Assembly: GCF_021869535.1 (NCBI RefSeq)
Contig: NW_026262581.1
Coordinates: 54,932,001-54,996,000, forward strand
Length of the DNA stretch: 64,000 nucleotides
From: Mytilus californianus
Lineage: Eukaryota
Direction of reading: 5' to 3'
Under the pieces are notes generated by a model. The model was not told where the DNA came from. It worked only from the letters and a program-made list of their open reading frames with translations, and did not search any database. The stretch's first letter is position 1; each line of letters opens with the position of its first letter. Shown here piece after piece: positions 1 through 64,000 of the stretch. Made by a program: the position numbers and the translations under genes.

Positions 1-3000
1 TATTGGATATAACTGTGATGTAGAATGTGGAAAAGTAAATTTTCTTCTCTTCAACGGGGTTTCTATAAAATCAGAGGAACTGAATATTCTATTATGGATG
101 TCTATTGGTGACTTGTCGTTCAAGGAACTCTTGTGCCTTTTTTGGGTGTTATTTGGTCTCTGTGGAGATTCAGACTCTTGCTGGTACTTCCTCAAAGGTG
201 TTATCTGGAAGTCTTCAGAAACAAACATTCTTTTTTCTGAAGATTTTTGTGAGATATTTTTATCATACTTTTCAAATGCTCTTTTATGTTTACTTTTTGA
301 ATAATTTGAAGGTACATGAATTTCTGTTGTTCTTTCACAGAATTTTACATTCAGTCCATTACTTGACCTCTGTGAAGACAAAGATTTATCGAACTGAGCA
401 ATGGGTAGGTCATTGGAAGAGTCCTTGTGCAAGTTTTTATTTTTCCTATCTAATAGATGCTTGTGTGGGGTTGTGATCTGATTAATATTTTGTTGATTGT
501 CTGTGTTAAATAATGAATATTTAAAACTATTCTTTTCACTCATGTATGATTCATGAAAACTTTCAAGCCTTGGTGTCTGAAAGAAAGAAGTAAAGAAAAA
601 TCATGTTACATTGTCATAAACTGTCATGCTCAATTTTGGCATAACATGAATTTTATATGAGATAATATGTTATGATGAAAATCTAAAATCTAACATATAA
701 ATAAATAAATTTCATAACTGCTATAAAGAGTGCTATTTTCCTCTCAAATATATGTATGTGTGTTTGTTTATTATGGATTTTCATTATAACATTCTTTGTT
801 AGAAGCAAAAAACTTATTGAACAAAAGTGCTGAAGTGGTATAAATGCAATTATTGCCCCATAAAATGAATCTTTGACAAACTCCTTTTAGGTTCAGATTT
901 TCATTGTACTTACAAAAGCCGCTCGTGTCATCTGCATGCACATTACAGCATTCAAAATATAACCAAAGAAATCTCTTTAGTAAAGAAACTACATTTTAAT
1001 TTTCATTCAATTCCTGTCCTCTTATATAGGAAGACTCAAAGATTTATACAAGTCTCACTAATTTCATTTTTGTACGTCCCATCAATTAGTTTTAGGAATA
1101 AATAAAGAATCCCTGGACCAAGTTGATTGAAAAGACTTGAAACATAAAGGTCTGTATTTGGCCGCATATTCTGTAGACTTTTAATTTATTTACATTTGAA
1201 AGATATAATCAAATTGAAAAATGAAGAATTTCCATAGATTAGTTGAATTGTTGTTATAATAATACAACTAATTGGCAAAATTTACTAAAAAATACATTCA
1301 AAATATGATGGAAGTAATGAAATTTTATTTCATTTAACCAAAAAAAAGCATTTTTTATGACTTTCTCCTATCATTCACCTATAGATACTTGTTCATAAAT
1401 GACCACACCCATTAAAGTTTATTACAATTGCTTTTTCAACTCCCTCTCTCTGTCCCATTCAAATGAAAAATCTGTTGTTGTCAAATTTTTATTCATATAA
1501 AATTATTTAAAATCTAATTTAGAAAACAAATAAATGTTGAATTATTCTAAATATGTAGAGAAAATGACTATTGTCATATATCACTTGTGACAAAGTGCAA
1601 GCTTATACTTTCAAATCACAATTGCTACTAACCTCAGGTTCCAAATCTTTATGCTGAAATTTGTTAGGAAAACTCCTGTCATAATCTTTAAACTGAAATT
1701 TCAACTTTGGCTCAGGCTGAAAATATAGATCAATATTGATAAAGCTAATAAATTAACATCAAGTCTAAATTTAAATAATCTATTTAGCTATCAAATGTTC
1801 TATTTTTTTTATGCCCCCGCCACAGCAGAGGGGGCATTAAGTGTTACTCTTGTCCGTCTTTACATCCGTCCGTCGATATGTATGTCCCAAAATTGGTTTC
1901 TGTTCTCTAACTTTAGATTGCCTCAACCAAATGTTATGAAACTTATACACAATGCTTATTACCACAAAATACAGATCACATTTGAATTTGGATGGCGTCA
2001 CTTTTACCGTTCTCTAGAGTTATGCCACTTAACAAATAGAAAAATTGCTGAATTTTTCGTTTCCATTCTCTAACTTAAGTTTGCCTCAACCAAATGTTAT
2101 GAAACTTGTACACAATCCTTATTACCACAAACCTCTGATCAATTTTGAATTTGGGTGGCATCACTTTAACTGTTCTTGAGTTATGTCCCTTTATAACATT
2201 ATATGTAAGCAGGGCATCATCTGTGTCCCATGGACACATTCTACATTATTTTCATATTATTTACATCCATACTCTTACAACTTAAAGTGCAACTAATTTT
2301 CATAAAACTGTTTGCTTCAATTTTTATTCCAGAACTATTTGTTAAGTTATTGCAATCAAACATCGTGAAACAGCATGCTTTAGGTGAAATAAAATTAGAT
2401 TTAATTTGTTTCAACAGCTAATGTTATACTAAAACAACTCTTTGTGAAATCAAATATAATTGACCATTCACAATAAAAGGAGTCCAAATTAGAACTCTGT
2501 CTGTGAGTTTTGGTTCTCAGCATTGTGGATGAGTTTCATAAATTTTGGATGAGGAAAAACCTAAGTTAGAGTGCAGAAATGAAAATGGGACAGATGGAAG
2601 GATGGTCAGATAGAAGGATGGAAGGTCAGTCAAGGGTTACACTTAATGCCCCCTCCACCTTGTTAGACAATTGCTTCTTATAGTATCTGAAAAACAGACC
2701 TTATTACAAAATTTGAACATTGACCAATGAAGCATGCATAAAAATGAGGTCAAGATCAGATTAGCACAGCCAGACAACATGAACACCATTCATTACACCA
2801 AATATAGTGGCCCTATTGCTTATAGTATCTGAGAAATGGACCAAACCAGAAAATCTTACAATTGTCCAATGAACCATAAAAATATGTCAAGGTAAGATGA
2901 AACATGCCAGACAAACATGTACACATTACAATCATTCCATAACCAAATAATGTTGGCCTCTTGCTTAAAGTATCTGAAAAACAGACAAAACTACAAAAAA

Positions 3001-6000
3001 CTAAGATTGTCCAATGAACCCTGAAAATGAGGTCAAGGTCAGATGAAACATGCCAGTTTGACATGTACTCCTTATAAAACATTCCACACACCAAATATAG
3101 TTGACCTATTGCTTTTAGTATCTGAGATACAGACTTGAAAACATAAAATTAAACTTGATCACTGATCCATGAAATGAGGTCGAGGTCAGATGAACCCTGT
3201 CTAACGGATGTGTAGACCTTATAAGAATCCCTTAAACCAAATATAGTTATTCTATTACCCATAATAAGTGAGTATTTGTCATGACAAACAAACTCAAGAT
3301 ACTTGGCATGAGTAAAGTTTTATCCTGTCCAGTACTATAGAAAAAATTTCACATAACATTTCATTGCATATAAGAAAATAACCATCACTGGAAGTTAACC
3401 AATCAAATTTTCCCCCTTTTTTAACCAGTGTACAAGCTTTAGTAACCATGTAACCTCAAGTTTCCAAAATATTCTATAGAAACCCCAAATAAAGAAATAA
3501 TGGTGCTTTGAAATACCCAAGATATATGTTTATGACTCAGAAATGTTTTACTGCAATGAAATGTAGGATCAATTACCTACAACTGTCAAATTCAAGGGAA
3601 TATTTTTTTTCGACCTATTTTCATATGCAACCGGATGTGACGTACTATGATTTGGTGGTATTACACCTAAAGAAGACTTTTTTGTTGAATAAACTGAATG
3701 TGACTTTTTTCCTTTGTAATACTGGTTATTTCAAGTATTCCTGTCAAGTTTTGTCATAATCAGTTCAATAGTTTGAGAAAAATCTAATATAATGTAAGAC
3801 GACATCTACAGCGATTCGAGCAAAATTTCTTCGAAAAATTCAAACCAAGCCGCATCATGATAGAATATAGTGTGGACCAATAAATGATCAAATATTTATC
3901 TCATCTGCCTACAAACAGTTGAATATGATACAAAAGATGACTTTAGGATGATAAATACTACTAATGGACCTCTTATTCTTCCTTATAAAGTCTCTTTTGG
4001 TCCATTTATACCTCTCATTTCCTCAAAATTTCTACTTTTTAGGCCAATAAATAAAAATTTTGGGGTAACTTTCACTCATTTATGATGGAAATGTTATTAT
4101 AAATGATTAATTGAAGTATTCAAGCTGCTTGAACTATCCATATAAAAGTTTACTGTCTCCAAGGAGGTTTCAATAAGACCTTGCGTAAAACTTAAATTTA
4201 CGCCGCGTTCCAGAGAGGGACATAAAAAACTTCTCTTTTGGTGAATAATTTGTTGTTACTGCTTTAAAAATAATTTCATTTACTTAAAACTATATATTTA
4301 TTAAAGTATTTCTTAGGAAAAATTTTCTAGTATAGCAGAATATAAGAAATAAGGAGAAAAAGCTCCCCAAGACTCTAAGTATGGCTTGTTCTGTCAACTA
4401 ATATTCATGGTAAAGTCCTATTTCAAGGAAATTTTCTCATAAAATGTATTTTGGAGACTCAATCCACTCAGAATATTTCATTATTTGTAATATTTCACTT
4501 AAATAGCAAGAAATTTTAACACATGAGAGTACTCACAAGGTCAAAGGTGCATGTACAGCTTCCCATATTAGGTGTAATACCACCATTGATTTTCCCCTAT
4601 TAGTCTTTGTTAAATTTGCACTTTTCAAAAAATTGTGCAGAATTTATCTTTGTTTCAAATAAAGAAATACTTGGCATGAGTAAAGTTTTATCCTGTCCAG
4701 TACTATAGAAAAAATTTCACATAACATTTCATTGCATATAAGAAAATAACCATCACTGGAAGTTAACCAATCAAATTTTCCCCCTTTTTTAACCTGTGTA
4801 CAAGCTTTAGTAACCATGTAACCTCAAGTTTCCAAAATATTCTATAGAAACCCCAAATAAAGAAATAATGGTGCTTTGAAATACCCAAGATATATGTTTA
4901 TGACTCAGAAATGTTTTACTGCAATGAAATGTAGGATCAATTACCTACAACTGTCAAATTCAAGGGAATATTTTTTTTCGACCTATTTTCGTATGCAACC
5001 GGATGTGACGTACTATGATTTGGTGGTATTACACCTAAACACTGCATGCAGTTTTTGGTTTAAACCTATGAGGATCACTATGAAAATAAGAAGATGTGGA
5101 CAGCTTAATTTCCACCACAGGCCAAATGATGGAGATGTAAGCAACTATAGGTCACCTTTGGCCTTCAAGTTTCAACAATGAGCAAAACCCATACCATATA
5201 TTAGTTAAGCTATAAAACCTTTTATATGACAAAATATAAAACAATTCAAACGAGAAAATCAACGACCTGATTTATGTATAAAACAAGAAACGAAATGAAG
5301 TCCACCATCTCCTGCACTTGAAGACAGAACTCTACCATGTAACACCAAGAAAGTTTCCAGCATCATATTCATTTATAAAGTATCAATCAAAGTGAAGTAT
5401 TGAATGGCTTACCTTCTTAAACTTGTATGGATTTGGACTAGAATATGGCTCAAACTTCACACTAGATTTACTTGTTTTCATATCAATCTGATTTTCTGGT
5501 TTTACAAATGATGACAATTCATTTGCCTCCCTAGAAAAATGTAATTATTCATACAAAGTATTCATAATAAACAAGATTACATGTTAGAATTATTTTGTAT
5601 GATACTTCAGGTCTTCAGTGAGGAAATAACAAATAAATGCCACCTATTTTTCAAAGCCGAAGCAAATACATTACAGATGAAAAATGATCAAATTTATATA
5701 AAATCAAACAATGACATATTGACTTGTATCACTTGGTATCATAATTATACCATAGTTTGTCATACCATTGCTCTGTTCCTGGAATGACTTTTCTAGTTTT
5801 ATTTTGATGTTTTTTTTTGTATGAATACGATTTGAAAAAGCAAATGTGAGGTAAACATCAATCAAAATTGTGTTGTAATGAAATGACATTTAACAAACTT
5901 CTACCATAATACGCTATTTTCTTTAAAAAATAAAAATGGACAAAAATAAGAAAACTGACATAAATTTACCATTCAAGAATACAAAAAATATATTTTCAAA

Positions 6001-9000
6001 AGTTTGTTTCAGACATTATCTCTTAATCATAAAAAAGCTTCTGCCAAAGTTTCATAAAATTGTATGAAGGTTTGACAAAGTAATTGATGTGTTACAAACT
6101 TTAACCCTAGACTGTATCTACTAGTTAACTGTAATAAACTAAGTCCATTTCTCAGTAAAATATGGAAAAATAAAAGTAAATATTTTCAACATTTTGCTCC
6201 GGATACTGTATTTTGGTCATTAACAAGCTTCTGTCCAAATTTCATAAAATCCCATGAAGGTTTGACAAAGTTATTGATGACTGAAAAACTTTAACCTCAG
6301 ACTAAATCTGAATGTTAACTGTAAAAAAAACTTAAGTCCATTTATCAGTTAAATAAGGAAAAAAGAAAACAAATATTTTCAAAATTTGCTCTGGATACTG
6401 TTTTTTGGTCATAAACAAGCTTCTGTCCAAATTTCATCAAATTCCGTGAAGGTTTGACAAAGTTATAGATGTCTAAAAAAAAATTAACCATAGACTGAAC
6501 CTACATGTTGACACTGCCAACACAGATGACTGAATCTAGGATCGCTATATGTCTCGCTTTTGCGACATAAATGTTGCAGGCTTGGCAAAAATGAAGCAAC
6601 CAACTTATACCTTACTACGATATTTCTCAAAATATAAAGACAATATACTTTTACCATAATATGTTATTTCACAGAATAGTAAGGCAACAGACTTACATAA
6701 AATCATCTGTTGTCAAGTTTCCGAATCTAGAATTTTCATTGTCTTTTGAGACTTTGGATTTGACAAAACTGTTTGAATCCAGTATCTAATTCGTACAAAA
6801 GTCCCCATAATTAATGTGATCAAGGTCGGAAAGAGAAAAATTCAAATTAATATAAAAAATAGATTTCTTGTCATAAAATTCTCTCTCAGATTTGTCCACT
6901 ATTTGTTTATGGCTGTAATTTTCCTCGTCGTCACCTAGAATTGGGTCTTTGCTTGAATATCTTAATCTTCACATATTTGTGTAATTCAAGCTAATGTCTG
7001 TTTCTATGTCACACAACATATCAATAACATCTAATTCTTTGATCATATTTTGATCGGAAACGTTATTGGAGGAAATTATGAATGCATCCATCATTGTCGA
7101 AGATTCTGCCATTTACGAATTTAGTGCTATTTTAGAAAATGGGAGGGGTTTTCTTTGTTAGGAACAGAAAGGGAAAATTTAACTGAGGCCACCCTGAACA
7201 AATTCTTTGTTTGATGTTGCCTACCCATGCCTTGTAGGGTTGGGTAGTTAGGTAGGGATTTTATTATTTTTTTTGGCCAACAACATATTACAAAAAAGGT
7301 ACGTGTTTTAGACAAGAAAACGACATTAGAGCATGAAAAAAACTTTTTAAAAAATTGAAACTATTTGTGTCATAAAATTTTTAGGGTAGGCTTCTTTTTA
7401 GGTGGGTAGGAAGGCAACATAAAAAAATATCAATTTTATTTTTGGCCCTTTTCTTATAAAAAAATATTTTCAAAGAAAAAAGGAATAATAATATGCAATG
7501 TATATTTTTAACAGCAAAAACTGTGATAGGTTAAAGCAGATATTTTATATTTTTTTGAAAGTTTTGCAGTATTTCGTAAATTATACTATAGTCTTTAGCG
7601 AAACCCCTCGGCAACACCACTCAAATTTGTCTTGTGGGGTTATTGCAGGGGGATTCACCAAAAACTATGGTATAATTTACAAAAACACTGCAAAACTATC
7701 CAAAAGATATGAAATATCTATAACTTAACAGATTATGTATGAATAATGTGTTAAGAGTCTTTGAGATTAAGGTCTATCTACAGGAATCATTAAAATTTAA
7801 AATTGATCAATGAACCATGAAAATGAGATCAAGGTCAAGTTATCCATATTAGATGTACCTTACAATGATTTATTGACCAATTATAGTTAACATATCACTA
7901 AATTTAGAAACTGAGCTAATAAAAAAAAATTAACATTGTTTATGAAACAATAAAAATTAGATCAAGGTCAGATGAATCAAATTAAAAATAGTCTTTTGTA
8001 GCTTACAATGATTCAAGGCACCAAGACATTTTTGAATTTTTACCTATAGTTCTTAAAACAAGAGGCTCTAAGGTGCCTGTGTCTGACACTCACCTTGATC
8101 TATGTACATCTTCAACAATGACCATTATCTTACACTGTAGACTACAATATAATCCATGACTCTTTTTGTTAATCTTGTAGTGCTGATTTTATTTTCTGTT
8201 AAAGTTACTCTCTATCAACTATAGTTTTTAGTTTTTGCCCCTCCCCCCCTCCCCCCCCAAAAAAATAAAGGTCTAAAAAGCCTGTTTCACTCACCTGAAT
8301 CTTCAACAATGGCCACTTTTTATTAAAAATCATCCTTAAAGGGGAACAACTCTATTAAGAGATAACTGTCAATTTCAATCATGTTGACATATTTGAAGAT
8401 CTTATCCTGCTGATAATTTTTCCTTCCTAAAGTTTCTATGAAAAAAAAATGTAAAAATTATCATTAAAGGGCAATAACCCCAATAACGAGTCCACTGAAG
8501 ATTTCAACCATTATGGCTTATTTGTAGATCTTGTCTTAATGATCATTTGTGCTATTTACAGTTTCTATCTATACAGTTTTTAAGATAATAAGCAAAAATG
8601 GAATTAAATGGGAAAAATCATCATTAATGGGCAATAACTTTAATAAGGAGTCGACTTACAATTTTAGTGATGTTTGCCTTATGTGTAGCTCTTATCTTGC
8701 TGATAATTTTTGTTTTTTAAAGTTTCTATTTATCTATTATAGTTTTTAAGATATTAGACAAAAAAGCAAAAATTCGGTAAAAATTGTCATTAAAGGGCAA
8801 TAACTCTAATAAGGAGTCTTCTGACAATTTTGGTTTTGTTGACTTATTTGTAGATCTTGTCTTGCTGGTCATTTTTGCTATCTAAAGTTTCTGCATATCT
8901 ATTATAATTTTCAAGATAATAGGGAAAAAAAATTTAAAATGGTAAAATTCATCATTTGAGGGCAATAACTCCTATAATAAGTCAACTGACAGTTTTGACT

Positions 9001-12000
9001 TAAAAGAACAATAGTAAGAGCTCAACATTCTGAACTTTTTTGCTCACGTCAAAATTTCTCTTTTTATAGCAGTTCTCAAAACAATAAGCAAAACTTGCAT
9101 TTTACCCCATTGTTCCATTTTTAGCCATGTCATCCATCTTGGTTGGCAGTTAGGGTCATCAGACACATTTTTTAAACTAGATACCCACATAATGATTATG
9201 GCCAACAAGTTTCGTTTAATTTGGCCGAGTGGTTTCAGAGGAGAAGATGTTTGTAAAAGTTAACGGACCATGATGACGACAACAACGGGCAACAGACTAA
9301 GGATGACGGACACCAAGTGAGCTAAAAGTGGGTAAAAATCGTCATTTAAGGGTTATCACTCCCATAAGAAGTGGACTGACAATTTCAGCTTTATTGACCT
9401 ATTTGCTGATCATGTCTTGCTGATCACATTTACTGTTTACAGTTTCTCTCTATATTCTAGGTTTTCTACAAACACTAAAAGGTTGAAAACCATCATTTAA
9501 GGGCAATAACTCCGGTAAGGAGTTGACTACAATTTCGTCTATGCTGATTATATTTGCCTTTAAGTTTCTCTCTATCTGTTATAGTTGACTGAAAATTTCT
9601 GCAATTTGACAAATTTGTAGATTTTGTCATGCTTATCATGTTTTGCCAAAAAGTTTCTCTTTTTATCTATTATAGTTTTCAATTATAAATGCAAAAGATT
9701 GGTTAAAATTGTCATTTCAGGACAATAACTCCAATAAGAAGTCGATTAAAGATTTTGTCCATTTGTAGATCTTGTCTTGCTGATCATAATCCTTGCTGTT
9801 TACAGTTTTTCTATATAGTTTTTTTCAAAAATTGGGTGAAAATCATCATTACACTAAATCCTAACTAGTTTACTGGCTATTTCACAGATGTTAAAGAGTT
9901 TGTAGATCTCATCTATTTGATCATTTTTCTGTTTACAGGTTTTCCTTGACCTTATCTATTATATTTTTGACCAAAAATAAAAAAGGGGACAATAACTCCT
10001 GTAAGGAATTGACTGATGATTTTGGCCAACTCTGGTTCCAATTGGCCCAGTTGTTTCAGAGGAGAAAACTTTTGTAAAAGTTAAAATGACTTATAGACGC
10101 CAAATTCACTTCATCCTTTGGGTCAAGTGAGCTTAACAACCAACATTATCATAACTATTCAAGCATGAAAATAAGGTCATGATCAGGTGAACAAATAACC
10201 AGACAGACATATCAACCTTCCAATGATTGTATAGACCAAAGACTGCTGACCTTTTATTCATATTAACTGAAAACTATTATCACGTATCACAAAAACTTTA
10301 TATTGATCAATGAACAATGATAATGTGGTCAAATCAAGTGTCAATCCTGTCAGATTGCATTTGATATGACTGTATTTACAGTGCTAATTATATATGATGA
10401 TGTTTCTTTAATTTTGTAAGTGAGCATGAAAAATTAAGTTTTTAACAGTCCAAATATAGTCTTTCTAAACTAAGGGTTCCATTTAAAGCTGACTATGAAC
10501 TGCTTTCTTTTGCCAACTTTATTTCACTTTGGTTAAATTGTACATACTTTGTCTCGTACTTTGGTTCATTCAAACTGATTTTTGAAACAGATGATGTAGG
10601 TGATACAGTTCCAAGATTAATATCTTCTACCATACGAGAAAATGCAGGCTTGAAAACATCCAAATCGACTTTTTTCACTGGTCTTGATGTTGTATCACAT
10701 CCTACTAAAACAAAATTTTCAACTTTTTTACCTATTTTTATTCTTTATATGTACAAAATTAAATTTGTTCATTGACGAACACAATTTATTATTTTTGTTC
10801 AATAATTTGTAAATATAAAACAGAGCCTTTATCACCTAATACACAAAATATATAGCGAGAGTTGGGTCCTGATGCAGCATGTAACTCTTATGATCAATCA
10901 ATCACTAAAACAGCTTAAAACAGCACAATTTATTATTTCTTATATATTTAAGAAAATTTCTTTTCTTTTTTGTTTTGTTTTAGTTGTCTCTTCTGTGAGT
11001 GTATTGTCCTGAACATGTATGAAATATTTGCCACTGGATGTTAAGCAACCAATAATTAATCAATCTTCTAAGAGTGCATGATTTTTTTTTTATTTGCTCA
11101 AAGCCTGACAAAGGTTGTTTTTTTAATAATTTTTGCTACCCAGATCAACTGGCATTACTTGTTCAGTGTGATGTTGAACATGCAACCATTGCTTCTTGTT
11201 GTCGTACATCTTGAGTGTTTTTGTTTTGTTTTTTCTTTCAATTTTTGAGTTGATGGCAGACTGTGTGGACACTTGGATAATTAAGAACTGAAATTGACAT
11301 AATTCATGGACATTTTGTCTTCTGTTGGAGATAATAATTGTGTAATTGTGTAATGCAGGGCTTCCAAAAAAAATTTGAGCCAGCCGAACATTTTTTTTTT
11401 TGGTCTCATCCCGATTTTAATCCTTTTTAAAGACTTAGTAACAAAAGGAAACCAATAGTAATCAGTTTGGCATCATATAAATTATGATTGACACAAAAAC
11501 GGTATTTGACTTGACTTTTTAATATAAATTTCGATGTTCTGATGTAAACTGTTAAATTGACAGTGCACCATTCGAAGTGTGCAACATCAGCTTACTAATA
11601 TCTGCCGAAGACTCGTTATTTGTGCAAAAATAACGCTGTCATAACTTCAATTACGTTTTTGAAAAGTACACTTACCTCATACCGGATGTTGACTTGACAA
11701 TGGTAAAACACGGACCAGAGACGGATACGTAAAATCCGTGTCCGTTTCAAAGCACGATTGAGTTATTAAAGTAGCTCTTTCCACTTTATTTCTATAGGAA
11801 AAACTCGAAATGAACATTAGATAAAGGTATCAATGATATTTTTAGCATTTTTGAAAAATCGGATGCATAAATAAATCTCGCAACTGCGCCGCGCTTGCGC
11901 ACAAGTGTACTAGTTTAAACAACATTGTTCTGACGATTTTTCACTTAAAACCTTTACAACTACCTTTTTAATTTTTCATCAAATAATATTCATATACGTT

Positions 12001-15000
12001 TTTTGGTAATATGAATCTTGTTAACTCAAATTATTTAGATGCAAACCGCTGAAATTTAAGAAAATAACTTTTATTAGACCGATCAATGTCCGGTACTAAA
12101 TCTACCTGTCGCCTGAACAGGTAAAATAAGCTGTCGGAGAACTAATTTGCCTTGATTGTAATGAGAGGGTATTTAAGTAGGGTGTGTTTTGATAGTAATT
12201 ATTCATCATGTCACTTTTATGACCGGAAATATGTGGCTGTTTAAAATGTTCAGGTAAAAACTGAGAAGATCGCATGAACTTCATTTTTTTTTCTGAACTA
12301 TGTTATTAAAATGTCCGTTTCAGCTTCGACACAACAAGTCATTTATATAATTTATCGGACAAGTCCGGAAAATATGACCGTTTTGGAAGCCCTGTTGTGT
12401 AGCTGCCTCATCCCTTGACCTACTGTATATTCCTCAGTTTTCTTTTTTTTTCATAATCTTATGTACTTTGGTAAACTACCTTTATGATGTGAATGTGCTA
12501 CATTAACTGTCTGAAAGGCTCTTAAATCCTGACCAAGTCCATGTTTTCTTATACCAGTTCCTCCAATGCTTCTGTAAACTTGGACTTTATCTGCAAATTT
12601 CTTTCTTTCAAAAAATTCCTAAAATGTAAAGGTATTAACTTCATATTTTTCAATCTAAGAAACATAATATGAAAAGGAGTAGGGGCAATAAAGCCCTTGT
12701 CCAAATATTAGTACAAATTGAAAAGTTACATTTGTACCATACATATTCTTACATTTCACATCATTTGTTTAAACTACACTAAGGTACAATTTAAGGTGTT
12801 CAGAAAATAAAAACAAATTTCACATACAACAAGTAAACATGGCAACAACTATGACAAAATGTGCATAATTTGTAAATTTTCTTGATTTTCCTTGTTTTAC
12901 GTCAACTTTTAGGTACCGTAGTCGGTCTATATTAGAATGGAAAAGTATGTGCGTACCCAAGAAACAATTCTATATTTGGTAATAATATGTCAATAGTTAT
13001 AATAAAGCTTCTCTTAAATCATTGTGTTGTTTCTTGCCTGTGCAAGATGTCTCCACAAAGGAAATAATGACGAAAAACTGCATCAGCTTAGCAGTTTTCT
13101 TTGTTTTCATGAAATTGGTACATTTTATGAAGTAATTGTGATGTCATCAGTCTTCACAGTAAACTTTTTGGACCACAGTCCCACACCCCATTTTTTTTTG
13201 GTATAAATTCTAAAGGCCTATATTAGACTAGTTTTCACATGCCCACCAGGAAGTTTACAAGCCTCAGGCTTCGGACTACTGCATGCATGGTTTATTGTGC
13301 ATCATAACATCAAAATTTTTATGTAATTCATGTAAATAACATCTGTTACATTGTAGTCTTCAACTTTGAGGCTTTGATTAAGGTTCATCATAAATTTTAT
13401 TCTAGTTTGATTTCAGGACAGAAAGAAAATGACTCAAAATAACTACCAGAAATGTCATAAAATAAAAGGTAGAGTCATTGATTTCCATATTATAAGTTTT
13501 CAGATTTAAATTTGCAAAGGGAAAATAGGGACTGTGATAAGACCTTGAGTTCAGACACAATATAAAGGGCAAACTTCAGAATATAAATATTGATTTATGA
13601 ATAGAAAACATGAACCCGAGAACTTATTTTATAGGACAATATATATCATGTCCAGCCATGCCTTTAAACTTTCTTAGCACAGTTTTGTCTGTACCTAAGG
13701 ACCATTCCCAGTCTGTACTTTAATTGAGTAAATTTTGTAGCCCAAATACCGCCATATTTGCAGACAGCTTATATTAAAAAATGAAATCACTTTATAAATT
13801 TCATGTGTTTGAGTCGCTTTTCTGGATTTTAGCCTTCATCAAGAATGCTCAAAGCCGCATATTTGAAAGCCAAAGATGTATAAGAACAGAAACAATCGAA
13901 CAGCTATATGTACCAAATAGGACCTTTTTAAAAACAATCAAAAAAATATTGTCTTAGGGACTTATCATTTTTTACCTGGGAGGGGGGCTGGTCATTTTGA
14001 AATCATACATACAAAATTTCTTGACCCCCCATAATATTTCACTATTTTTATTTGATCCCCCCCCCCCGTAAAAACATTAAAAAATGTGATCCCCCCTCTA
14101 TTATACATGCCAAAATTTTAACAGGCGAATCACTTACATGTATCATGTTATTTCAAGGAAATATTGAAAATGAAATATTCTCAGTGGATTGAGTCTCAAA
14201 ACTTATTTGAGGGAAAATTGCCTTGAAATAGGGCTCTTCCATGAGGCCTCTTCCATGAATATTAGTAGGTAGAGCAAGCCAGTGCTTTGAGTAGCTTTTT
14301 CTGACTTTTTTTTCTAATTTCCTATATTGGGCTATTAAAGAAAACTTGATTCTGAGTATAACTCTGTAAAAAATATACATGAAAAAGTAAACTTTTTGAA
14401 ACAGTAACAACACATTATTTATATGTCCCTCTCTTGGACGCTGCTTAAACTTGAGTTTTACGTATGGCCTTATTGAAACCTCCATTGAGTCGCTAAACTT
14501 TTATATGGACAGTTCATGCTTTCAGCTTGAACAATTCAGTTACTCATTTATTGTCACATTTCATTCTTAAATGTGTGATAGTAACCTCAAATTTTTGATT
14601 TATTAGCCTAAAAAGTACAAATTTTGAAGGAGTGAGAGGTATAAATGGACCCAAATGGCTCTTGTAATGAAAACAAAAAGATACATTGGCATTAATGCTT
14701 GTTAATTTAGTGATCGACGTGAGTAAAATATAACAACTGAATTATTCAGATTATTAAGCACTTATGCATTTTATATAGGACAAAATGACACAAAATGGCA
14801 GCTTCCTACATCACCAAAGTCTTGTGATGTCTTACTTAATTGTACCGGTATATGAATGGTGTTAAAAATATATTTAGATTTGACTCTTGTAATGTTCTTC
14901 TTGACATTTTGTCTCTTGAAGTATATGTGAACTACTTATTTGCAAGTGCAAAAAATATTGATCCCCCCACTTTGAATTTATTAAAAAAATTGAACCCCCC

Positions 15001-15441
15001 TTGTCCACATACAGAAAAAAACTTGATCCCCCCTGCATTTTGACCAGCCCCCCTCTCAGATAAAAAATGATAAGTCCCTTATTCAAGTTATTGTTGTGAT
15101 TATTTCTGATAGATTATCATTGATAATCCAACAAGGAACTCATGTCAATGGTAATGTAAAAGCCTTTGGCTTACTTTGACCCGAAGACAAAGGTACAAAA
15201 CTATAATAAATATCTGCCTTTAAAATACTACATATGTCCTAGCATAATATATATTGACCTCAGGCTTACAAGTTACAGATAAGTCACACTATGACAGACA
15301 ACGAGGGGCATATAATAGCGATTGGTGGTGGAAATATTCTATTCTATATATTCTTGATATAAAAAAAAAGATAATCACACGCTGTAATTTCCTTTCATTT
15401 TGCGTTCGTATTCGACTTCTAGAGCCTCCCATCCAGTTCAT
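1..15441 (-). CDS. REDIC1: REDIC1/C12orf40-like protein (regulator of class I crossover intermediates), multi-exon, 3' end beyond window start
   Basis: Phase-consistent exons, all GT-AG: 15441-15379 (MNWMGGSRSRIRTQNERKLQR), 12618-12480 (EFFERKKFADKVQVYRSIGGTGIRKHGLGQDLRAFQTVNVAHSHHK), 10704/10701-10548 (tandem NAGNAG acceptor; GCDTTSRPVKKVDLD...SPTSSVSKISLNEPKYETK), 5530-5413, 1716-1633, and 576 to <1 (192 open codons, S/T-P rich, disordered-looking). The N-terminus matches the MNWVGGSRSR...ERRKQKEYFEK start of human C12orf40 as I recall it. Extra exons may be missed. Confidence 0.8.
914..931 (-). CDS. Candidate 18-nt symmetric microexon of REDIC1 (MTRAAF)
   Basis: TGCAG acceptor at 933/932, GTAAGT donor at 913; phase 0/0 between exons 1716-1633 and 576. 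Confidence 0.35.
1805..2242 (+). mobile_element. Non-autonomous Helentron/HINE-like element
   Basis: T-run start, ATGCCCCC...GGGGGCAT hairpin, (CCGT)n microsatellite, internal duplication; related copy at about 45333-45682. Confidence 0.6.
2650..3290 (-). repeat. 'CAAGGTCA/TGACCTTGA' satellite-like array (HINE family remnant)
   Basis: Repeated ATGAGGTCAAGGTCAGATGAA...CCAAATATAG units; same family at 17560-18350, 41465-42695 and 46214-47236. Confidence 0.65.
4571..5035. mobile_element. MITE with 15-bp TIRs and TA flanks; 5'-truncated near-identical copy at 3299-3671
   Basis: GGTGTAATACCACCA (4571-4585) / TGGTGGTATTACACC (5021-5035), TA on both sides; 3299-3671 vs 4667-5039 differ at 2 of 373 nt by my reading. 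Confidence 0.8.
5870..6590 (-). mobile_element. HINE-like element
   Basis: Internal tandem units (AACAAGCTTCTGTCCAAATTTCAT...GTTTGACAAAG) and a terminal GGATCGCTATATGTCTCGC...GCGAC...GCAGGC motif resembling the end at 47190-47236. Boundaries approximate. Confidence 0.5.
6697..7112 (-). pseudogene. Decayed alternative first exon (or optional 72-nt cassette 6768-6697) in REDIC1 intron 3
   Basis: ATG at 7112; one frame of about 138 codons with only two stops (TGA 6971-6969, TAG 6788-6786); ends at a GTAAGT donor in phase 2, matching the phase-2 acceptor of exon 5530-5413. Confidence 0.4.
8056..10137 (-). mobile_element. HINE-like element(s) with 'AAGGGCAATAACTC' satellite units
   Basis: Inverse-orientation relative of 44008-45333 (AAACAAGAGGCTC...GAGCCTG end; GTGAGCTAA ends near 9320 and 10135). 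Boundaries approximate. Confidence 0.6.
11356..12394. mobile_element. hAT-like MITE with 14-bp TIRs in REDIC1 intron 2
   Basis: CAGGGCTTCCAAAA (11356-11369) / TTTTGGAAGCCCTG (12381-12394); no intact 8-bp TSD; probably carries a second repeat ending ...GTGTACTAGT near 11912. Confidence 0.7.
13957..15078. mobile_element. PIF/Harbinger-like MITE in REDIC1 intron 1
   Basis: TIRs GGGACTTATCATTTTTTA...GGGGGCTGGTCA at both ends; 3-bp direct TTA flanks (13954-13956, 15079-15081). Confidence 0.8.
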
Positions 15442-15620
15442 TTTCAACACCGGCAAAGCAGACGATTGAAGCTCTTCTTCGTTGAAAACCAAGAACAGTA
15501 CAAAGTTCAAAGTCTCGTATCACATGTGATCTGTCATGGAGGGCAAGAGGAGCAAATTTTCAGATTTTGGTTAAATTTTTACGTATTAATGATAAATCAT
15601 CTGTTAACATTCAAAGAACA
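15442..15620. promoter_or_regulatory. Compact bidirectional promoter/5' UTR region between REDIC1 and ABCD
   Basis: 179 bp between divergent ATGs (15441 minus, 15621 plus). Contains the perfect palindrome ATCACATGTGAT (15519-15530, E-box core) and the DR1-like AGTACA-A-AGTTCA (15497-15509). Confidence 0.6.
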
Positions 15621-18600
15621 ATGTCTAAAATGGCAAGATCGATTTTTTCTTCCAAAAGCATGCAGGAAAAGGTTGCTAAAGGAGCTCTATTAGCTATTAT
15701 TCTTGCAATTGGTGCTAAAAAATTGTCTCCAAAATTGAGAAAATTATTATTTGGCTCGAAGAAACGGTCGATTTCAAAAAGCAAAGATTCTTTAGACGAT
15801 GGAAATGGTTCTGTTAATGATAAGAAAGGAAAAGGAAGTTTGAACAAGGAATTTTACAGACAACTTCGTTATCTTCTGAAAATATTGTTCCCAGGGATAT
15901 GGAGCAAAGCTTTTGGCATCCTTACACTTCATACTGGAACTCTAGTCGCAAGAACATTTCTGTCAATTTATGTTTCAATGTTAGATGGAAAAATTGTCAG
16001 AACTATTGTTAGACGTGATCTTAGGGCATTTTTACTTCAACTATCTCAATGGCTTCTTATATCCATTCCTGCAACATTTATTAACAGTTTAATCAGATAC
16101 CTAGAGTGTGAACTTGCTTTAGTTCTCAGAACAAGATTAGTGAATCATGCTTATAATCTGTATTTTGACAATCAAACATATTACAGAGTTAGCAACTTGG
16201 ACAGTAGACTTGCAAATGTTGACCAGTGTCTAACAGATGATATAACCATGTTCACTCAGTCTTTAGCACACTTATATTCACATTTAACCAAACCAATGCT
16301 TGATGTTACATTAATGTCTTTCACATTATACACACTTGCAAACAAAAGAGGAGCAAGTTCGAAATATCCCTCAATAATAGGATCAGTGGTTTTATACGTG
16401 ACAGCTCAAATTCTAAAAGCAATATCACCAAAGTTTGGTAAACTTGTTGCAGAGGAGGCTAGACTCAAAGGAGACCTCAGATTTGTGCATTCAAGAGTAA
16501 TTGCCAATGCTGAGGAAATTGCATTCTATGGTGGCCACAAGGTAAATGTACAGTTATCGTCATAATGTTTAAATATTAACATGATTAACTTGATTAGGTC
16601 GTCTTTGAATATTAAGTATGAACAGGGTTGCAGGCCAGTTCAAAATCTTGTCTGGCTAGTACATGTACAAGATTCCTTATTATTTATTCCTAAAACCACT
16701 GTAGGTAAATAGTAACATAGTAAGTTTCTTAGAAGCATGCTACATAAAGTACATTTATAAGATTTTGAATACTTTAGAAACTTATTAAAAAGTGAAATTT
16801 CAAACCCATATATTTAGGGTAACATGTTTATTAATCATATAGATAGCAAGATTAAAAAGTAAAGTTTATTTTTGTCACACAATTAATTTATTTCTTTATG
16901 TTATTGTCTACTGTCAATGACTGTTGTGATTATTTCAGATAGAGTTGAATCTTCTACAGAAATGCTATAAAAAATTAGCAGAACAAATGCATTTGATATT
17001 TAACAAACGATTGTGGTATATCATGTTTGAACAATTCTTAATGAAATATGTTTGGAGTGCCAGTGGTTTGATTATGGTAGCGATACCTATTCTTACAGCA
17101 AAAGGTGGTGGAATTAGAGCTGATGGTAAGTCTAAGATATCAAGCTTAAGATTTAGGGCACACCTCAATGAAACAGCAACCCAAAAACAATAACTTCATG
17201 GGAAAAAAACCAGCTACATTTACATGTACATGTCAACATACACTGTACAGTCCACTAGTTTTCTATTATATAAAGCTCTAAATCATATGATTACACTGTA
17301 GACAAAGAGACATATATAGTGAACAAATACAGTATAACAAATTTAAAATACACACATATATCTGGCATCAACATAGATAAATTTTAAGGAAAAACATGGA
17401 GATATATATACAAAGATAAAAACTGTCTTGGGACTGGCACACAAAAGTGTACTGTACATGTAGGTTAAACCAGTTTTTACCATCACCAGTGACATTCCTT
17501 AGCAGAAAAGTATGTGGGGGTGATGGCAACATTAAGGATTTGTATAAAGCTTTATATTTCAGGAAGCTGAAGGCCTGGATGCTTCATACATGAATCTCGT
17601 AAACATATGCTTTATGTTTCTGCCTGGCATATATCTGTTGTCATTTAACCTCAAATTTCATGGTTTAGGGATTGCTAAATTTGTATAGGTCTATATCTGA
17701 CACATGATTTTTACACCTATTATGAGTAATAGGCTATCTATAAGAATCATTGGAAGGTCTACATATCCGTCAAACATGGTCCACCTTTCCTTGACCTCAT
17801 TTCATGGACCAGTGATCATCAACATTAAGTTTTTTGTAAATTATTTCTATTTCTCAGATACTATAAGCAATAAGTCAACTATAATTTTGGTGTTAAGAAT
17901 GATTACATATAAAGGTGTACATGTTTGTCTGGCAGGGTTCATCTGACCTTGACCTAATTTTCATGGTTAGGTCTGTTTCTCAGATACTACATATATAAGC
18001 AATAAGTCAACTACAATGTATATGTATGGAATAATTGTAAGGTGTACATGTCTACATTTGTATATTAAGGTTCATCTGACCTTGACCTCATTTTATTGTT
18101 CATTGGTCAATGTTAGGTTTTTGTGGTTGTGCTGGTTTCTTGGTTACTAAAAGTAATACAACAACTATATTTTGTGTATGGAATGATTGCAAAGTGTTCA
18201 TTTGGCTTTGACCTCATGTTCATGGTTCATAGGTCAAAGTTAAGTTTTCGTAGTAAGGTCCCTTTCTCTGATACCATACATTGTAACATAAAGTTCAACT
18301 ATATTTGGCATATGGAATGATTGGAAGGTGAACATGTTGGTCTTGTTAGGTACAAATGTATGGTAATTCTGTAAAGAAGAGTTAAAGTAAACTCAAATAA
18401 TTTTTCTGTAAAAATTATTATTTATAAAAAACGAAAACACAAATAAAAGTTAATAACAGTGAAATTGTAAATGATACCATATTATAGAATGCTCACAGTT
18501 ATTGAAAGCAAAATCAGATGTACATGATGTATGCATTTATGTTTTTGTGTACTGGCTGTTTAAGTACATTCATATAAGTCACTTTTAATAATACATAAAA

Positions 18601-21600
18601 TTGAGAATGGAAATGGGGAATGTGTCAAAGAGACAACAACCCGACCATAGAGCAGACAACAGCCGAAGGCCACCAATGGGTCTTCAATGCAGCGAGAAAC
18701 TCCCGCACCCGGAGGCGTCCTTCAGCTGGCCCCTAAACAAATATGTATACTAGTTCAGTGATAATTGACGTCATTCTAAACTCCAAATTATACACAAGAA
18801 ACTAAAATTAAAAATGATACAAGACTAACAAAGGCCAGAGGCTCCTGACTTGGGACAGGCGCAAAAATGCGGCGGGGTTAAACATGTTTTTTGAGATCTC
18901 AACCCTCCCCCTATACCTCTAGCCAATGTAGAAAAAACAAACGTACAACAGTACGCACAGTAAAACTCAGTTTAAGAGAAGTCCGAGTCCGTTGTCAGAA
19001 TAGGAAAAAAAAGAAAATAAACAAAATGACAATAATACATAAATAACAACAGACTACTAGCAGTTACTGACATGCCAGCTCCAGACCTCAATTAAACTGA
19101 TTGAAAGATTATGTCTTCATCATATGAATATCAGGCACAATCCCTCCTGTTAGGGGTTTAGTATTATACCGTCATAAAATATATGAGAAGAACATATCTG
19201 TTTTCATAGGATCAGAGGTGGATGATGACCCAGATGGAGGTGTAAGCGAAAGAACAAAAGCCTTCACTACAGCTAGGAACTTACTGATTAATTGTGCCGA
19301 TGCTATTGAAAGAATGATGTCTTCTTATAAAGAGGTAAAACAAAGATATGTGAAAGAAAAGTTTTGGACATTTATTTAAACTTAATTAAATTGGGAGGGA
19401 ATATAAGGAACAACAAATGGGAAATCATGGACAGGCTCTGTATTCATTTGGAAAAAAAACGTTTAATTAAGAGTATAATGTTATTACATCCATTTTATAT
19501 ATCACCATAGATACCTTGTGAAACCTGTCGAAACGGAACTTCTTAAGGGCTAAAAAATTTGTTTAGTTTATACAGGTGTTTGGTTTGTACAGGTTCAAAA
19601 TACATCGATAATTCATCAAAAGGGCAACAGGAATCACAAAAATACTGGACAGTACATGTACAACATACATTTATATTCCACCAACTCCTTACTCCTAGAA
19701 AAAGACATTCAAACAACAATCAACAACACATGGTTTAGATGTTTGTATAAAGGGAATTTGGAATTAGTCTGGTTTAGGCAGATTTGGGTTAAGTTCTAGG
19801 TTCAGTGATGACAGGTTCTAATGTAAACTACACTGTATGACTTCAAAGTTAAACTGATCTTTGTATTTTTAAGGACAATGCATTATACATTTATTTATTC
19901 GAGAAAAAAAATTACCCACCTATAATGATAAATAATGTTTTATCCTTCCATAGCCATAGGAGAGTTCCGGGATAGTTGTTATTTCAATGTTGAGGTTGAA
20001 AAGTTCTACCAAATGACATTTTTCTTTGCATCTGGCTAGTTTTTAACACAGAGGAATTGGCAGATGGAAAGATTTAATAGATTTCCACTTCAAAAAATTT
20101 ACTCCACATTTCTATTTTTACCCCTTCACCCTGTCAGATGAAAACCTACCATAAGATGACATAATCAATAAATAATTGATATTTTCATTCAGAAGAGGTT
20201 GTATTGATCCTTAAAAGTCTTTTTCCATAGTAACTTACACATTTTAAGGAACAAACATGGGCAGAAATATGATTTCTTTATATTAGGAGTGACTAGAATA
20301 GTTGTATGGTTGGAAAATTTTATGTACACGTATGATCAAAGTTTATAATATTTTTTACCTTTCAAATATTAGTTGTGTGTATTATCTATGTTTAATATGA
20401 ATTATTTACATTATAGATAACTGAACTAGCTGGATACACATCTAGAGTTTCAGAAATGTTCGAAACTTTCAATGATATCAGACAGGGAAAGTACAAGAGG
20501 ACAATTGTGACAAAGCAAAAAAAGGGAAAGTCAAACTTAAAGAAAATTTCTGGACCATTAGAAATAAAAGGTATTTGATTACATAAATGATTCTGCACCT
20601 TTTGTCAGCAAGTGACCATAAGAGGGCTATAGTTTAGGACCCATAGTCTTAAAACAAAAGTTCTCTCTAGCAAGAGGAAAAAGCAGGAACTCAACTCATT
20701 GATGCTGTATAATATGTATAATTTTTTTGTTCAGATATAGTATCCCTTTTTTTTTTTTTAGCAATTACAGAAATAAACTAGGGATGGCAGTGCTCTCTCA
20801 GTTTCCATAAAATAAAAATGTCTTTTTCCATTATTGAAACACTGGTTTAATTCACTCGTAATCTAGTGCAACGAAAATAGTTGTGTTTATTGATTCAAGC
20901 TTTCATTCTGGTTTATGGTGACAGAATATGGCTTGATGAAAGAACTGTATTGCATATTTATATAATTTTTTTCAGCCTCACCACTTTGATTATGGGAACA
21001 TAACGGTAGATAAAATGGAAATAATATTTTGATTTTAAAATTTAAAGCTAATTTTTTTTTAAAGAACAATAACTGTTAGAGAAATCATGTTTTTTTCATT
21101 AATTATTATTTTATAATGAAGATGACAAGAAAAAATAATATTATCAAAATTCTATGTATTAATTTTATTTTCAGCATATACTTTTCCCAGTACGTGCATA
21201 AGTGTATCCTTTAACAATTAATTTTTTATTATAACATAATAAAACTGTTAATATGCATCTTCACTAGCCAAGGGTTATGATCCAGTCCCCCTCCTCTTAA
21301 CCCTACAAGTTCCGGCTTAATCTGCCAAGGGTGAAGAGGCTACCAAAGATGATTAATATGATGCTGTTCACAGAACTGTGAATGAAAGATCTTAGGATCC
21401 CTTCACAGTTAATATAGTTTTGAATAGCTAATAATAAATTAAATGAATGATTTCAGGGAAGGTAATTGACACAGAGTCTGTTATAGACACAGAAGATTTA
21501 GCCATCATTACACCTAATGGAGATGTTATTGTAGCCAGTCTGACTATGAGGGTAAGTTAGAGGAAAGGACAATTTATTGGAGTAGAAGAAATGAGGAAAA

Positions 21601-24600
21601 AGTCAGCAGTGATTACTTATTTCATAAAAGATGCCGTCAACTGACAATTTTTGGCAGTTTCTGTAACAATTTGAATGAAGTTTATCAATGGATGAATATT
21701 GTGTGGAAATCTTTGCCATAACTACAGAAAAGGAGTTGTTCAAGTTAAACTTATAGTTATCTGCTTTTATTAACTTACAAAAAGTATATACAGTGTTTCT
21801 TTGATAAGGACAATAAATAACCATGAACAATTCAGGCGTTAAAATTTTGATATAAATCAATTTAGTACTCTATACAAGAAATGATATATATAGAAGGAAT
21901 CAATTTTAACATTTAAGATTTTAAAAACTTTTATCTAACTTGCTGTTTATTGAAATAGTGACCTGGGGCTCATGCTACCAGGCAACTGGGGGAAAGAAGT
22001 CACTTTCCTGTCTATCATATAAAAATATGAAGAAGTGGTATGGTTGCCAATGAGACAACATGATTTTTAATATGGTTTAAATTTACTGATAACAAAATCA
22101 ATATTTATACCAATAAAAACAATATTAAAAGATCTAATTACAGTGTTGAATTGGTAACCTTTCAGAATAAGTTTATTTAAAGGATTTATCTGATAAGTTT
22201 ACCCAGATCATATCATTTCTATGTTTAGTAAACATCACCTAAAATTAAGGATGTGCTACTCTGTTTGAAATAAGTTTTCTACAGGAACAGCCAAACTTGC
22301 AAACCAAATCATTGTATCTATGGAAGAATTTAGTAAAGGTTTTAAGGAATTTGTGGTAACGAAATCCCTGACTTAATAATTTACCAGTAATACATAGATT
22401 ACTCTCATTGAAATCCAAAACGTCACTACAGATACTGCTATCAGTAAGGTGTCCCATTTAGAACATTTTAAGTATCTAAATTTACTCACTATATGGTGGC
22501 TGAAATGAATCCAGCCTTTAACTTTTGAAGCAAGCTAAGGTTTTTTCTTAAGTTTCCTTGTTCAAAAACATTTCTTTTTGCTTGGTATTTGAATTTGAAA
22601 CCAAAATGTAAATATCATATTCATTCTTTAAATAAAAAAAAATAGGTCTAACCAAGATATATTACATTATAATTGGTTGAACAGGGGGATAATTCTGGAT
22701 TTTTATTAAAATCTTTCTTATTTCAGGTTGAACCAGGCATGCATCTTCTTATAACTGGACCAAATGGTTGTGGAAAATCCTCATTGTTCAGAATTTTTAG
22801 TGGATTGTGGCCTGTGTACAAAGGAAAACTTCAGAAACCTCCACCAACTTCAATGTTTTATATCCCTCAAAGGTATCAATTTATTTTGTAAATTAAATAG
22901 TATTTTATGATCTTCTTTATAGGGATTTATTTTTGTCAGGGGTTTTAGTTTTTTGTGGATAATATATATACATGATATAAAACAGCAAATTATCAAAACT
23001 AAGAGTTTAATAAAAATTCTAGAATGAAGATAGATTTCAAATTAGAATCTCCACAGAGATTTCGTTATGTAAACAAACACAGCTTGTGTGTATTGTCCAA
23101 TGTCAAGGTTCTTTGAGCAAATATCATTTCCATTTTGCTTTTCACACAAGTTCAATGGATACATACCTCTACAACCTGGCATTTGACAATTCTGGAATGT
23201 TTACAATATTACCTTGGCTAGTTTGGAATAAGAATAGCAGATCTACCATTCTGGAGTGTCTTACATTAAATTGATCTTTTTTCCAAGGTATCATTATATT
23301 TTTACCATTTCAGAATGGTAACCGTACATACCATTGAAAATGATACTTTACAAATTTGGTGTGTCGAAAGCGCTTTCATCAATAACACTTGAATCCCAAA
23401 ATTTAAAAGCCTTGGATACATGAACACTTGACAAGCTATTCCACAAAAAGGGATCAAAAAATCATAGCCAACACCGTCAGGTCAACTTTGCCTGTGGGAT
23501 TTTGAACCTTAGATTTCTTCATTTATTAACAGAAAATTTTGGAAATCAAATGGTGAGGCACTAACTACTAGGCTGATTATGTATCGAACCACTATTAGAA
23601 AATGAAAACTTGTTAAAAATTTTTTGCATCGGAAGCGCTTATCTGGATTTATCGGGTCAAGTAGTAAATAGGGGATTGTTGTTCCATCAGAAGAATTGAG
23701 GGGTAAATCAGTTTATATGTACATAAGTTGACAGGTTGACAGTTTTAATTTTTATGTACATAGGTCGACAGATCAACAGTTTGAAAGGTCGACATAAATA
23801 AATGGGCATTATTGGTAAACTCTCGACTGTCAAACACTATTTCATCATTTCTTTTTAAAGTTTTTGTCAACTGTCGACCTGTCTACTTGTCAACTGTCAA
23901 CCTGTTGACCTGTCAACTGTCTACTTGTTTTAAGATTGTTACCACTTAAGCATTATTCTGGTGTAATGAAATAATTTGATTTTGTTGACTTCATTTACGT
24001 CAACTGTCGACCTGTCAACTTACAAGAATACACAAGTGTACGAATTTATTATAAAAGCTGGAACTGTATTACCATTTATCCTACATGAGCCGATTCATCT
24101 TCATCAGGAATGTTCCAATCCTAATATTTGAAAGCCAGGAATGTATACATAATTGACAAGTTATACAAAAACGAGGGTCCTAAGTCTTAAAATAATAGCA
24201 AAAGTCATCTAAGGTCAACTAAAAGCTGCCTTTTGATACATTCATCTACTGTCTATTAATATATTCATATAAATTGTCTATTTGAAAATCAAAATACAGA
24301 TGCCATGCTATTGACATTATGTAATTTAATTTAAAATATTTTTTTATAGACCCTATATGTCTATAGGAACATTGAGAGACCAAGTGATATATCCAGATAA
24401 TGTAGAGGATATGAAGAAGAAAGGCATGATTGAAAAAGACTTAATGAATATACTGAATATAGTCAACTTGCAACACATAGTTGACAGGGAAGGAGGTATA
24501 TTGTTTAAAATTTTTAAATTAAAATGTTTTTTTACTTGGTTTGTCCTGTCATTTTGTATGTGGGGCATGCATAAAATTGAGAATGGAAACAGGGAATGTG

Positions 24601-27600
24601 TCATAGAGACAACAATCCGACCAAAGAGCAGAAGATAGCCCAAGGCCACCAATGGATCTTCAACACAGTGAGAAAATTCCACAACCTTAGGCGGGCTTCA
24701 GCTGGCCCCTAAAAATGTTTTCCTGATGTTTATGGTAATTTAACGTCTAGTCTCATCATATTGATGCCTATATATCTATACATGTAGTCTTTTGAAACAT
24801 CTATTGCAAATATCAAAGTTAAGACAATACCCATGTCCATATATAAAAAATTAGAAGATGTGGTATGATTGCCAATGAGACGACAACTCTCCACCAGGTT
24901 GCACTCTGATAAACTATTTATTCCTTCAATCATTTATATAGCTGGCAGTAAAAGTAGTTTTCTGTATATACACAAACTTTTTGTTTTTGAATTTTTTTAA
25001 TATTTTCACAAATGTTATTGAGAAACCTGCATTGACTATCATTTAATGAAAAATACCTAGATTTGATAAGGAATCAATTACAAGTTTAAAGAGATTTGGG
25101 AAAAAATCACTGAAATTTATCAATGATCCCATTAAATGTACAAATTTATTATCAATCTCCAAATTTATACTGGAACTGTAATAACATGAGACATGGGAGA
25201 TGGTAAAGCATAGCACTTGTGTTTATGCAATTTTATATTATGCATTAGATTACCACAAGTAGTGAAGTAAAAAGTAAAGTGTGAGTTTTAATTATTAGGA
25301 TGTTCATTTTCCACTCTTAAAGAAAAGCGACATATATACAACTTAAGTCTCCAAGTTACAATTTGTAATGTAACTTATAAGCATATTATATATGCTGTAT
25401 TTGCAATGATTGATTAATTGATTGATTGATTGTTGGTGTTAAACACCACTTTCAGAACTCTTGGCTTTATCTTGGCAGCAAGTTATTATTGATTGATGAA
25501 GCCATAGTGTCCGACCTTCAAAGTTATTATTGATTGATGAATCCAGAGTCTCTGACCTTCAGTAAGAAAACTGGCAAACCTATTCAATTAGAATTGGAGT
25601 TCAATGTGCAGGGTTCAAACTCACAACCTCAGTGTTGACTGGCTAGTAATACTGTAAATAAACTACTTAGACCAAGGCCCTTATTTGCAAAGAAGATGTT
25701 TGTATGATTTTAATTTCTAAGTCAATATAAAAATAAGGAGATGAGGTATGATTGCCAATGAGACAACTATCCCCCAAAGTCCAAATAAAGTGGATGTAAG
25801 CAATCATAGGCAACCGTACGGTCTTCAACAATGAGAAAAACCCATACTGTATAGTCAATGTCTGTTATAAACCATGTATCTTCTTCTGTAGGTTGGGATT
25901 CAGAAAGTGATTGGAAAGATGTGTTATCTGGAGGAGAGAAACAGAGAATGGGCATGGCTAGGATATTTTATCACAGGTTCGTGACTTATTATATAAGAAT
26001 CTAAAACAGGTGACAGTTCAAGACAAGAAAATGAAGAACAAGATTTCATGTGGTAAAATTTTAACAAAAACAAGGTTTGTTGCTAATTGTCTAGTCTTGC
26101 ACTTTCATTTGTATATCATTATTTTTACTTCCACTGATATCATCAAAATTCACCAAAAACGACATTTGAGAGTTAACAATTTTGACAGAGTGCATTTCAA
26201 AATTTTATCATTATTGAAAAATGCTAGCTTTTAAATGTTAACTATACTTCAAATGGAAAAATCTAAAAATCACCCACTTTTGAAGGTGAGGTGTAACTTT
26301 AGAAGAACTTATTTAACTTTTCTCACAATGGGTAAAACAACATTAAAGACAACAACACCCGTACATTACCTCAAAGTAATGGTTTGTTATGGTCTACATG
26401 TTTCGCTAACAAGGGTGGTGTCTTCAGGACAAGTAATAGTATGAAATGAAACACTGAAGTACAAAACATGCAGTTATGACAGTCATGACAACGTTATTGT
26501 TAAATTGAAAGTGAAAGTAAAGTATAAATAAAGTTATTGATAGAAGAGTTAGTGTTTTCTTGTAGCTGTAAACGATGTGGTTAGTGTCTATTCTGACTGT
26601 GTTGCAATATTCTCCTGCAAGGTTCCTAAGGGTTACGTTATATAGAAAGTGAAAGTGAAAGTAAATGTTAAATTGTCAGTTTCATTTCGCAAATGAACAG
26701 TACTTCACTGATCATTCCGTACCATTTCATTTGGCTTCATTCTCAAGGAGGTACTTCTTCCAATTGTGTTGGGACTATTGTTAGATGTATGGTCATCAAA
26801 GTTGTGGAAATCGTTGTAGATCAGTTACAATTTGAGGATTTGCATAATATCCATGTTTCCAGTTTATTTTCACAACTATGTTGTGTGGTTCCTGTGGTTC
26901 ATTCTGTTTCTGGTTCTCTCTACTTTTTTCTTAACAAGTTCCCCCAAATCTCCATATATTCATAGTCATATTTGTTGTATGGTATTGTTGGGCTGCTGTC
27001 TCATTGATCCCCCTCTTTTCAATTTATTCAGTCATATTTGTTGTAGGGTGTTGTTAGGCTGCTGTCTCATTGATTTTCCTCCTTAAATCTCCATTCATTT
27101 ATAGTCATATTTGTTGCAGGGTTTTGTTGGGCTGCTGTCTCATTGATTTTCCCTTCAAATCTCCATTTATCATAGTCATATTTATGCAGGGTTTTGATGG
27201 GCTGCTGTCTCATTGATTTTCCTCTAAATATCCATTTACTCATAGTCATATATTTCTTGTAGGGTTATTTTTGGCTGCTGTCTCATTGATTCCCCCCAAT
27301 TCCCCATTTATTCATAGTCATATTTGTTGGAGGGTGTTGTTGGCCTTTTGTCTTATTGATTTTCTCCCAAATGTCATTTTTTTTTCAGTCATATTTGTTG
27401 CAGGGTTATGTTAGGCTGCTGTTTCATTCATTTTCCCCCTTATTTCCCTTTATTCATAGCCATATTTTTACATGGTTTTGTTGGTCTGCTGACTCATTGA
27501 TTTTCCTACCTTTATATCAATTTTTCATAGTCATATTTGTTGCATGGTTTTTTTGGCTGCTGTCTCATTGATTTTCCCTTCAAATTCCATTTTCCTTAGT

Positions 27601-30600
27601 CATATTTGTTGCAGGGTTTGTTGGGCTGCCGTCCCATTGATTTTTTTACGACCGCAAAAAATCGGTCGTATATTGGTATGATGTTGGCGTTGGCGTTGTC
27701 ATAGTCGTTGTCCGAAGACACATTGGTTTTCGCACAATAACTTTAGTTTAAGTGAATGGATCTCTATGAAATTTTACCATATGGTTCAATACCACAAAAG
27801 GAAGGTTGGGATTAATTTTTGAGGTTATGGTACCAACAGTTAAGGAAAAAGGGGCCAAAAATAAGCATTTTTGTAACTTCCAGACAATAACTTGTGTTTA
27901 AGTGTATGGATCTCTCTGAAATTAATAATGGGGTCAATTACTTTTGAAAGTAATTAATTACATTCAATTACAATTACAAAATCTTCAATTAAATTACACA
28001 TTACATTTGACTTTTTTTGACAATGTAATTAATTACTTTCCAATTACTTGGCAAATGTAATTAATTACTTCAATTACTTTTGAAAGGAAAATTTCGAACA
28101 TGCATTTATTCTATCATATGTACATAATTATCATACATTGCTTTATAGTAATAACAAATGAGATCTACAGTGACTATTTTCAAATTCAGCAAGTATCAAA
28201 GAAGAGTAAAAGTTAAATATCTGGTGTGTTAAGGTAATAAAGAAAAAACAAACATAAATCTGAAGTGCACATAATACTTTGTCTATCAGGAATCGTTAGG
28301 ACTAGATGTCTGGTTTAATTTAATGCACAAAATGATAAAAAGCTTTATTCAATATTTGGAAAATATTAAATTTTGTTTAATTACCTATTGAAATTTTATG
28401 TTTCAATGTATTTCATTGAAAATGATACAAGAAGAGAGCCCTATAGATAAAATTTTATTTTTTTTATTTTGATCACAACTTATTAAAAATTATTTTTCCT
28501 AAAGAAATGATTTAGAAAGTCTGCCTTTTATTAAAAATATAATGTAGTTTTAATCACAATTAATTGATTTTAAAAAAATCATGTACCTAGGGGTATATTT
28601 ATCTCTCTTTAATTGGCTTAACACCTGTTTAACATGCAAACATATCTGTTGTAAAAACAGTCATTATATAGTTTATGATAGAACAAATAGCCAGAGGTTA
28701 TATTTATTGATTGACTTATGACCTTTCAAATTGATTATGTTAAATCAATGTCTAACAATATCCATCTGAATATACATGTAGGTAACAAGCTAATTAAGGT
28801 ATAAGACAGTGACTTTCTAATGGTTTCTTTTAAACACAAATTATGGCATGTTTCTACAATATTTTTTTTTCTTTTTAATTTTTTGTTCATTCATTACAAA
28901 ATAAAGAATCTTCCATGGTTGTGTAATTCCAGAAGGTATACTGTGTTGGCTTTGATTTGTCAGCTAACTACATTTGCTAAGGTCATGGCTTTTCATAAAT
29001 TTTTGAGAAAAACACAAGATTCAACCTTTCTGATCCCAAATTTCAAATGTAATTGAGTTGTAATTGAAAAGTAATTGTCAATTACAGACAATTTTGGCTT
29101 TGTAATTCATTACTTTCAATTACTTGTAATTGAAAAAATGATCAATTACACATTACATTCAATTACTTGAGAAATTGTAATTAATTACAGCCAATTACAA
29201 TTACATATTTCAATTACCCCATGTCTAGAAATTATACCACAAGTTTCCATACCACAATGGGATGGTTAGGATTGGCTTTGGGGGTTATGGCTCAAACTGT
29301 TTAGGAATTAGGGGCAAAAAAGGGGAAAAACAAGGGTTTCCTGGTTAATGGACAATTTAAAAGCAGTGTAAGGGAGGTAATCCCAAAACAAAATTGTACA
29401 ATGTTGTACAATGTTGGATTACCTCCCTTACACTGCTTTTAAATTATCTATTCAAGTCTTTTATGATGTATTTAAATTGGTAATTATGGTTGCAAACTCC
29501 ATTGGAAATTTGAATTGAGATTATGACCATATCTTGAGGGAAAGAATTTTTTTTGGGGGGGGGGGGGAGGGGGGTGGTCAATTCGCAACAGCATAGTGTA
29601 TTGCATAAAAGCAAAAAATTGAATATAAATTCAAATCATATAACAAATTCTAAGTTCTTTGACTACAGTTATTCGGTGTCAGAAACCTATTATGTGTCAA
29701 ATATTTAATTACAATCCAAATTCAGACCTGTATTAAGCACGAATATTGTGTCCATTTTCGCCCCAACTGTTCATGGTTGGACCTCTGCGGTCGTATCCAG
29801 CTGCGCTCAGCGAAGCATTTTATTTCCTGTTAAATTTATTCATTCATAGTTGTATTTGTTGTATTGTTTTGTTGGTCTGCTGTCTCATTGATTTTCCACA
29901 AATTTCGATTTATTCATATTCATATTTGTTGTAGGGTGTTGTTGGGCTGCTATCTCATTGACCTTCAATTTATTCATAGTATTTTTTTATGGAGATTTTG
30001 ATGATTTGCTATCATGTGACCAGACATTCTTTGAAGATAAAAGGATAATGATAATCAGTCTGCATGGTGTTTTTTTTTATTGAGTTGTAGACAATAAACA
30101 TAATTTGTCTAATTGGGGCTTTATTTCACACAGGTGGGCAACTGAGGTTTTCTGCTTTATCTTGATTAAAGAAAAGCCTCTCGTGTGTATTCTTTTTATT
30201 TTACTTCTTTTGTAAAACAGTTTGACAAATTAGTTATACAAATTGATAGTTCAAATTATATATCATGCATACAAAACAGATTTTATCATGAACAATTCAT
30301 TTAAAAGTCATGTGTCTATTCATATTGATATAATTATACATTTTTTTAATTATATGAAATACAATTTACCCACAACTTGTACAATTTTATTTGAGTGTAT
30401 ATGTATGTCCATTTGTTTAAATAGAGTTTCTTTGATTTTGTTTTTTTTAAAAGAAAGTCAAATTATACATGATTTAGATAAATAAATTCAGTATGGTAGG
30501 GAGAGTAATTTATGATGAATATTTGAGATGAAATTTATAAAGCTGATAAAAGAAAAGAATGAAAAATAACTTGAATTCAAAAATCATGAAAATAAGATAG

Positions 30601-33600
30601 TAATTTGAAAGAATATTTATGATGTAATGTTTTATACTGTTAGAAGTTAAAAATTGAAATCAAAATAAAATTCAATTTTTGCTTGTGAACCACACTATTA
30701 AGTGTGTAAACTGTAATAACACAGTACAACATACCCAATACACTGAGGGTGTAAAATGGAACTAAGTAATTAGACATTGGTAGCATCAGATGACACTGAG
30801 TAATCTTGGTAGTTAGAGATGACACTTAATAACCTTTATAGTGCTTGATGACACTTCGTAACCTTGATAGTGTCAGATAGCCCTTAATAACCTTGTTAGT
30901 GTCAGGTGACATTTTGTAACTTTAAAAGTGTCAGATGACACCTTGTAACCTTAACGCTGCACTCGTTGCTTTGTGCGGATCAAGCACAGCACAAACTTGA
31001 AATAAAAGTCTAGCAAAGTTTGTCTCACCCAATAACTGGTGAGCAATGCCACATAACACTGGTGTACACATGTAAGGAAAATTTGCTTTTAAACTGGCAT
31101 TTGTTATTATTGATTTAAGTTGTCGTAAACAAAATCTGCATGATGTTATGTCTTGTAGATGGTAGTAACATAGGAAGCTGAGGAAATATGCAAATGCTAA
31201 TGGATGATACACTGGATTGTTGTTTGTAACATCTACTTGTAACTCTTGTGGAATTATTGATGACTTCTCATGAAATAGAAGAGGAAAAATTGTTAATGTT
31301 TTATATACTCGATAAATTGTTTCTTTTTTCATCAGATTCAGCTCATGTTTTTGGAAATGATTTAATTTGTCCTCAGTCATGCTTGATATAGTATAAAATT
31401 TCTCATCTGTGTATTTCTGCAATGTATAATTTACTACTGATAATGAGGCAAAGTAATTTTTGTGCACATAGAAGAAAGATGCCAACGTCAGCCATCCTGA
31501 TACTGCATCTGAATTTACACCAATCAATAAATGGCTCAGATCATATTTGTACTTGAAGTATTGCTGTTTGTTTTCTGAGCTATAGTGATGTTTTGAAGCA
31601 TCTAGAGCAAACCTACTTGCTACTGATAAATGTAAAGCAAATAGACCTCTAGATAAACCTGTTTTAGCATTATGTAGAAAATGATATAGTAGACGCATAT
31701 TCTTTATACTTGGAATATAAGAAGATGTTTCTGGTACTATTCTGATAATTCCAAAATATTCCGGGATTTGGAAGGACAGTCTTTGATAATCTTGAAGGGT
31801 CTCAGAAGACTTAAAACAAACAATTCCTTGCTCGTTTAAATTCTTAAGTATGGTGGTTAATTTTTCTTTGTTCATCACATTGAACCGTGTGCAAAAAAAG
31901 TTATTGTCAGGAATAAAATAATGGGGCAAGATTGAATATTTTACACAGTACAGCAGTCTTTGTAAACATGTCATGAAACATGGTATAATATTACCAGGTC
32001 TCCATAAATTTGGGTCTGTTTCTTCTGAAATCCAAAACATTAGTGTTTTCAAGAAGTATGAACACAATAAACCTTTCAAATCTTCATGTTTCTCTACTAT
32101 TTCCTTCAACAAGATTTTTAACAGAGCATAGCATAATAATTGTGTGTGACTGAATGCATATATAAGAAATTTTTCTGCTACAGAAAATGAAATTCGCCAT
32201 TCTAGATTTTCATTTACAGATCCTTTGCAGCCTATTGGCACGAATAACACACCGCAAGATATTATTTTCGAAATGATTTCAGGTGAAGGCCATGTAGTAC
32301 GTGATCTGCTAACCCATGGCTGTGCTTGAAATATCCATTTGTCACATTTAAGGCAAAATGCTATATCCATAACATCATTTATATCAGATACACATGGTCC
32401 ATGAATTTTTGTAAACATTTTTGCTATTTTGGGAGGATAAATAGACAAATGGACCAGTTTATAATTTTCACTAGAAAACATACATTCCAAATGATTTCTT
32501 TGCCACTTGTTTTTGAAATATGGCAGCATATAATGATAATAATTAGGCAGACATAATTGTGTAAAACATGGTAAGGTCTCCTCAGTGTTCATAATCAATG
32601 GAATTGAGGGACCATCAAAAACAGCTTCTTTTTCTGATTGATACACCTTAAAGAAAGGATCAACAGCCATTAGATCAAAATCACTGCTTTTGAAATAAAG
32701 GCCTTCACCTTTACTTCCGCTTGTTATGTGTTTAAAAATATATGTTTGTTCCATATCAATAATAGTTGAAGTTAATCTTCTTATTTTCACAACTTCTTTA
32801 GATCCAATCTTTTTGCAAAGATATTTATAAAAATTCAACGATTCATATTCCTCTGTGGACATTCCAGCCATTTTCTGCATATCTGTCTACAAAATAAATT
32901 AATCCTAGAAAAAAGTAACAACAACTTCTTTATCTTACAATACTGTTTTTTTTTTTTTTTTTTTACTTGGTAAATTTTGGGACTATTATACTAATATATA
33001 TAATATTGATATTAGCATAATAGTCCCAGGTAAATTATATTACTTGGTAAGTTGAGGACTGCCAAAAGAATTCCAACAAGAGTGTTGTCCTGCTGAGACA
33101 AGCAAGTCTGATAAAATAATCCTTACTAGTAGATGAAATAAAAATTGTTAAGAACACAAAGTCTAGCTGTCAGTATAACATTTTAAATTTAGTTGCACAG
33201 ATTTATGCAGGAATCTATGCACATTCCCCATCAATATGGTGGCAAAGTGAAATATCTTCATTGAAAGTGGGAGGTTTAGCTAGCTATTAAATCAGGTTTA
33301 ACCTATCATTTTCTTTGGATAATGCCTGTACCAAGTCAAGAATATGGCAGTTGTTTTTCAATTGTCCTTTGATTGAAAGCATTTGATTTTGACAGCTTTT
33401 ATGGGCTTCCCCTTTTTGAATTTTTGAATGTCTTCAGTGACCATATTCCATTCTGTTCAGCTGAAATTTGAGGACATTTTCACACTAGCCAGATGTAGTT
33501 CAAATAACTTCATTTTTTGGGGGGTGTTTAGCAAGTAAAAGTCAATAATTTTTTTTTAAATCAGAAAATCAATAAAAGGACTGCTTCTGAAGTTAAAGAG

Positions 33601-36600
33601 ATCATCTGAGTTTGATAGGGTTTGACATTAATTTGGTAGATTAGTGAAACATAATTACAGTGCCCCATAATTATGTTCGTGCCCTTCCTTTGATAGATAC
33701 TTACTTTGGATTCATTGATATTCGTTGGATACCAATTTGCATGGATTATGTTGGTACAGGGGAACCACAATTTAAAATGTTCAACGAATTACATATTTTC
33801 TTAGGAATGTACGCAGACTTTGCCAAAACAATGAAATTAAATATCCATGAAAATGCAAGTTTTCATCAATCCACGAAAATTGGTACCGATGAAAATAAAT
33901 GAATCCACAGTAATTAAGCAGGGGCATACTATTCTTTCCAGTAGTGTGTTCTCCATCCTTTTTGTTCAGATGGAAATGTGATATGGTGAGCAGAGCATGG
34001 CTAGTTGTCCCGTAGACACAGTCATATTCTTATATCAAAAAATACTTTGATGTAAATATCCTGGGAAAGGAAAACACCAACACAATTTTACATGAAATTG
34101 ATTTAAATTTCTAAATTTCTTACCTTTAATTCTTTCTCTGCCATTTTCTATAATTACTATTGTCTTCTTCAGTTTTTTGCAGGCTCCATAATGTCAACAA
34201 ACTGTTGAAAACTTTTCTTTTACTATTGTAAACATATTGTTAATCTTTTGAAAGAAAATTACTGATTATATATAGTGACTTTGAAACAAGGAACTGTTAA
34301 AACAATGGAAAGTTTGAAGTTGATGAGAACATAGAAATTGAAACCAAAACTACAGGTTTTTTCATTTTATTTATGAAATAGAAGAATTGAAAAAACAGTC
34401 ATGAGTTATATTTAATAATAGTAGTATCAACATTTCATAAGGAAAAAAACAATTGTTTCTTAATTCTATCTTTTACTTTCTCAATGTAAGTTTCCTTGAA
34501 TTGACTCAGCTACTTGATATGATACGGACATTTACGCCTACTTGTCCTTGAAATCTTCATCATCGAATTGTTACATAATTGGGCATTGAGTATACATACT
34601 AAATGGATTTTTCAAATAAATTTCCAGTTTCAGTTTTACACAAAGTAGCCTAATATTTTTTTAGCTCAAATGGCCTGAGGGGCCTGAGGAATTTTAAATT
34701 TCATAAAAATGTGAAAATTAGCAAATAAAAAAGATATGTAAACAGATAATGTAAAGAGCTCTCTCATGATGGGTTATTAATTTACTTTAAAATTAAGTTT
34801 TTTTGTGATGATGATGTTATTGTTAAATTGAAAGTACTAGTGAAAGTAAAGTATAAATAAAGTTATTAATAGAAGAGTTTTATTGTAGCTGTTAAGGATG
34901 TGGTTAGTGCCTATTCTACCTGTGTTGCATGAATAAATTCAGATAAAATGTAAACACAAATAACAGGATTTTCAGTTATTTAATTTCCTAGTAAAAACTG
35001 AATTTGTTTATCAAAAATAATTTGAGTTCTAATTAATACAGTGGGTCATTAATGATTTACCTCCCATTTTTGTTACAATTGTTGTTCTTGTATAGATTTT
35101 CACTATAGTTTCTACTATGCCTGCATTTTAAAGTTTTTGTAAAATTTTAACTACTCAGCAGTTGATCAACAGCTTGTTTTTTACTTGTTTGAAATAAGTT
35201 TTAGTATGGCTATGATTTAAATGATAGATTAAATTTTTATCTTTTACTAGTATATACTGTAAAGTACCAGTCAAATTTGAAGAATCTTTGATTTTACAAT
35301 TTTTAACCTTGAAAGTACATGATGAATGTTATTACAAGCAAAAGCCATTCATGGATATTGAACAATGATGAAATTGGCATATGTTTATATTTTGACATTT
35401 CAGTTGCTAGTCAAAAGTAATATTTAGCTAATGTTATTTCAGACCACAGTATGCATTACTTGATGAATGTACCAGTGCTGTTTCTATAGATGTAGAAAGT
35501 AAGATATACCAAACAGTCAAGGACAGTGGGATAGTATTACTTACTATCACTCATAGACCTTCATTGTGGTAAGATATAATGTATTTGTACTTATTTCTTT
35601 GTGTAATTATTGTTTGATATTTCAGTGAAGATTATTTCTTTGAAAGTAAATTTACATGTAACTAACAAAAAGGTGGTAATGCAAAAAGTGATAGACTACT
35701 GGTTACTGAAACCCATTTGGATTAATGTGTTTAGAGATGTCATTGTATCAGAGTTTTTCTATTACTTTCCTTAATTCACAAATCATGTTACTTTAAATGA
35801 TTTGTTATAGCTTGACCTAATTTTCTGTTAAATTAGATAGATTTTATTGTATGTGATTATACAAAACTATTCAGCAACATACATGTCATATGCAGTGAAG
35901 ATTATGTGAGAAAGAATTTCTTTCTTGGAATCAAATGTATACCTTAAGTCTAATTATATCCCTACTCAGGTAATAGGTGGTACACTGCATTCACATTGTC
36001 CTTCCTCCTGTACATTCTTCCCTCCATCAGTCTGTTTATTCGAAACTCTTTTTACATATTAATTTCTCTTCTGTATGATAGAATAATTCGGTGTGGAACT
36101 ATATAAGGATGATCATGAGTTGTAACATTTTAGCTATTCTGAGATCTGTCGGACAGTCACTTCCTGTTAAACAATACTTTAAATTTTATTTTACCCTCTG
36201 ACCATGGAATTTTTCTCAGTTTGTGTATCATGGAATGATTTGTTATTTGGCCTGGAATTTTATAAAGTAATGAGTTGTACTGTGAAAGCAGTTTTCATAT
36301 TTCCGATACTTTAATTTTTTTATACCCACTAAGCATGGACTGTTAACTTATTGTCCAATAACAATGGCATATAATTTGCATGTTATCCCTTGCAAATCTT
36401 TGTTTTGGTAGAATGAGCTAGTAACTAAGTTAAATGTACATGTGGTCAAAGTAGATGATCAATATCTTTTATATGCAGATCACTTTGACCAACCGCCATC
36501 AATCTCTCGTTTAAGGAGCTAACTCTAGATTAAGGGACATTACTCCTGAGAATCACAACTTCATTTAGGTCAACCATTTTCATAAATTTATTCCAAACTG

Positions 36601-37230
36601 CTAAGTAACACAGATTCATTTAATTCTGATATATGCTAAAGAGCATTTATGAAATTGGCTATTACCAATGCCTTACTGATATAAAGAATTATCTCTCTTA
36701 AATGAGGTCCACCTAACCCCCGCCCCTCCTTAAATTTTACTGAGTTTGTTATCAAAATGACATAGGATTGAATTACAAGTGTTTGATGGAGTTAATCAGT
36801 TCATTTTCAAATGTTGATAGTTTTGTCAGTACACTACAATTTCCATTTCCTTCACAAATTGCATGCAGTATATAAATCAATAGAATAAAGCATTAATCTT
36901 CAACCTATATAAGATACAAGAAGTAAAAAGAATAAAAGTAGCAGCATGTTTTTCTTTTTTTCACTTGTGTTCAGATTTGTTGTTTTTTACAGGAAATTTC
37001 ATACCCATCTGTTACAATTTGATGGAGAAGGAGGTTGGAGAATGGAAGAACTTAATACAAACACTCGTCTTACCCTTAACGAAGAAAAACAGAAGCTTGA
37101 GACCCAATTAGCTGGTGTACCTAAGATGCATAACAGACTATCAGAGCTTTGCTCTATATTAGGAGAGGATTCAGTCTTACTATCCAGTCATGATAATTTA
37201 GATGATGTAGATGAATTGGTAGAGAGTTGA
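15621..37230 (+). CDS. ABCD2: Peroxisomal ABC half-transporter, ABCD1/ABCD2 (ALDP/ALDR) ortholog, 740 aa, 10 coding exons
   Basis: Exons 15621-16541, 16939-17125, 19210-19334, 20417-20570, 21457-21551, 22727-22872, 24350-24495, 25892-25976, 35443-35568, 36993-37230; all GT-AG and phase-consistent, total 2223 nt. Motifs: EEIAFYGG (EAA), Walker [10 protein letters not shown], signature LSGGEKQR, Walker [15 protein letters not shown]-loop ITHR. ATG 15621 is preferred over the TTG at 15567 used by the ORF track. The symbol is nominal: an invertebrate gene is likely co-orthologous to ABCD1 and ABCD2. Confidence 0.96.
17560..18350 (+). repeat. 'TGACCTTGACC' satellite-like HINE remnant in ABCD intron 2
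   Basis: Same units as 41465-42695. Confidence 0.65.
18590..19197 (+). mobile_element. Abundant interspersed repeat (TAAAATTGAGAATGGAAATGGGGAATG family) ending at the ABCD exon 3 acceptor
   Basis: Partial second copy at about 24568-24715; elevated GC; ends about 12 nt before exon 3. Confidence 0.65.
22245..22457 (-). mobile_element. Penelope-like retroelement RT C-terminal fragment
   Basis: [34 protein letters not shown] resembles the LLxQGF/YxxxKLxKxFxKFxxRY segment of Penelope-like elements (from memory). Confidence 0.55.
23724..24022. mobile_element. MITE whose TIRs are built of 8-bp GT(C/T)GACAG subrepeats
   Basis: TAAGTTGACAGGTTGACAGTT at 23724 vs CAACTGTCGACCTGTCAACTTA ending at 24022. 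Confidence 0.7.
25400..25680 (-). mobile_element. tRNA-derived SINE, degenerate
   Basis: Minus strand shows GGTCTAAG...GAGGTTGTGAGTTTGAACCC (A/B-box-like) and an (AATC)n tail; similar (AATC)n-tailed ends near 11030-11065 and 53540-53610. Confidence 0.55.
26493..26606 (+). repeat. 114-bp direct repeat, copy A (tandem GAAAGT IRF-type site plus TATAAATA)
   Basis: Aligns with 34816-34929 apart from two 6-nt indels and a few substitutions; GAAAGTGAAAGT at 26507-26518, TATAAATA at 26523-26530. Confidence 0.8.
26645..26689. promoter_or_regulatory. Triple GAAAGT IRF-type element plus AGTTTCATTTCG
   Basis: GAAAGTGAAAGTGAAAGT at 26645-26662 (canonical IRF1/2-type repeat); AGTTTCATTTCG at 26678-26689. 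Confidence 0.45.
26940..27645. repeat. ~70-bp satellite array (10 units), resuming at 29822-29978 (2 units)
   Basis: Unit TTCATAGTCATATTTGTTGCAGGGTTTTGTTGGGCTGCTGTCTCATTGATTTTCC...; the array is split by an insertion. Confidence 0.9.
27646..29821 (+). mobile_element. Helentron-associated (HINE/DINE-like) element inserted in the satellite
   Basis: 5' ACGACCGC...CGGTCGT hairpin, GGCGTT/GTCGTT microsatellite, 3' sub-terminal TGCGGTCGT (29786) and GCTGCGCTCAGCGAAGC stem-loop; inserted in a T-run. Confidence 0.75.
27923..29227. mobile_element. MITE with AATTAC-rich termini nested in the HINE
   Basis: TAATAATGGGGTCAATTAC... / ...CAATTACCCCATGTCTA; apparent 5-bp TSD GAAAT (27918-27922, 29228-29232); removing it joins the host sequence CTCTCTGAAATTATACCAC. 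Confidence 0.75.
30781..30954. repeat. 6 x 29-bp minisatellite overlapping the cGLR stop codon
   Basis: Units start at 30781, 30810, 30839, 30868, 30897 and 30926 (consensus TAGTGTCAGATGACACTTNNTAACCTTNN). The unit at 30926-30954 encodes LRLQGVI-stop on the minus strand. Confidence 0.9.
30931..32880 (-). CDS. cGAS-like receptor (cGLR; Mab-21 nucleotidyltransferase plus C-terminal helical/TPR-like region), single 649-aa coding exon nested antisense in ABCD intron 8
   Basis: Uninterrupted ORF with SGSKGEG...SDFDLM (D67, D69), HGPC...MDIAFCL (D172), [27 protein letters not shown] and [10 protein letters not shown] (Mab-21 motifs); C-terminal [15 protein letters not shown] and CGIAHQLLG helical region. 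Splice acceptor (TTTTGTAG) lies 6 nt upstream of the ATG. Confidence 0.9.
   Translation of the reverse strand: MQKMAGMSTEEYESLNFYKYLCKKIGSKEVVKIRRLTSTIIDMEQTYIFKHITSGSKGEGLYFKSSDFDLMAVDPFFKVYQSEKEAVFDGPSIPLIMNTEETLPCFTQLCLPNYYHYMLPYFKNKWQRNHLECMFSSENYKLVHLSIYPPKIAKMFTKIHGPCVSDINDVMDIAFCLKCDKWIFQAQPWVSRSRTTWPSPEIISKIISCGVLFVPIGCKGSVNENLEWRISFSVAEKFLIYAFSHTQLLCYALLKILLKEIVEKHEDLKGLLCSYFLKTLMFWISEETDPNLWRPGNIIPCFMTCLQRLLYCVKYSILPHYFIPDNNFFCTRFNVMNKEKLTTILKNLNEQGIVCFKSSETLQDYQRLSFQIPEYFGIIRIVPETSSYIPSIKNMRLLYHFLHNAKTGLSRGLFALHLSVASRFALDASKHHYSSENKQQYFKYKYDLSHLLIGVNSDAVSGWLTLASFFYVHKNYFASLSVVNYTLQKYTDEKFYTISSMTEDKLNHFQKHELNLMKKETIYRVYKTLTIFPLLFHEKSSIIPQELQVDVTNNNPVYHPLAFAYFLSFLCYYHLQDITSCRFCLRQLKSIITNASLKANFPYMCTPVLCGIAHQLLGETNFARLLFQVCAVLDPHKATSAALRLQGVI
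32977..33028. mobile_element. 52-bp hairpin mini-element with 8-bp TSD in the cGLR intron
   Basis: 20-bp arms 32978-32997 / 33009-33028 (1 mismatch), flanked by GGTAAATT at 32969-32976 and 33029-33036. Confidence 0.7.
33705..33912. mobile_element. Short MITE (TACTGTGGATTCATT...AATGAATCCACAGTA family)
   Basis: 3' end AATGAATCCACAGTA near 33912; a related 5' portion at about 41041-41160. Confidence 0.55.
34124..34244 (-). CDS. Upstream exon of the cGLR: 5' UTR with 6-codon uORF plus 7 coding codons (MAEKELK)
   Basis: AAG|GTAAG donor at 34123. ATG 34144-34124 is 21 nt, preceded by an in-frame TAG, and splices in frame to ACA GAT ATG at 32886. uORF ATG GAG CCT GCA AAA AAC TGA at 34189-34169. 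The 5' boundary (weak AAG acceptor at 34246/34245, or a TSS) is uncertain. Confidence 0.6.
34334..34637. promoter_or_regulatory. IRF-E/ISRE-like motifs upstream of the cGLR
   Basis: GAAATTGAAACCAAAACT at 34334-34351 and TTTCCAGTTTCAGTTTT at 34621-34637 fit GAAANNGAAA / AGTTTCNNTTT. Motif match only, in AT-rich DNA. Confidence 0.4.
34816..34929 (+). repeat. 114-bp direct repeat, copy B
   Basis: Same sequence as 26493-26606, but an extra ACTAGT splits the tandem GAAAGT. Confidence 0.8.
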
Positions 37231-37324
37231 TGCACAACATTCCCTAGTTGATTTCTTTTATTTCTTCAAATTCTCTTGCCAGTGATATTGTACTAGTTAA
37301 CTAGTGTTAGTGAACAGTTTTAGA

Positions 37325-37449
37325 AACAAATCATGTCTATGATTAACAAATCATGTCTATGATTAACAAATCATGTTTATGATTTAACAAATCATGTTTA
37401 TGGTTTAACAAATCATGTTTATGATTTAACAAAATCATGTCTATGATTT
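37325..37449 (+). repeat. 6 x 20-21-bp tandem repeat of palindromic units in the presumed ABCD 3' UTR
   Basis: AACAAATCATGTYTATGATT(T) x6; each unit holds AATCAT-GTYT-ATGATT (one unit has ATGGTT). Confidence 0.9.
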
Positions 37450-38043
37450 TGGTACATAAAATGTTTTATTAAATATTCAGTTTACAATAACTAATTACAC
37501 ATTATTGGGTATTTTCCCTTTGTGATTAATTTTAACAAACAGAGCACTATTGATTGATTACATTTTAATTTGACAGCATTCTTTAAATATTTGAACAACC
37601 AATATTTATGAATGACCATTACTACAGCATTGATTACAAGTTTGATGTTCTGTTGTTGTTTAATAATTCCATATGTATCTAGTCAGTTTTGATATTTGTG
37701 CTCAGGGTAGCATATATGAATGTACTTATATTATGTCTTTTTAAACCAAGGAAAAGAAATTCCCAGATTTTCATTCTAACTTTAAGGGGTCATTTAACGA
37801 TAAAAAATGCTCTAAGTTTCTATCATCGTAACCCTGGTGGTTGTTTGTAATAGGATTGTATAAGATTGGAATTACCCTATTCAAGAAAAAAGTTGGATGA
37901 GAATCTGGGGCATTTTTTTACTATGGCCTAAATGTATAATGGTTGTTTTCCTGTACAATATACTCATTCTAAGCACAAATCATATTTTGTAAAAGATGTC
38001 AGCATTTTATACAAGGGATGGGAAAAAATACAACAATTTTCTG

Positions 38044-38193
38044 TGAAGAATCCGATTATATTATATTAATAGTAATTAGTTAATAGAAAAAACTCCTTTT
38101 TCTAAGGTAATTTTCTTTGAAGAATCAGATTATATTATATTAATAGAAATTTGTTAATAAAAAAAAACTCCTTTTTCTACGGTAATTTTCTTT
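38044..38193. repeat. 2 x ~74-bp tandem duplication
   Basis: TGAAGAATC.GATTATATTATATTAATAG...CTCCTTTTTCTA.GGTAATTTTCTTT twice. Confidence 0.8.
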
Positions 38194-39145
38194 AACAGTG
38201 ATGTCAGCATCAAACTACTGAATTATTCATCCAGAGCATGAACAAAATTTACAAATTTTGTTGATCATAAGATACTTTTACAAACTATAGATTTCATCTT
38301 TTGATGTCAGAAAGACAAGTTTTAACAAAGGAGTGACGGGGAAGCAATTAACTGTTCTGTCTTTTTTTTTATTCTGTAGATAACTGTCGACTTACATTTA
38401 TCATTTTTAAAACTGAGTAAGGGGTAGATCCTCCTTTGCAGAACAAACTTCTGGAATTTTCAGAAACCATTGAAAAACCAATATCCCATTCTTGAAGCCA
38501 TCTTTAATTTTAAAATGTGTTTCAGCAATGCACTTTTTGTAAGTCTACCATCCCTTAAAAAAGGCCACATCTACAGTTAAAATGTGCATTTCAATCCTTT
38601 GAAAAATTTGTGATGGGTGTAATTTGTTAGTATAAAATTGCTGTAAGATGTAGATGAGCAAAAAATACCATCATTTATTAAGATTATTCAAAATTGTAGA
38701 TGGCCTCTTCTTATTAAAAACAACATAATTTCCAAGTCAAGCTAAATTTTCTATTATTATATGATTATACAACTACCAAAATTTGAGAGACTGCCATCTT
38801 ATAAAAATCTTTCTTTATGGCAAAATCTGCTGTAACAGTATTAATATATATGATAGTGTTTTTGAAATGAGTGTATTTTCATGGGAATATTGTATTATGT
38901 GTGGATATTATCATTGTGATATTAAATTAAGGAGTCTTAAAAAGCTGTATCATTTTTTCTTTGGTGGATTACCATCAGTTGTCATTTTCTGCTAAGCTTA
39001 AATGTATTTTTGTTGTATTATTAGTTGTATTTATAAGCAAAGGTTTTACTGTCACAAAAAGTTGTTTATGTGCCAAATAGGAAATCTGGAAGGTTCAAGC
39101 AATTGCAGAAAGATACTCATCTAAATGTGTATTATGTGTAACCAG

Positions 39146-39151
39146 AATAAA
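39146..39151 (+). other. Candidate polyadenylation signal of ABCD
   Basis: AATAAA about 1.9 kb after the stop, followed by GT/T-rich sequence; other candidates exist. Confidence 0.25.
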
Positions 39152-41464
39152 GACATGTTTGCATGAATAATGAAATCCATAGCAATGTTTTACCAATTTC
39201 TCACATAACTTTAGTCTATTTGTTAATATATTTTGTCTACCTTTAGCTACATAGTTTAGATGGCTAAATTTTTAAAAAGGCACAAATATGATTTTTCAAC
39301 TTAAAAAGATACCTACTGTGTCCCCATTTACTTTAAAAAAAATATATATTGTTTTCTAATTCATTCTATTTTGTATATCACTAAGTCCTTAACAATGCAA
39401 ATTACAATGCAGTTTGATTTTAAAAAGAATATGTTACTGATCGGCCATTTTTAATAATGATTAATTTTTTAAACTATGTTGAATGTACCTTGTCCAACAA
39501 ACAGACATTTTTTTCACCAGAGAGAGTTTTCACTTATACCATGTTACCTGGGTATAGCTATATAAACAAGTATCATATTACCACATAATGTTTCACATTT
39601 TTACAAATTTAAATGATAAGTCAACGTAATAAATATTATGTTTTTGCTGACCTCGTCTAGACAACTGACATGTGATTTTTTGCCACCTTTTGGCATTCTT
39701 TTTTCATTCCCTGTTGTAAATTTTATAATAAAAAAACATTCTGTGAAGTTAGACCAAATTGTTCTGCATTCTGTTAAGGGGATGTAACATGGCTTTTGAA
39801 GGCTAATAGTAGGTAAGCTAATTTGGCTTCCATTACTGTGTACAAAAAATATATACCGGGTAAGTGAAGTACAAACAACCAAAGTCAAATTCTACAATTT
39901 TTAATATCTCCTTCAACCACCAAAGCTTATATTAAGGTAGATGTAAATACTTATATTATGAAATTGGTTTTTGTGATTTATTTAGAATAGAGAGGGTTCT
40001 TATATAGACCCTTTGTATAAGTAACCTGTAAGACTTGAATAGTTTGATCAAAGGAAGAAAGCTTCCAAAGACCTACTAACAAAGTGTACAGGGTAATCTA
40101 ATATTGTTATTGATGTTGTAAATGTGTTGTTGGGTTTGTTATCTCATTAATTGTTACCTGGCATCCTTTATTCTTATCCCTTTTTCATTGGTCGGGATAA
40201 AATTATGAACAAAGTGTATGAATTTTATGGTATGAAGATATGCTTCATTTAGGTCCAGGCTATAAGGCTTAAAAGTTACATAATAAGATGTGGTTATCCT
40301 TTTGAGATCACTGGATTTTCCAGTAATCATAGTCTTTTATCAGCATCAGAATCCAGGGTGTCTTTTTCTGAGCATCCTCTTCTGGTCATGTTCCAAAAAT
40401 ACTTTTTTGCTTAAATATTTTACCAAATATCATTAAATATACAACACAAACATCTACAACTTAAAATTTAAAGATTAAACTAACAGAAAATTAAGTGTCG
40501 ATAAGTTTATTTAAAATTTTCAGAAAAATCCTTTTAAAATCAAAGGCAGATAATTATACTGAAGTTGATAGGACAATTGTGTTTTTTTTTTTAATTTTCA
40601 AAAAAATAAGGCCTGTGACGGTGTGACCCCCTTTTTTTATTTTATATTTCATGAAAAGCAATTCTCTCATTGAATTTTAACTAATTCTATCATTTAATGT
40701 TTCCTCAATAGAGAAAAATAAAGTTTCTGCTATATAACCCATACAAAATAATTGCAATTTCGTTAATTTTAATATATTTTAACAAAAAAACGAGGTCTGT
40801 GACCCCCAGTTTTTATATTGAAATTTGAAAGTAAATTGACCCAGATGTCTTTCACTATAGTTTAAGAAAAATCTATCGTCAAACATTTGGACACCCCGGC
40901 TACCTTAAATGATAAGACCTTTATGTATTTGCCTTGACCTATAATGGTTTACTTTTATAAATTGTAACTTGGATGGAGAGTTGTCTCATTGGCACTCATA
41001 CCACATCTTCCTATATCTATTGGATGTGTTTTTGCATGGTTACTGTGGATTTCATTAATATTTTTGGGATACCAATTTTCATGGGTTTCATGGGTACAGG
41101 TGAACCAGGAATTCAAGTATTTAGCCAATTATAAATTTTCTAAAGGCTTTGAATGTAGAGATAAGCAAAATTTATTTATCAGTTTTTAAGGTTGATAGGC
41201 CTGCTTTCCTGTCACCTATTCATCTATGTACTATATTTTGTATTTATTATTATACTATGTAAAAACTTATAATAACAACACTTTCCTGATTGCTCAAGTG
41301 ATTAAAAAATATGACAAATATACCGAACTCCAAGGTATATTCAAAAAGGAGAAGTCCATAAAAACCAATAAAATCAAAGGTTATCAATCAACTGAAAGAA
41401 TGAAAAACAAGTGTCATATTCCTGCCTTGGTACAGGCAATTGAAAAATGGTGGGTTAAACCTGG

Positions 41465-42695
41465 TTGTCGAGCCTGCGACTTTTGTCGCAGAAAGCTCGA
41501 CATAGGGATAGCGATCCGGCGGCGGCGGCGGCGTTAGCTTACTTTTTAAAAGCTTTATATTTTAGAAGATGGAAGACCTGGATGCTTCATACTTTGTATA
41601 TGGATGCCTCATGTTACGAAGTTTCCGTCAGTCACATGTCCAATGTCCTTGACCTCATTTTCATGGTTCAGTGACTACTTGAAAAAAAAGTTCAGATTTT
41701 TTGTAATGTTAAATTCTCTCTTATTATAAGTAATAGGATAACTATATTTGGTATGTGCGTACCTTGCAAGGTCCTCATGCCCGTCAGACAGTTTTCACTT
41801 GACCTCGACCTCATTTCATGGATCAGTGAACAAGGTTAAGTTTTCGTGGTCAAGTCCATATCTCAGATACTATAAGCAATAGGTCTAGTATATTCGGTGT
41901 ATGGAAGGACTGTAAGGTCTACATGTCCAACTGGCAGGTGTCATCTGACCTTGACCTCATTTTCATGGTTCAGTGGTTATAGTTAAGTTTTTGTGTTTTG
42001 GTCTGTTTTTCTTATACTGTATGCAATAGGTCTACTATATTTGGTGTATGGAATGATTGTAAGGTGTACATGTCTAGCTGGCAGGTGTCATCTGACCTTG
42101 ACCTTATTTTCATGGTTCAGTGGTCAAAGTTAAGTTTTTGAGTTTTGGTCTTTCTTTCTAATACTGCATGCAATAGGTCAGCTATATTTGGTGTATGGAA
42201 TGATTGTAAGGTGTACATGTCTAGCTGGCAGGTGTCATCTTACCTTGACCTCATTTTCATGGTTCAGTGGTCAGAGTTAAGTTTTTGTGTTTTGGTCTTT
42301 TTTTCTAATCCTATATGCAATAGTTCAACTATATTTGGTGTATGGAAATATTTTATGATCTATATGTCAGTTACGCAGGTTTTATTTGACCTTGACCTCT
42401 TTTTCAAGGTTCATTGCTCAGTGTTAAGTTTTTGTGTTTTTGTCTGTTTTTCTTAAACTATAAGCAATAGGTCAACTATATTTGTTGTATGGAAGAAGTG
42501 TTAGCTGTACATGCCTGCCTAGCATGGTTCATCTGACCTTGACCTCATTTTCATGGTTCATTGGTCAATGTTTAGTTTACTTGGTTAATGTTAAGTTTAT
42601 GTGACAGTTGTAATAAAGCTTTATATTTAGGACTATCAACATAATATCAATGATTAGTAAAGAAGGCGAGACATTTCAGCGTGTGCACTCTTGTT
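41465..42695 (+). mobile_element. Full-length HINE-like element with (CGG)n microsatellite and internal satellite array
   Basis: 5' TGTCGAGC-CTGCGAC...GTCGCAG-AAA-GCTCGACA hairpin, CCGGCGGCGGCGGCGGCG, repeated TGACCTTGACC units of roughly 150 bp, 3' GAGACATTTCAGCGTGTGCACTCTTGTTT. Confidence 0.8.
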
Positions 42696-42810
42696 TTATA
42701 GCTAGCTAAACCTCCCACCTGTATGACAGTCGTTTATAGCTAAATGAAATTGACATGTTTCAGTGTCTACATAGGACACCATTGTCAGGATAAAAACAGT
42801 ACATTCTTCA

Positions 42811-42905
42811 CACAATCTAATTAGAATATTAAATCTCTGCACTCGCTCAGCGACCAAGCATAAACAAATGAGTTAGAGCAGAGATTTAATTTTAATTAGA
42901 TTGTG
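42811..42905. repeat. ~95-bp palindromic element
   Basis: Arms 42811-42840 and 42878-42905 (CACAATCTAATTA...TTAAATCTCTGC and its complement). Confidence 0.8.
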
Positions 42906-43264
42906 CATTACACACTTTTCAGTGTGGAATTTTTTTCTTAAGGTATTGAAATCTAACTGTGTAAACATTTGTGATTATGGATAGAATGTGCAAAGCTTTA
43001 TGTAATACTAATCAAAAATAGATGAAGTGATTTTTAATGATTTTGAACTAGTGAGTGGTCCTTAATTAATAAGAATATGGCGCACAGAACAATCATATTT
43101 TGACTTTACATATTTTTGTTTTGTTGTTATTGTCTAGAACAAATGTTGTGATTGTGTATTAACTTATAATTGACTATTAAATTTGATTTTAAGATCACCA
43201 ATAAAGATCCATGAGTTTTTTTCTTTCTTTTTTTTGGTTCCTTTATTAATAGAACTGAAAGATT

Positions 43265-43460
43265 GCCTGGAGGTCAGTTGGTAGTGTGTTTGCCTTGTGT
43301 GGGTGGTCATGGACCGTTCAATCTCCACAAGAGTCACATTAAATACTTTGAATTGGTATTTGTCTCTTCAGTGCCAAATTTCTAGCATTTGATATAACAG
43401 CATTAAACTGGTCTCAAAAGTAAGAATAACGTGTTCCGCTGGGGTGTAACTTTGTAACTA
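43265..43460 (+). mobile_element. Degenerate tRNA-derived SINE
   Basis: GGTCAGTTGGTAG (A-box-like) and GTTCAATCTCC (B-box-like), followed by a TTGGTATTTG...CAGCATTAA body. Confidence 0.5.
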
Positions 43461-44007
43461 GTCAGTTAAAAGTCTGACTAGTCTAATACAAAAAAGTTAT
43501 ATCAATTTGATATAAATGTTACCATCCTGAAAATGCATTGGAATATTTTCTCGGAACATTAAGCTTATATCAAGCAATAAATATGCATATAAATGTATTA
43601 CAGTATATTAAAATAGAAATCATTATATTGTAAATGCCACCACATAACTCTAAGTATTGGATTTCCACAAATCAGGTTTTTCAGCAAGTACAGACTAAGA
43701 GAGTACCTATCAATTCAAATAAATATCTACAACATAAGAAATGAAAATATATAATCCAGAAGACACTAAAAGCATAGGACAAGTCAACCTTAAATGTGTC
43801 AAATTACACTGGAAACTAAAGCTCTAAATAATATAACTCCCCACAAAACCAGATGTCATATTTGTCTCTTCAGAAATTATAACATGCAAAAATGGTTAAA
43901 TTTCAGTAAGAGTTAATTGCTTTAAACCCTGGGGTGGTTCAGAACTTGATAGATTGTATGGACATCTGTTTGTGGTTGGAGAATATATGTTGACAGGTAG
44001 AATTTCT

Positions 44008-45333
44008 TTTATAGCTCACCTAGCCCAAAAGGGCCAAGTGAGCTTTTCTCATCACTTGGCATCCGGCGTCTGTCGTTAACTTTTACAAAAAATCATCTCC
44101 TCTGAAACTACTGAGCCAAAGTTAACCAAACTTGGCCACAATCATCATTGGGGTATCTAGTTTTAAAACATGTGTCCGATGACCCGGCCATGCAACCAAG
44201 ATGGACGCCATGGCTAAAAATAGAAAATAGGGGTAAAATGTAGATTTTGGCTTATATCTCTAAAACCAAAGCGTTTAGAGCAAATCTGACGAGATAAAAT
44301 TGTTCATCAGGTCAAGATCTATCTGCCCTGAAATTTTCAGACAAATCAGACAACACATTGTTGGGTTGCTGCCCCTGAATTGGTAATTTTAAGAAAATTT
44401 TGCAGTTTTTGGTTATCTTGAATATTATTATAGATAGAGATAAACTGTGAACTGCAATAATGTTCAGCAAAGTAAGATCTACAAATAAGTCAACATGTCC
44501 AAAATTGTCAATTGACCCCTTAAGGAGTTATTGCCCTTTATAGTCAATTTTTAACAATTTTTCGTAAATTTTTGTAATCTTTTACAAAAATCTTCTCCTC
44601 TGAAACTACTGAGACAAATTTTACCAAACTTGGCCATAATAGTCATTAGGGTATCTAGTTTAAAAAATGTGTCAGATGACCCCGCCTGCCAACCAACATG
44701 GCCGACATGGCTTAAAATAGAACATAGGGGTCAAATGCAGTTTTTGGCTTATATCCCTGAAACTAAAGCATTTAGAGCAAATCTGACATGGGTAAACATG
44801 TACATCAGGTTTAGATCTATCTGCCCTGAAATTTTCAGATGAATCAGACAACTTGTTGTTGGGTTGCTGCCCCTGAATTGGTAATTTTAAGGAAATTTTG
44901 CAGTTTTTGGTTATTATCTTTAATATTATTATAGATAGAGATAAACTGTAAACAGCAATATGACCAAAATTGTCAATTGACCCCATAAGGAGTTATTGCC
45001 CTTCAAATAAGAGACAAAAAGTCAAATTTAACAATTATTCGTAAATTTTTGTAATCTTTTACAAAAATCTTCTCTCCTGAAACAACTGAGACAAATTTAA
45101 CCAAACTTGGCCACAATCATCACTAGGGTATCTAGTTTAAATAATGTGTCCGATGACCCTGCCTGCCAACCAACATGTCAGACATGGCTAAAAATAGAAC
45201 TTGGGGGGAAAATGCAGTTTTTGACTTATATCTCTGAAACTAAAGCAAATGTATAACGGTTGCATTATTTCATGCATCAATTGTAGATAAAAATATCAGG
45301 ATAGAGACACAGGCTCCTTGGAGCCTCTAGTTT
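44008..45333 (+). mobile_element. HINE-like element with internal ~500-bp tandem duplications
   Basis: TAGCTCACCT...GTGAGCT 5' hairpin, repeated CTCCTCTGAAACTACTG...GGGTATCTAGTT blocks, 3' CAGGCTC...GAGCCTCTAGTTT; inverse relatives at 8056-10137 and about 63300-63848. Confidence 0.75.
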
Positions 45334-46213
45334 TATGACCCCGCTGCAGGGGAGGGGTATTAAATGTTACCTTTGTCCGTCTGTACGTCCATTCATATGG
45401 CCCGAAATTGGTTTCCATTCTCTAACTTTAGTTTGCCTCAACCAAATGTTATGAAACTGTACACAATGCTTTCATTATTACCACAAAACACAGATAAGGT
45501 TTGAATTTGGGTGGTGTCACTTTTACTGTTCTAGAGTTATGCCCCTTTACAAATGGAAAAATCTATAAATTTTTCGTTTCAGTTCTCCAACTTCAGTTTG
45601 CCTCGAACTTATGTTATGAAACTTATGTCCCTTTATAACATGCAAGTGGGGGTATCATATGTGTCCCATGGACACATTCTCCATTTATTTTGTATTATTT
45701 CATTGCTTGCTCGTCTCCTTTTATTCATGTGTAGTATGAGAATTGTTATGTCATTGCAAATGAAAATATATGTATGATCATATTTAATGATTGGTGACCA
45801 ATAAGTGAAGTGTGAACAACATTCTCACCAAGAAAAGCATGTTGAAAGAAAGATATCAACTTGAATGATTGCTATAATTGATTTGTACAGACATCTTCTA
45901 ATAAGGTGCACACTTCATTTTAATAAAGGTAAAATCAATATTATCAAAAAAGCTAGGAAACAGACTTTTAGACTTAACATTTAAAAACTGGAGATGTTAT
46001 GATTGCCAATGAGATAACTATCCACCATAGACCAAATTATGTAAATTTGAGGAACTAAAGGTTGCCAAATGGCATTCAACAATGAGCAAAAATTAACAAG
46101 TCAAATATTGTAAACGGGTATTGCATAGCTACTGATAAAGAGAACTTTTTCCAGAAAGATGAATTTCCACAAAATGAGAATTAAGTTATGGATGTGCCAT
46201 GTGTTAAAACATA

Positions 46214-47236
46214 AAAACAAGAGTGCACACGCTGAAATGTCTTGCCTTCTATACTGACCATTGCTTTAAGTTGATAGTCCTAAATATAAAGTTTTACTAC
46301 AAGTATCACATTAACATTTATGATCCAAGAAAATGAGGTCAAGGTAGATAAACCAAGCCGGAAATACATGTACACCTCATAATACAAATAATCATGAACC
46401 ATGAAAATGAGGTATACATATAGTATCTAAAAAAACAAAGTTAACCAGGAAAACTGAACATTGACCAATGAACCATGAAAATGAGGTGAAGGTCAGATGA
46501 TACCTGCCAGACAGACATATACACCTTACAATCATTCCATACACCAAATATAGTTGACCTATTGCTTAAAGTTTAAGAAAAACAGACCAAAACACAAAAA
46601 CTTAACATTGAGCAATGAACCATGAAAATGATGTCAAGGTCAAATAAAACCTCCCAGACTGACATGTACATCATACAATATTTCCATACACCAAATATAG
46701 TTGACCTATTGCATACAGTATTAGAAAAACAGACCAAAACACAAAAATTTAACTTTTACCACTGAACCATGAAAATGAGGTCAAGGTCAGATGACACCTG
46801 CCAGTTGGACATGTACACCTTACAATCATTACTTACACCAAATATAATACTATCTGAGATATGGTCTTGACCACAAAAATCACTGATCCATGAAATGAGG
46901 TCAATGTCAAGTGAAAACTGTCTGACAGGCATGAGGACCTTGCGAGCTACGCACATACCAAATATAGTTATCCTATTACTCATAATAAGAGAGAAATTAA
47001 CATTACAAAAAATCTTAACTTTTTTTTTCAAGTAGTCACTGAACCATAAATGAGGTCAAGGACAATGGACATATGACAGACGGAAACTTCAAATCATAAG
47101 GAATCTATATACAAAGAATGAAGCATCAAGGTCTTTTACCTTCTGAAATATTAAGAAGTTAGTTAACGCTGTCATCGCCACCAGATCACTATCCCTATGT
47201 TGAGCTTTCTGCGACAGAAGTTGCAGGCTCGACAAA
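46214..47236 (-). mobile_element. Inverted copy of the 41465-42695 HINE family
   Basis: AAACAAGAGTGCACACGCTGAAATGTCT at 46214 and GCGACAGAAGTTGCAGGCTCGACAAA at the right end. Confidence 0.8.
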
Positions 47237-47837
47237 AATTAAGATAAGATTATTTTTTTCCCCATCATTAATGAAATTGAAATAGTGAAATAATAATTTG
47301 CTTTTAGCAGCCAATTTGGTTCAATTTTGTCAAAATAAGTTAAGAAACATCGCTGATGAATTATTCACTTGAAGTTTACGCTTGTACTGGGCATGTTAAA
47401 TTGGAAAGAATGTCAACATTGAAAATGAAACATTTAGTGGACTGATTCGATCCACAAAAACTCATTCTTGTACAGGTAAAAGCTATGGTTATCATATTTT
47501 TTGAACCTATAAGAAATCAAACAGACCTAGAAAAATCCAATTGCATGTGTTCGCTATCTATTTATATCTAGATCTATATTTATGTTTATATTGGGTAATA
47601 TGACAGTCGGCAGTCTTTGGAGGTCACCTTGATTGCTAATTAGATGACGTCTAGACTAAAATACACACGAAATGCTGATACATATAATCAAGTCAATGCA
47701 TCATAAATTGTTGATTTTAGACTTTTTATTATTTGGATATATTGCAGGTATGGCAAAAAAATGCAATAGCCAAAATTAGACACAATTCATGGTTAACAAT
47801 TGTTCAAAGAATAAACAACAGAAAACATTATTATATA

Positions 47838-47843
47838 TTTATT
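47838..47843 (-). other. Candidate polyadenylation signal of the RhoGEF
   Basis: AATAAA on the minus strand about 0.9 kb past the stop. Confidence 0.3.
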
Positions 47844-48735
47844 GTTGTATATACATTATTGTACATGTTTATATTTACATATCATATATAGCAACCTTTC
47901 ATTTTAAACAACTTAGACATGTAATTTATAAATTTGTAATGTTCAATATATTTCTCTTGACTTAGAATTTTGAAATTTTGTACAGAAACATGCTTGAATT
48001 TTTAGCAAATAAAGTTGAAATATACATCCTGTATGATTTGCTTGAATTAACTTTTTTTTAAGTTGTAATTTTAATGAACAGTCATTGTTTTCATATCTTC
48101 ATTACATACAAAATATTAGAGAATTTTTTTTTACAGATATTGTTGTATTTCTTTTAAGTCTTGTCTATCTTTTTAAATCATTGCTATTTAACATCACACT
48201 CCTATGGCACTAAATTATAACAAAACAATGGTTAAAAAATATAACAAAATGGAATAATTATCATAGGAACACACATTAATGATTTTTACAGGACTTAAAA
48301 CTTACATGGTAGATGATGACATGAAATAGAGCACCTTTAAAGGGCTTGTCAATAATCAAACTGTACACTGTATTCTCATGAGGTAGCATACATTAAAAAT
48401 GCTGATTTAAAAAAAATACATCTCAAAATACTTATTCCCTAAAAACTTAAAATTCAAAACAAAACATACTATGTTCTAAAAAACCTTTAAAAAAATCCTA
48501 AACAAAATTCTTAACAACCCAATAAAATGACCAGTTTAACTGGACCTGTATTAAGGCAGACTTTTTTCCACAACTTAAAAGATTTTTTTCTTTAACATTT
48601 TATCTACATGACTATAAGTTTGACTCAATATAATTTTAACAATCATTAACATATTTATGTAAAACAATACATTAACAAAGAGTTATGAGTATTATATAGC
48701 ACTAGGATATGTCCATTGAAAGACTTGTTGAACGA

Positions 48736-51700
48736 CTAAGTTCCCTTCTTGGTCTCTTTTGACTTTTCTACACCAGGTGCCTTTAACTTGTCTTTACTTT
48801 CACCAATCTTTACAGCTTCAGAGGAAACAATATGGACCAATTTCTGAAAGCAGATTAACCACTGTCTTTTGTCATGCTCGTCAGCTGCTATCAATGTGTG
48901 TGACTGGCCTTTATCTTGTTCGCTGAATGACACTCGGAAGACATTTTTTACTGTAAAAAAAAGAAATAAAATTTAAACATAAAATTTTTTACAACTTTCT
49001 TAATGAAGTGTTCTCAATTGTAATTTCCTGGTGTCTCATAGCAAGAGTAAGCCTTAACTTACATAAGGCAATACAAAAAAAGTTTATTCAATTGTCAGAA
49101 AAAAATATAAATCTGAAATCTGACATTTGACCATTCAATTTCACATTTTGTTGTCTTGGGCCTTTTATAGCTTACTATACAGTATTTGGTATGCTAATTG
49201 TCAAAGGCCATTCAGTGACCTTCCCTTGTTTACATTACATCCTTTGGTCTTTTTGTAAAAGTTGTCTCGAAGGCAATCAAACCACATGTTGTTCGCTGGG
49301 GAGGTCTTTTGCTTTTGTGGTTTTAACAATGATTTTCCTCATTTTTATTTTGATTCATGAGAGTATTTATCCCTTGTATTTCTCTAATTTTAGCAGTACA
49401 TGACTTATCAAACTGATTAACAAATAAAGGTAACCTGTTAAGTAAATTTTTTAAACTTAAGTTCTGGTGAAAATCACAGATACTTTGCTTTACTGCAAAT
49501 TCAGAAATTTTTGTCAACTTTCATCATTGTGAAAATTGCATTTAGGTTATAAGAAACAAAAATTTCATTATAAATTATAATGGCATTATTGGAACGAAGC
49601 CTTTCCTGAAATCATAATAGCTAATCCAAATTTGTGTTCCTTGCTCAAAAATCACAATAAATCGAAAGTGAAAATTTCTGAATTTACAAAATATAAATTT
49701 GACAAAATCATTCAAAGAAAAGTCAAGATAACAGTTAATGTCTTACCTGTTTGTCCAGATCCAAAAGCACTCCTGAATGAACCCATCTTGACTTCCCCAT
49801 CTTTCAGGTCAGTAACAACCAGTTGGTCTACAGGGATAGGCTGTCTGTACACTTGGAAAGTCTGTTGTCCACTCTGGCTATTGAGTCTTGTCACCACCAA
49901 CACCTCATCAAACAGGAAAACATGTAGTTTCTGTAAAAATAAATATAAAGAATACATTATTCTGAATAATAGGTAAGACACATGTAATCACAAACACTTA
50001 AAATTCATGAACCATGAGTCAGGTGAACCCTGTCTGATAGACATGTATACCTTGCAATGATTCTATATACCATATATTCCCTTATATTTGTAACAACTGA
50101 AAAAAATTATGCGATTAATCAAAAAAAATATATAAATGTTTTTTAGGCAGTCACTGAACATATGCCAGATAAAATCATCAGACAATAAGGCATTTTCGAC
50201 CTTAAAAAGCTTTTACAATTTTTTTATGCCATCATATTATTTTCTCTATGCTTTGCATTCTGCAATGAATATCTGTGACATTTCATACATAAATTTTGAT
50301 GATTTAAAATTAAACATATAGTAAAGACACCTTATTATTGTTGAAGACTGTACAATACTCTCTAGATGTCTTCTTGGTATTTCTGTTGTTAGGGTTGCTG
50401 TATATTTGCTGTGTACCCCACATCTCATTTTATTTATTATTTATATAACATACTCTATCTTTTATTCAATGATAACAAAAAAAACATAATTATCTTTAAT
50501 AGCAAAATCTACTTACACTGCCTTTGTTATTCTTCAGTGAACCACTACACACCAAAGTTGTAGAATCTTCTAATGACTGGCATGTCTGAAACACACAAAG
50601 TATTGTTATACATAGATGTTTTTCCATACAAATAATATATTTTAACCTGATTATAAATGTTCAACTGTCCTCAATATGAATTAAAAAAAAGATCTGAAAT
50701 TACTCAATTTAGACAACTTAAAAGCACAAATATTCCTAATAAGCAGAAATGTATAAAATTATATTTTTTTATTCAATCATAATTGGTGTTTACATTCAGT
50801 AAAGATGTTCTTGTTCTTCAGCAATATGTTGAATTATTTCAAGATGGAATAATTGTATTCATTACTACCTGAAGCATTCAAATGTAAATTTTTGTTAATT
50901 TTTTTTATCCATGACTACTTTTGGTATTTTTATAAAATTTTAACTATTATCAACTGACACAATGACTGAGGAGACCCCATCCCTTCCCAAAAAAGAAAAT
51001 TAAAAAAAAAAGAAAAGTAAAAGAATTTTCTTTGATGTAACATGAATAAAACAGAAAAAGTTTTGTCAAGAGTATTTTGACAACAAAATTACATATATTA
51101 ATAAATATTTGTTATTCATCTAACAATATATTTGTTGATTTCTTTTTACAAGAATCTGTTACAAAAAATATATAAAACTTTAATCATTGTTACCTCTTCT
51201 TCATAAATGAAGTTGATCTTGGCTCTGAAGTAGTTACACTTGGCTTTACCCATCTCTCTGTCAGCTTCAGCAATCACATTCTCTGCCAACTTGATCTGCA
51301 ATATAAATTAAATTATAAAATAAAATTTCAAGTATTGAAATCTAATTTAACTTTATATTCATACATGATTTAAACAATTGAATTTTAAGATTATATACCT
51401 TGTTTAAAACACTCGTTTTTTACTTTGTTGTTTTTAAGGGAGGTTAATGTTATCATCTGACAGCATTTCCAAATTTGAAAACTTTACATGTGTTAAATAT
51501 TCAAGAAATTCTGATTTACAGTGAATTTGACCCTAGTAAACAAAATTCTATGAGAGTGTAAAATAGCAAGCTGCTGGGATGGACTTTTTCATTTCCACAA
51601 GAATTTTCAATAATGACAAACATGCACTTAAAGGTAACTACTTGAAAAATTTCAAATATCATATTCATTTTTTTGTGTTTAGTTTAAAATACATATATAA

Positions 51701-54700
51701 AGCAAGAAGACTTTACATCAGGTTTATGTAAATCATTGAATGGCATAGATCTTAAGACTGTCAAACTTTTAAAAACTCTCTCTCCCGAAAAATCATTATT
51801 ATAATAAAACCTCATAACAAGAAGTCAAGCAATTTATATGTTCAACTTACAGCTTCTGCCAAATTCTTATTGTCTTCCTCATCTAGAACAGATACCTGTA
51901 AAAATAAATATATTACTTTAAATGACATTTTAATAATTGATAGTGACAAGATAATATTTAATTTAAGATTTACAATTATTTTCAAATCCATCTATCATTG
52001 TTAATATTGTGTTTATAAGATTTAATATGTATACTTGTCATTGGTTCATGTCTGTCATATTTGTTTTTTCATAAATTGTTTTGTAATAAATTAGGGCGTT
52101 AGTTTTCACAATTGAATTGTTTCATATTTTTCATGTCGGGGCCTTTTATAGCCGACTATACGGTATGGGTTTTTCTCATTGTTGAAGGCCGTACGGTTGT
52201 CTATAATTGCTTAAATCACTTCATTTGAACTCGGGGAGAGTTGTCTCATTGGCAATCATACCACCTCTCCTTATCTTTATATTGAATATTATGAAAACAA
52301 TTGGTAAAATCAATGTTTTTCAAAAGTAAAAATATACAAGTAGCATTTTTCTAAATAATCATATATATGAAAGTTTTTATCCATAGACTTTATTTCAACT
52401 GTCAGAGCAAGTTTAATCAAAACCAAAAAATTATCAACATCAAAATGTTTTGAATTTATTTAATACACAATATTTAGTTTGAGGTGATAAGATATACTAT
52501 TTGAACACTTACATATTTCTGGATAGTCTTCATCAGAAGTGGATACTTGACAAATTTTCCTCTAGCACCATCTGTAAAACAAGAATTGTTCTGTTAGTAT
52601 ATAACAAATATTACTACAGAAACGAAATAAAGGCACACACTCAGATTGCTGCCAAAAATCAGATTTCTCAATCTCCAAAAAAAAGGATAATATTTCAGTG
52701 TATAATTAAAAACAAAAAATGGTTTCAAAGTTAGGCAGAATACAATTTTTCTTCAAGGAGAGAGACTTGGTCAACAAGAAGGAGTGACAGTTTCACATAT
52801 TTTCAATTAAGGAAGCCCTTATTCGTTCATCTAGAATTAAAAATCATTTTTCAAATTATAAGTACAAATTCTAGGTTTTATCTTTGTCCTTATAATCAAT
52901 TAAATACATTTTGCTTCTAAAATTTCTCAGAACATAATCCGTACCTGCCACAATCAACAAATTCTATTTCTGTAGACAATTACAACATAAAAACACATTT
53001 GTGTAACATTGAAATTAAAAATTGGTTAGGAAATTCAGTCAGGAAAAAAAGTAGGTCATTAAAAATATTCAATATGAAAAATAATTCCAACAAAAAATGA
53101 ACAGATTTGTCTTTTTAAACAATTTGAACAAATATGATGGTTTTTTATTCATGAGATTATATTTTTAACTGTTTTGGTTACATCAGTGAAAATCTGTTGA
53201 ATGCAGATGAACATAATAGTGTGTCCATCAAATATAAGCTGATATATTTTGAGATTTATTATTTGTGAGAAAAGTCTGAAACTTATAAATTATCAAACCA
53301 ACTATAGATATTTCTTTTGTTAAAAGTCTAATACAATATATTTTCAACTGAATACCTATATAATTCTTACAAAAAATTTCCAGGGAAAATGATTGAAAGG
53401 CTTTTTAAGCTTTTATAGTGTAGATCATACATTGTAATTAAAAATATATTCTTTTTCTAAATTACAAAATTCCATTTAAAATGTATACAGAGTCCCTGCC
53501 AATCCTTTGATAAAGCTTTTCAAACAATAGTCCAATTAATATTGATTGAATGCTTGATTGTTGGTTGCTTTTTATCCAGTGGCAAATATTTCATGCATGT
53601 TTCGGGATGAGAACAAATTAACAATAAAACAATAGGTAGGTCTTGCAATAGAGAACATTCCGGATGATGGTCCTGGACATTTTGACTGCCACTGGAAAAT
53701 AACGGTATATTGGACAAGGACAGAAATTTAGCTTGGCAACAGATCACCTACAGACCCCTTAAAGAGTTGGTTCTTATTGTGCACAGAACATGATTTAATT
53801 TTGAAATTAAGAATTTATTTCAAATAAGACAATTTACCTAGTAAGGTCCACAGGTCAAGTTTCCTGCTGAATGGAGAGTCTTGACACCTTTGTAAGAAAT
53901 CTTCTACTGCTTCGTCGTTCTTCTTCTCATCTAACAAGGCTTTCCCAAACACTTGATTGGCACAGAAGGATATATAGTGATGCAAATTAGGAACCTGTAA
54001 ACAATATCAAAATAATGAATATTTTTCATATTCTTCAAACAAACGACCGTGCAAGACCTTCATGAGTATTCAAGGTCGTTTAAGATGCCTGTTCTTTGCT
54101 TACAATTAGGTGACTTCTACGTGTCAATTGTGGGTTAGTTGACATTTACTTCATACATGTAACTCTCGTTATGACTATTATATTTCTTATAAATACACTG
54201 GTATTTTTTTTTCATATTTTGTGGTCAGTAATTATATATTTTATGCATTCTTTCAAATGTCATTTAACTAATTAGTTTTATATAAACTTCTTAAAAAAAA
54301 AGGAAATTTGTCCATTTTTACATTGGTACCTAAATGAATAAACTGTATTAAATAATTCTATGGTACAATTCTTATAATTAAACACTGATATAACAAAGCT
54401 TGCTGTTTAATAGCATAAATTTACTAGCATGCAAATACCAAATTTCTTGTTAAATTCGTTAATCGATTGCCTCTCTCTTTTAGTTTAATCTTATGGTAAT
54501 CTAACTTTCAGTTTAATCTTATGGTAATCTATCTTTCAGTTTAATTTTATGGTAATCTATCTTTAAGTTTTTAAAACTTACCCATTCTTTTAAGAGCTCA
54601 CCAACACACTGTGTAGTACCATCTGGTAACCTCTGGTTCTGGAGTCTGTTACACAAGTCTGAAAAATCACAAATACATACAATACTCCTATAAATTTTCT

Positions 54701-57700
54701 TCAAATTGAAGATATAAAGCAAGTCATGACACTAAAACTTTGATAAAAAACACAGGTTACTTATGTTTACAGAATATAGTTAATTGTGTCATCATGTACT
54801 GAAACTGTCCAGTTTATTGGCACTAGAGTATCAAACAGTCTGTTTATCAACTGATAATATTGTTTTTTTTCGCCCTTAAAAAGTGGATGTATTCACCTTT
54901 TCTCTTTCTTTACCCTTCCAGTAATACATATATCAAAATCAAGGTACCCTTTCTGAAGCATACCCTCAAGATAAGTATTTTTTTGCAGTATGGTAACTAA
55001 CTCATGCTGTTTTCTTTGGGTTGATGTCTAACTGACATTTACCCAACATCCATCTCACTTAATCATAATAACCGGTATAAACCAACCTTCATGTATTGGA
55101 ATCAGCTCATCAATGGGACCAAATATCTGCTTCAGTTCACCATCTGACAACAACTGTAGCTTCTTCAAGGAATCATGATAAGTCTGTTATAAATAAAACT
55201 GTTATTAATCATAGAACAAAAGGCATATTTCATAGAAACTGACAAAATGCAATAGTTAAACTTTTGATATGTGTTGAAGGCCTCACTCTGACTTTGGGAT
55301 TGTTTTTATTATAAATGATCTAATTGGTATTCATAAATATCTCCTAATAAGTTTTGAACTCTTTAATGTAATACAATAAATTCAATAAAACTTAAAACTA
55401 AAAAGAATTATATTGTGTCCTGTTCTGCTTTCTAATTACATAACATGAAAACTTTAATTGCATGTCATCTGTGATGTAATCTTACCTTTTTAACAATGTT
55501 GAGGTCCTCTACCAGATCATTTTCACTTTGATATAGCTCGTAAATTGCCTGAAAGGAAGAAAATGTTTAAATGATAACATTGCCATTATTGTTCTCTTGG
55601 TCTTATTTAGAAAAAAGTATTCACCATATATATTAAAATCTTTTATCAATATATTTTATTTTTACATGTTCCCAATTAAATTACTCTCTGTATTTAGAAA
55701 ACACACTGGGTAAAGTTCATAAAGGACAAATTGTATCATCAGTCTACCTTAGATTTCATAAATTCTTTCTGTTCTCCCTGGATATTTTTTGTTAAATTTA
55801 AATTTTCATTTTATATTTTCAAATATTTTTAGTTGCTGCTAGTTTGAATAACCATCTGTAAAAATGCAGTTAAACAGCTCAATACAATAAGAACAAGAAA
55901 GAAAGTACAAACAAAATTAAATACTGATTTCTATATAAGCATCTGTTATTTTTTATGCAACTGACATTAAAATATTACGTGATGTCATTAGCACCAAGGA
56001 AAAGCTAGAAACATCTTCCAGATTAATCATGATATTTCATTGCTTAATAAAACTTGGTAGGTAATTAACAAATCTCTTTAATTCTTACCTCTTGTCTTTT
56101 GATGTCTCTGTGACTAAGTTCTGTTGGAAGGTTGCCGACAGTTGTACAAATCATGTCACTCCAGGTCCGACTAAGTCTTCTTTTCGCCGGGGAAGGTTGA
56201 GGTGCTTTGTAGGGAGTAACATTGACCTTGTTTGCTGGTGATGGTGGAACCTTGAAACTGATGGAACGCTGGTAAAAGTAAAATATCAAAGTTATCACTA
56301 ATTAGAAATGTATAAGATTTGGACGAGCCATTGTTAAAACAATATTATTGCATATAAGTTATGAAAATGAACATCAAGCATAAACTATTGGTTTAGTCAA
56401 TAAAGATTCCAGAACTTTGTAGTACTATCAAAAACTCTCAGACTGTGTTGTTGATGTATGAAGAATCAGTAAAAAAACACAAAAGGAACCAGAGAAACTG
56501 ATCCCTCCAAGGTTCTCAAAATTACTCAAGTATTTATTTGTAGGTCATATTGACCTTGATTAAATAGACATGTTTTGTACTTTACCCACAACCAATTTTT
56601 GAATACTACATTTGAATATGTGTAAAACATCGTTAAAGAGACAGGTCAATCTTTTTATGTAATTTGAAAGGATTTTTCAAGAGTATGCCCCATGGATATT
56701 ACATTTTACATATTTTACATATTAGGTTACATTCATTTAAAATAATCTGTTTCAAAAACACACACACAAAAAAAGATTTTCAACTAAAGACCATTTGGAA
56801 TAGCATAATTCTAATATTTCAACATTTTGATACAAAAACACAACAAATGATTTCAATTTCAATGAACTTTAATGCAAACAAAAACATATATTTTCAGGTG
56901 GGTTTTGCACTAAACCAAGAAACAAACAGTGATGTTAAATTAATAAAATTTCTCAAATGACTATTGTTTTCTATGACTTAATCCTCAAGTGTTTATGTTC
57001 AACTCTAAAGTTTACTTCAATACAAAGAGAAACGAGAATAACAAACTATAAAAAGTAGGTATACAAAGCATGTTTTTTTAAGAAAGTGTTGGCTTTAAAT
57101 AAATGTTTACAGAAGTAAAGCCGACAAAAGAAAACAGTCTCTTATGCTTATGTCATTTCTGTATAATTAAAAGTCAATATTTGGAGTAAAAGTTGCTTTA
57201 TCACATGTTTATGAATCATGCTTGATGAGATTCAACAGTTTCTATGATTATACACAGGGGTATGGTATGTACAAATGGCTACATCAAATATATCTCTAAA
57301 ACAGATGCTTTGTTCTCAAGTGTTCACAAACACACACTAAAGCTGCACTCGAACATATAAATCTTGAGGTTTATGACTTCACTTAAATATCTATAGCAAA
57401 AAATTACATCACTTCTCAAGTAGAAGTCCAATGACAACTTTCAGTTGTTAACTTCTGACATTTGGTCTTTAGTGAAGACATGTCTCCTTGAAAATAATAC
57501 CACATTATCTTATTTTCTTCAAAATTTACGGTCAAAAGGCTTGACCCATCATTTTGAGAATTTATTTTTGGGTCTATGGATGACCCTGCTGACTGCTGTT
57601 AATTTCTTAAAACACTTAAAATCTAAGCAAGTTATAGTGTACCAATTAAGCACTGATGTTATTTTTATCAAAATCGTTCTGACTCTTTATGGGAATATAT

Positions 57701-60700
57701 AGATAGTTTTCATTGGATGTAATTTGCGTTAAAGCTATTTCCCGTTGTTGTCAAAATGGATGGAAATATGCCCAAACTCATTCATATATCAACAAATTTA
57801 ATTTACTATAATGACGCTAGACTTTAGAATAAGTTGAAAAAATATTTCATTAGTTATTGCTACAATCAGGCTTCATTTTCACAAATGTTAACCGTAATAG
57901 TTGCAAAGATCATGAAAAATGCAAAACTTTCAGAAAATAACGGCATTAAAAAATGAAACGTTCGTCAGTATTCTGATACACTATGGTTCACCATTTTACA
58001 CAACTGAGAATTTCTGTCAATTAAGTAACTACAATAAATCAACAATCATTTTATTTCAGGAATTAAGCATTATGACTACCTTGAACCTTCCAAATAAACT
58101 GTTTTAGTCTGAGAAAATAATACATTTTGATATGCAAGCACAATGAGTGTTAACTTAGAGCAGAATTGAAGAAAAAAATCTGACTAGCTGCTAATGTATT
58201 TTAAATTTCTTACATAATTTGCCTCCTGAAATTTATACAGAATGTTGATCACACAATATTATTATGTAATTCATTTTTAAAAACAATATCTTTATAATTA
58301 CCAAATTATAAAATCGTGTGGCTTTGATTATCAATTTTTTATTGTTATTTGCACTCTTAACAGGTTAAAAATAAATATCCGCAACAAAAATATACTCTGA
58401 AGGTCATTACCCTAAAAGTGATTCAAATTGACTAGATATATTACCTACCAGTAGTTACATGTTACATATCTTATGCCAAGGGGTGTTTATCATTCAAACT
58501 TCTCCATGGGAAAGATATTCAATAGTATAGTTGTTTTTCAACCAAAAATAACTTTAAATTATCACATTATGTCTAAACTACAAAATTTTGATCAACTTCA
58601 TTATTTTAACTCAATGAAATAATCTTGAATTCAGCCAATTATTATTTTGTAAGTTACAGAGAAACTGATTCTTAAAATTATGTTTTCTATGTCTTATCAT
58701 GTTTTTAATTTTACCAAATGTTAAGCCTATTAATTGACCCCGACAACAGTTTAAGCAAGACAGTGACAGGATTTAAAAACATAAATCATTTTACATTAGT
58801 TATTTTTATAGCATTTTTTTTCAACTTCCTCAGTAAAAGTTTAAGCAATAGATTTTGATCTCGTTTGGGCAAAAACATTTTACTACACATTTATTTTGTT
58901 TGAACTCAAGTTGAAGAAAGTAGAAAACCATGATAAAAGATTTACACATAAATTTAATGCAGATATTAATCGATCCATTTTTCCAAAAATTATGGCTATT
59001 CTTTTAATTCTAATCTATATTATTTTAGTTCCACCCTAAACATGTTTTAATCATGACAATATGACATTACTTCCTCTAAACAGATTAGATCAACTAAAAT
59101 GTATTGATAGTTATGTCAACTAAATGAGATAAAAATCAATCAAATAAACTAATTAATCTCACTCATAACCCAGTCTTATTAAAGCTAAAAGACCATGCAT
59201 AAGTTTTTTTCATGTTATCAAATAAAAATCAGCTTACCTGGAATGTTTCTGAACCCTTTTTGGCCGACTTGGAAGGAGAAAGCAGGTTGGCAATTGAAGA
59301 TACCCTCAGTAATGATTTACGACTCTTTTTCTGCAAGACAATAAAACACATGTGAAAATGGTCATTTATCCGTAACTAAGGCTAATTACAAATCTCATAT
59401 GTACAGCCAATCTGATCAGATGAAAGGATAATGATGTTAATAACATGTCATGTTAGCTTTAATCCCCTGGTACTTGGTAAAACAGTTGTTATATATAACA
59501 GTGATGCAGTGCATTTCAGATCAATATCTATTTTATTAATACAGCACCATCAAGAATTTACAAGTATGCAGAGAAAAACCTTAAATATTGATTTGGCATT
59601 TATAATAGCAGTAATACTGCAAACTTATTTATTGATAATCAAAAGTCTGGTGGTCTGAAGATTGATTTGTTACTTTGTGGGTCCCATTCAAGGAAACTGT
59701 GTGTGAATCATTGAGCAACTACTATATGTAGTAAAACAATCATTTGAGAAAGAATTTTAAACTTCTTGGCTATTTATAATGAAATATAAGGATCATTGAT
59801 TATGTAAATAAAGCAATAAAATTCAACATTTAGACAATTAAAAAAAATCTTTAAAATCTTTTTAAAGAGTTGACCCTTATTTGCATGTACTTGAATGTGT
59901 ATGAAATGTTTGCTACAGGATATTTAACAAACAATTATTGTCCATGTTGTCAGCTAATAAATTTCCTATTACAAATTTTTTTACATTTCTAATACAACAA
60001 AGAAATAAAAAAAAAATATATAAGTTAATTAACAATTACCTGGTTAGGATTAAAATCCAATAAACAATATTTTGCACTACAACTTGCTTGAACAACAAAT
60101 TGTTTGCAAAATTGTATTCCTTTTTTTACATCAGCTGTTTCCATAACATATAGGCCCAAAAAACCTTCATATCTTTAACATGACTAAGACATTAAAGAAG
60201 TAAGGAAATTGACATGTAGGTATACATGAGTCACATGTTTTACCTATAAATACAGGTATTTTGATCTTCATACCTACTATCAAAAAGCAATTTGTTTATT
60301 GTTTTCATCTTGTGGGAGGATTATGCCTTTAAATTGATATTTATTCTTTTTGTGTTGATAGGTGCAAACTAATACATTACATAAACAATTAACATCCTTT
60401 ACTTGTTAGAAGAAAACACTTAATAAGTATTACATAACAACTTTTGGCTTTAAACTAGAATTTAACTGTCAGACAAAAAAACGTAATAAGTGTCTGTTCT
60501 GTGTAATTGAAAATATTCCTTCTGACAAACAACAATTAATTAACCATTGAGTCTGCAAGTAACATGTTGTTTTTTAATTAGAAACATATTTATTTATTTA
60601 CAAATGCTACACTTTTTTATCAATGATGTAATAAAATATTATGTTTGTCTTTTCTGTTTACCAAGGTTTTTAACGCCTTGTCATTATCAGTAACAGCTAC

Positions 60701-61896
60701 AAGCATTTCGAAAGTAATCAACTAAAAATTATCATTATAGATTATTGTGTATGATTATTTTTATACATTGAGCATTTTGAGAGTATTTTATTATCACATT
60801 TTTTTTGGTGGGGGGTTACATGATGAAGTTACCCCTTATAATTAAATCACAAGGCTAATATAAAAATCAATGAAAAGGAGATGTAATGACACAATTAATC
60901 CCAAGATGGAGATTCTAATTATATAACATGACAATTTTCATCATTTTACTTATTGTTTCTTTAATTGACTGGTTGGTAATACTTCATAAAATCTTTTATT
61001 CTCACATGTAGCATTGTGCAAATACAGAAATTATTCACATATCTCAACCTAGATAAGACCCTGATTAGGCTGAAAACGACATAGTTTAAATGATAAATTT
61101 CAGATTGATAAAATTCATGAGTTATCTCCCATTGTTCATATCATTTTTACAATAAAATCAGACAATTGAACAAATTAATTACGAAAATGCTAATGAATTA
61201 AGTGTTATCATACCTTGACTGTTACATCTAAACTCTGAACACTTATGGTGTCTTCATCAGCAGTCTTTCTCTTTCTTTTGCGCTGGAAAAAATAATTTAT
61301 CATGTCATCATAATAATCCACACAACCAGTGTTGTTTTCCCAGTATGTTACTTTATAAAACAGGTAGTTGTTGAGTAAATCATTGTTTATATATATAAGT
61401 ATAATTAAGTCTTCTGTTACTGTCATCTTGCTCTAATAATATTGAGCAACATTTATTTATGTGTCATGTTCAATTAATTACAACTAGATTTTGGCACTGA
61501 TATAATCATGATCTTTGACATATAAACATACTTATTCCTATATCCCTACTCTTACCACATTTTCCCCAGTCAAAGTATTATATGCACTTCGAGTTTTCCC
61601 CTTTGATATAAATTGGAACAAAATATAATTAAATACCCATGTTTGGGACTTCCATATCAATTCTTTTTTTTAGTGCCAAAGATGCCAGTAGTTAAAAGTT
61701 TCCCTAGATGGAACAAATTGTTAACTATCAATCAGTTTCATATTGAAATATGCGTAAATATCATATAACTGTATGTTTCCTAGCTTAAAAAATATCAACT
61801 TCTATAGATATACTTACCAGTACAGGAAAGTCAAAGCTGGCTAGACCAATGATAGAGTGTCTTCTAGAACTCTTCACATCTTTAATTTCTGGTATT
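48736..61896 (-). CDS. NET1: Rho guanine nucleotide exchange factor of the NET1/ARHGEF3 family (DH-PH), 14 exons in window, 5' incomplete
   Basis: Exons 61896-61818, 61282-61214 (RKRKRK...DEDTISVQSLDV), 59330-59238 (LLRVSSIANLLSP), 56268-56089 (PAKRR...WSDM...IKRQE), 55548-55486 (AIYELYQSENDLVEDL), 55183-55087, 54658-54582, 53994-53838 (DFLQRCQDSPFSRKLDLW), 52571-52513 (VKYPLL), 51895-51851, 51295-51194, 50585-50517, 49930-49747 (KLHVFLF...YRQPIPV), 48950-48736 (QSHTL...DEHDKRQW, TAG). All GT-AG and phase-consistent. No in-frame ATG in the first exons, so the start lies upstream. Likely co-orthologous to NET1 and ARHGEF3. Confidence 0.93.
54482..54565. repeat. 3 x 28-bp tandem repeat next to a RhoGEF splice donor
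   Basis: AGTTTAATCTTATGGTAATCTAWCTTTC x3. Confidence 0.85.
60040..60144 (-). CDS. Candidate alternative first coding exon of the RhoGEF (NET1A-like isoform)
   Basis: ATG 60144 opens 35 codons (METADVKKGIQFCKQFVVQASCSAKYCLLDFNPNQ) ending CAG|GTAATT in phase 0, compatible with exon 59330. Confidence 0.5.
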
Positions 61897-63299
61897 CTGT
61901 AAAAAAATAATATCTAACATACAACTACATTTTATGAATTACCAAATATTAGAAATGATAAATAAGTGTAAAAGTTATATTTTCATATTTTAACCAATAG
62001 GTTTATTCTATTTTACTCATTTTTTTTAATTTTGTTTACTAAATTTAGTCAAAAAAAATGTATGAAAAAATATCATTTAGAGATTTTTTATTACTACAAA
62101 GTACAAAAGCACTGTTTTTTTTAATGACAATTACATATATTTTCCAGAAAATTGTTTGCCTGATTAACACAATTATTGATGGTGAAAAAGTAATGACAAC
62201 ACTGTCACAATGTGTCTTCATTTAGATAAAAACATTTTGGGGTAAGTTTTAAGTTGAACAATTATTATGATACTACCTTCTTTGGATTTAATACAAAATA
62301 GTCCTTGGATATCATTTTTTATAATATCCTTGTTATTAGCCATATATGTATGTAAAATAACCTACTCTTCCATAATGAAAGGATCTCTTTGTAAAATATC
62401 ACATGTAAATCTCTCAGAACTTTCAGGACTAAATGAGACATGGAGTGGAGGAGAAGCCATTTTGAGTATCTAATTGTTTTGACAGCTCTTTTACTCAAGC
62501 TGTCTTATATAAACTTCCTTTTATCTTTTTACAAGATCAAAGTATTATTTAAATGCTTGTCACATCTGTGTAGGCTTGGACACACCCACTTTGACAAACA
62601 CTTCCCTAATTATGGGATGACATTTGACCTTTGGCAAAAAGGATCAACACCTAATTATTTTTTATTTAATCAATTATGAAAATTACTAACAAAAGAATAG
62701 ATAATTGGCTTGGATAATTGTCACTTTTGTTCATAATCAAAATTTCAATAAAATAAATATTATCTCAAAATCTGACAAAAACAACTTAAGGCATATAATG
62801 ATATGTCAACAAATAGTAAAGAAATAATAATAAATTGTTGACAGTGACATGTGTTTTTAATAGAATTTTATTAGTTAAAAAACAACAAATAACAAACAAC
62901 CAATATTCAGATACAAGATAATGTCTTGAAAATTAATCCACAAAACTTAATAAATATTAGAAAGAATACAACTACAAGGAAAATTGTATATACTGTCAAT
63001 GGGAGGCAGAATGGACCAACATTATTTTTCAAATGAAAAAAATCTGCCAGAATGAACAATAATAATGCAATATAGAATTTTTTGGAATTCTTAAGGATTA
63101 TATCACCACTGAAGAAATCAGGATGCTAGTACAAAATAACAAGATTCCTTAGCAAACACTAATTCATTATAAAGTATGTATGATTTGGTAAAGTGTGTAT
63201 ATGTGTGAATCTCAATAGTCATAAAATAATGAAGCCAAAAGTTATAATATTCTAAAATAATAATATTGTATAAAGTAAGAGTTAACTGACAATTTAAAT

Positions 63300-63848
63300 T
63301 TCCTATGTATCTGTTATAAATTTCGAGATAATAATAGGCAAAAATGAAAACAGGGGAAAATCACCATCAAAGGGCAATAAGGAGTAGATCGACAATTTAA
63401 ATCATGCCTACTTATTTGTGGATCTTGTTTTACTGATCATTTTTGCTATTTAAAGTTTGTGTCAATCTAATATAAATTTCAAGATAATAGACAGAAATGA
63501 AAAAAAATTGGGAAAAATTGTCATTATAGCAATAAAAGCAATAAGAAGTTGTCTGACAGTTTTGATGTCAATAGACAGAAGTAAATCTCATCATTCTGAA
63601 AATCTTTGCCCAGTCAGATGTTCTCTATCAATAGTGGTTTTCAAGAGACAAAAGACAAAAGTTTGTCAGTAAGCAGGGTCATCAGACAGATTTATTAAAC
63701 TTCCCACCCAATGATGATTGTGGCCAAGTTTGGTTAAATTTGGACTTGTTTCAGTGGATGTGATCTTTGTAAAAGTTAACTAACAGACTACAGAAGCCAA
63801 GTGATGGCAAAAGTGAACTTAGAAACTTGGACCAGATGAGCTAAAAAA
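63300..63848 (-). mobile_element. HINE-like element remnant (family of 8056-10137)
   Basis: AAAGGGCAATAA units, TGATTGTGGCCAAGTTTGGTTAAATTTGG, and a GATGAGCTAAAAA end. Confidence 0.6.
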
Positions 63849-63871
63849 TGGTAATGCTTTAGTTCACTCAC

Positions 63872-63938
63872 CTCAAATGGTAGGAAAAAATCAAAATTAT
63901 GATGATGAGTTCTTCAAATGCTATAGAACTTTTATCAA
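63872..63938 (-). CDS. Possible upstream RhoGEF exon
   Basis: TTTTCCTAG acceptor, GAG|GTGAGT donor, open frame, phase-2 end matching exon 61896. It abuts a repeat end and shows no recognisable homology. Confidence 0.25.
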
Positions 63939-64000
63939 CTAGGAAAATATCTTTTCGCAAAGGAATTTTAAAACATAATGACATTATATGCAAATAAAAA

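What the first reader, a model, noticed from the sequence alone, without database searches (positions are those of the whole stretch)
15379..16541. REDIC1-ABCD head-to-head pair with 179 bp between start codons: apparent mollusc-to-human microsynteny
Seen: a minus-strand ATG at 15441 begins MNWMGGSRSRIRTQNERKLQR|EFFERKK, and the ABCD ATG is at 15621. Known (from memory): human C12orf40/REDIC1 begins MNWVGGSRSR...ERRKQKEYFEK and lies next to, and divergent from, ABCD2 at 12q12. Inference: this divergent pair predates the protostome-deuterostome split and here shares one tiny bidirectional promoter, although one gene is a meiotic crossover factor and the other a peroxisomal lipid transporter. 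It would also mark ABCD2, not ABCD1, as the vertebrate paralog at the ancestral locus.
Basis: partly seen in the sequence, partly recalled or inferred. Interest (0 to 1): 0.8.

Follow-up and report, generated by a model that had tools for sequence, protein, structure and literature searches.

The report
Ancient REDIC1–ABCD head-to-head gene pair
In this mussel genome the meiotic crossover gene REDIC1/HEIP1 and a peroxisomal fatty-acid transporter gene (ABCD1/2 type) start 179 bp apart on opposite strands, and the same back-to-back pairing is found in a snail, a brachiopod, amphioxus, a sea urchin, fishes and a bird, so it is a gene neighbourhood kept for more than 500 million years.

Summary
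A minus-strand ATG at 15441 opens a 63-nt exon that splices to 12618-12480. The resulting 67-aa N-terminal domain is homologous to vertebrate REDIC1/C12orf40/HEIP1: phmmer gives E about 3e-4 to proteins named REDIC1 in a bird and amphibians, among 1.84 billion proteins, and hhalign of invertebrate against vertebrate profiles gives 99.7%, E 1.5e-26. An intron position and phase are also shared. The plus-strand ATG at 15621 opens exon 1 of an ABCD1/2-type half-transporter, and 179 bp lie between the start codons.

With fetched loci I found the same divergent ABCD|REDIC1 adjacency in Gigantopelta, Lingula, Branchiostoma, Diadema, two teleosts and a sparrow. It is absent within 10 kb in Nematostella, a crinoid and a spider. 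The fish neighbour is ABCD2 by names and by tree; the invertebrate genes branch before the ABCD1/ABCD2 split. A sugar-transporter gene, which stands where SLC2A13 does in fishes, usually lies downstream as well.

That the two genes share one promoter is plausible but not shown. ABCD mRNA reaches 15555, and no RNA was seen on the REDIC1-like exons. This is a new member of a known kind, the conserved ancestral 5'-5' microsyntenic pairs.

The parts
15379..15441 (-). REDIC1/HEIP1-like coding exon 1 (21 codons, MNWMGGSRSRIRTQNERKLQR), phase 0 donor gtgatt
   Evidence: 100% match to P0056 aa 1-21
12480..12618 (-). REDIC1-like exon 2 (139 nt, EFFERKK...HSHHK); completes the conserved ~67-aa N-terminal domain
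   Evidence: intron position and phase shared with all homologues checked
10548..10704 (-). REDIC1-like exon 3
5413..5530 (-). REDIC1-like exon 4
1633..1716 (-). REDIC1-like exon 5
1..576 (-). REDIC1-like exon 6. It runs off the window start. The gene ends about 1.4 kb beyond, at G000:C1:54930617.
15442..15620 (.). 179-bp interval between the two start codons. It holds both 5'UTRs and the presumed shared or interleaved promoter. GC is 0.36, against 0.31 for the window.
   Evidence: ABCD mRNA contigs reach 15555
15519..15530 (.). 12-bp perfect palindrome ATCACATGTGAT (two overlapping E-box-like CANNTG), near the middle of the interval; candidate shared element only
   Evidence: sequence; CACGTG in the Gigantopelta and Lingula intervals but not in amphioxus, icefish or sparrow
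15621..16541 (+). ABCD1/2-type peroxisomal ABC half-transporter, coding exon 1 (307 codons, transmembrane domain)
   Evidence: PF06472, E 2.4e-80; human ABCD1 319 bits, ABCD3 133, ABCD4 64; a spliced contig stops fitting at 16541
16936..37230 (+). Remaining ABCD exons, approximate: 16936-17130, 19221-19343, 20417-20572, 21450-21554, 22691-22876 (Walker A), 24348-24497, 25891-25977, 35435-35569, 36994-37230
   Evidence: tblastn with ABCD2 fragments; PF00005 on 22673-22891

Best explanation
The stretch is the 5'-5' junction of two single-copy genes of a Mytilus mussel. On the minus strand lies the orthologue of the meiotic pro-crossover factor REDIC1/C12orf40/HEIP1. On the plus strand lies the pro-orthologue of vertebrate ABCD1 and ABCD2, the peroxisomal very-long-chain acyl-CoA importers. 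The divergent adjacency is inherited from at least the last common ancestor of protostomes and deuterostomes. In vertebrates the ABCD2 duplicate kept it.

Shown here: the identity of both genes, their orientation and spacing, and the same arrangement in seven other animal lineages.

Inferred, about 55% likely: the pair persists because the two core promoters and 5'UTRs are packed into one very short nucleosome-free region. At most about 113 bp separate the REDIC1 ATG from the furthest ABCD mRNA 5' end seen. Almost any breakpoint would therefore damage one or both genes. The constraint would be structural entanglement rather than a need for co-expression. The two genes appear to be expressed independently, since ABCD RNA is present and REDIC1-like RNA absent in the same runs.
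For: REDIC1 identity:
- phmmer with the window's 67 aa hits proteins named 'regulator of DNA class I crossover intermediates 1' in a bird, a frog and the axolotl, 'C12orf40' in fish, and '-like' in Gigantopelta, Mytilus trossulus and Amphiura.
- Profile-profile comparison gives 99.7%, E 1.5e-26.
- All exons lie at one locus in the genome.
- The phase-0 intron after codon 21 is shared from cnidarian to bird.
- The predicted helical N-terminus followed by a low-complexity rest agrees with the description of HEIP1 in PMC10265981.

ABCD identity.

Linkage: an ABCD gene lies on the opposite strand immediately upstream of the REDIC1 homologue in the following species.
- Branchiostoma belcheri, 1329 bp
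- Gigantopelta aegis, 311 bp
- Diadema setosum, 3028 bp
- Lingula anatina, 381 bp
- Chaenocephalus aceratus, 799 bp
- Collichthys lucidus, 1325 bp
- Ammospiza maritima, 9695 bp

The fish neighbour is ABCD2: all the best named hits carry that name and the tree places it in the ABCD2 clade at 100/99.

A Sugar_tr/MFS gene lies downstream in amphioxus, Gigantopelta, both fishes and the crinoid, and about 29 kb away in Mytilus.

ABCD mRNA contigs start at 15555 and 15565, and a spliced contig ends its fit at 16541.

Conserved 5'-5' pairs with short spacers are a described class attributed to cis-regulatory constraint (PMC3514665).
Against: - No RNA was seen on the REDIC1-like exons in one RNA-seq run (about 6% of it read) and three contig sets. 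A second run search was inconclusive. Its transcription start, and therefore the sharing of a promoter, is unproven.
- Spacing is 3 kb in the urchin and 9.7 kb in the sparrow, so tight packing is not needed to keep the pair in those lineages.
- The adjacency is absent within 10 kb in Nematostella, the crinoid Anneissia and the spider Caerostris, so it can be lost.
- The downstream Sugar_tr linkage cannot be explained by a bidirectional promoter. It suggests that slow rearrangement or a larger regulatory block contributes.
- No motif is common to all the intergenic intervals.
Confidence: 0.8

Rival explanations
1. Neutral retention. The pair survives only because the spacer is a tiny target for rearrangement breakpoints and because most of the genomes sampled (mussel, snail, brachiopod, amphioxus, urchin, vertebrates) rearrange slowly. 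No regulatory element is shared and selection does not act on the linkage itself.
For: The spacers are very short in lophotrochozoans and fishes. The nearby Sugar_tr gene, and in Lingula an LRR-Roc-COR gene, are also retained, which points to general block conservation. The pair is lost in three lineages. The two genes are not co-expressed in the runs laid.
Against: The orientation is kept in all eight lineages that have the pair. The pair also persists where the spacer has grown to 3-10 kb. Surveys find 5'-5' pairs and conserved orientation enriched beyond neutral controls (PMC3514665).
Confidence: 0.3
2. Functional co-regulation. REDIC1 and ABCD1/2 are driven together in germ cells by a shared element, for example the central E-box-like palindrome, because meiotic cells need peroxisomal very-long-chain fatty-acid import.
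For: There is a 12-bp palindrome at 15519-15530, and CACGTG occurs in the Gigantopelta and Lingula spacers. Co-expression is one documented reason for conserved 5'-5' pairs.
Against: ABCD RNA occurs without REDIC1-like RNA in the same runs. The motif is missing in the amphioxus, icefish and sparrow spacers. A 12-bp palindrome in 179 bp has a chance probability of roughly 0.04, so it is weak evidence. There is no known functional link between the two proteins.
Confidence: 0.12
3. The resemblance to REDIC1 is a chance or low-complexity match, or the adjacency arose independently in different lineages (convergence).
For: Only about 67 aa are conserved, Pfam has no model that matches, and single-sequence E-values to vertebrates are modest at about 3e-4.
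Against: hhalign gives E 1.5e-26. The matches are anchored at residue 1 of the hits. Eleven columns are invariant across 18 invertebrates. The intron position and phase are shared. The same two flanking gene families recur. The odds that a given gene family is the upstream divergent neighbour by chance are about 1 in several thousand per lineage.
Confidence: 0.02

Closest known systems
Conserved ancestral microsyntenic pairs (CAMPs) of unrelated genes in 5'-5' orientation, e.g. HSPE1-HSPD1 (Irimia et al. 2012, PMC3514665)
   Same: Two unrelated genes lie head-to-head, the orientation is conserved, the spacer is short in many lineages, and the pair is retained across protostomes and deuterostomes.
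   Different: I did not find this pair named in any searchable text, and the CAMP supplement is not held. Unlike HSPE1-HSPD1, the two genes are functionally unrelated and are not co-expressed in the runs examined. I did not find the pair in the one cnidarian checked.
HEIP1 / REDIC1 / C12orf40 pro-crossover factor family (PMC10265981; PMC10447524)
   Same: The conserved domain sits at the very N-terminus and is about 70 aa long, beginning MNW.GG.R.R...Q.EFFE. [quoted passage not shown] The gene is single-copy.
   Different: The mussel protein is annotated as 510 aa, and M. edulis isoforms reach 801 aa. Function, localisation and expression are untested in any mollusc. Lophotrochozoan genes lack the intron after codon 8 that cnidarian and deuterostome genes have.
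Vertebrate ABCD2 (ALDRP) locus, human 12q12: KIF21A-ABCD2-C12orf40-SLC2A13-LRRK2
   Same: The arrangement ABCD(-) | REDIC1(+) ... Sugar_tr(-) is seen in two teleosts. ABCD(-) | REDIC1(+) is seen in a bird. Human gene lists place the same genes together at 12q12.
   Different: The mussel ABCD gene predates the ABCD1/ABCD2 duplication. Its spacer is 179 bp, against 0.8-1.3 kb in fishes and 9.7 kb in the sparrow. The human orientation and spacing come from memory and were not tested here.

Membership tests
HEIP1/REDIC1/C12orf40 | Conserved ~70-aa domain at the extreme N-terminus (MNW.GG.R.R ... Q.E[FY]FE ... DL) | tested here: met
   hits aligned from residue 1; invariant M1 N2 W3 G5 G6 R8 R10 Q20 F24 E25 D52; hhalign 99.7%, E 1.5e-26 against vertebrate REDIC1
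HEIP1/REDIC1/C12orf40 | N-terminal patch predicted structured; rest of the protein unconserved and apparently disordered | tested here: inconclusive
   AF2 of residues 1-80 gives helices 3-38 and 51-64, mean pLDDT 73. The rest has no Pfam match and is 13% Ser and 11% Lys. No disorder predictor was run.
HEIP1/REDIC1/C12orf40 | Typically one gene per genome | tested here: met
   all seven exon matches in the 1.65-Gb assembly lie at this one locus
HEIP1/REDIC1/C12orf40 | Shared gene structure with recognised members | tested here: met
   the phase-0 intron after codon 21 is present in Nematostella, amphioxus, urchin, crinoid, fishes, bird, Gigantopelta, Lingula and the window
HEIP1/REDIC1/C12orf40 | Meiotic expression and a role in class I crossover formation | not testable with these tools
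   no RNA on its exons in the runs laid; function is known only for mouse, human, rice and Arabidopsis
ABCD1/2 subfamily of peroxisomal ABC half-transporters | N-terminal ABC_membrane_2 domain followed by one ABC_tran ATPase domain | tested here: met
ABCD1/2 subfamily of peroxisomal ABC half-transporters | Closer to ABCD1/2 than to ABCD3 or ABCD4; branches outside the vertebrate ABCD1/ABCD2 split | tested here: met
   319 bits against 133 and 64; vertebrate clade 100/99, ABCD2 clade 100/99 including the fish neighbours
ABCD1/2 subfamily of peroxisomal ABC half-transporters | Peroxisomal location and acyl-CoA transport | not testable with these tools
   inferred from homology only
Conserved ancestral microsyntenic pair / bidirectional gene pair | Adjacency of unrelated genes in several deeply diverged lineages with conserved 5'-5' orientation | tested here: met
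Conserved ancestral microsyntenic pair / bidirectional gene pair | Spacer under 1 kb (signature of a bidirectional promoter) | tested here: met
   179 bp here, 311 in Gigantopelta, 381 in Lingula, 799 in the icefish. Not met in amphioxus, croaker, urchin and sparrow (1.3-9.7 kb).
Conserved ancestral microsyntenic pair / bidirectional gene pair | Both transcription starts inside the spacer; correlated expression | tested here: inconclusive
   The ABCD 5' end reaches 15555. No REDIC1-like reads were found. Only about 6% of the one raw RNA run was read, and its tissue is unknown.

The most novel reading that the evidence does not exclude
ABCD-REDIC1-SLC2A13-like, perhaps together with an LRRK-like gene, is an urbilaterian regulatory block. 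Within it a germline-specific meiotic promoter and a metabolic transporter promoter share one element of about 100 bp, such as the central E-box-like palindrome. ABCD1/2 would then have an unrecognised, co-regulated role in meiotic cells.
Probability: 0.08. Interest if true: 0.7.

Novelty: new member of a known kind. Interest (0 to 1): 0.45.

Why it matters
REDIC1/HEIP1 evolves so fast that only about 70 residues can be recognised, and most invertebrate copies are annotated as 'uncharacterized'. The conserved neighbours and the shared intron give independent, positional proof of orthology from molluscs to vertebrates. The pair adds a clean case to the catalogue of ancient 5'-5' gene pairs, and one that joins a germline-restricted gene to a metabolic gene. 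With 179 bp between the start codons, it offers a compact natural system for asking how two differently regulated promoters coexist. It also identifies ABCD2, not ABCD1, as the vertebrate duplicate that kept the ancestral neighbourhood, which is useful for reconstructing the history of the adrenoleukodystrophy gene family.

Tried and rejected
- Pfam finds no family for the 67-aa N-terminus or for full-length homologues.
- The word-index protein search with the 67 aa found nothing, because its length filter excludes full-length relatives.
- RNA evidence for the REDIC1-like gene: read laying showed zero depth on exons 1 and 2. A run search with exon 6 gave a uniform share of about 0.2 across many organisms, which may be a repeat or a conserved piece.
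- The bacterial-type promoter scan is irrelevant to a eukaryote.
- A common E-box in all spacers is rejected: it is absent in amphioxus, icefish and sparrow.
- The look-ups for the fish protein named redic1 (P0068) and for Acropora P0073 were not on record.
- The supplements of the HEIP1 paper and the CAMP paper are not held, so I could not check whether the pair is already in a published list.
- No human contig was fetched or compared. The human arrangement rests on literature gene lists and on my memory.
Full report
**1. What is in the sequence**

On the minus strand an ATG at 15441-15439 opens the reading MNWMGGSRSRIRTQNERKLQR. A GT follows at 15378. A second exon lies at 12618-12480. It is preceded by ttttag and followed by gtagtt, and it begins EFFERKK.

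On the plus strand the first in-frame ATG after a stop is at 15621. It opens a 307-codon exon that ends at a donor at 16541. Bases 15442-15620 give exactly 179 bp between the start codons.

**2. The minus-strand gene**

Pfam has no model for the 67-aa peptide, and the word-index search is blind to longer relatives. An exhaustive phmmer search of 1.84 billion representatives found 32 proteins at E<1e-3. Thirty of them align from their own residue 1.

The names of these hits fall into three groups:
- Mytilus edulis, M. galloprovincialis and M. trossulus, the last named 'regulator of DNA class I crossover intermediates 1-like'.
- Other invertebrates: Gigantopelta ('C12orf40-like'), scallop, oyster, Solemya, Patella, Octopus, Lingula, two amphioxus species, sea urchins, a crinoid, a brittle star ('REDIC1-like'), Nematostella, Acropora and a spider.
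- Vertebrate proteins named REDIC1 (sparrow, Mantella frog, axolotl) or C12orf40 (Cottoperca).

P0056 carries no source name. It matches the window's exons at 100% identity and is evidently this genome's own 510-aa product. A six-exon model with canonical GT-AG introns reproduces its residues 1-379: 15441-15379, 12618-12480, 10704-10548, 5530-5413, 1716-1633 and 576-1. The last two exons lie just beyond the window start, and the whole 1.65-Gb assembly has only this one locus.

An alignment of 18 invertebrate N-termini compared with 16 vertebrate ones gives hhalign probability 99.7%, E 1.5e-26 over 65 columns.

An independent character agrees. The phase-0 intron after codon 21 is present in every gene examined, from Nematostella to the sparrow. 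A second intron after codon 8, which creates a 39-nt microexon, is present in the cnidarian and in all deuterostomes. It is missing in Mytilus, Gigantopelta and Lingula.

AlphaFold2 predicts two helices (residues 3-38 and 51-64) for the domain. The remaining 440 residues are rich in Ser and Lys and have no family match.

This fits the published picture. C12orf40, REDIC1 and HEIP1 are one family, conserved from plants to humans only in the first ~70 residues, and required for class I crossovers (PMC10265981, PMC10447524).

**3. The plus-strand gene**

Exon 1 matches PF06472 at E 2.4e-80. It is much closer to human ABCD1 (319 bits) than to ABCD3 (133) or ABCD4 (64). Further exons up to about 37230 include the Walker A exon.

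RNA contigs from mussel runs cover exon 1. One 1604-nt contig stops fitting exactly at 16541, as a spliced mRNA should. Two contigs start at 15555 and 15565, so the 5'UTR is at least 66 nt long.

**4. The linkage in other animals**

For each REDIC1 homologue I fetched the gene with 10-kb flanks, oriented so that REDIC1 is on the plus strand and starts at 10001. The gene ranges are CDS ranges: each end carries the ATG.

An ABCD gene (PF06472 plus PF00005) lies immediately upstream on the opposite strand in seven species:

| Species | ATG-to-ATG distance |
|---|---|
| Gigantopelta aegis (snail) | 311 bp |
| Lingula anatina (brachiopod) | 381 bp |
| Chaenocephalus aceratus (icefish) | 799 bp |
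| Collichthys lucidus (croaker) | 1325 bp |
| Branchiostoma belcheri (amphioxus) | 1329 bp |
| Diadema setosum (sea urchin) | 3028 bp |
| Ammospiza maritima (sparrow; gene named REDIC1) | 9695 bp |

tblastn with the window's ABCD exon 1 shows 51-59% identity to these neighbours.

No ABCD lies within 10 kb in three other species:
- Nematostella: the upstream 771-aa gene has no ABCD similarity.
- The crinoid Anneissia: an RNA polymerase I A34 gene lies upstream.
- The spider Caerostris: the copy is intronless and no neighbour is called.

A Sugar_tr/MFS gene lies downstream of REDIC1 in amphioxus, Gigantopelta, both fishes and the crinoid. In the mussel's own genome a homologue of it lies at about G000:C1:54894002-54901681, convergent with REDIC1 and roughly 29 kb away. 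In the fishes this is the position that SLC2A13 holds in the human 12q12 gene lists.

**5. Which vertebrate paralogue**

The icefish neighbour's exon 1 retrieves, as its best named hits, only 'ABCD2' proteins of fishes, birds, reptiles and mammals. 'ABCD1-like' proteins appear far lower.

In a maximum-likelihood tree the two fish neighbours sit inside the ABCD2 clade (100/99). The five invertebrate neighbours, the window's included, fall outside the vertebrate ABCD1+ABCD2 clade (100/99). ABCD2 is thus the duplicate that kept the neighbours. If the duplication was part of the vertebrate genome duplications, which is my inference and not tested, both loci descend from the ancestral one and the ABCD1 locus lost its REDIC1 copy.

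**6. How it most likely works**

Shown: two unrelated genes lie head-to-head, with the orientation conserved in eight lineages of Lophotrochozoa and Deuterostomia. The spacer is 179-800 bp in four of them.

Inferred: in the mussel, no more than about 113 bp (15442-15554) remain between the REDIC1 ATG and the furthest ABCD mRNA end seen. The two core promoters must therefore overlap or abut, unless REDIC1 has a distant non-coding first exon. Such entanglement makes nearly every breakpoint harmful. It is the explanation given for the known class of conserved 5'-5' pairs (PMC3514665).

Co-expression seems not to be the reason. The runs that hold ABCD mRNA show nothing on the REDIC1-like exons. 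The sampling was thin, however, and the tissue is unknown.

Neutral retention through a small target in slowly rearranging genomes remains a serious rival. The wider retention of the sugar-transporter gene and the three losses fit it.

**7. Comparison and novelty**

The kind is known: about 600 conserved ancestral microsyntenic pairs, mostly 5'-5'. I found no text that mentions this pair or any synteny of HEIP1/REDIC1. The supplementary lists that might hold it are not available to me. Because REDIC1 orthology is hard to detect by ordinary clustering, the pair may well have been missed by earlier surveys. I rate it a new member of a known kind, of moderate interest.

No human contig was fetched. 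The human orientation and spacing rest on my memory.

Noticed in passing
window 15379-15441, compared with L001, L002, L004, L006, L007, L019, L020 at 10001-10024: The intron after codon 8 of REDIC1, which creates a 39-nt microexon for residues 9-21, is present in Nematostella, amphioxus, urchin, crinoid, fishes and bird. It is absent in Mytilus, Gigantopelta and Lingula, which suggests a lophotrochozoan intron loss.
   Followed up: yes
G000:C1:54894002-54901681 (L015 2002-9681; one more hit at L016 1595-1765): A sugar-transporter (MFS) gene is homologous to the one that flanks REDIC1 in fishes, Gigantopelta, amphioxus and the crinoid. It is convergent with the mussel REDIC1-like gene and about 29 kb away. 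This suggests a three-gene block like human ABCD2-C12orf40-SLC2A13.
   Followed up: partly
L005 1398-4448 (Lingula): An LRR-Roc-COR (LRRK-like) gene lies next to the Lingula ABCD gene. In the human gene lists LRRK2 lies in the same 12q12 neighbourhood, so the ancestral block may be larger.
   Followed up: no
window 30931-32880 (-): An intact 649-codon ORF with Mab-21 nucleotidyltransferase and Mab-21_C domains (cGAS-like) lies antisense in the large ABCD intron between 25977 and 35435.
   Followed up: partly
window 15519-15530: A 12-bp perfect palindrome ATCACATGTGAT lies near the middle of the 179-bp spacer, 24 nt upstream of the furthest ABCD cDNA end. CACGTG occurs in the Gigantopelta and Lingula spacers but not in amphioxus, icefish or sparrow.
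   Followed up: partly
window 49712-49981 (-): An exon-like ORF with a RhoGEF-type PH domain (PF15405, PF22697) indicates another gene downstream of ABCD, convergent with it.
   Followed up: no
window 10850-11250 and 13850-14050; also 3508-3759 and 4876-5181: Very high RNA and contig depth with many loose ends marks dispersed repeats inside REDIC1-like introns. Two near-identical ORFs about 1.4 kb apart (both begin MKYPRYMFMTQKCF) show a duplicated element.
   Followed up: no
L018 10001-12970 (Caerostris darwini): The spider REDIC1 homologue is intronless and has no called neighbours within 10 kb. It may be a retrocopy that replaced the ancestral locus.
   Followed up: no

What the first reader, a model, noticed from the sequence alone, without database searches (positions are those of the whole stretch)
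25977..35442. Intact cGAS-like receptor hidden antisense inside intron 8 of the peroxisomal transporter ABCD1/2
Seen: intron 8 (9466 bp) is by far the largest ABCD intron and carries on the opposite strand an uninterrupted 649-codon ORF with an intact GS...DxD...D nucleotidyltransferase triad (S56, D67, D69, D172), followed by a roughly 250-aa helical C-terminal region. Known: cGLRs make cyclic dinucleotide second messengers for STING signalling and are greatly expanded in bivalves; mussels show extensive gene presence/absence variation. Inference: this is a lineage-specific, possibly dispensable immune sensor inserted in a conserved housekeeping gene with its own inducible promoter. Induction would run polymerase head-on into ABCD transcription, and the cGLR mRNA is complementary to the ABCD pre-mRNA intron. 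That could couple innate immune activation to peroxisomal fatty-acid import. Two motif changes (TLPCFT where I recall TxPGFT; KWIFQA where I recall WPxxA) suggest a diverged specificity.
Basis: partly seen in the sequence, partly recalled or inferred. Interest (0 to 1): 0.82.

Follow-up and report, generated by a model that had tools for sequence, protein, structure and literature searches.

The report
cGAS-like receptor gene nested in ABCD intron
A mussel innate-immune enzyme gene of the cGAS-like receptor family sits backwards inside the largest intron of a peroxisomal transporter gene; the gene looks functional and is conserved there in several Mytilus species, but both the gene family and this kind of nesting are already known, and nothing shows that the two genes regulate each other.

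Summary
A 649-codon ORF lies at 30931-32880 on the minus strand, inside intron 8 (25977-35442, GT..AG) of a 10-exon, 740-aa ABCD1/2-type gene. That intron is 4.5 times longer than the next largest.

- **Family:** the ORF passes both Mab-21 Pfam models. Its AlphaFold model matches cGAS at Z 27.6 (2.8 A over 300 residues). G55-S56, D67, D69 and D172 are kept. Residues ~456-649 form a weak TPR-like module.
- **Gene structure:** the ORF is exon 2 of a two-exon gene. A 21-nt start exon at 34144-34124 and a 1237-nt intron give 658 codons.
- **Not private or recent:** M. edulis and M. galloprovincialis carry annotated orthologues at the same antisense position. dN/dS against M. edulis is 0.35 at dS 0.235. 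Five DNA samples of the window's species and a sister species also hold it.
- **Large family:** it is one of more than 600 Mytilus paralogues.
- **No expression evidence:** zero RNA reads in a 6% subsample of one run.
- **No coupling evidence:** regulatory coupling to ABCD is untested speculation.

Bivalve cGLR radiations and cGLR-TPR fusions were catalogued in 2023. Other notes of this scan report cGLR genes elsewhere in this genome. Verdict: a new member of a known kind, of modest interest.

The parts
34124..34144 (-). Coding exon 1 of the nested cGLR-like gene (ATG at 34144; MAEKELK; GT donor at 34123-34122)
   Evidence: Aligned to the first coding exon of the M. edulis model P0001; ATG, reading frame and GTAAG donor are conserved
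32887..34123 (-). Intron of the nested gene (1237 nt). It contains high-copy interspersed repeats at about 33149-33936
   Evidence: The ttttgtag acceptor is conserved in M. edulis. DNA word depth reaches about 80,000 in 33149-33936, and RNA reads there run on into unlike sequence
30931..32886 (-). Coding exon 2, including the stop codon.
   Evidence: Pfam Mab-21_C 5.6e-15 and Mab-21 7.3e-06, both above cut-off
31807..32835 (-). cGAS-like nucleotidyltransferase domain (ORF residues about 16-358), with G55-S56, D67, D69 and D172
   Evidence: AlphaFold2 pLDDT 85.6 and pTM 0.85. VIA-align Z 27.6, rmsd 2.8 A, 300 residues to mouse cGAS 4k9b, model range 16-358. G55, D67, D69 and D172 invariant and S56 kept in at least 90% of 68 paralogues
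30934..31515 (-). TPR-like helical module (ORF residues about 456-649). It is preceded by a less confident helical linker (359-455)
   Evidence: Model of the domain alone has pLDDT 74.5. Foldseek finds only weak rows (E >= 0.14), nearly all TPR proteins. VIA wide search gives Z 10-12.7, about 115 residues at 2.8-3.2 A, to 3-TPR domains. No Pfam hit
34145..34760 (-). Conserved upstream region (putative promoter and 5' leader), with a TATA-like tatatataat near 34270 and an ISRE-like site at 34334-34344
   Evidence: 89% identical to M. edulis over about 640 nt, against 75-82% for most of the intron. The ISRE-like match is not above chance. No transcription start has been mapped
25977..35442 (+). 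Intron 8 of the host ABCD1/2-type gene (9466 nt, GT..AG)
25892..25976 (+). ABCD exon 8 (85 nt; ABC signature LSGGEKQR)
   Evidence: Read directly; weak ABC_tran hit; fits the 740-aa CDS
35443..35568 (+). ABCD exon 9 (126 nt; Walker [10 protein letters not shown])
   Evidence: Read directly. RNA depth 0.66-0.85, first mate on the minus strand. Fits the CDS
15621..37230 (+). Host gene CDS span: 10 exons, 740 aa, ABCD1/2 orthologue
   Evidence: Exon 1 matches ABC_membrane_2 at 6.4e-81. Best PDB match is human ABCD1 at 1e-95, against ABCD3 at 4e-38. Exon chain. Same length as the ABCD gene models in M. edulis and M. galloprovincialis

Best explanation
**What it is (shown).** This is a two-exon, 658-codon protein-coding gene on the minus strand. 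It encodes a cGAS-like receptor (cGLR / Mab-21 family) nucleotidyltransferase joined to a C-terminal TPR-like helical domain. It is one old, dispersed member of a Mytilus expansion of more than 600 such proteins. It lies antisense in intron 8 of the ABCD1/2 orthologue. It already lay there before the window's species split from the M. edulis complex, and it has been kept under purifying selection since.

**How it probably works (inferred).** The protein would act as a cytosolic pattern-recognition enzyme, as characterised cGLRs do. A ligand, probably a nucleic acid or another pathogen product, switches on the NTase. The TPR-like domain may help sense the ligand or gate the enzyme. The NTase then makes a nucleotide second messenger that is read by one of the mussel's STING-type receptors.

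**Why it is nested (inferred).** The nesting is most likely a neutral by-product of a DNA-level duplication landing in a long intron. It is probably not a regulatory device.
For: - Family: Pfam Mab-21 and Mab-21_C both score above their cut-offs. The best PDB sequence hit is Sp-cGLR1 8gjy.
- Fold: a confident AlphaFold2 model superposes on cGAS at Z 27.6, 2.8 A, 300 residues, and on Cv-cGLR1 at Z 25.5.
- Active site: G55, D67, D69 and D172 are invariant and S56 is kept in at least 90% of 68 paralogues down to 37% identity.
- Synteny: orthologues XP_071122587.1 (M. edulis) and XP_076106563.1 (M. galloprovincialis) are nested antisense in a 740-aa ABCD gene. The loci are collinear, and the window ORF groups with them at 100/100 support.
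- Selection: dS 0.235, dN 0.081, dN/dS 0.35 overall, 0.17 in the Mab-21 core. Fisher test p = 2e-11, and 0 of 5000 random-substitution replicates kept the frame open.
- Gene structure: the start exon, splice sites and 640-nt upstream region are conserved. An intron is present, so it is not a retrocopy.
- DNA-level copying: M. edulis has a second copy of about 3.9 kb (promoter, intron and CDS) 7 Mb away.
- Presence: five DNA samples from two studies of the window's species, and a species 3-4% diverged, hold the stretch.
- Known background: cGLR radiations in bivalves and cGLR-TPR fusions are described in PMC9980059.
Against: - No transcript evidence. There were zero reads on either exon in about 1.55 Gb (6%) of one RNA-seq run of the same species, where ABCD exon 9 itself reached only about 0.7x depth. 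No RNA-run assembly holds more than 0.15 of the ORF's words.
- The published cGLR motif is not matched literally. Ser, not Gln or Thr, precedes G55-S56, and the spacer to the third acidic residue is 100 residues against the stated 50-90.
- The TPR assignment rests on weak structural scores only, with no sequence-profile support.
- Enzyme activity, product, ligand and any link to STING are all inferred from relatives.
Confidence: 0.8

Rival explanations
1. Regulatory coupling. The antisense nesting is kept because inducing the cGLR gene interferes with ABCD transcription or splicing, by polymerase collision or by RNA-RNA pairing. That would link immune activation to peroxisomal fatty-acid import.
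For: - The arrangement and orientation are conserved over dS 0.235 in at least three annotated or assembled species.
- The nested gene keeps its own conserved upstream region inside the intron.
- Interference between nested genes has been reported in Drosophila (PMC5174743, listed).
Against: - Conserved position is what simple inheritance predicts. A gene inside an intron cannot easily leave.
- Nested genes are very common: nearly 10% of D. melanogaster genes are in nested structures (PMC3814207). In mammals they show no expression divergence (PMC8467205).
- No expression of the nested gene was detected at all.
- No data bear on ABCD levels.
Confidence: 0.05
2. It is a silent or decaying family member. 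In a birth-and-death family of hundreds, this copy may be transcriptionally dead or on its way to becoming a pseudogene in the window's species, with an ORF that merely has not yet been hit.
For: - No RNA reads were found.
- The protein is not among the collection's proteins: no row carries '-' for sources, and the best hit is 83% identical. So no gene model for it seems to be on record for this genome.
- The C-terminal third evolves quickly, with dN/dS 0.55.
- The derived M. edulis copy P0007 is already broken by a 353-nt insertion.
Against: - The frame is open over 658 codons in an AT-rich genome where the next non-ABCD open stretch is 200 codons.
- dN/dS of 0.35 is significantly below 1, and 0 of 5000 neutral simulations stayed open.
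- Catalytic residues, splice sites and promoter region are all intact and conserved.
- The RNA sampling was very shallow, with the host gene itself below 1x depth.
Confidence: 0.1
3. It is an active nucleotidyltransferase but not a cyclic-dinucleotide/STING sensor. The enzyme might make linear oligonucleotides as OAS does, or signal without catalysis, as was reported for shrimp Mab21 proteins.
For: - The G-S..K-G..L..S-D-x-D motif is shared with pol-beta-type NTases in general, and by my own recollection it resembles the OAS1 motif.
- The motif departs from the published cGLR pattern.
- Crustacean Mab21 proteins are reported to act outside the canonical nucleic-acid sensing paradigm (PMC12928593 abstract).
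- The extra TPR-like domain suggests protein-protein signalling.
Against: - The best structural and sequence matches are cGAS and proven cGLRs rather than OAS.
- Invariance of the catalytic residues across 68 paralogues argues for catalysis.
- Bivalves encode several STINGs alongside large cGLR sets (PMC9980059).
Confidence: 0.2

Closest known systems
Orthologues XP_071122587.1 (Mytilus edulis, 661 aa) and XP_076106563.1 / LOC143075130 (M. galloprovincialis, 663 aa), both annotated 'uncharacterized protein'
   Same: - Same two-exon structure and same domain layout.
- Same antisense position inside the 740-aa ABCD gene.
- 83-84% protein identity to the window ORF, forming one clade at 100/100 support.
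   Different: - Different species: dS 0.235 from the window copy.
- They start MAEKELM where the window has MAEKELK.
- The window's own protein is not in the protein collection.
Characterised animal cGLRs and cGAS (Sp-cGLR1 8gjy, Cv-cGLR1 8gjw, mouse and human cGAS, human MB21D2)
   Same: - The caged NTase core plus helix-bundle fold (Z 25-27.6, about 300 residues, 2.8-3.6 A).
- GS, DxD and D catalytic residues.
- Pfam Mab-21 and Mab-21_C.
   Different: - Only 16-21% identity.
- A 100-residue spacer before the third Asp, and Ser in place of Gln/Thr before GS.
- An added C-terminal extension of about 290 aa.
- No activity, ligand or product is known.
cGLR-TPR fusion architecture listed in the 2023 cGLR census (Li et al., PMC9980059)
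   Same: An NTase core joined to a tetratricopeptide-type protein-interaction module. That paper also reports extreme radiation of cGLR genes in bivalves.
   Different: - Here the TPR assignment is only structural and weak, with no Pfam TPR hit.
- I did not check whether this Mytilus family is in that paper's tables. The paper's main text never mentions Mytilus.
Nested (intronic, opposite-strand) protein-coding genes of animals
   Same: A duplicate gene with its own promoter, wholly inside a long intron of a conserved host gene and on the other strand. [quoted passage not shown]
   Different: Nothing unusual was found. The pairing of an immune sensor with ABCD1/2 is specific to this locus but has no demonstrated consequence.

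Membership tests
cGAS-like receptors (criteria of Li et al. 2023, PMC9980059) | Complete catalytic residues: G-S loop, [DE]h[DE]h, and a later h[DE]h | tested here: met
   G55-S56, D67-F-D69-L and M171-D172-I173. G55, D67, D69 and D172 are invariant and S56 is kept in at least 90% of 68 paralogues. They lie on strands 50-54, 68-73 and 171-179 of the model, as expected for the fold.
cGAS-like receptors (criteria of Li et al. 2023, PMC9980059) | Literal pattern h[QT]GS-X8-20-[DE]h[DE]h-X50-90-h[DE]h | tested here: inconclusive
   The first spacer is 10 residues, which fits. But the residue before G55-S56 is S54 (T53 is one place earlier), and the second spacer is 100 residues, 10 over the stated range. 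The extra length falls in the lower-confidence stretch at about 110-170. This is a departure from a curation filter, not a loss of a catalytic residue.
cGAS-like receptors (criteria of Li et al. 2023, PMC9980059) | Sequence homology across both the NTase core and the C-terminal helix bundle | tested here: met
   PF03281 scores 26.6 bits (cut-off 24.1) and PF20266 scores 55.8 bits (cut-off 24.1). The family profile matches Sp-cGLR1 at 3.6e-18. The first 170 residues match only by structure.
cGAS-like receptors (criteria of Li et al. 2023, PMC9980059) | AlphaFold-predicted structural homology to known cGLR/CD-NTase enzymes | tested here: met
   pLDDT 85.6. Foldseek E 6.5e-11 to Sp-cGLR1, with TM 0.62-0.69 normalised by target. 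VIA Z 27.6, 2.8 A, 300 residues to cGAS.
cGAS-like receptors (criteria of Li et al. 2023, PMC9980059) | Ligand-dependent synthesis of a nucleotide second messenger | not testable with these tools
   Needs recombinant protein, candidate ligands, and TLC or LC-MS.
Expressed protein-coding gene | A spliced transcript on the minus strand | tested here: inconclusive
   Zero reads on the exons in a 6% subsample of RNA run X21, where the host gene's depth was below 1. No RNA assemblies hold the ORF. Selection and conserved splice sites argue for expression.
TPR (tetratricopeptide repeat) domains | Sequence-profile match to TPR families | tested here: not met
   No Pfam TPR family matched at E <= 10 for residues 351-649.
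TPR (tetratricopeptide repeat) domains | Helix-turn-helix repeat solenoid superposable on solved TPR domains | tested here: inconclusive
   Z 10-12.7, about 115 residues at 2.8-3.2 A, on HOP TPR1, PP5 and Sgt1. Foldseek rows are almost all TPR proteins but at E >= 0.14. Z below 13 for helical repeats is within the tool's caution zone, so I call it TPR-like, not TPR.
ABCD1/ABCD2 peroxisomal half-transporters (host gene) | ABC_membrane_2 plus ABC_tran domains, closest to ABCD1 rather than ABCD3 or ABCD4 | tested here: met
   PF06472 at 6.4e-81. PDB ABCD1 at 1e-95, against ABCD3 at 4e-38 and ABCD4 at 5e-17. The signature and Walker B motifs were read in exons 8 and 9. The rebuilt 10-exon CDS is 740 aa. 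By my recollection of human ABCD1, exons 5-9 have the same lengths (95, 146, 146, 85, 126 nt).
Dispensable (presence/absence) mussel genes | Absent from some individuals or from close relatives | tested here: inconclusive
   The stretch is present in all five listed DNA samples of the species, in a sister species, and in M. edulis and M. galloprovincialis. However, the run search lists only holders, so absence in other individuals could not be seen.

The most novel reading that the evidence does not exclude
The most novel reading still open concerns the more than 600 Mytilus proteins built as a cGAS-like NTase plus a conserved mollusc-only TPR-like C-terminal domain. They could form a distinct receptor class in which the helical domain, not the NTase surface, recognises the ligand, as IFIT TPRs bind RNA. 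The fast-evolving C-terminus (dN/dS 0.55) would then diversify specificity. Less likely still, the conserved antisense nesting could let induction of this copy damp ABCD1/2 expression.
Probability: 0.12. Interest if true: 0.6.

Novelty: new member of a known kind. Interest (0 to 1): 0.25.

Why it matters
Mussels are striking for their disease resistance and their expanded innate-immune gene sets. The literature library searched here holds no paper on Mytilus cGLRs.

This locus offers a clean, single-copy representative of a very large Mytilus cGLR/TPR-like family. It is orthologous across species and under purifying selection, so it is a reasonable candidate for biochemical work on product, ligand and the role of the C-terminal domain. 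It also shows that family members spread as DNA cassettes of about 4 kb carrying their own promoter.

It does not change what is known about cGLRs or about nested genes. The proposed link between immunity and peroxisomal lipid import has no support so far.

Tried and rejected
- **Retrocopy origin:** rejected. The gene has a conserved 5' intron, paralogues share the same start mini-exon, and the M. edulis secondary copy includes promoter and intron.
- **Transposon-borne gene:** no support. There are no terminal inverted repeats or LTRs around the roughly 3.9-kb duplicated unit. A direct repeat of about 120 nt (26488-26606 and 34812-34929, 88%) brackets most of the intron interior and is unexplained.
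- **Structured RNAs or ribozymes in the window:** none reached Rfam gathering scores.
- **ISRE/IRF site as evidence of inducibility:** GAAATTGAAAC lies at 34334-34344, but the window holds 2 sites against 1.2 expected, and the site is only partly conserved in M. edulis. It was dropped as evidence.
- **Logan contig L003 (SRR29152235) as possible transcript evidence:** it contains the intron, so it is genomic DNA.
- **Sequence-level alignment of the N-terminal catalytic motif to PDB cGAS:** HMMER alignments begin only at about residue 162, even with the family profile. The N-terminal correspondence therefore rests on the structure match.
- **Other copies in the window:** none found by tblastn.
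- **Catalytic-site geometry:** model coordinates are not exposed to scripts, so it could not be measured.

Full report
**1. Observation**

The window holds one long ORF in the reported interval: 30931..32880, minus strand, 649 codons. The window is about 30% G+C. Its next longest stop-free stretches are 359 codons (ABCD exon 1) and then 200, so the ORF is far beyond chance.

The interval 25977-35442 is an intron with GT and AG ends. The upstream exon reads ..[22 protein letters not shown] and the downstream exon reads [30 protein letters not shown]. These are the ABC signature and Walker B of an ABCD transporter.

Exon 1 (ORF 15567-16565) matches ABC_membrane_2 at 6.4e-81. Its best solved relative is human ABCD1 at 1e-95, against 4e-38 for ABCD3 and 5e-17 for ABCD4.

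I chained ten exons through AG/GT sites into a 740-aa CDS with a single terminal stop. The introns are 397, 2084, 1082, 886, 1175, 1477, 1396, 9466 and 1424 nt.

**2. What the ORF encodes**

- **Pfam.** Mab-21_C scores 55.8 bits over residues 250-345. The Mab-21 NTase domain scores 26.6 bits over residues 172-240. Both exceed the 24.1-bit cut-off.
- **PDB by sequence.** The best match is the coral cGLR Sp-cGLR1 (8gjy, 9.8e-13), followed by cGAS, MB21D2 and MAB21L1.
- **Predicted structure.** An AlphaFold2 model built on 68 relatives is confident (pLDDT 85.6, pTM 0.85).
  - Residues 16-358 superpose on mouse cGAS at Z 27.6, rmsd 2.8 A, over 300 residues.
  - They superpose on oyster Cv-cGLR1 at Z 25.5 (Foldseek).
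- **Catalytic residues.** These are G55-S56, D67-x-D69 and D172.
  - G55, D67, D69 and D172 are invariant across 68 paralogues down to 37% identity. S56 is kept in at least 90% of them.
  - They sit on the expected strands of the model.
- **Published cGLR criteria (PMC9980059).** The fold and homology criteria are met. The literal motif is missed in two small ways. Ser rather than Gln/Thr precedes GS. The spacer before the third acidic residue is 100 residues rather than 50-90.
These residues are conserved across the whole family. P104 and C105 are invariant in the 18-sequence alignment and kept in at least 90% of the 68. W182 is invariant in both, and A186 is kept in at least 90% of both. They carry no information about this copy.

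**3. The C-terminal 290 residues**

- They have no Pfam match.
- They are conserved family-wide: four columns are invariant in 68 sequences, and a further 23 are kept in at least 90%.
- Their language-model look-alikes are mollusc-only clusters.
- Folded alone (pLDDT 74.5), the region gives no significant Foldseek hit. The weak rows are almost all TPR proteins.
- An exhaustive structural search puts 3-TPR domains on top (HOP TPR1, PP5, Sgt1) at Z 10-12.7, with about 115 residues at about 3 A. That range is within the tool's stated caution zone for helical repeats.
- I therefore call it TPR-like only.
- cGLR-TPR fusions are already listed in the 2023 census.

**4. Gene structure**

The ORF is not the whole gene. 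The M. edulis model P0001 has seven codons on a separate upstream exon.

The same exon is present in the window at 34144-34124: ATG GCA GAG AAA GAA TTA AAG followed by gtaag. The ttttgtag acceptor just upstream of the ORF is also conserved. This gives a 1237-nt intron and a 658-codon CDS.

The 640 nt upstream are 89% identical between the two species. Most of the intron is 75-82% identical. The upstream region includes a TATA-like element. An ISRE-like site is present but is not above chance.

**5. Evolution**

- **Family size.** The word-index search found 616 relatives. The 120 best are all from Mytilus species, or from unnamed ENA/Logan assemblies, and most are about 650 aa.
- **Orthologues.** The closest relative (83% identity, XP_071122587.1, M. 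edulis) lies antisense inside a 740-aa ABCD gene. Its 96%-identical M. galloprovincialis counterpart, XP_076106563.1, does too.
- **Synteny.** The window and the M. edulis locus are collinear. ABCD exon blocks are about 86-95% identical, introns 75-82%, and the nested ORF 88%.
- **Phylogeny.** A maximum-likelihood tree groups the window ORF with these orthologues at 100/100 support. The next paralogues are about 0.9 substitutions per site away.
- **Selection.** Against M. edulis, dS is 0.235 and dN is 0.081, so dN/dS is 0.35.
  - By region it is 0.24 for residues 1-170, 0.17 for the Mab-21 core and 0.55 for the C-terminal part.
  - The synonymous/non-synonymous contrast is significant (p = 2e-11).
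  - None of 5000 random-substitution replicates kept the frame open.
- **Presence in individuals.** DNA assemblies of five samples from two studies of the window's species tile the region with few differences. A species 3-4% diverged also has it.
- **Conclusion on age.** The gene is neither a recent nor an individual-specific insertion. Because the run search lists only holders, presence/absence polymorphism cannot be excluded.
- **A secondary copy.** M. edulis has a second copy 7 Mb away. It is a DNA copy of about 3.9 kb comprising promoter, intron and CDS, and it is broken by a 353-nt insertion. This shows how the family spreads and decays.

**6. Expression**

The one RNA-seq run of the same species that could be laid was read to only about 6% (1.55 Gb). 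It gave no reads on either cGLR exon.

ABCD exon 9 reached only 0.66-0.85x depth. The reads inside the cGLR intron belong to high-copy repeats. No RNA-run assembly holds more than 0.15 of the ORF's words.

Expression is therefore unproven. The test was weak.

**7. Interpretation**

The best-supported reading is an intact, selectively maintained cGLR-family enzyme gene with a TPR-like appendage, inherited in place inside ABCD intron 8.

Its mechanism is inferred from characterised relatives, not shown here. That mechanism is ligand-triggered synthesis of a nucleotide second messenger read by STING.

The coupling hypothesis has no evidence for it. Nested opposite-strand genes are the commonest form of gene overlap and usually arise by duplicates landing in long introns (PMC5174743, PMC3814207). 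In mammals they show no expression divergence (PMC8467205; all three listed).

**8. Novelty**

- Bivalve cGLR radiations and TPR fusions are published.
- The orthologues are already annotated, though uncharacterised, in two Mytilus genomes.
- Other notes of this scan report cGLR genes and clusters elsewhere in the same genome.
- No paper in the searched library treats Mytilus cGLRs.
- Verdict: a new member of a known kind.

Noticed in passing
window 26939-27644 and 29823-29994: Two blocks of a tandem repeat of about 70 nt (core ..GGGCTGCTGTCTCATTGATTTT..) inside ABCD intron 8. The block at 29800-29996 has raised DNA depth (about 145-1055 against 3-45 in the next bin), so the unit is repeated elsewhere in the genome.
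   Followed up: partly
window 30789-30962: Six head-to-tail copies of a 29-nt unit (GATGACACTTAATAACCTT..) begin at the stop codon of the nested gene and fill the start of its 3' flank. The right edge of the roughly 3.9-kb unit duplicated in M. edulis falls in the equivalent stretch.
   Followed up: partly
window 26488-26606 and 34812-34929: A low-copy direct repeat of about 120 nt (88% identical, 8.3 kb apart) brackets most of the interior of intron 8, including the nested gene. Its origin is unexplained; it could be a footprint of the insertion or two copies of a small element.
   Followed up: partly
window 33149-33936: Very high-copy interspersed repeats lie inside the nested gene's own intron, with DNA word depth up to about 80,000. 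RNA reads map here only partly and run on into unlike sequence, so they come from other copies.
   Followed up: partly
window 29347-29452: A near-perfect hairpin: 37-nt arms, 95% complementary, with a 32-nt loop. It lies about 1.5 kb downstream of the nested gene and may be a MITE-like element.
   Followed up: no
L004 (M. edulis OY782956.1, 33.02 Mb), 9321-13042: A secondary DNA copy of the nested gene (promoter, intron and CDS, 87-95% identical to the ABCD-intron copy) lies next to an SGL-domain gene. It is interrupted by a 353-nt insertion and is annotated as a 479-aa protein that lacks the NTase hit.
   Followed up: partly
window 34169-34189 (-): A short upstream ORF (ATG GAG CCT GCA AAA AAC TGA) lies 45 nt before the start codon. 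Its ATG is ATT in M. edulis, so it is probably not a conserved feature.
   Followed up: partly
window 15379-16541: Another note on this window reports a head-to-head neighbour gene very close to the ABCD start codon. I confirmed only the ABCD side: ATG at 15621, with exon 1 ending at 16541.
   Followed up: no
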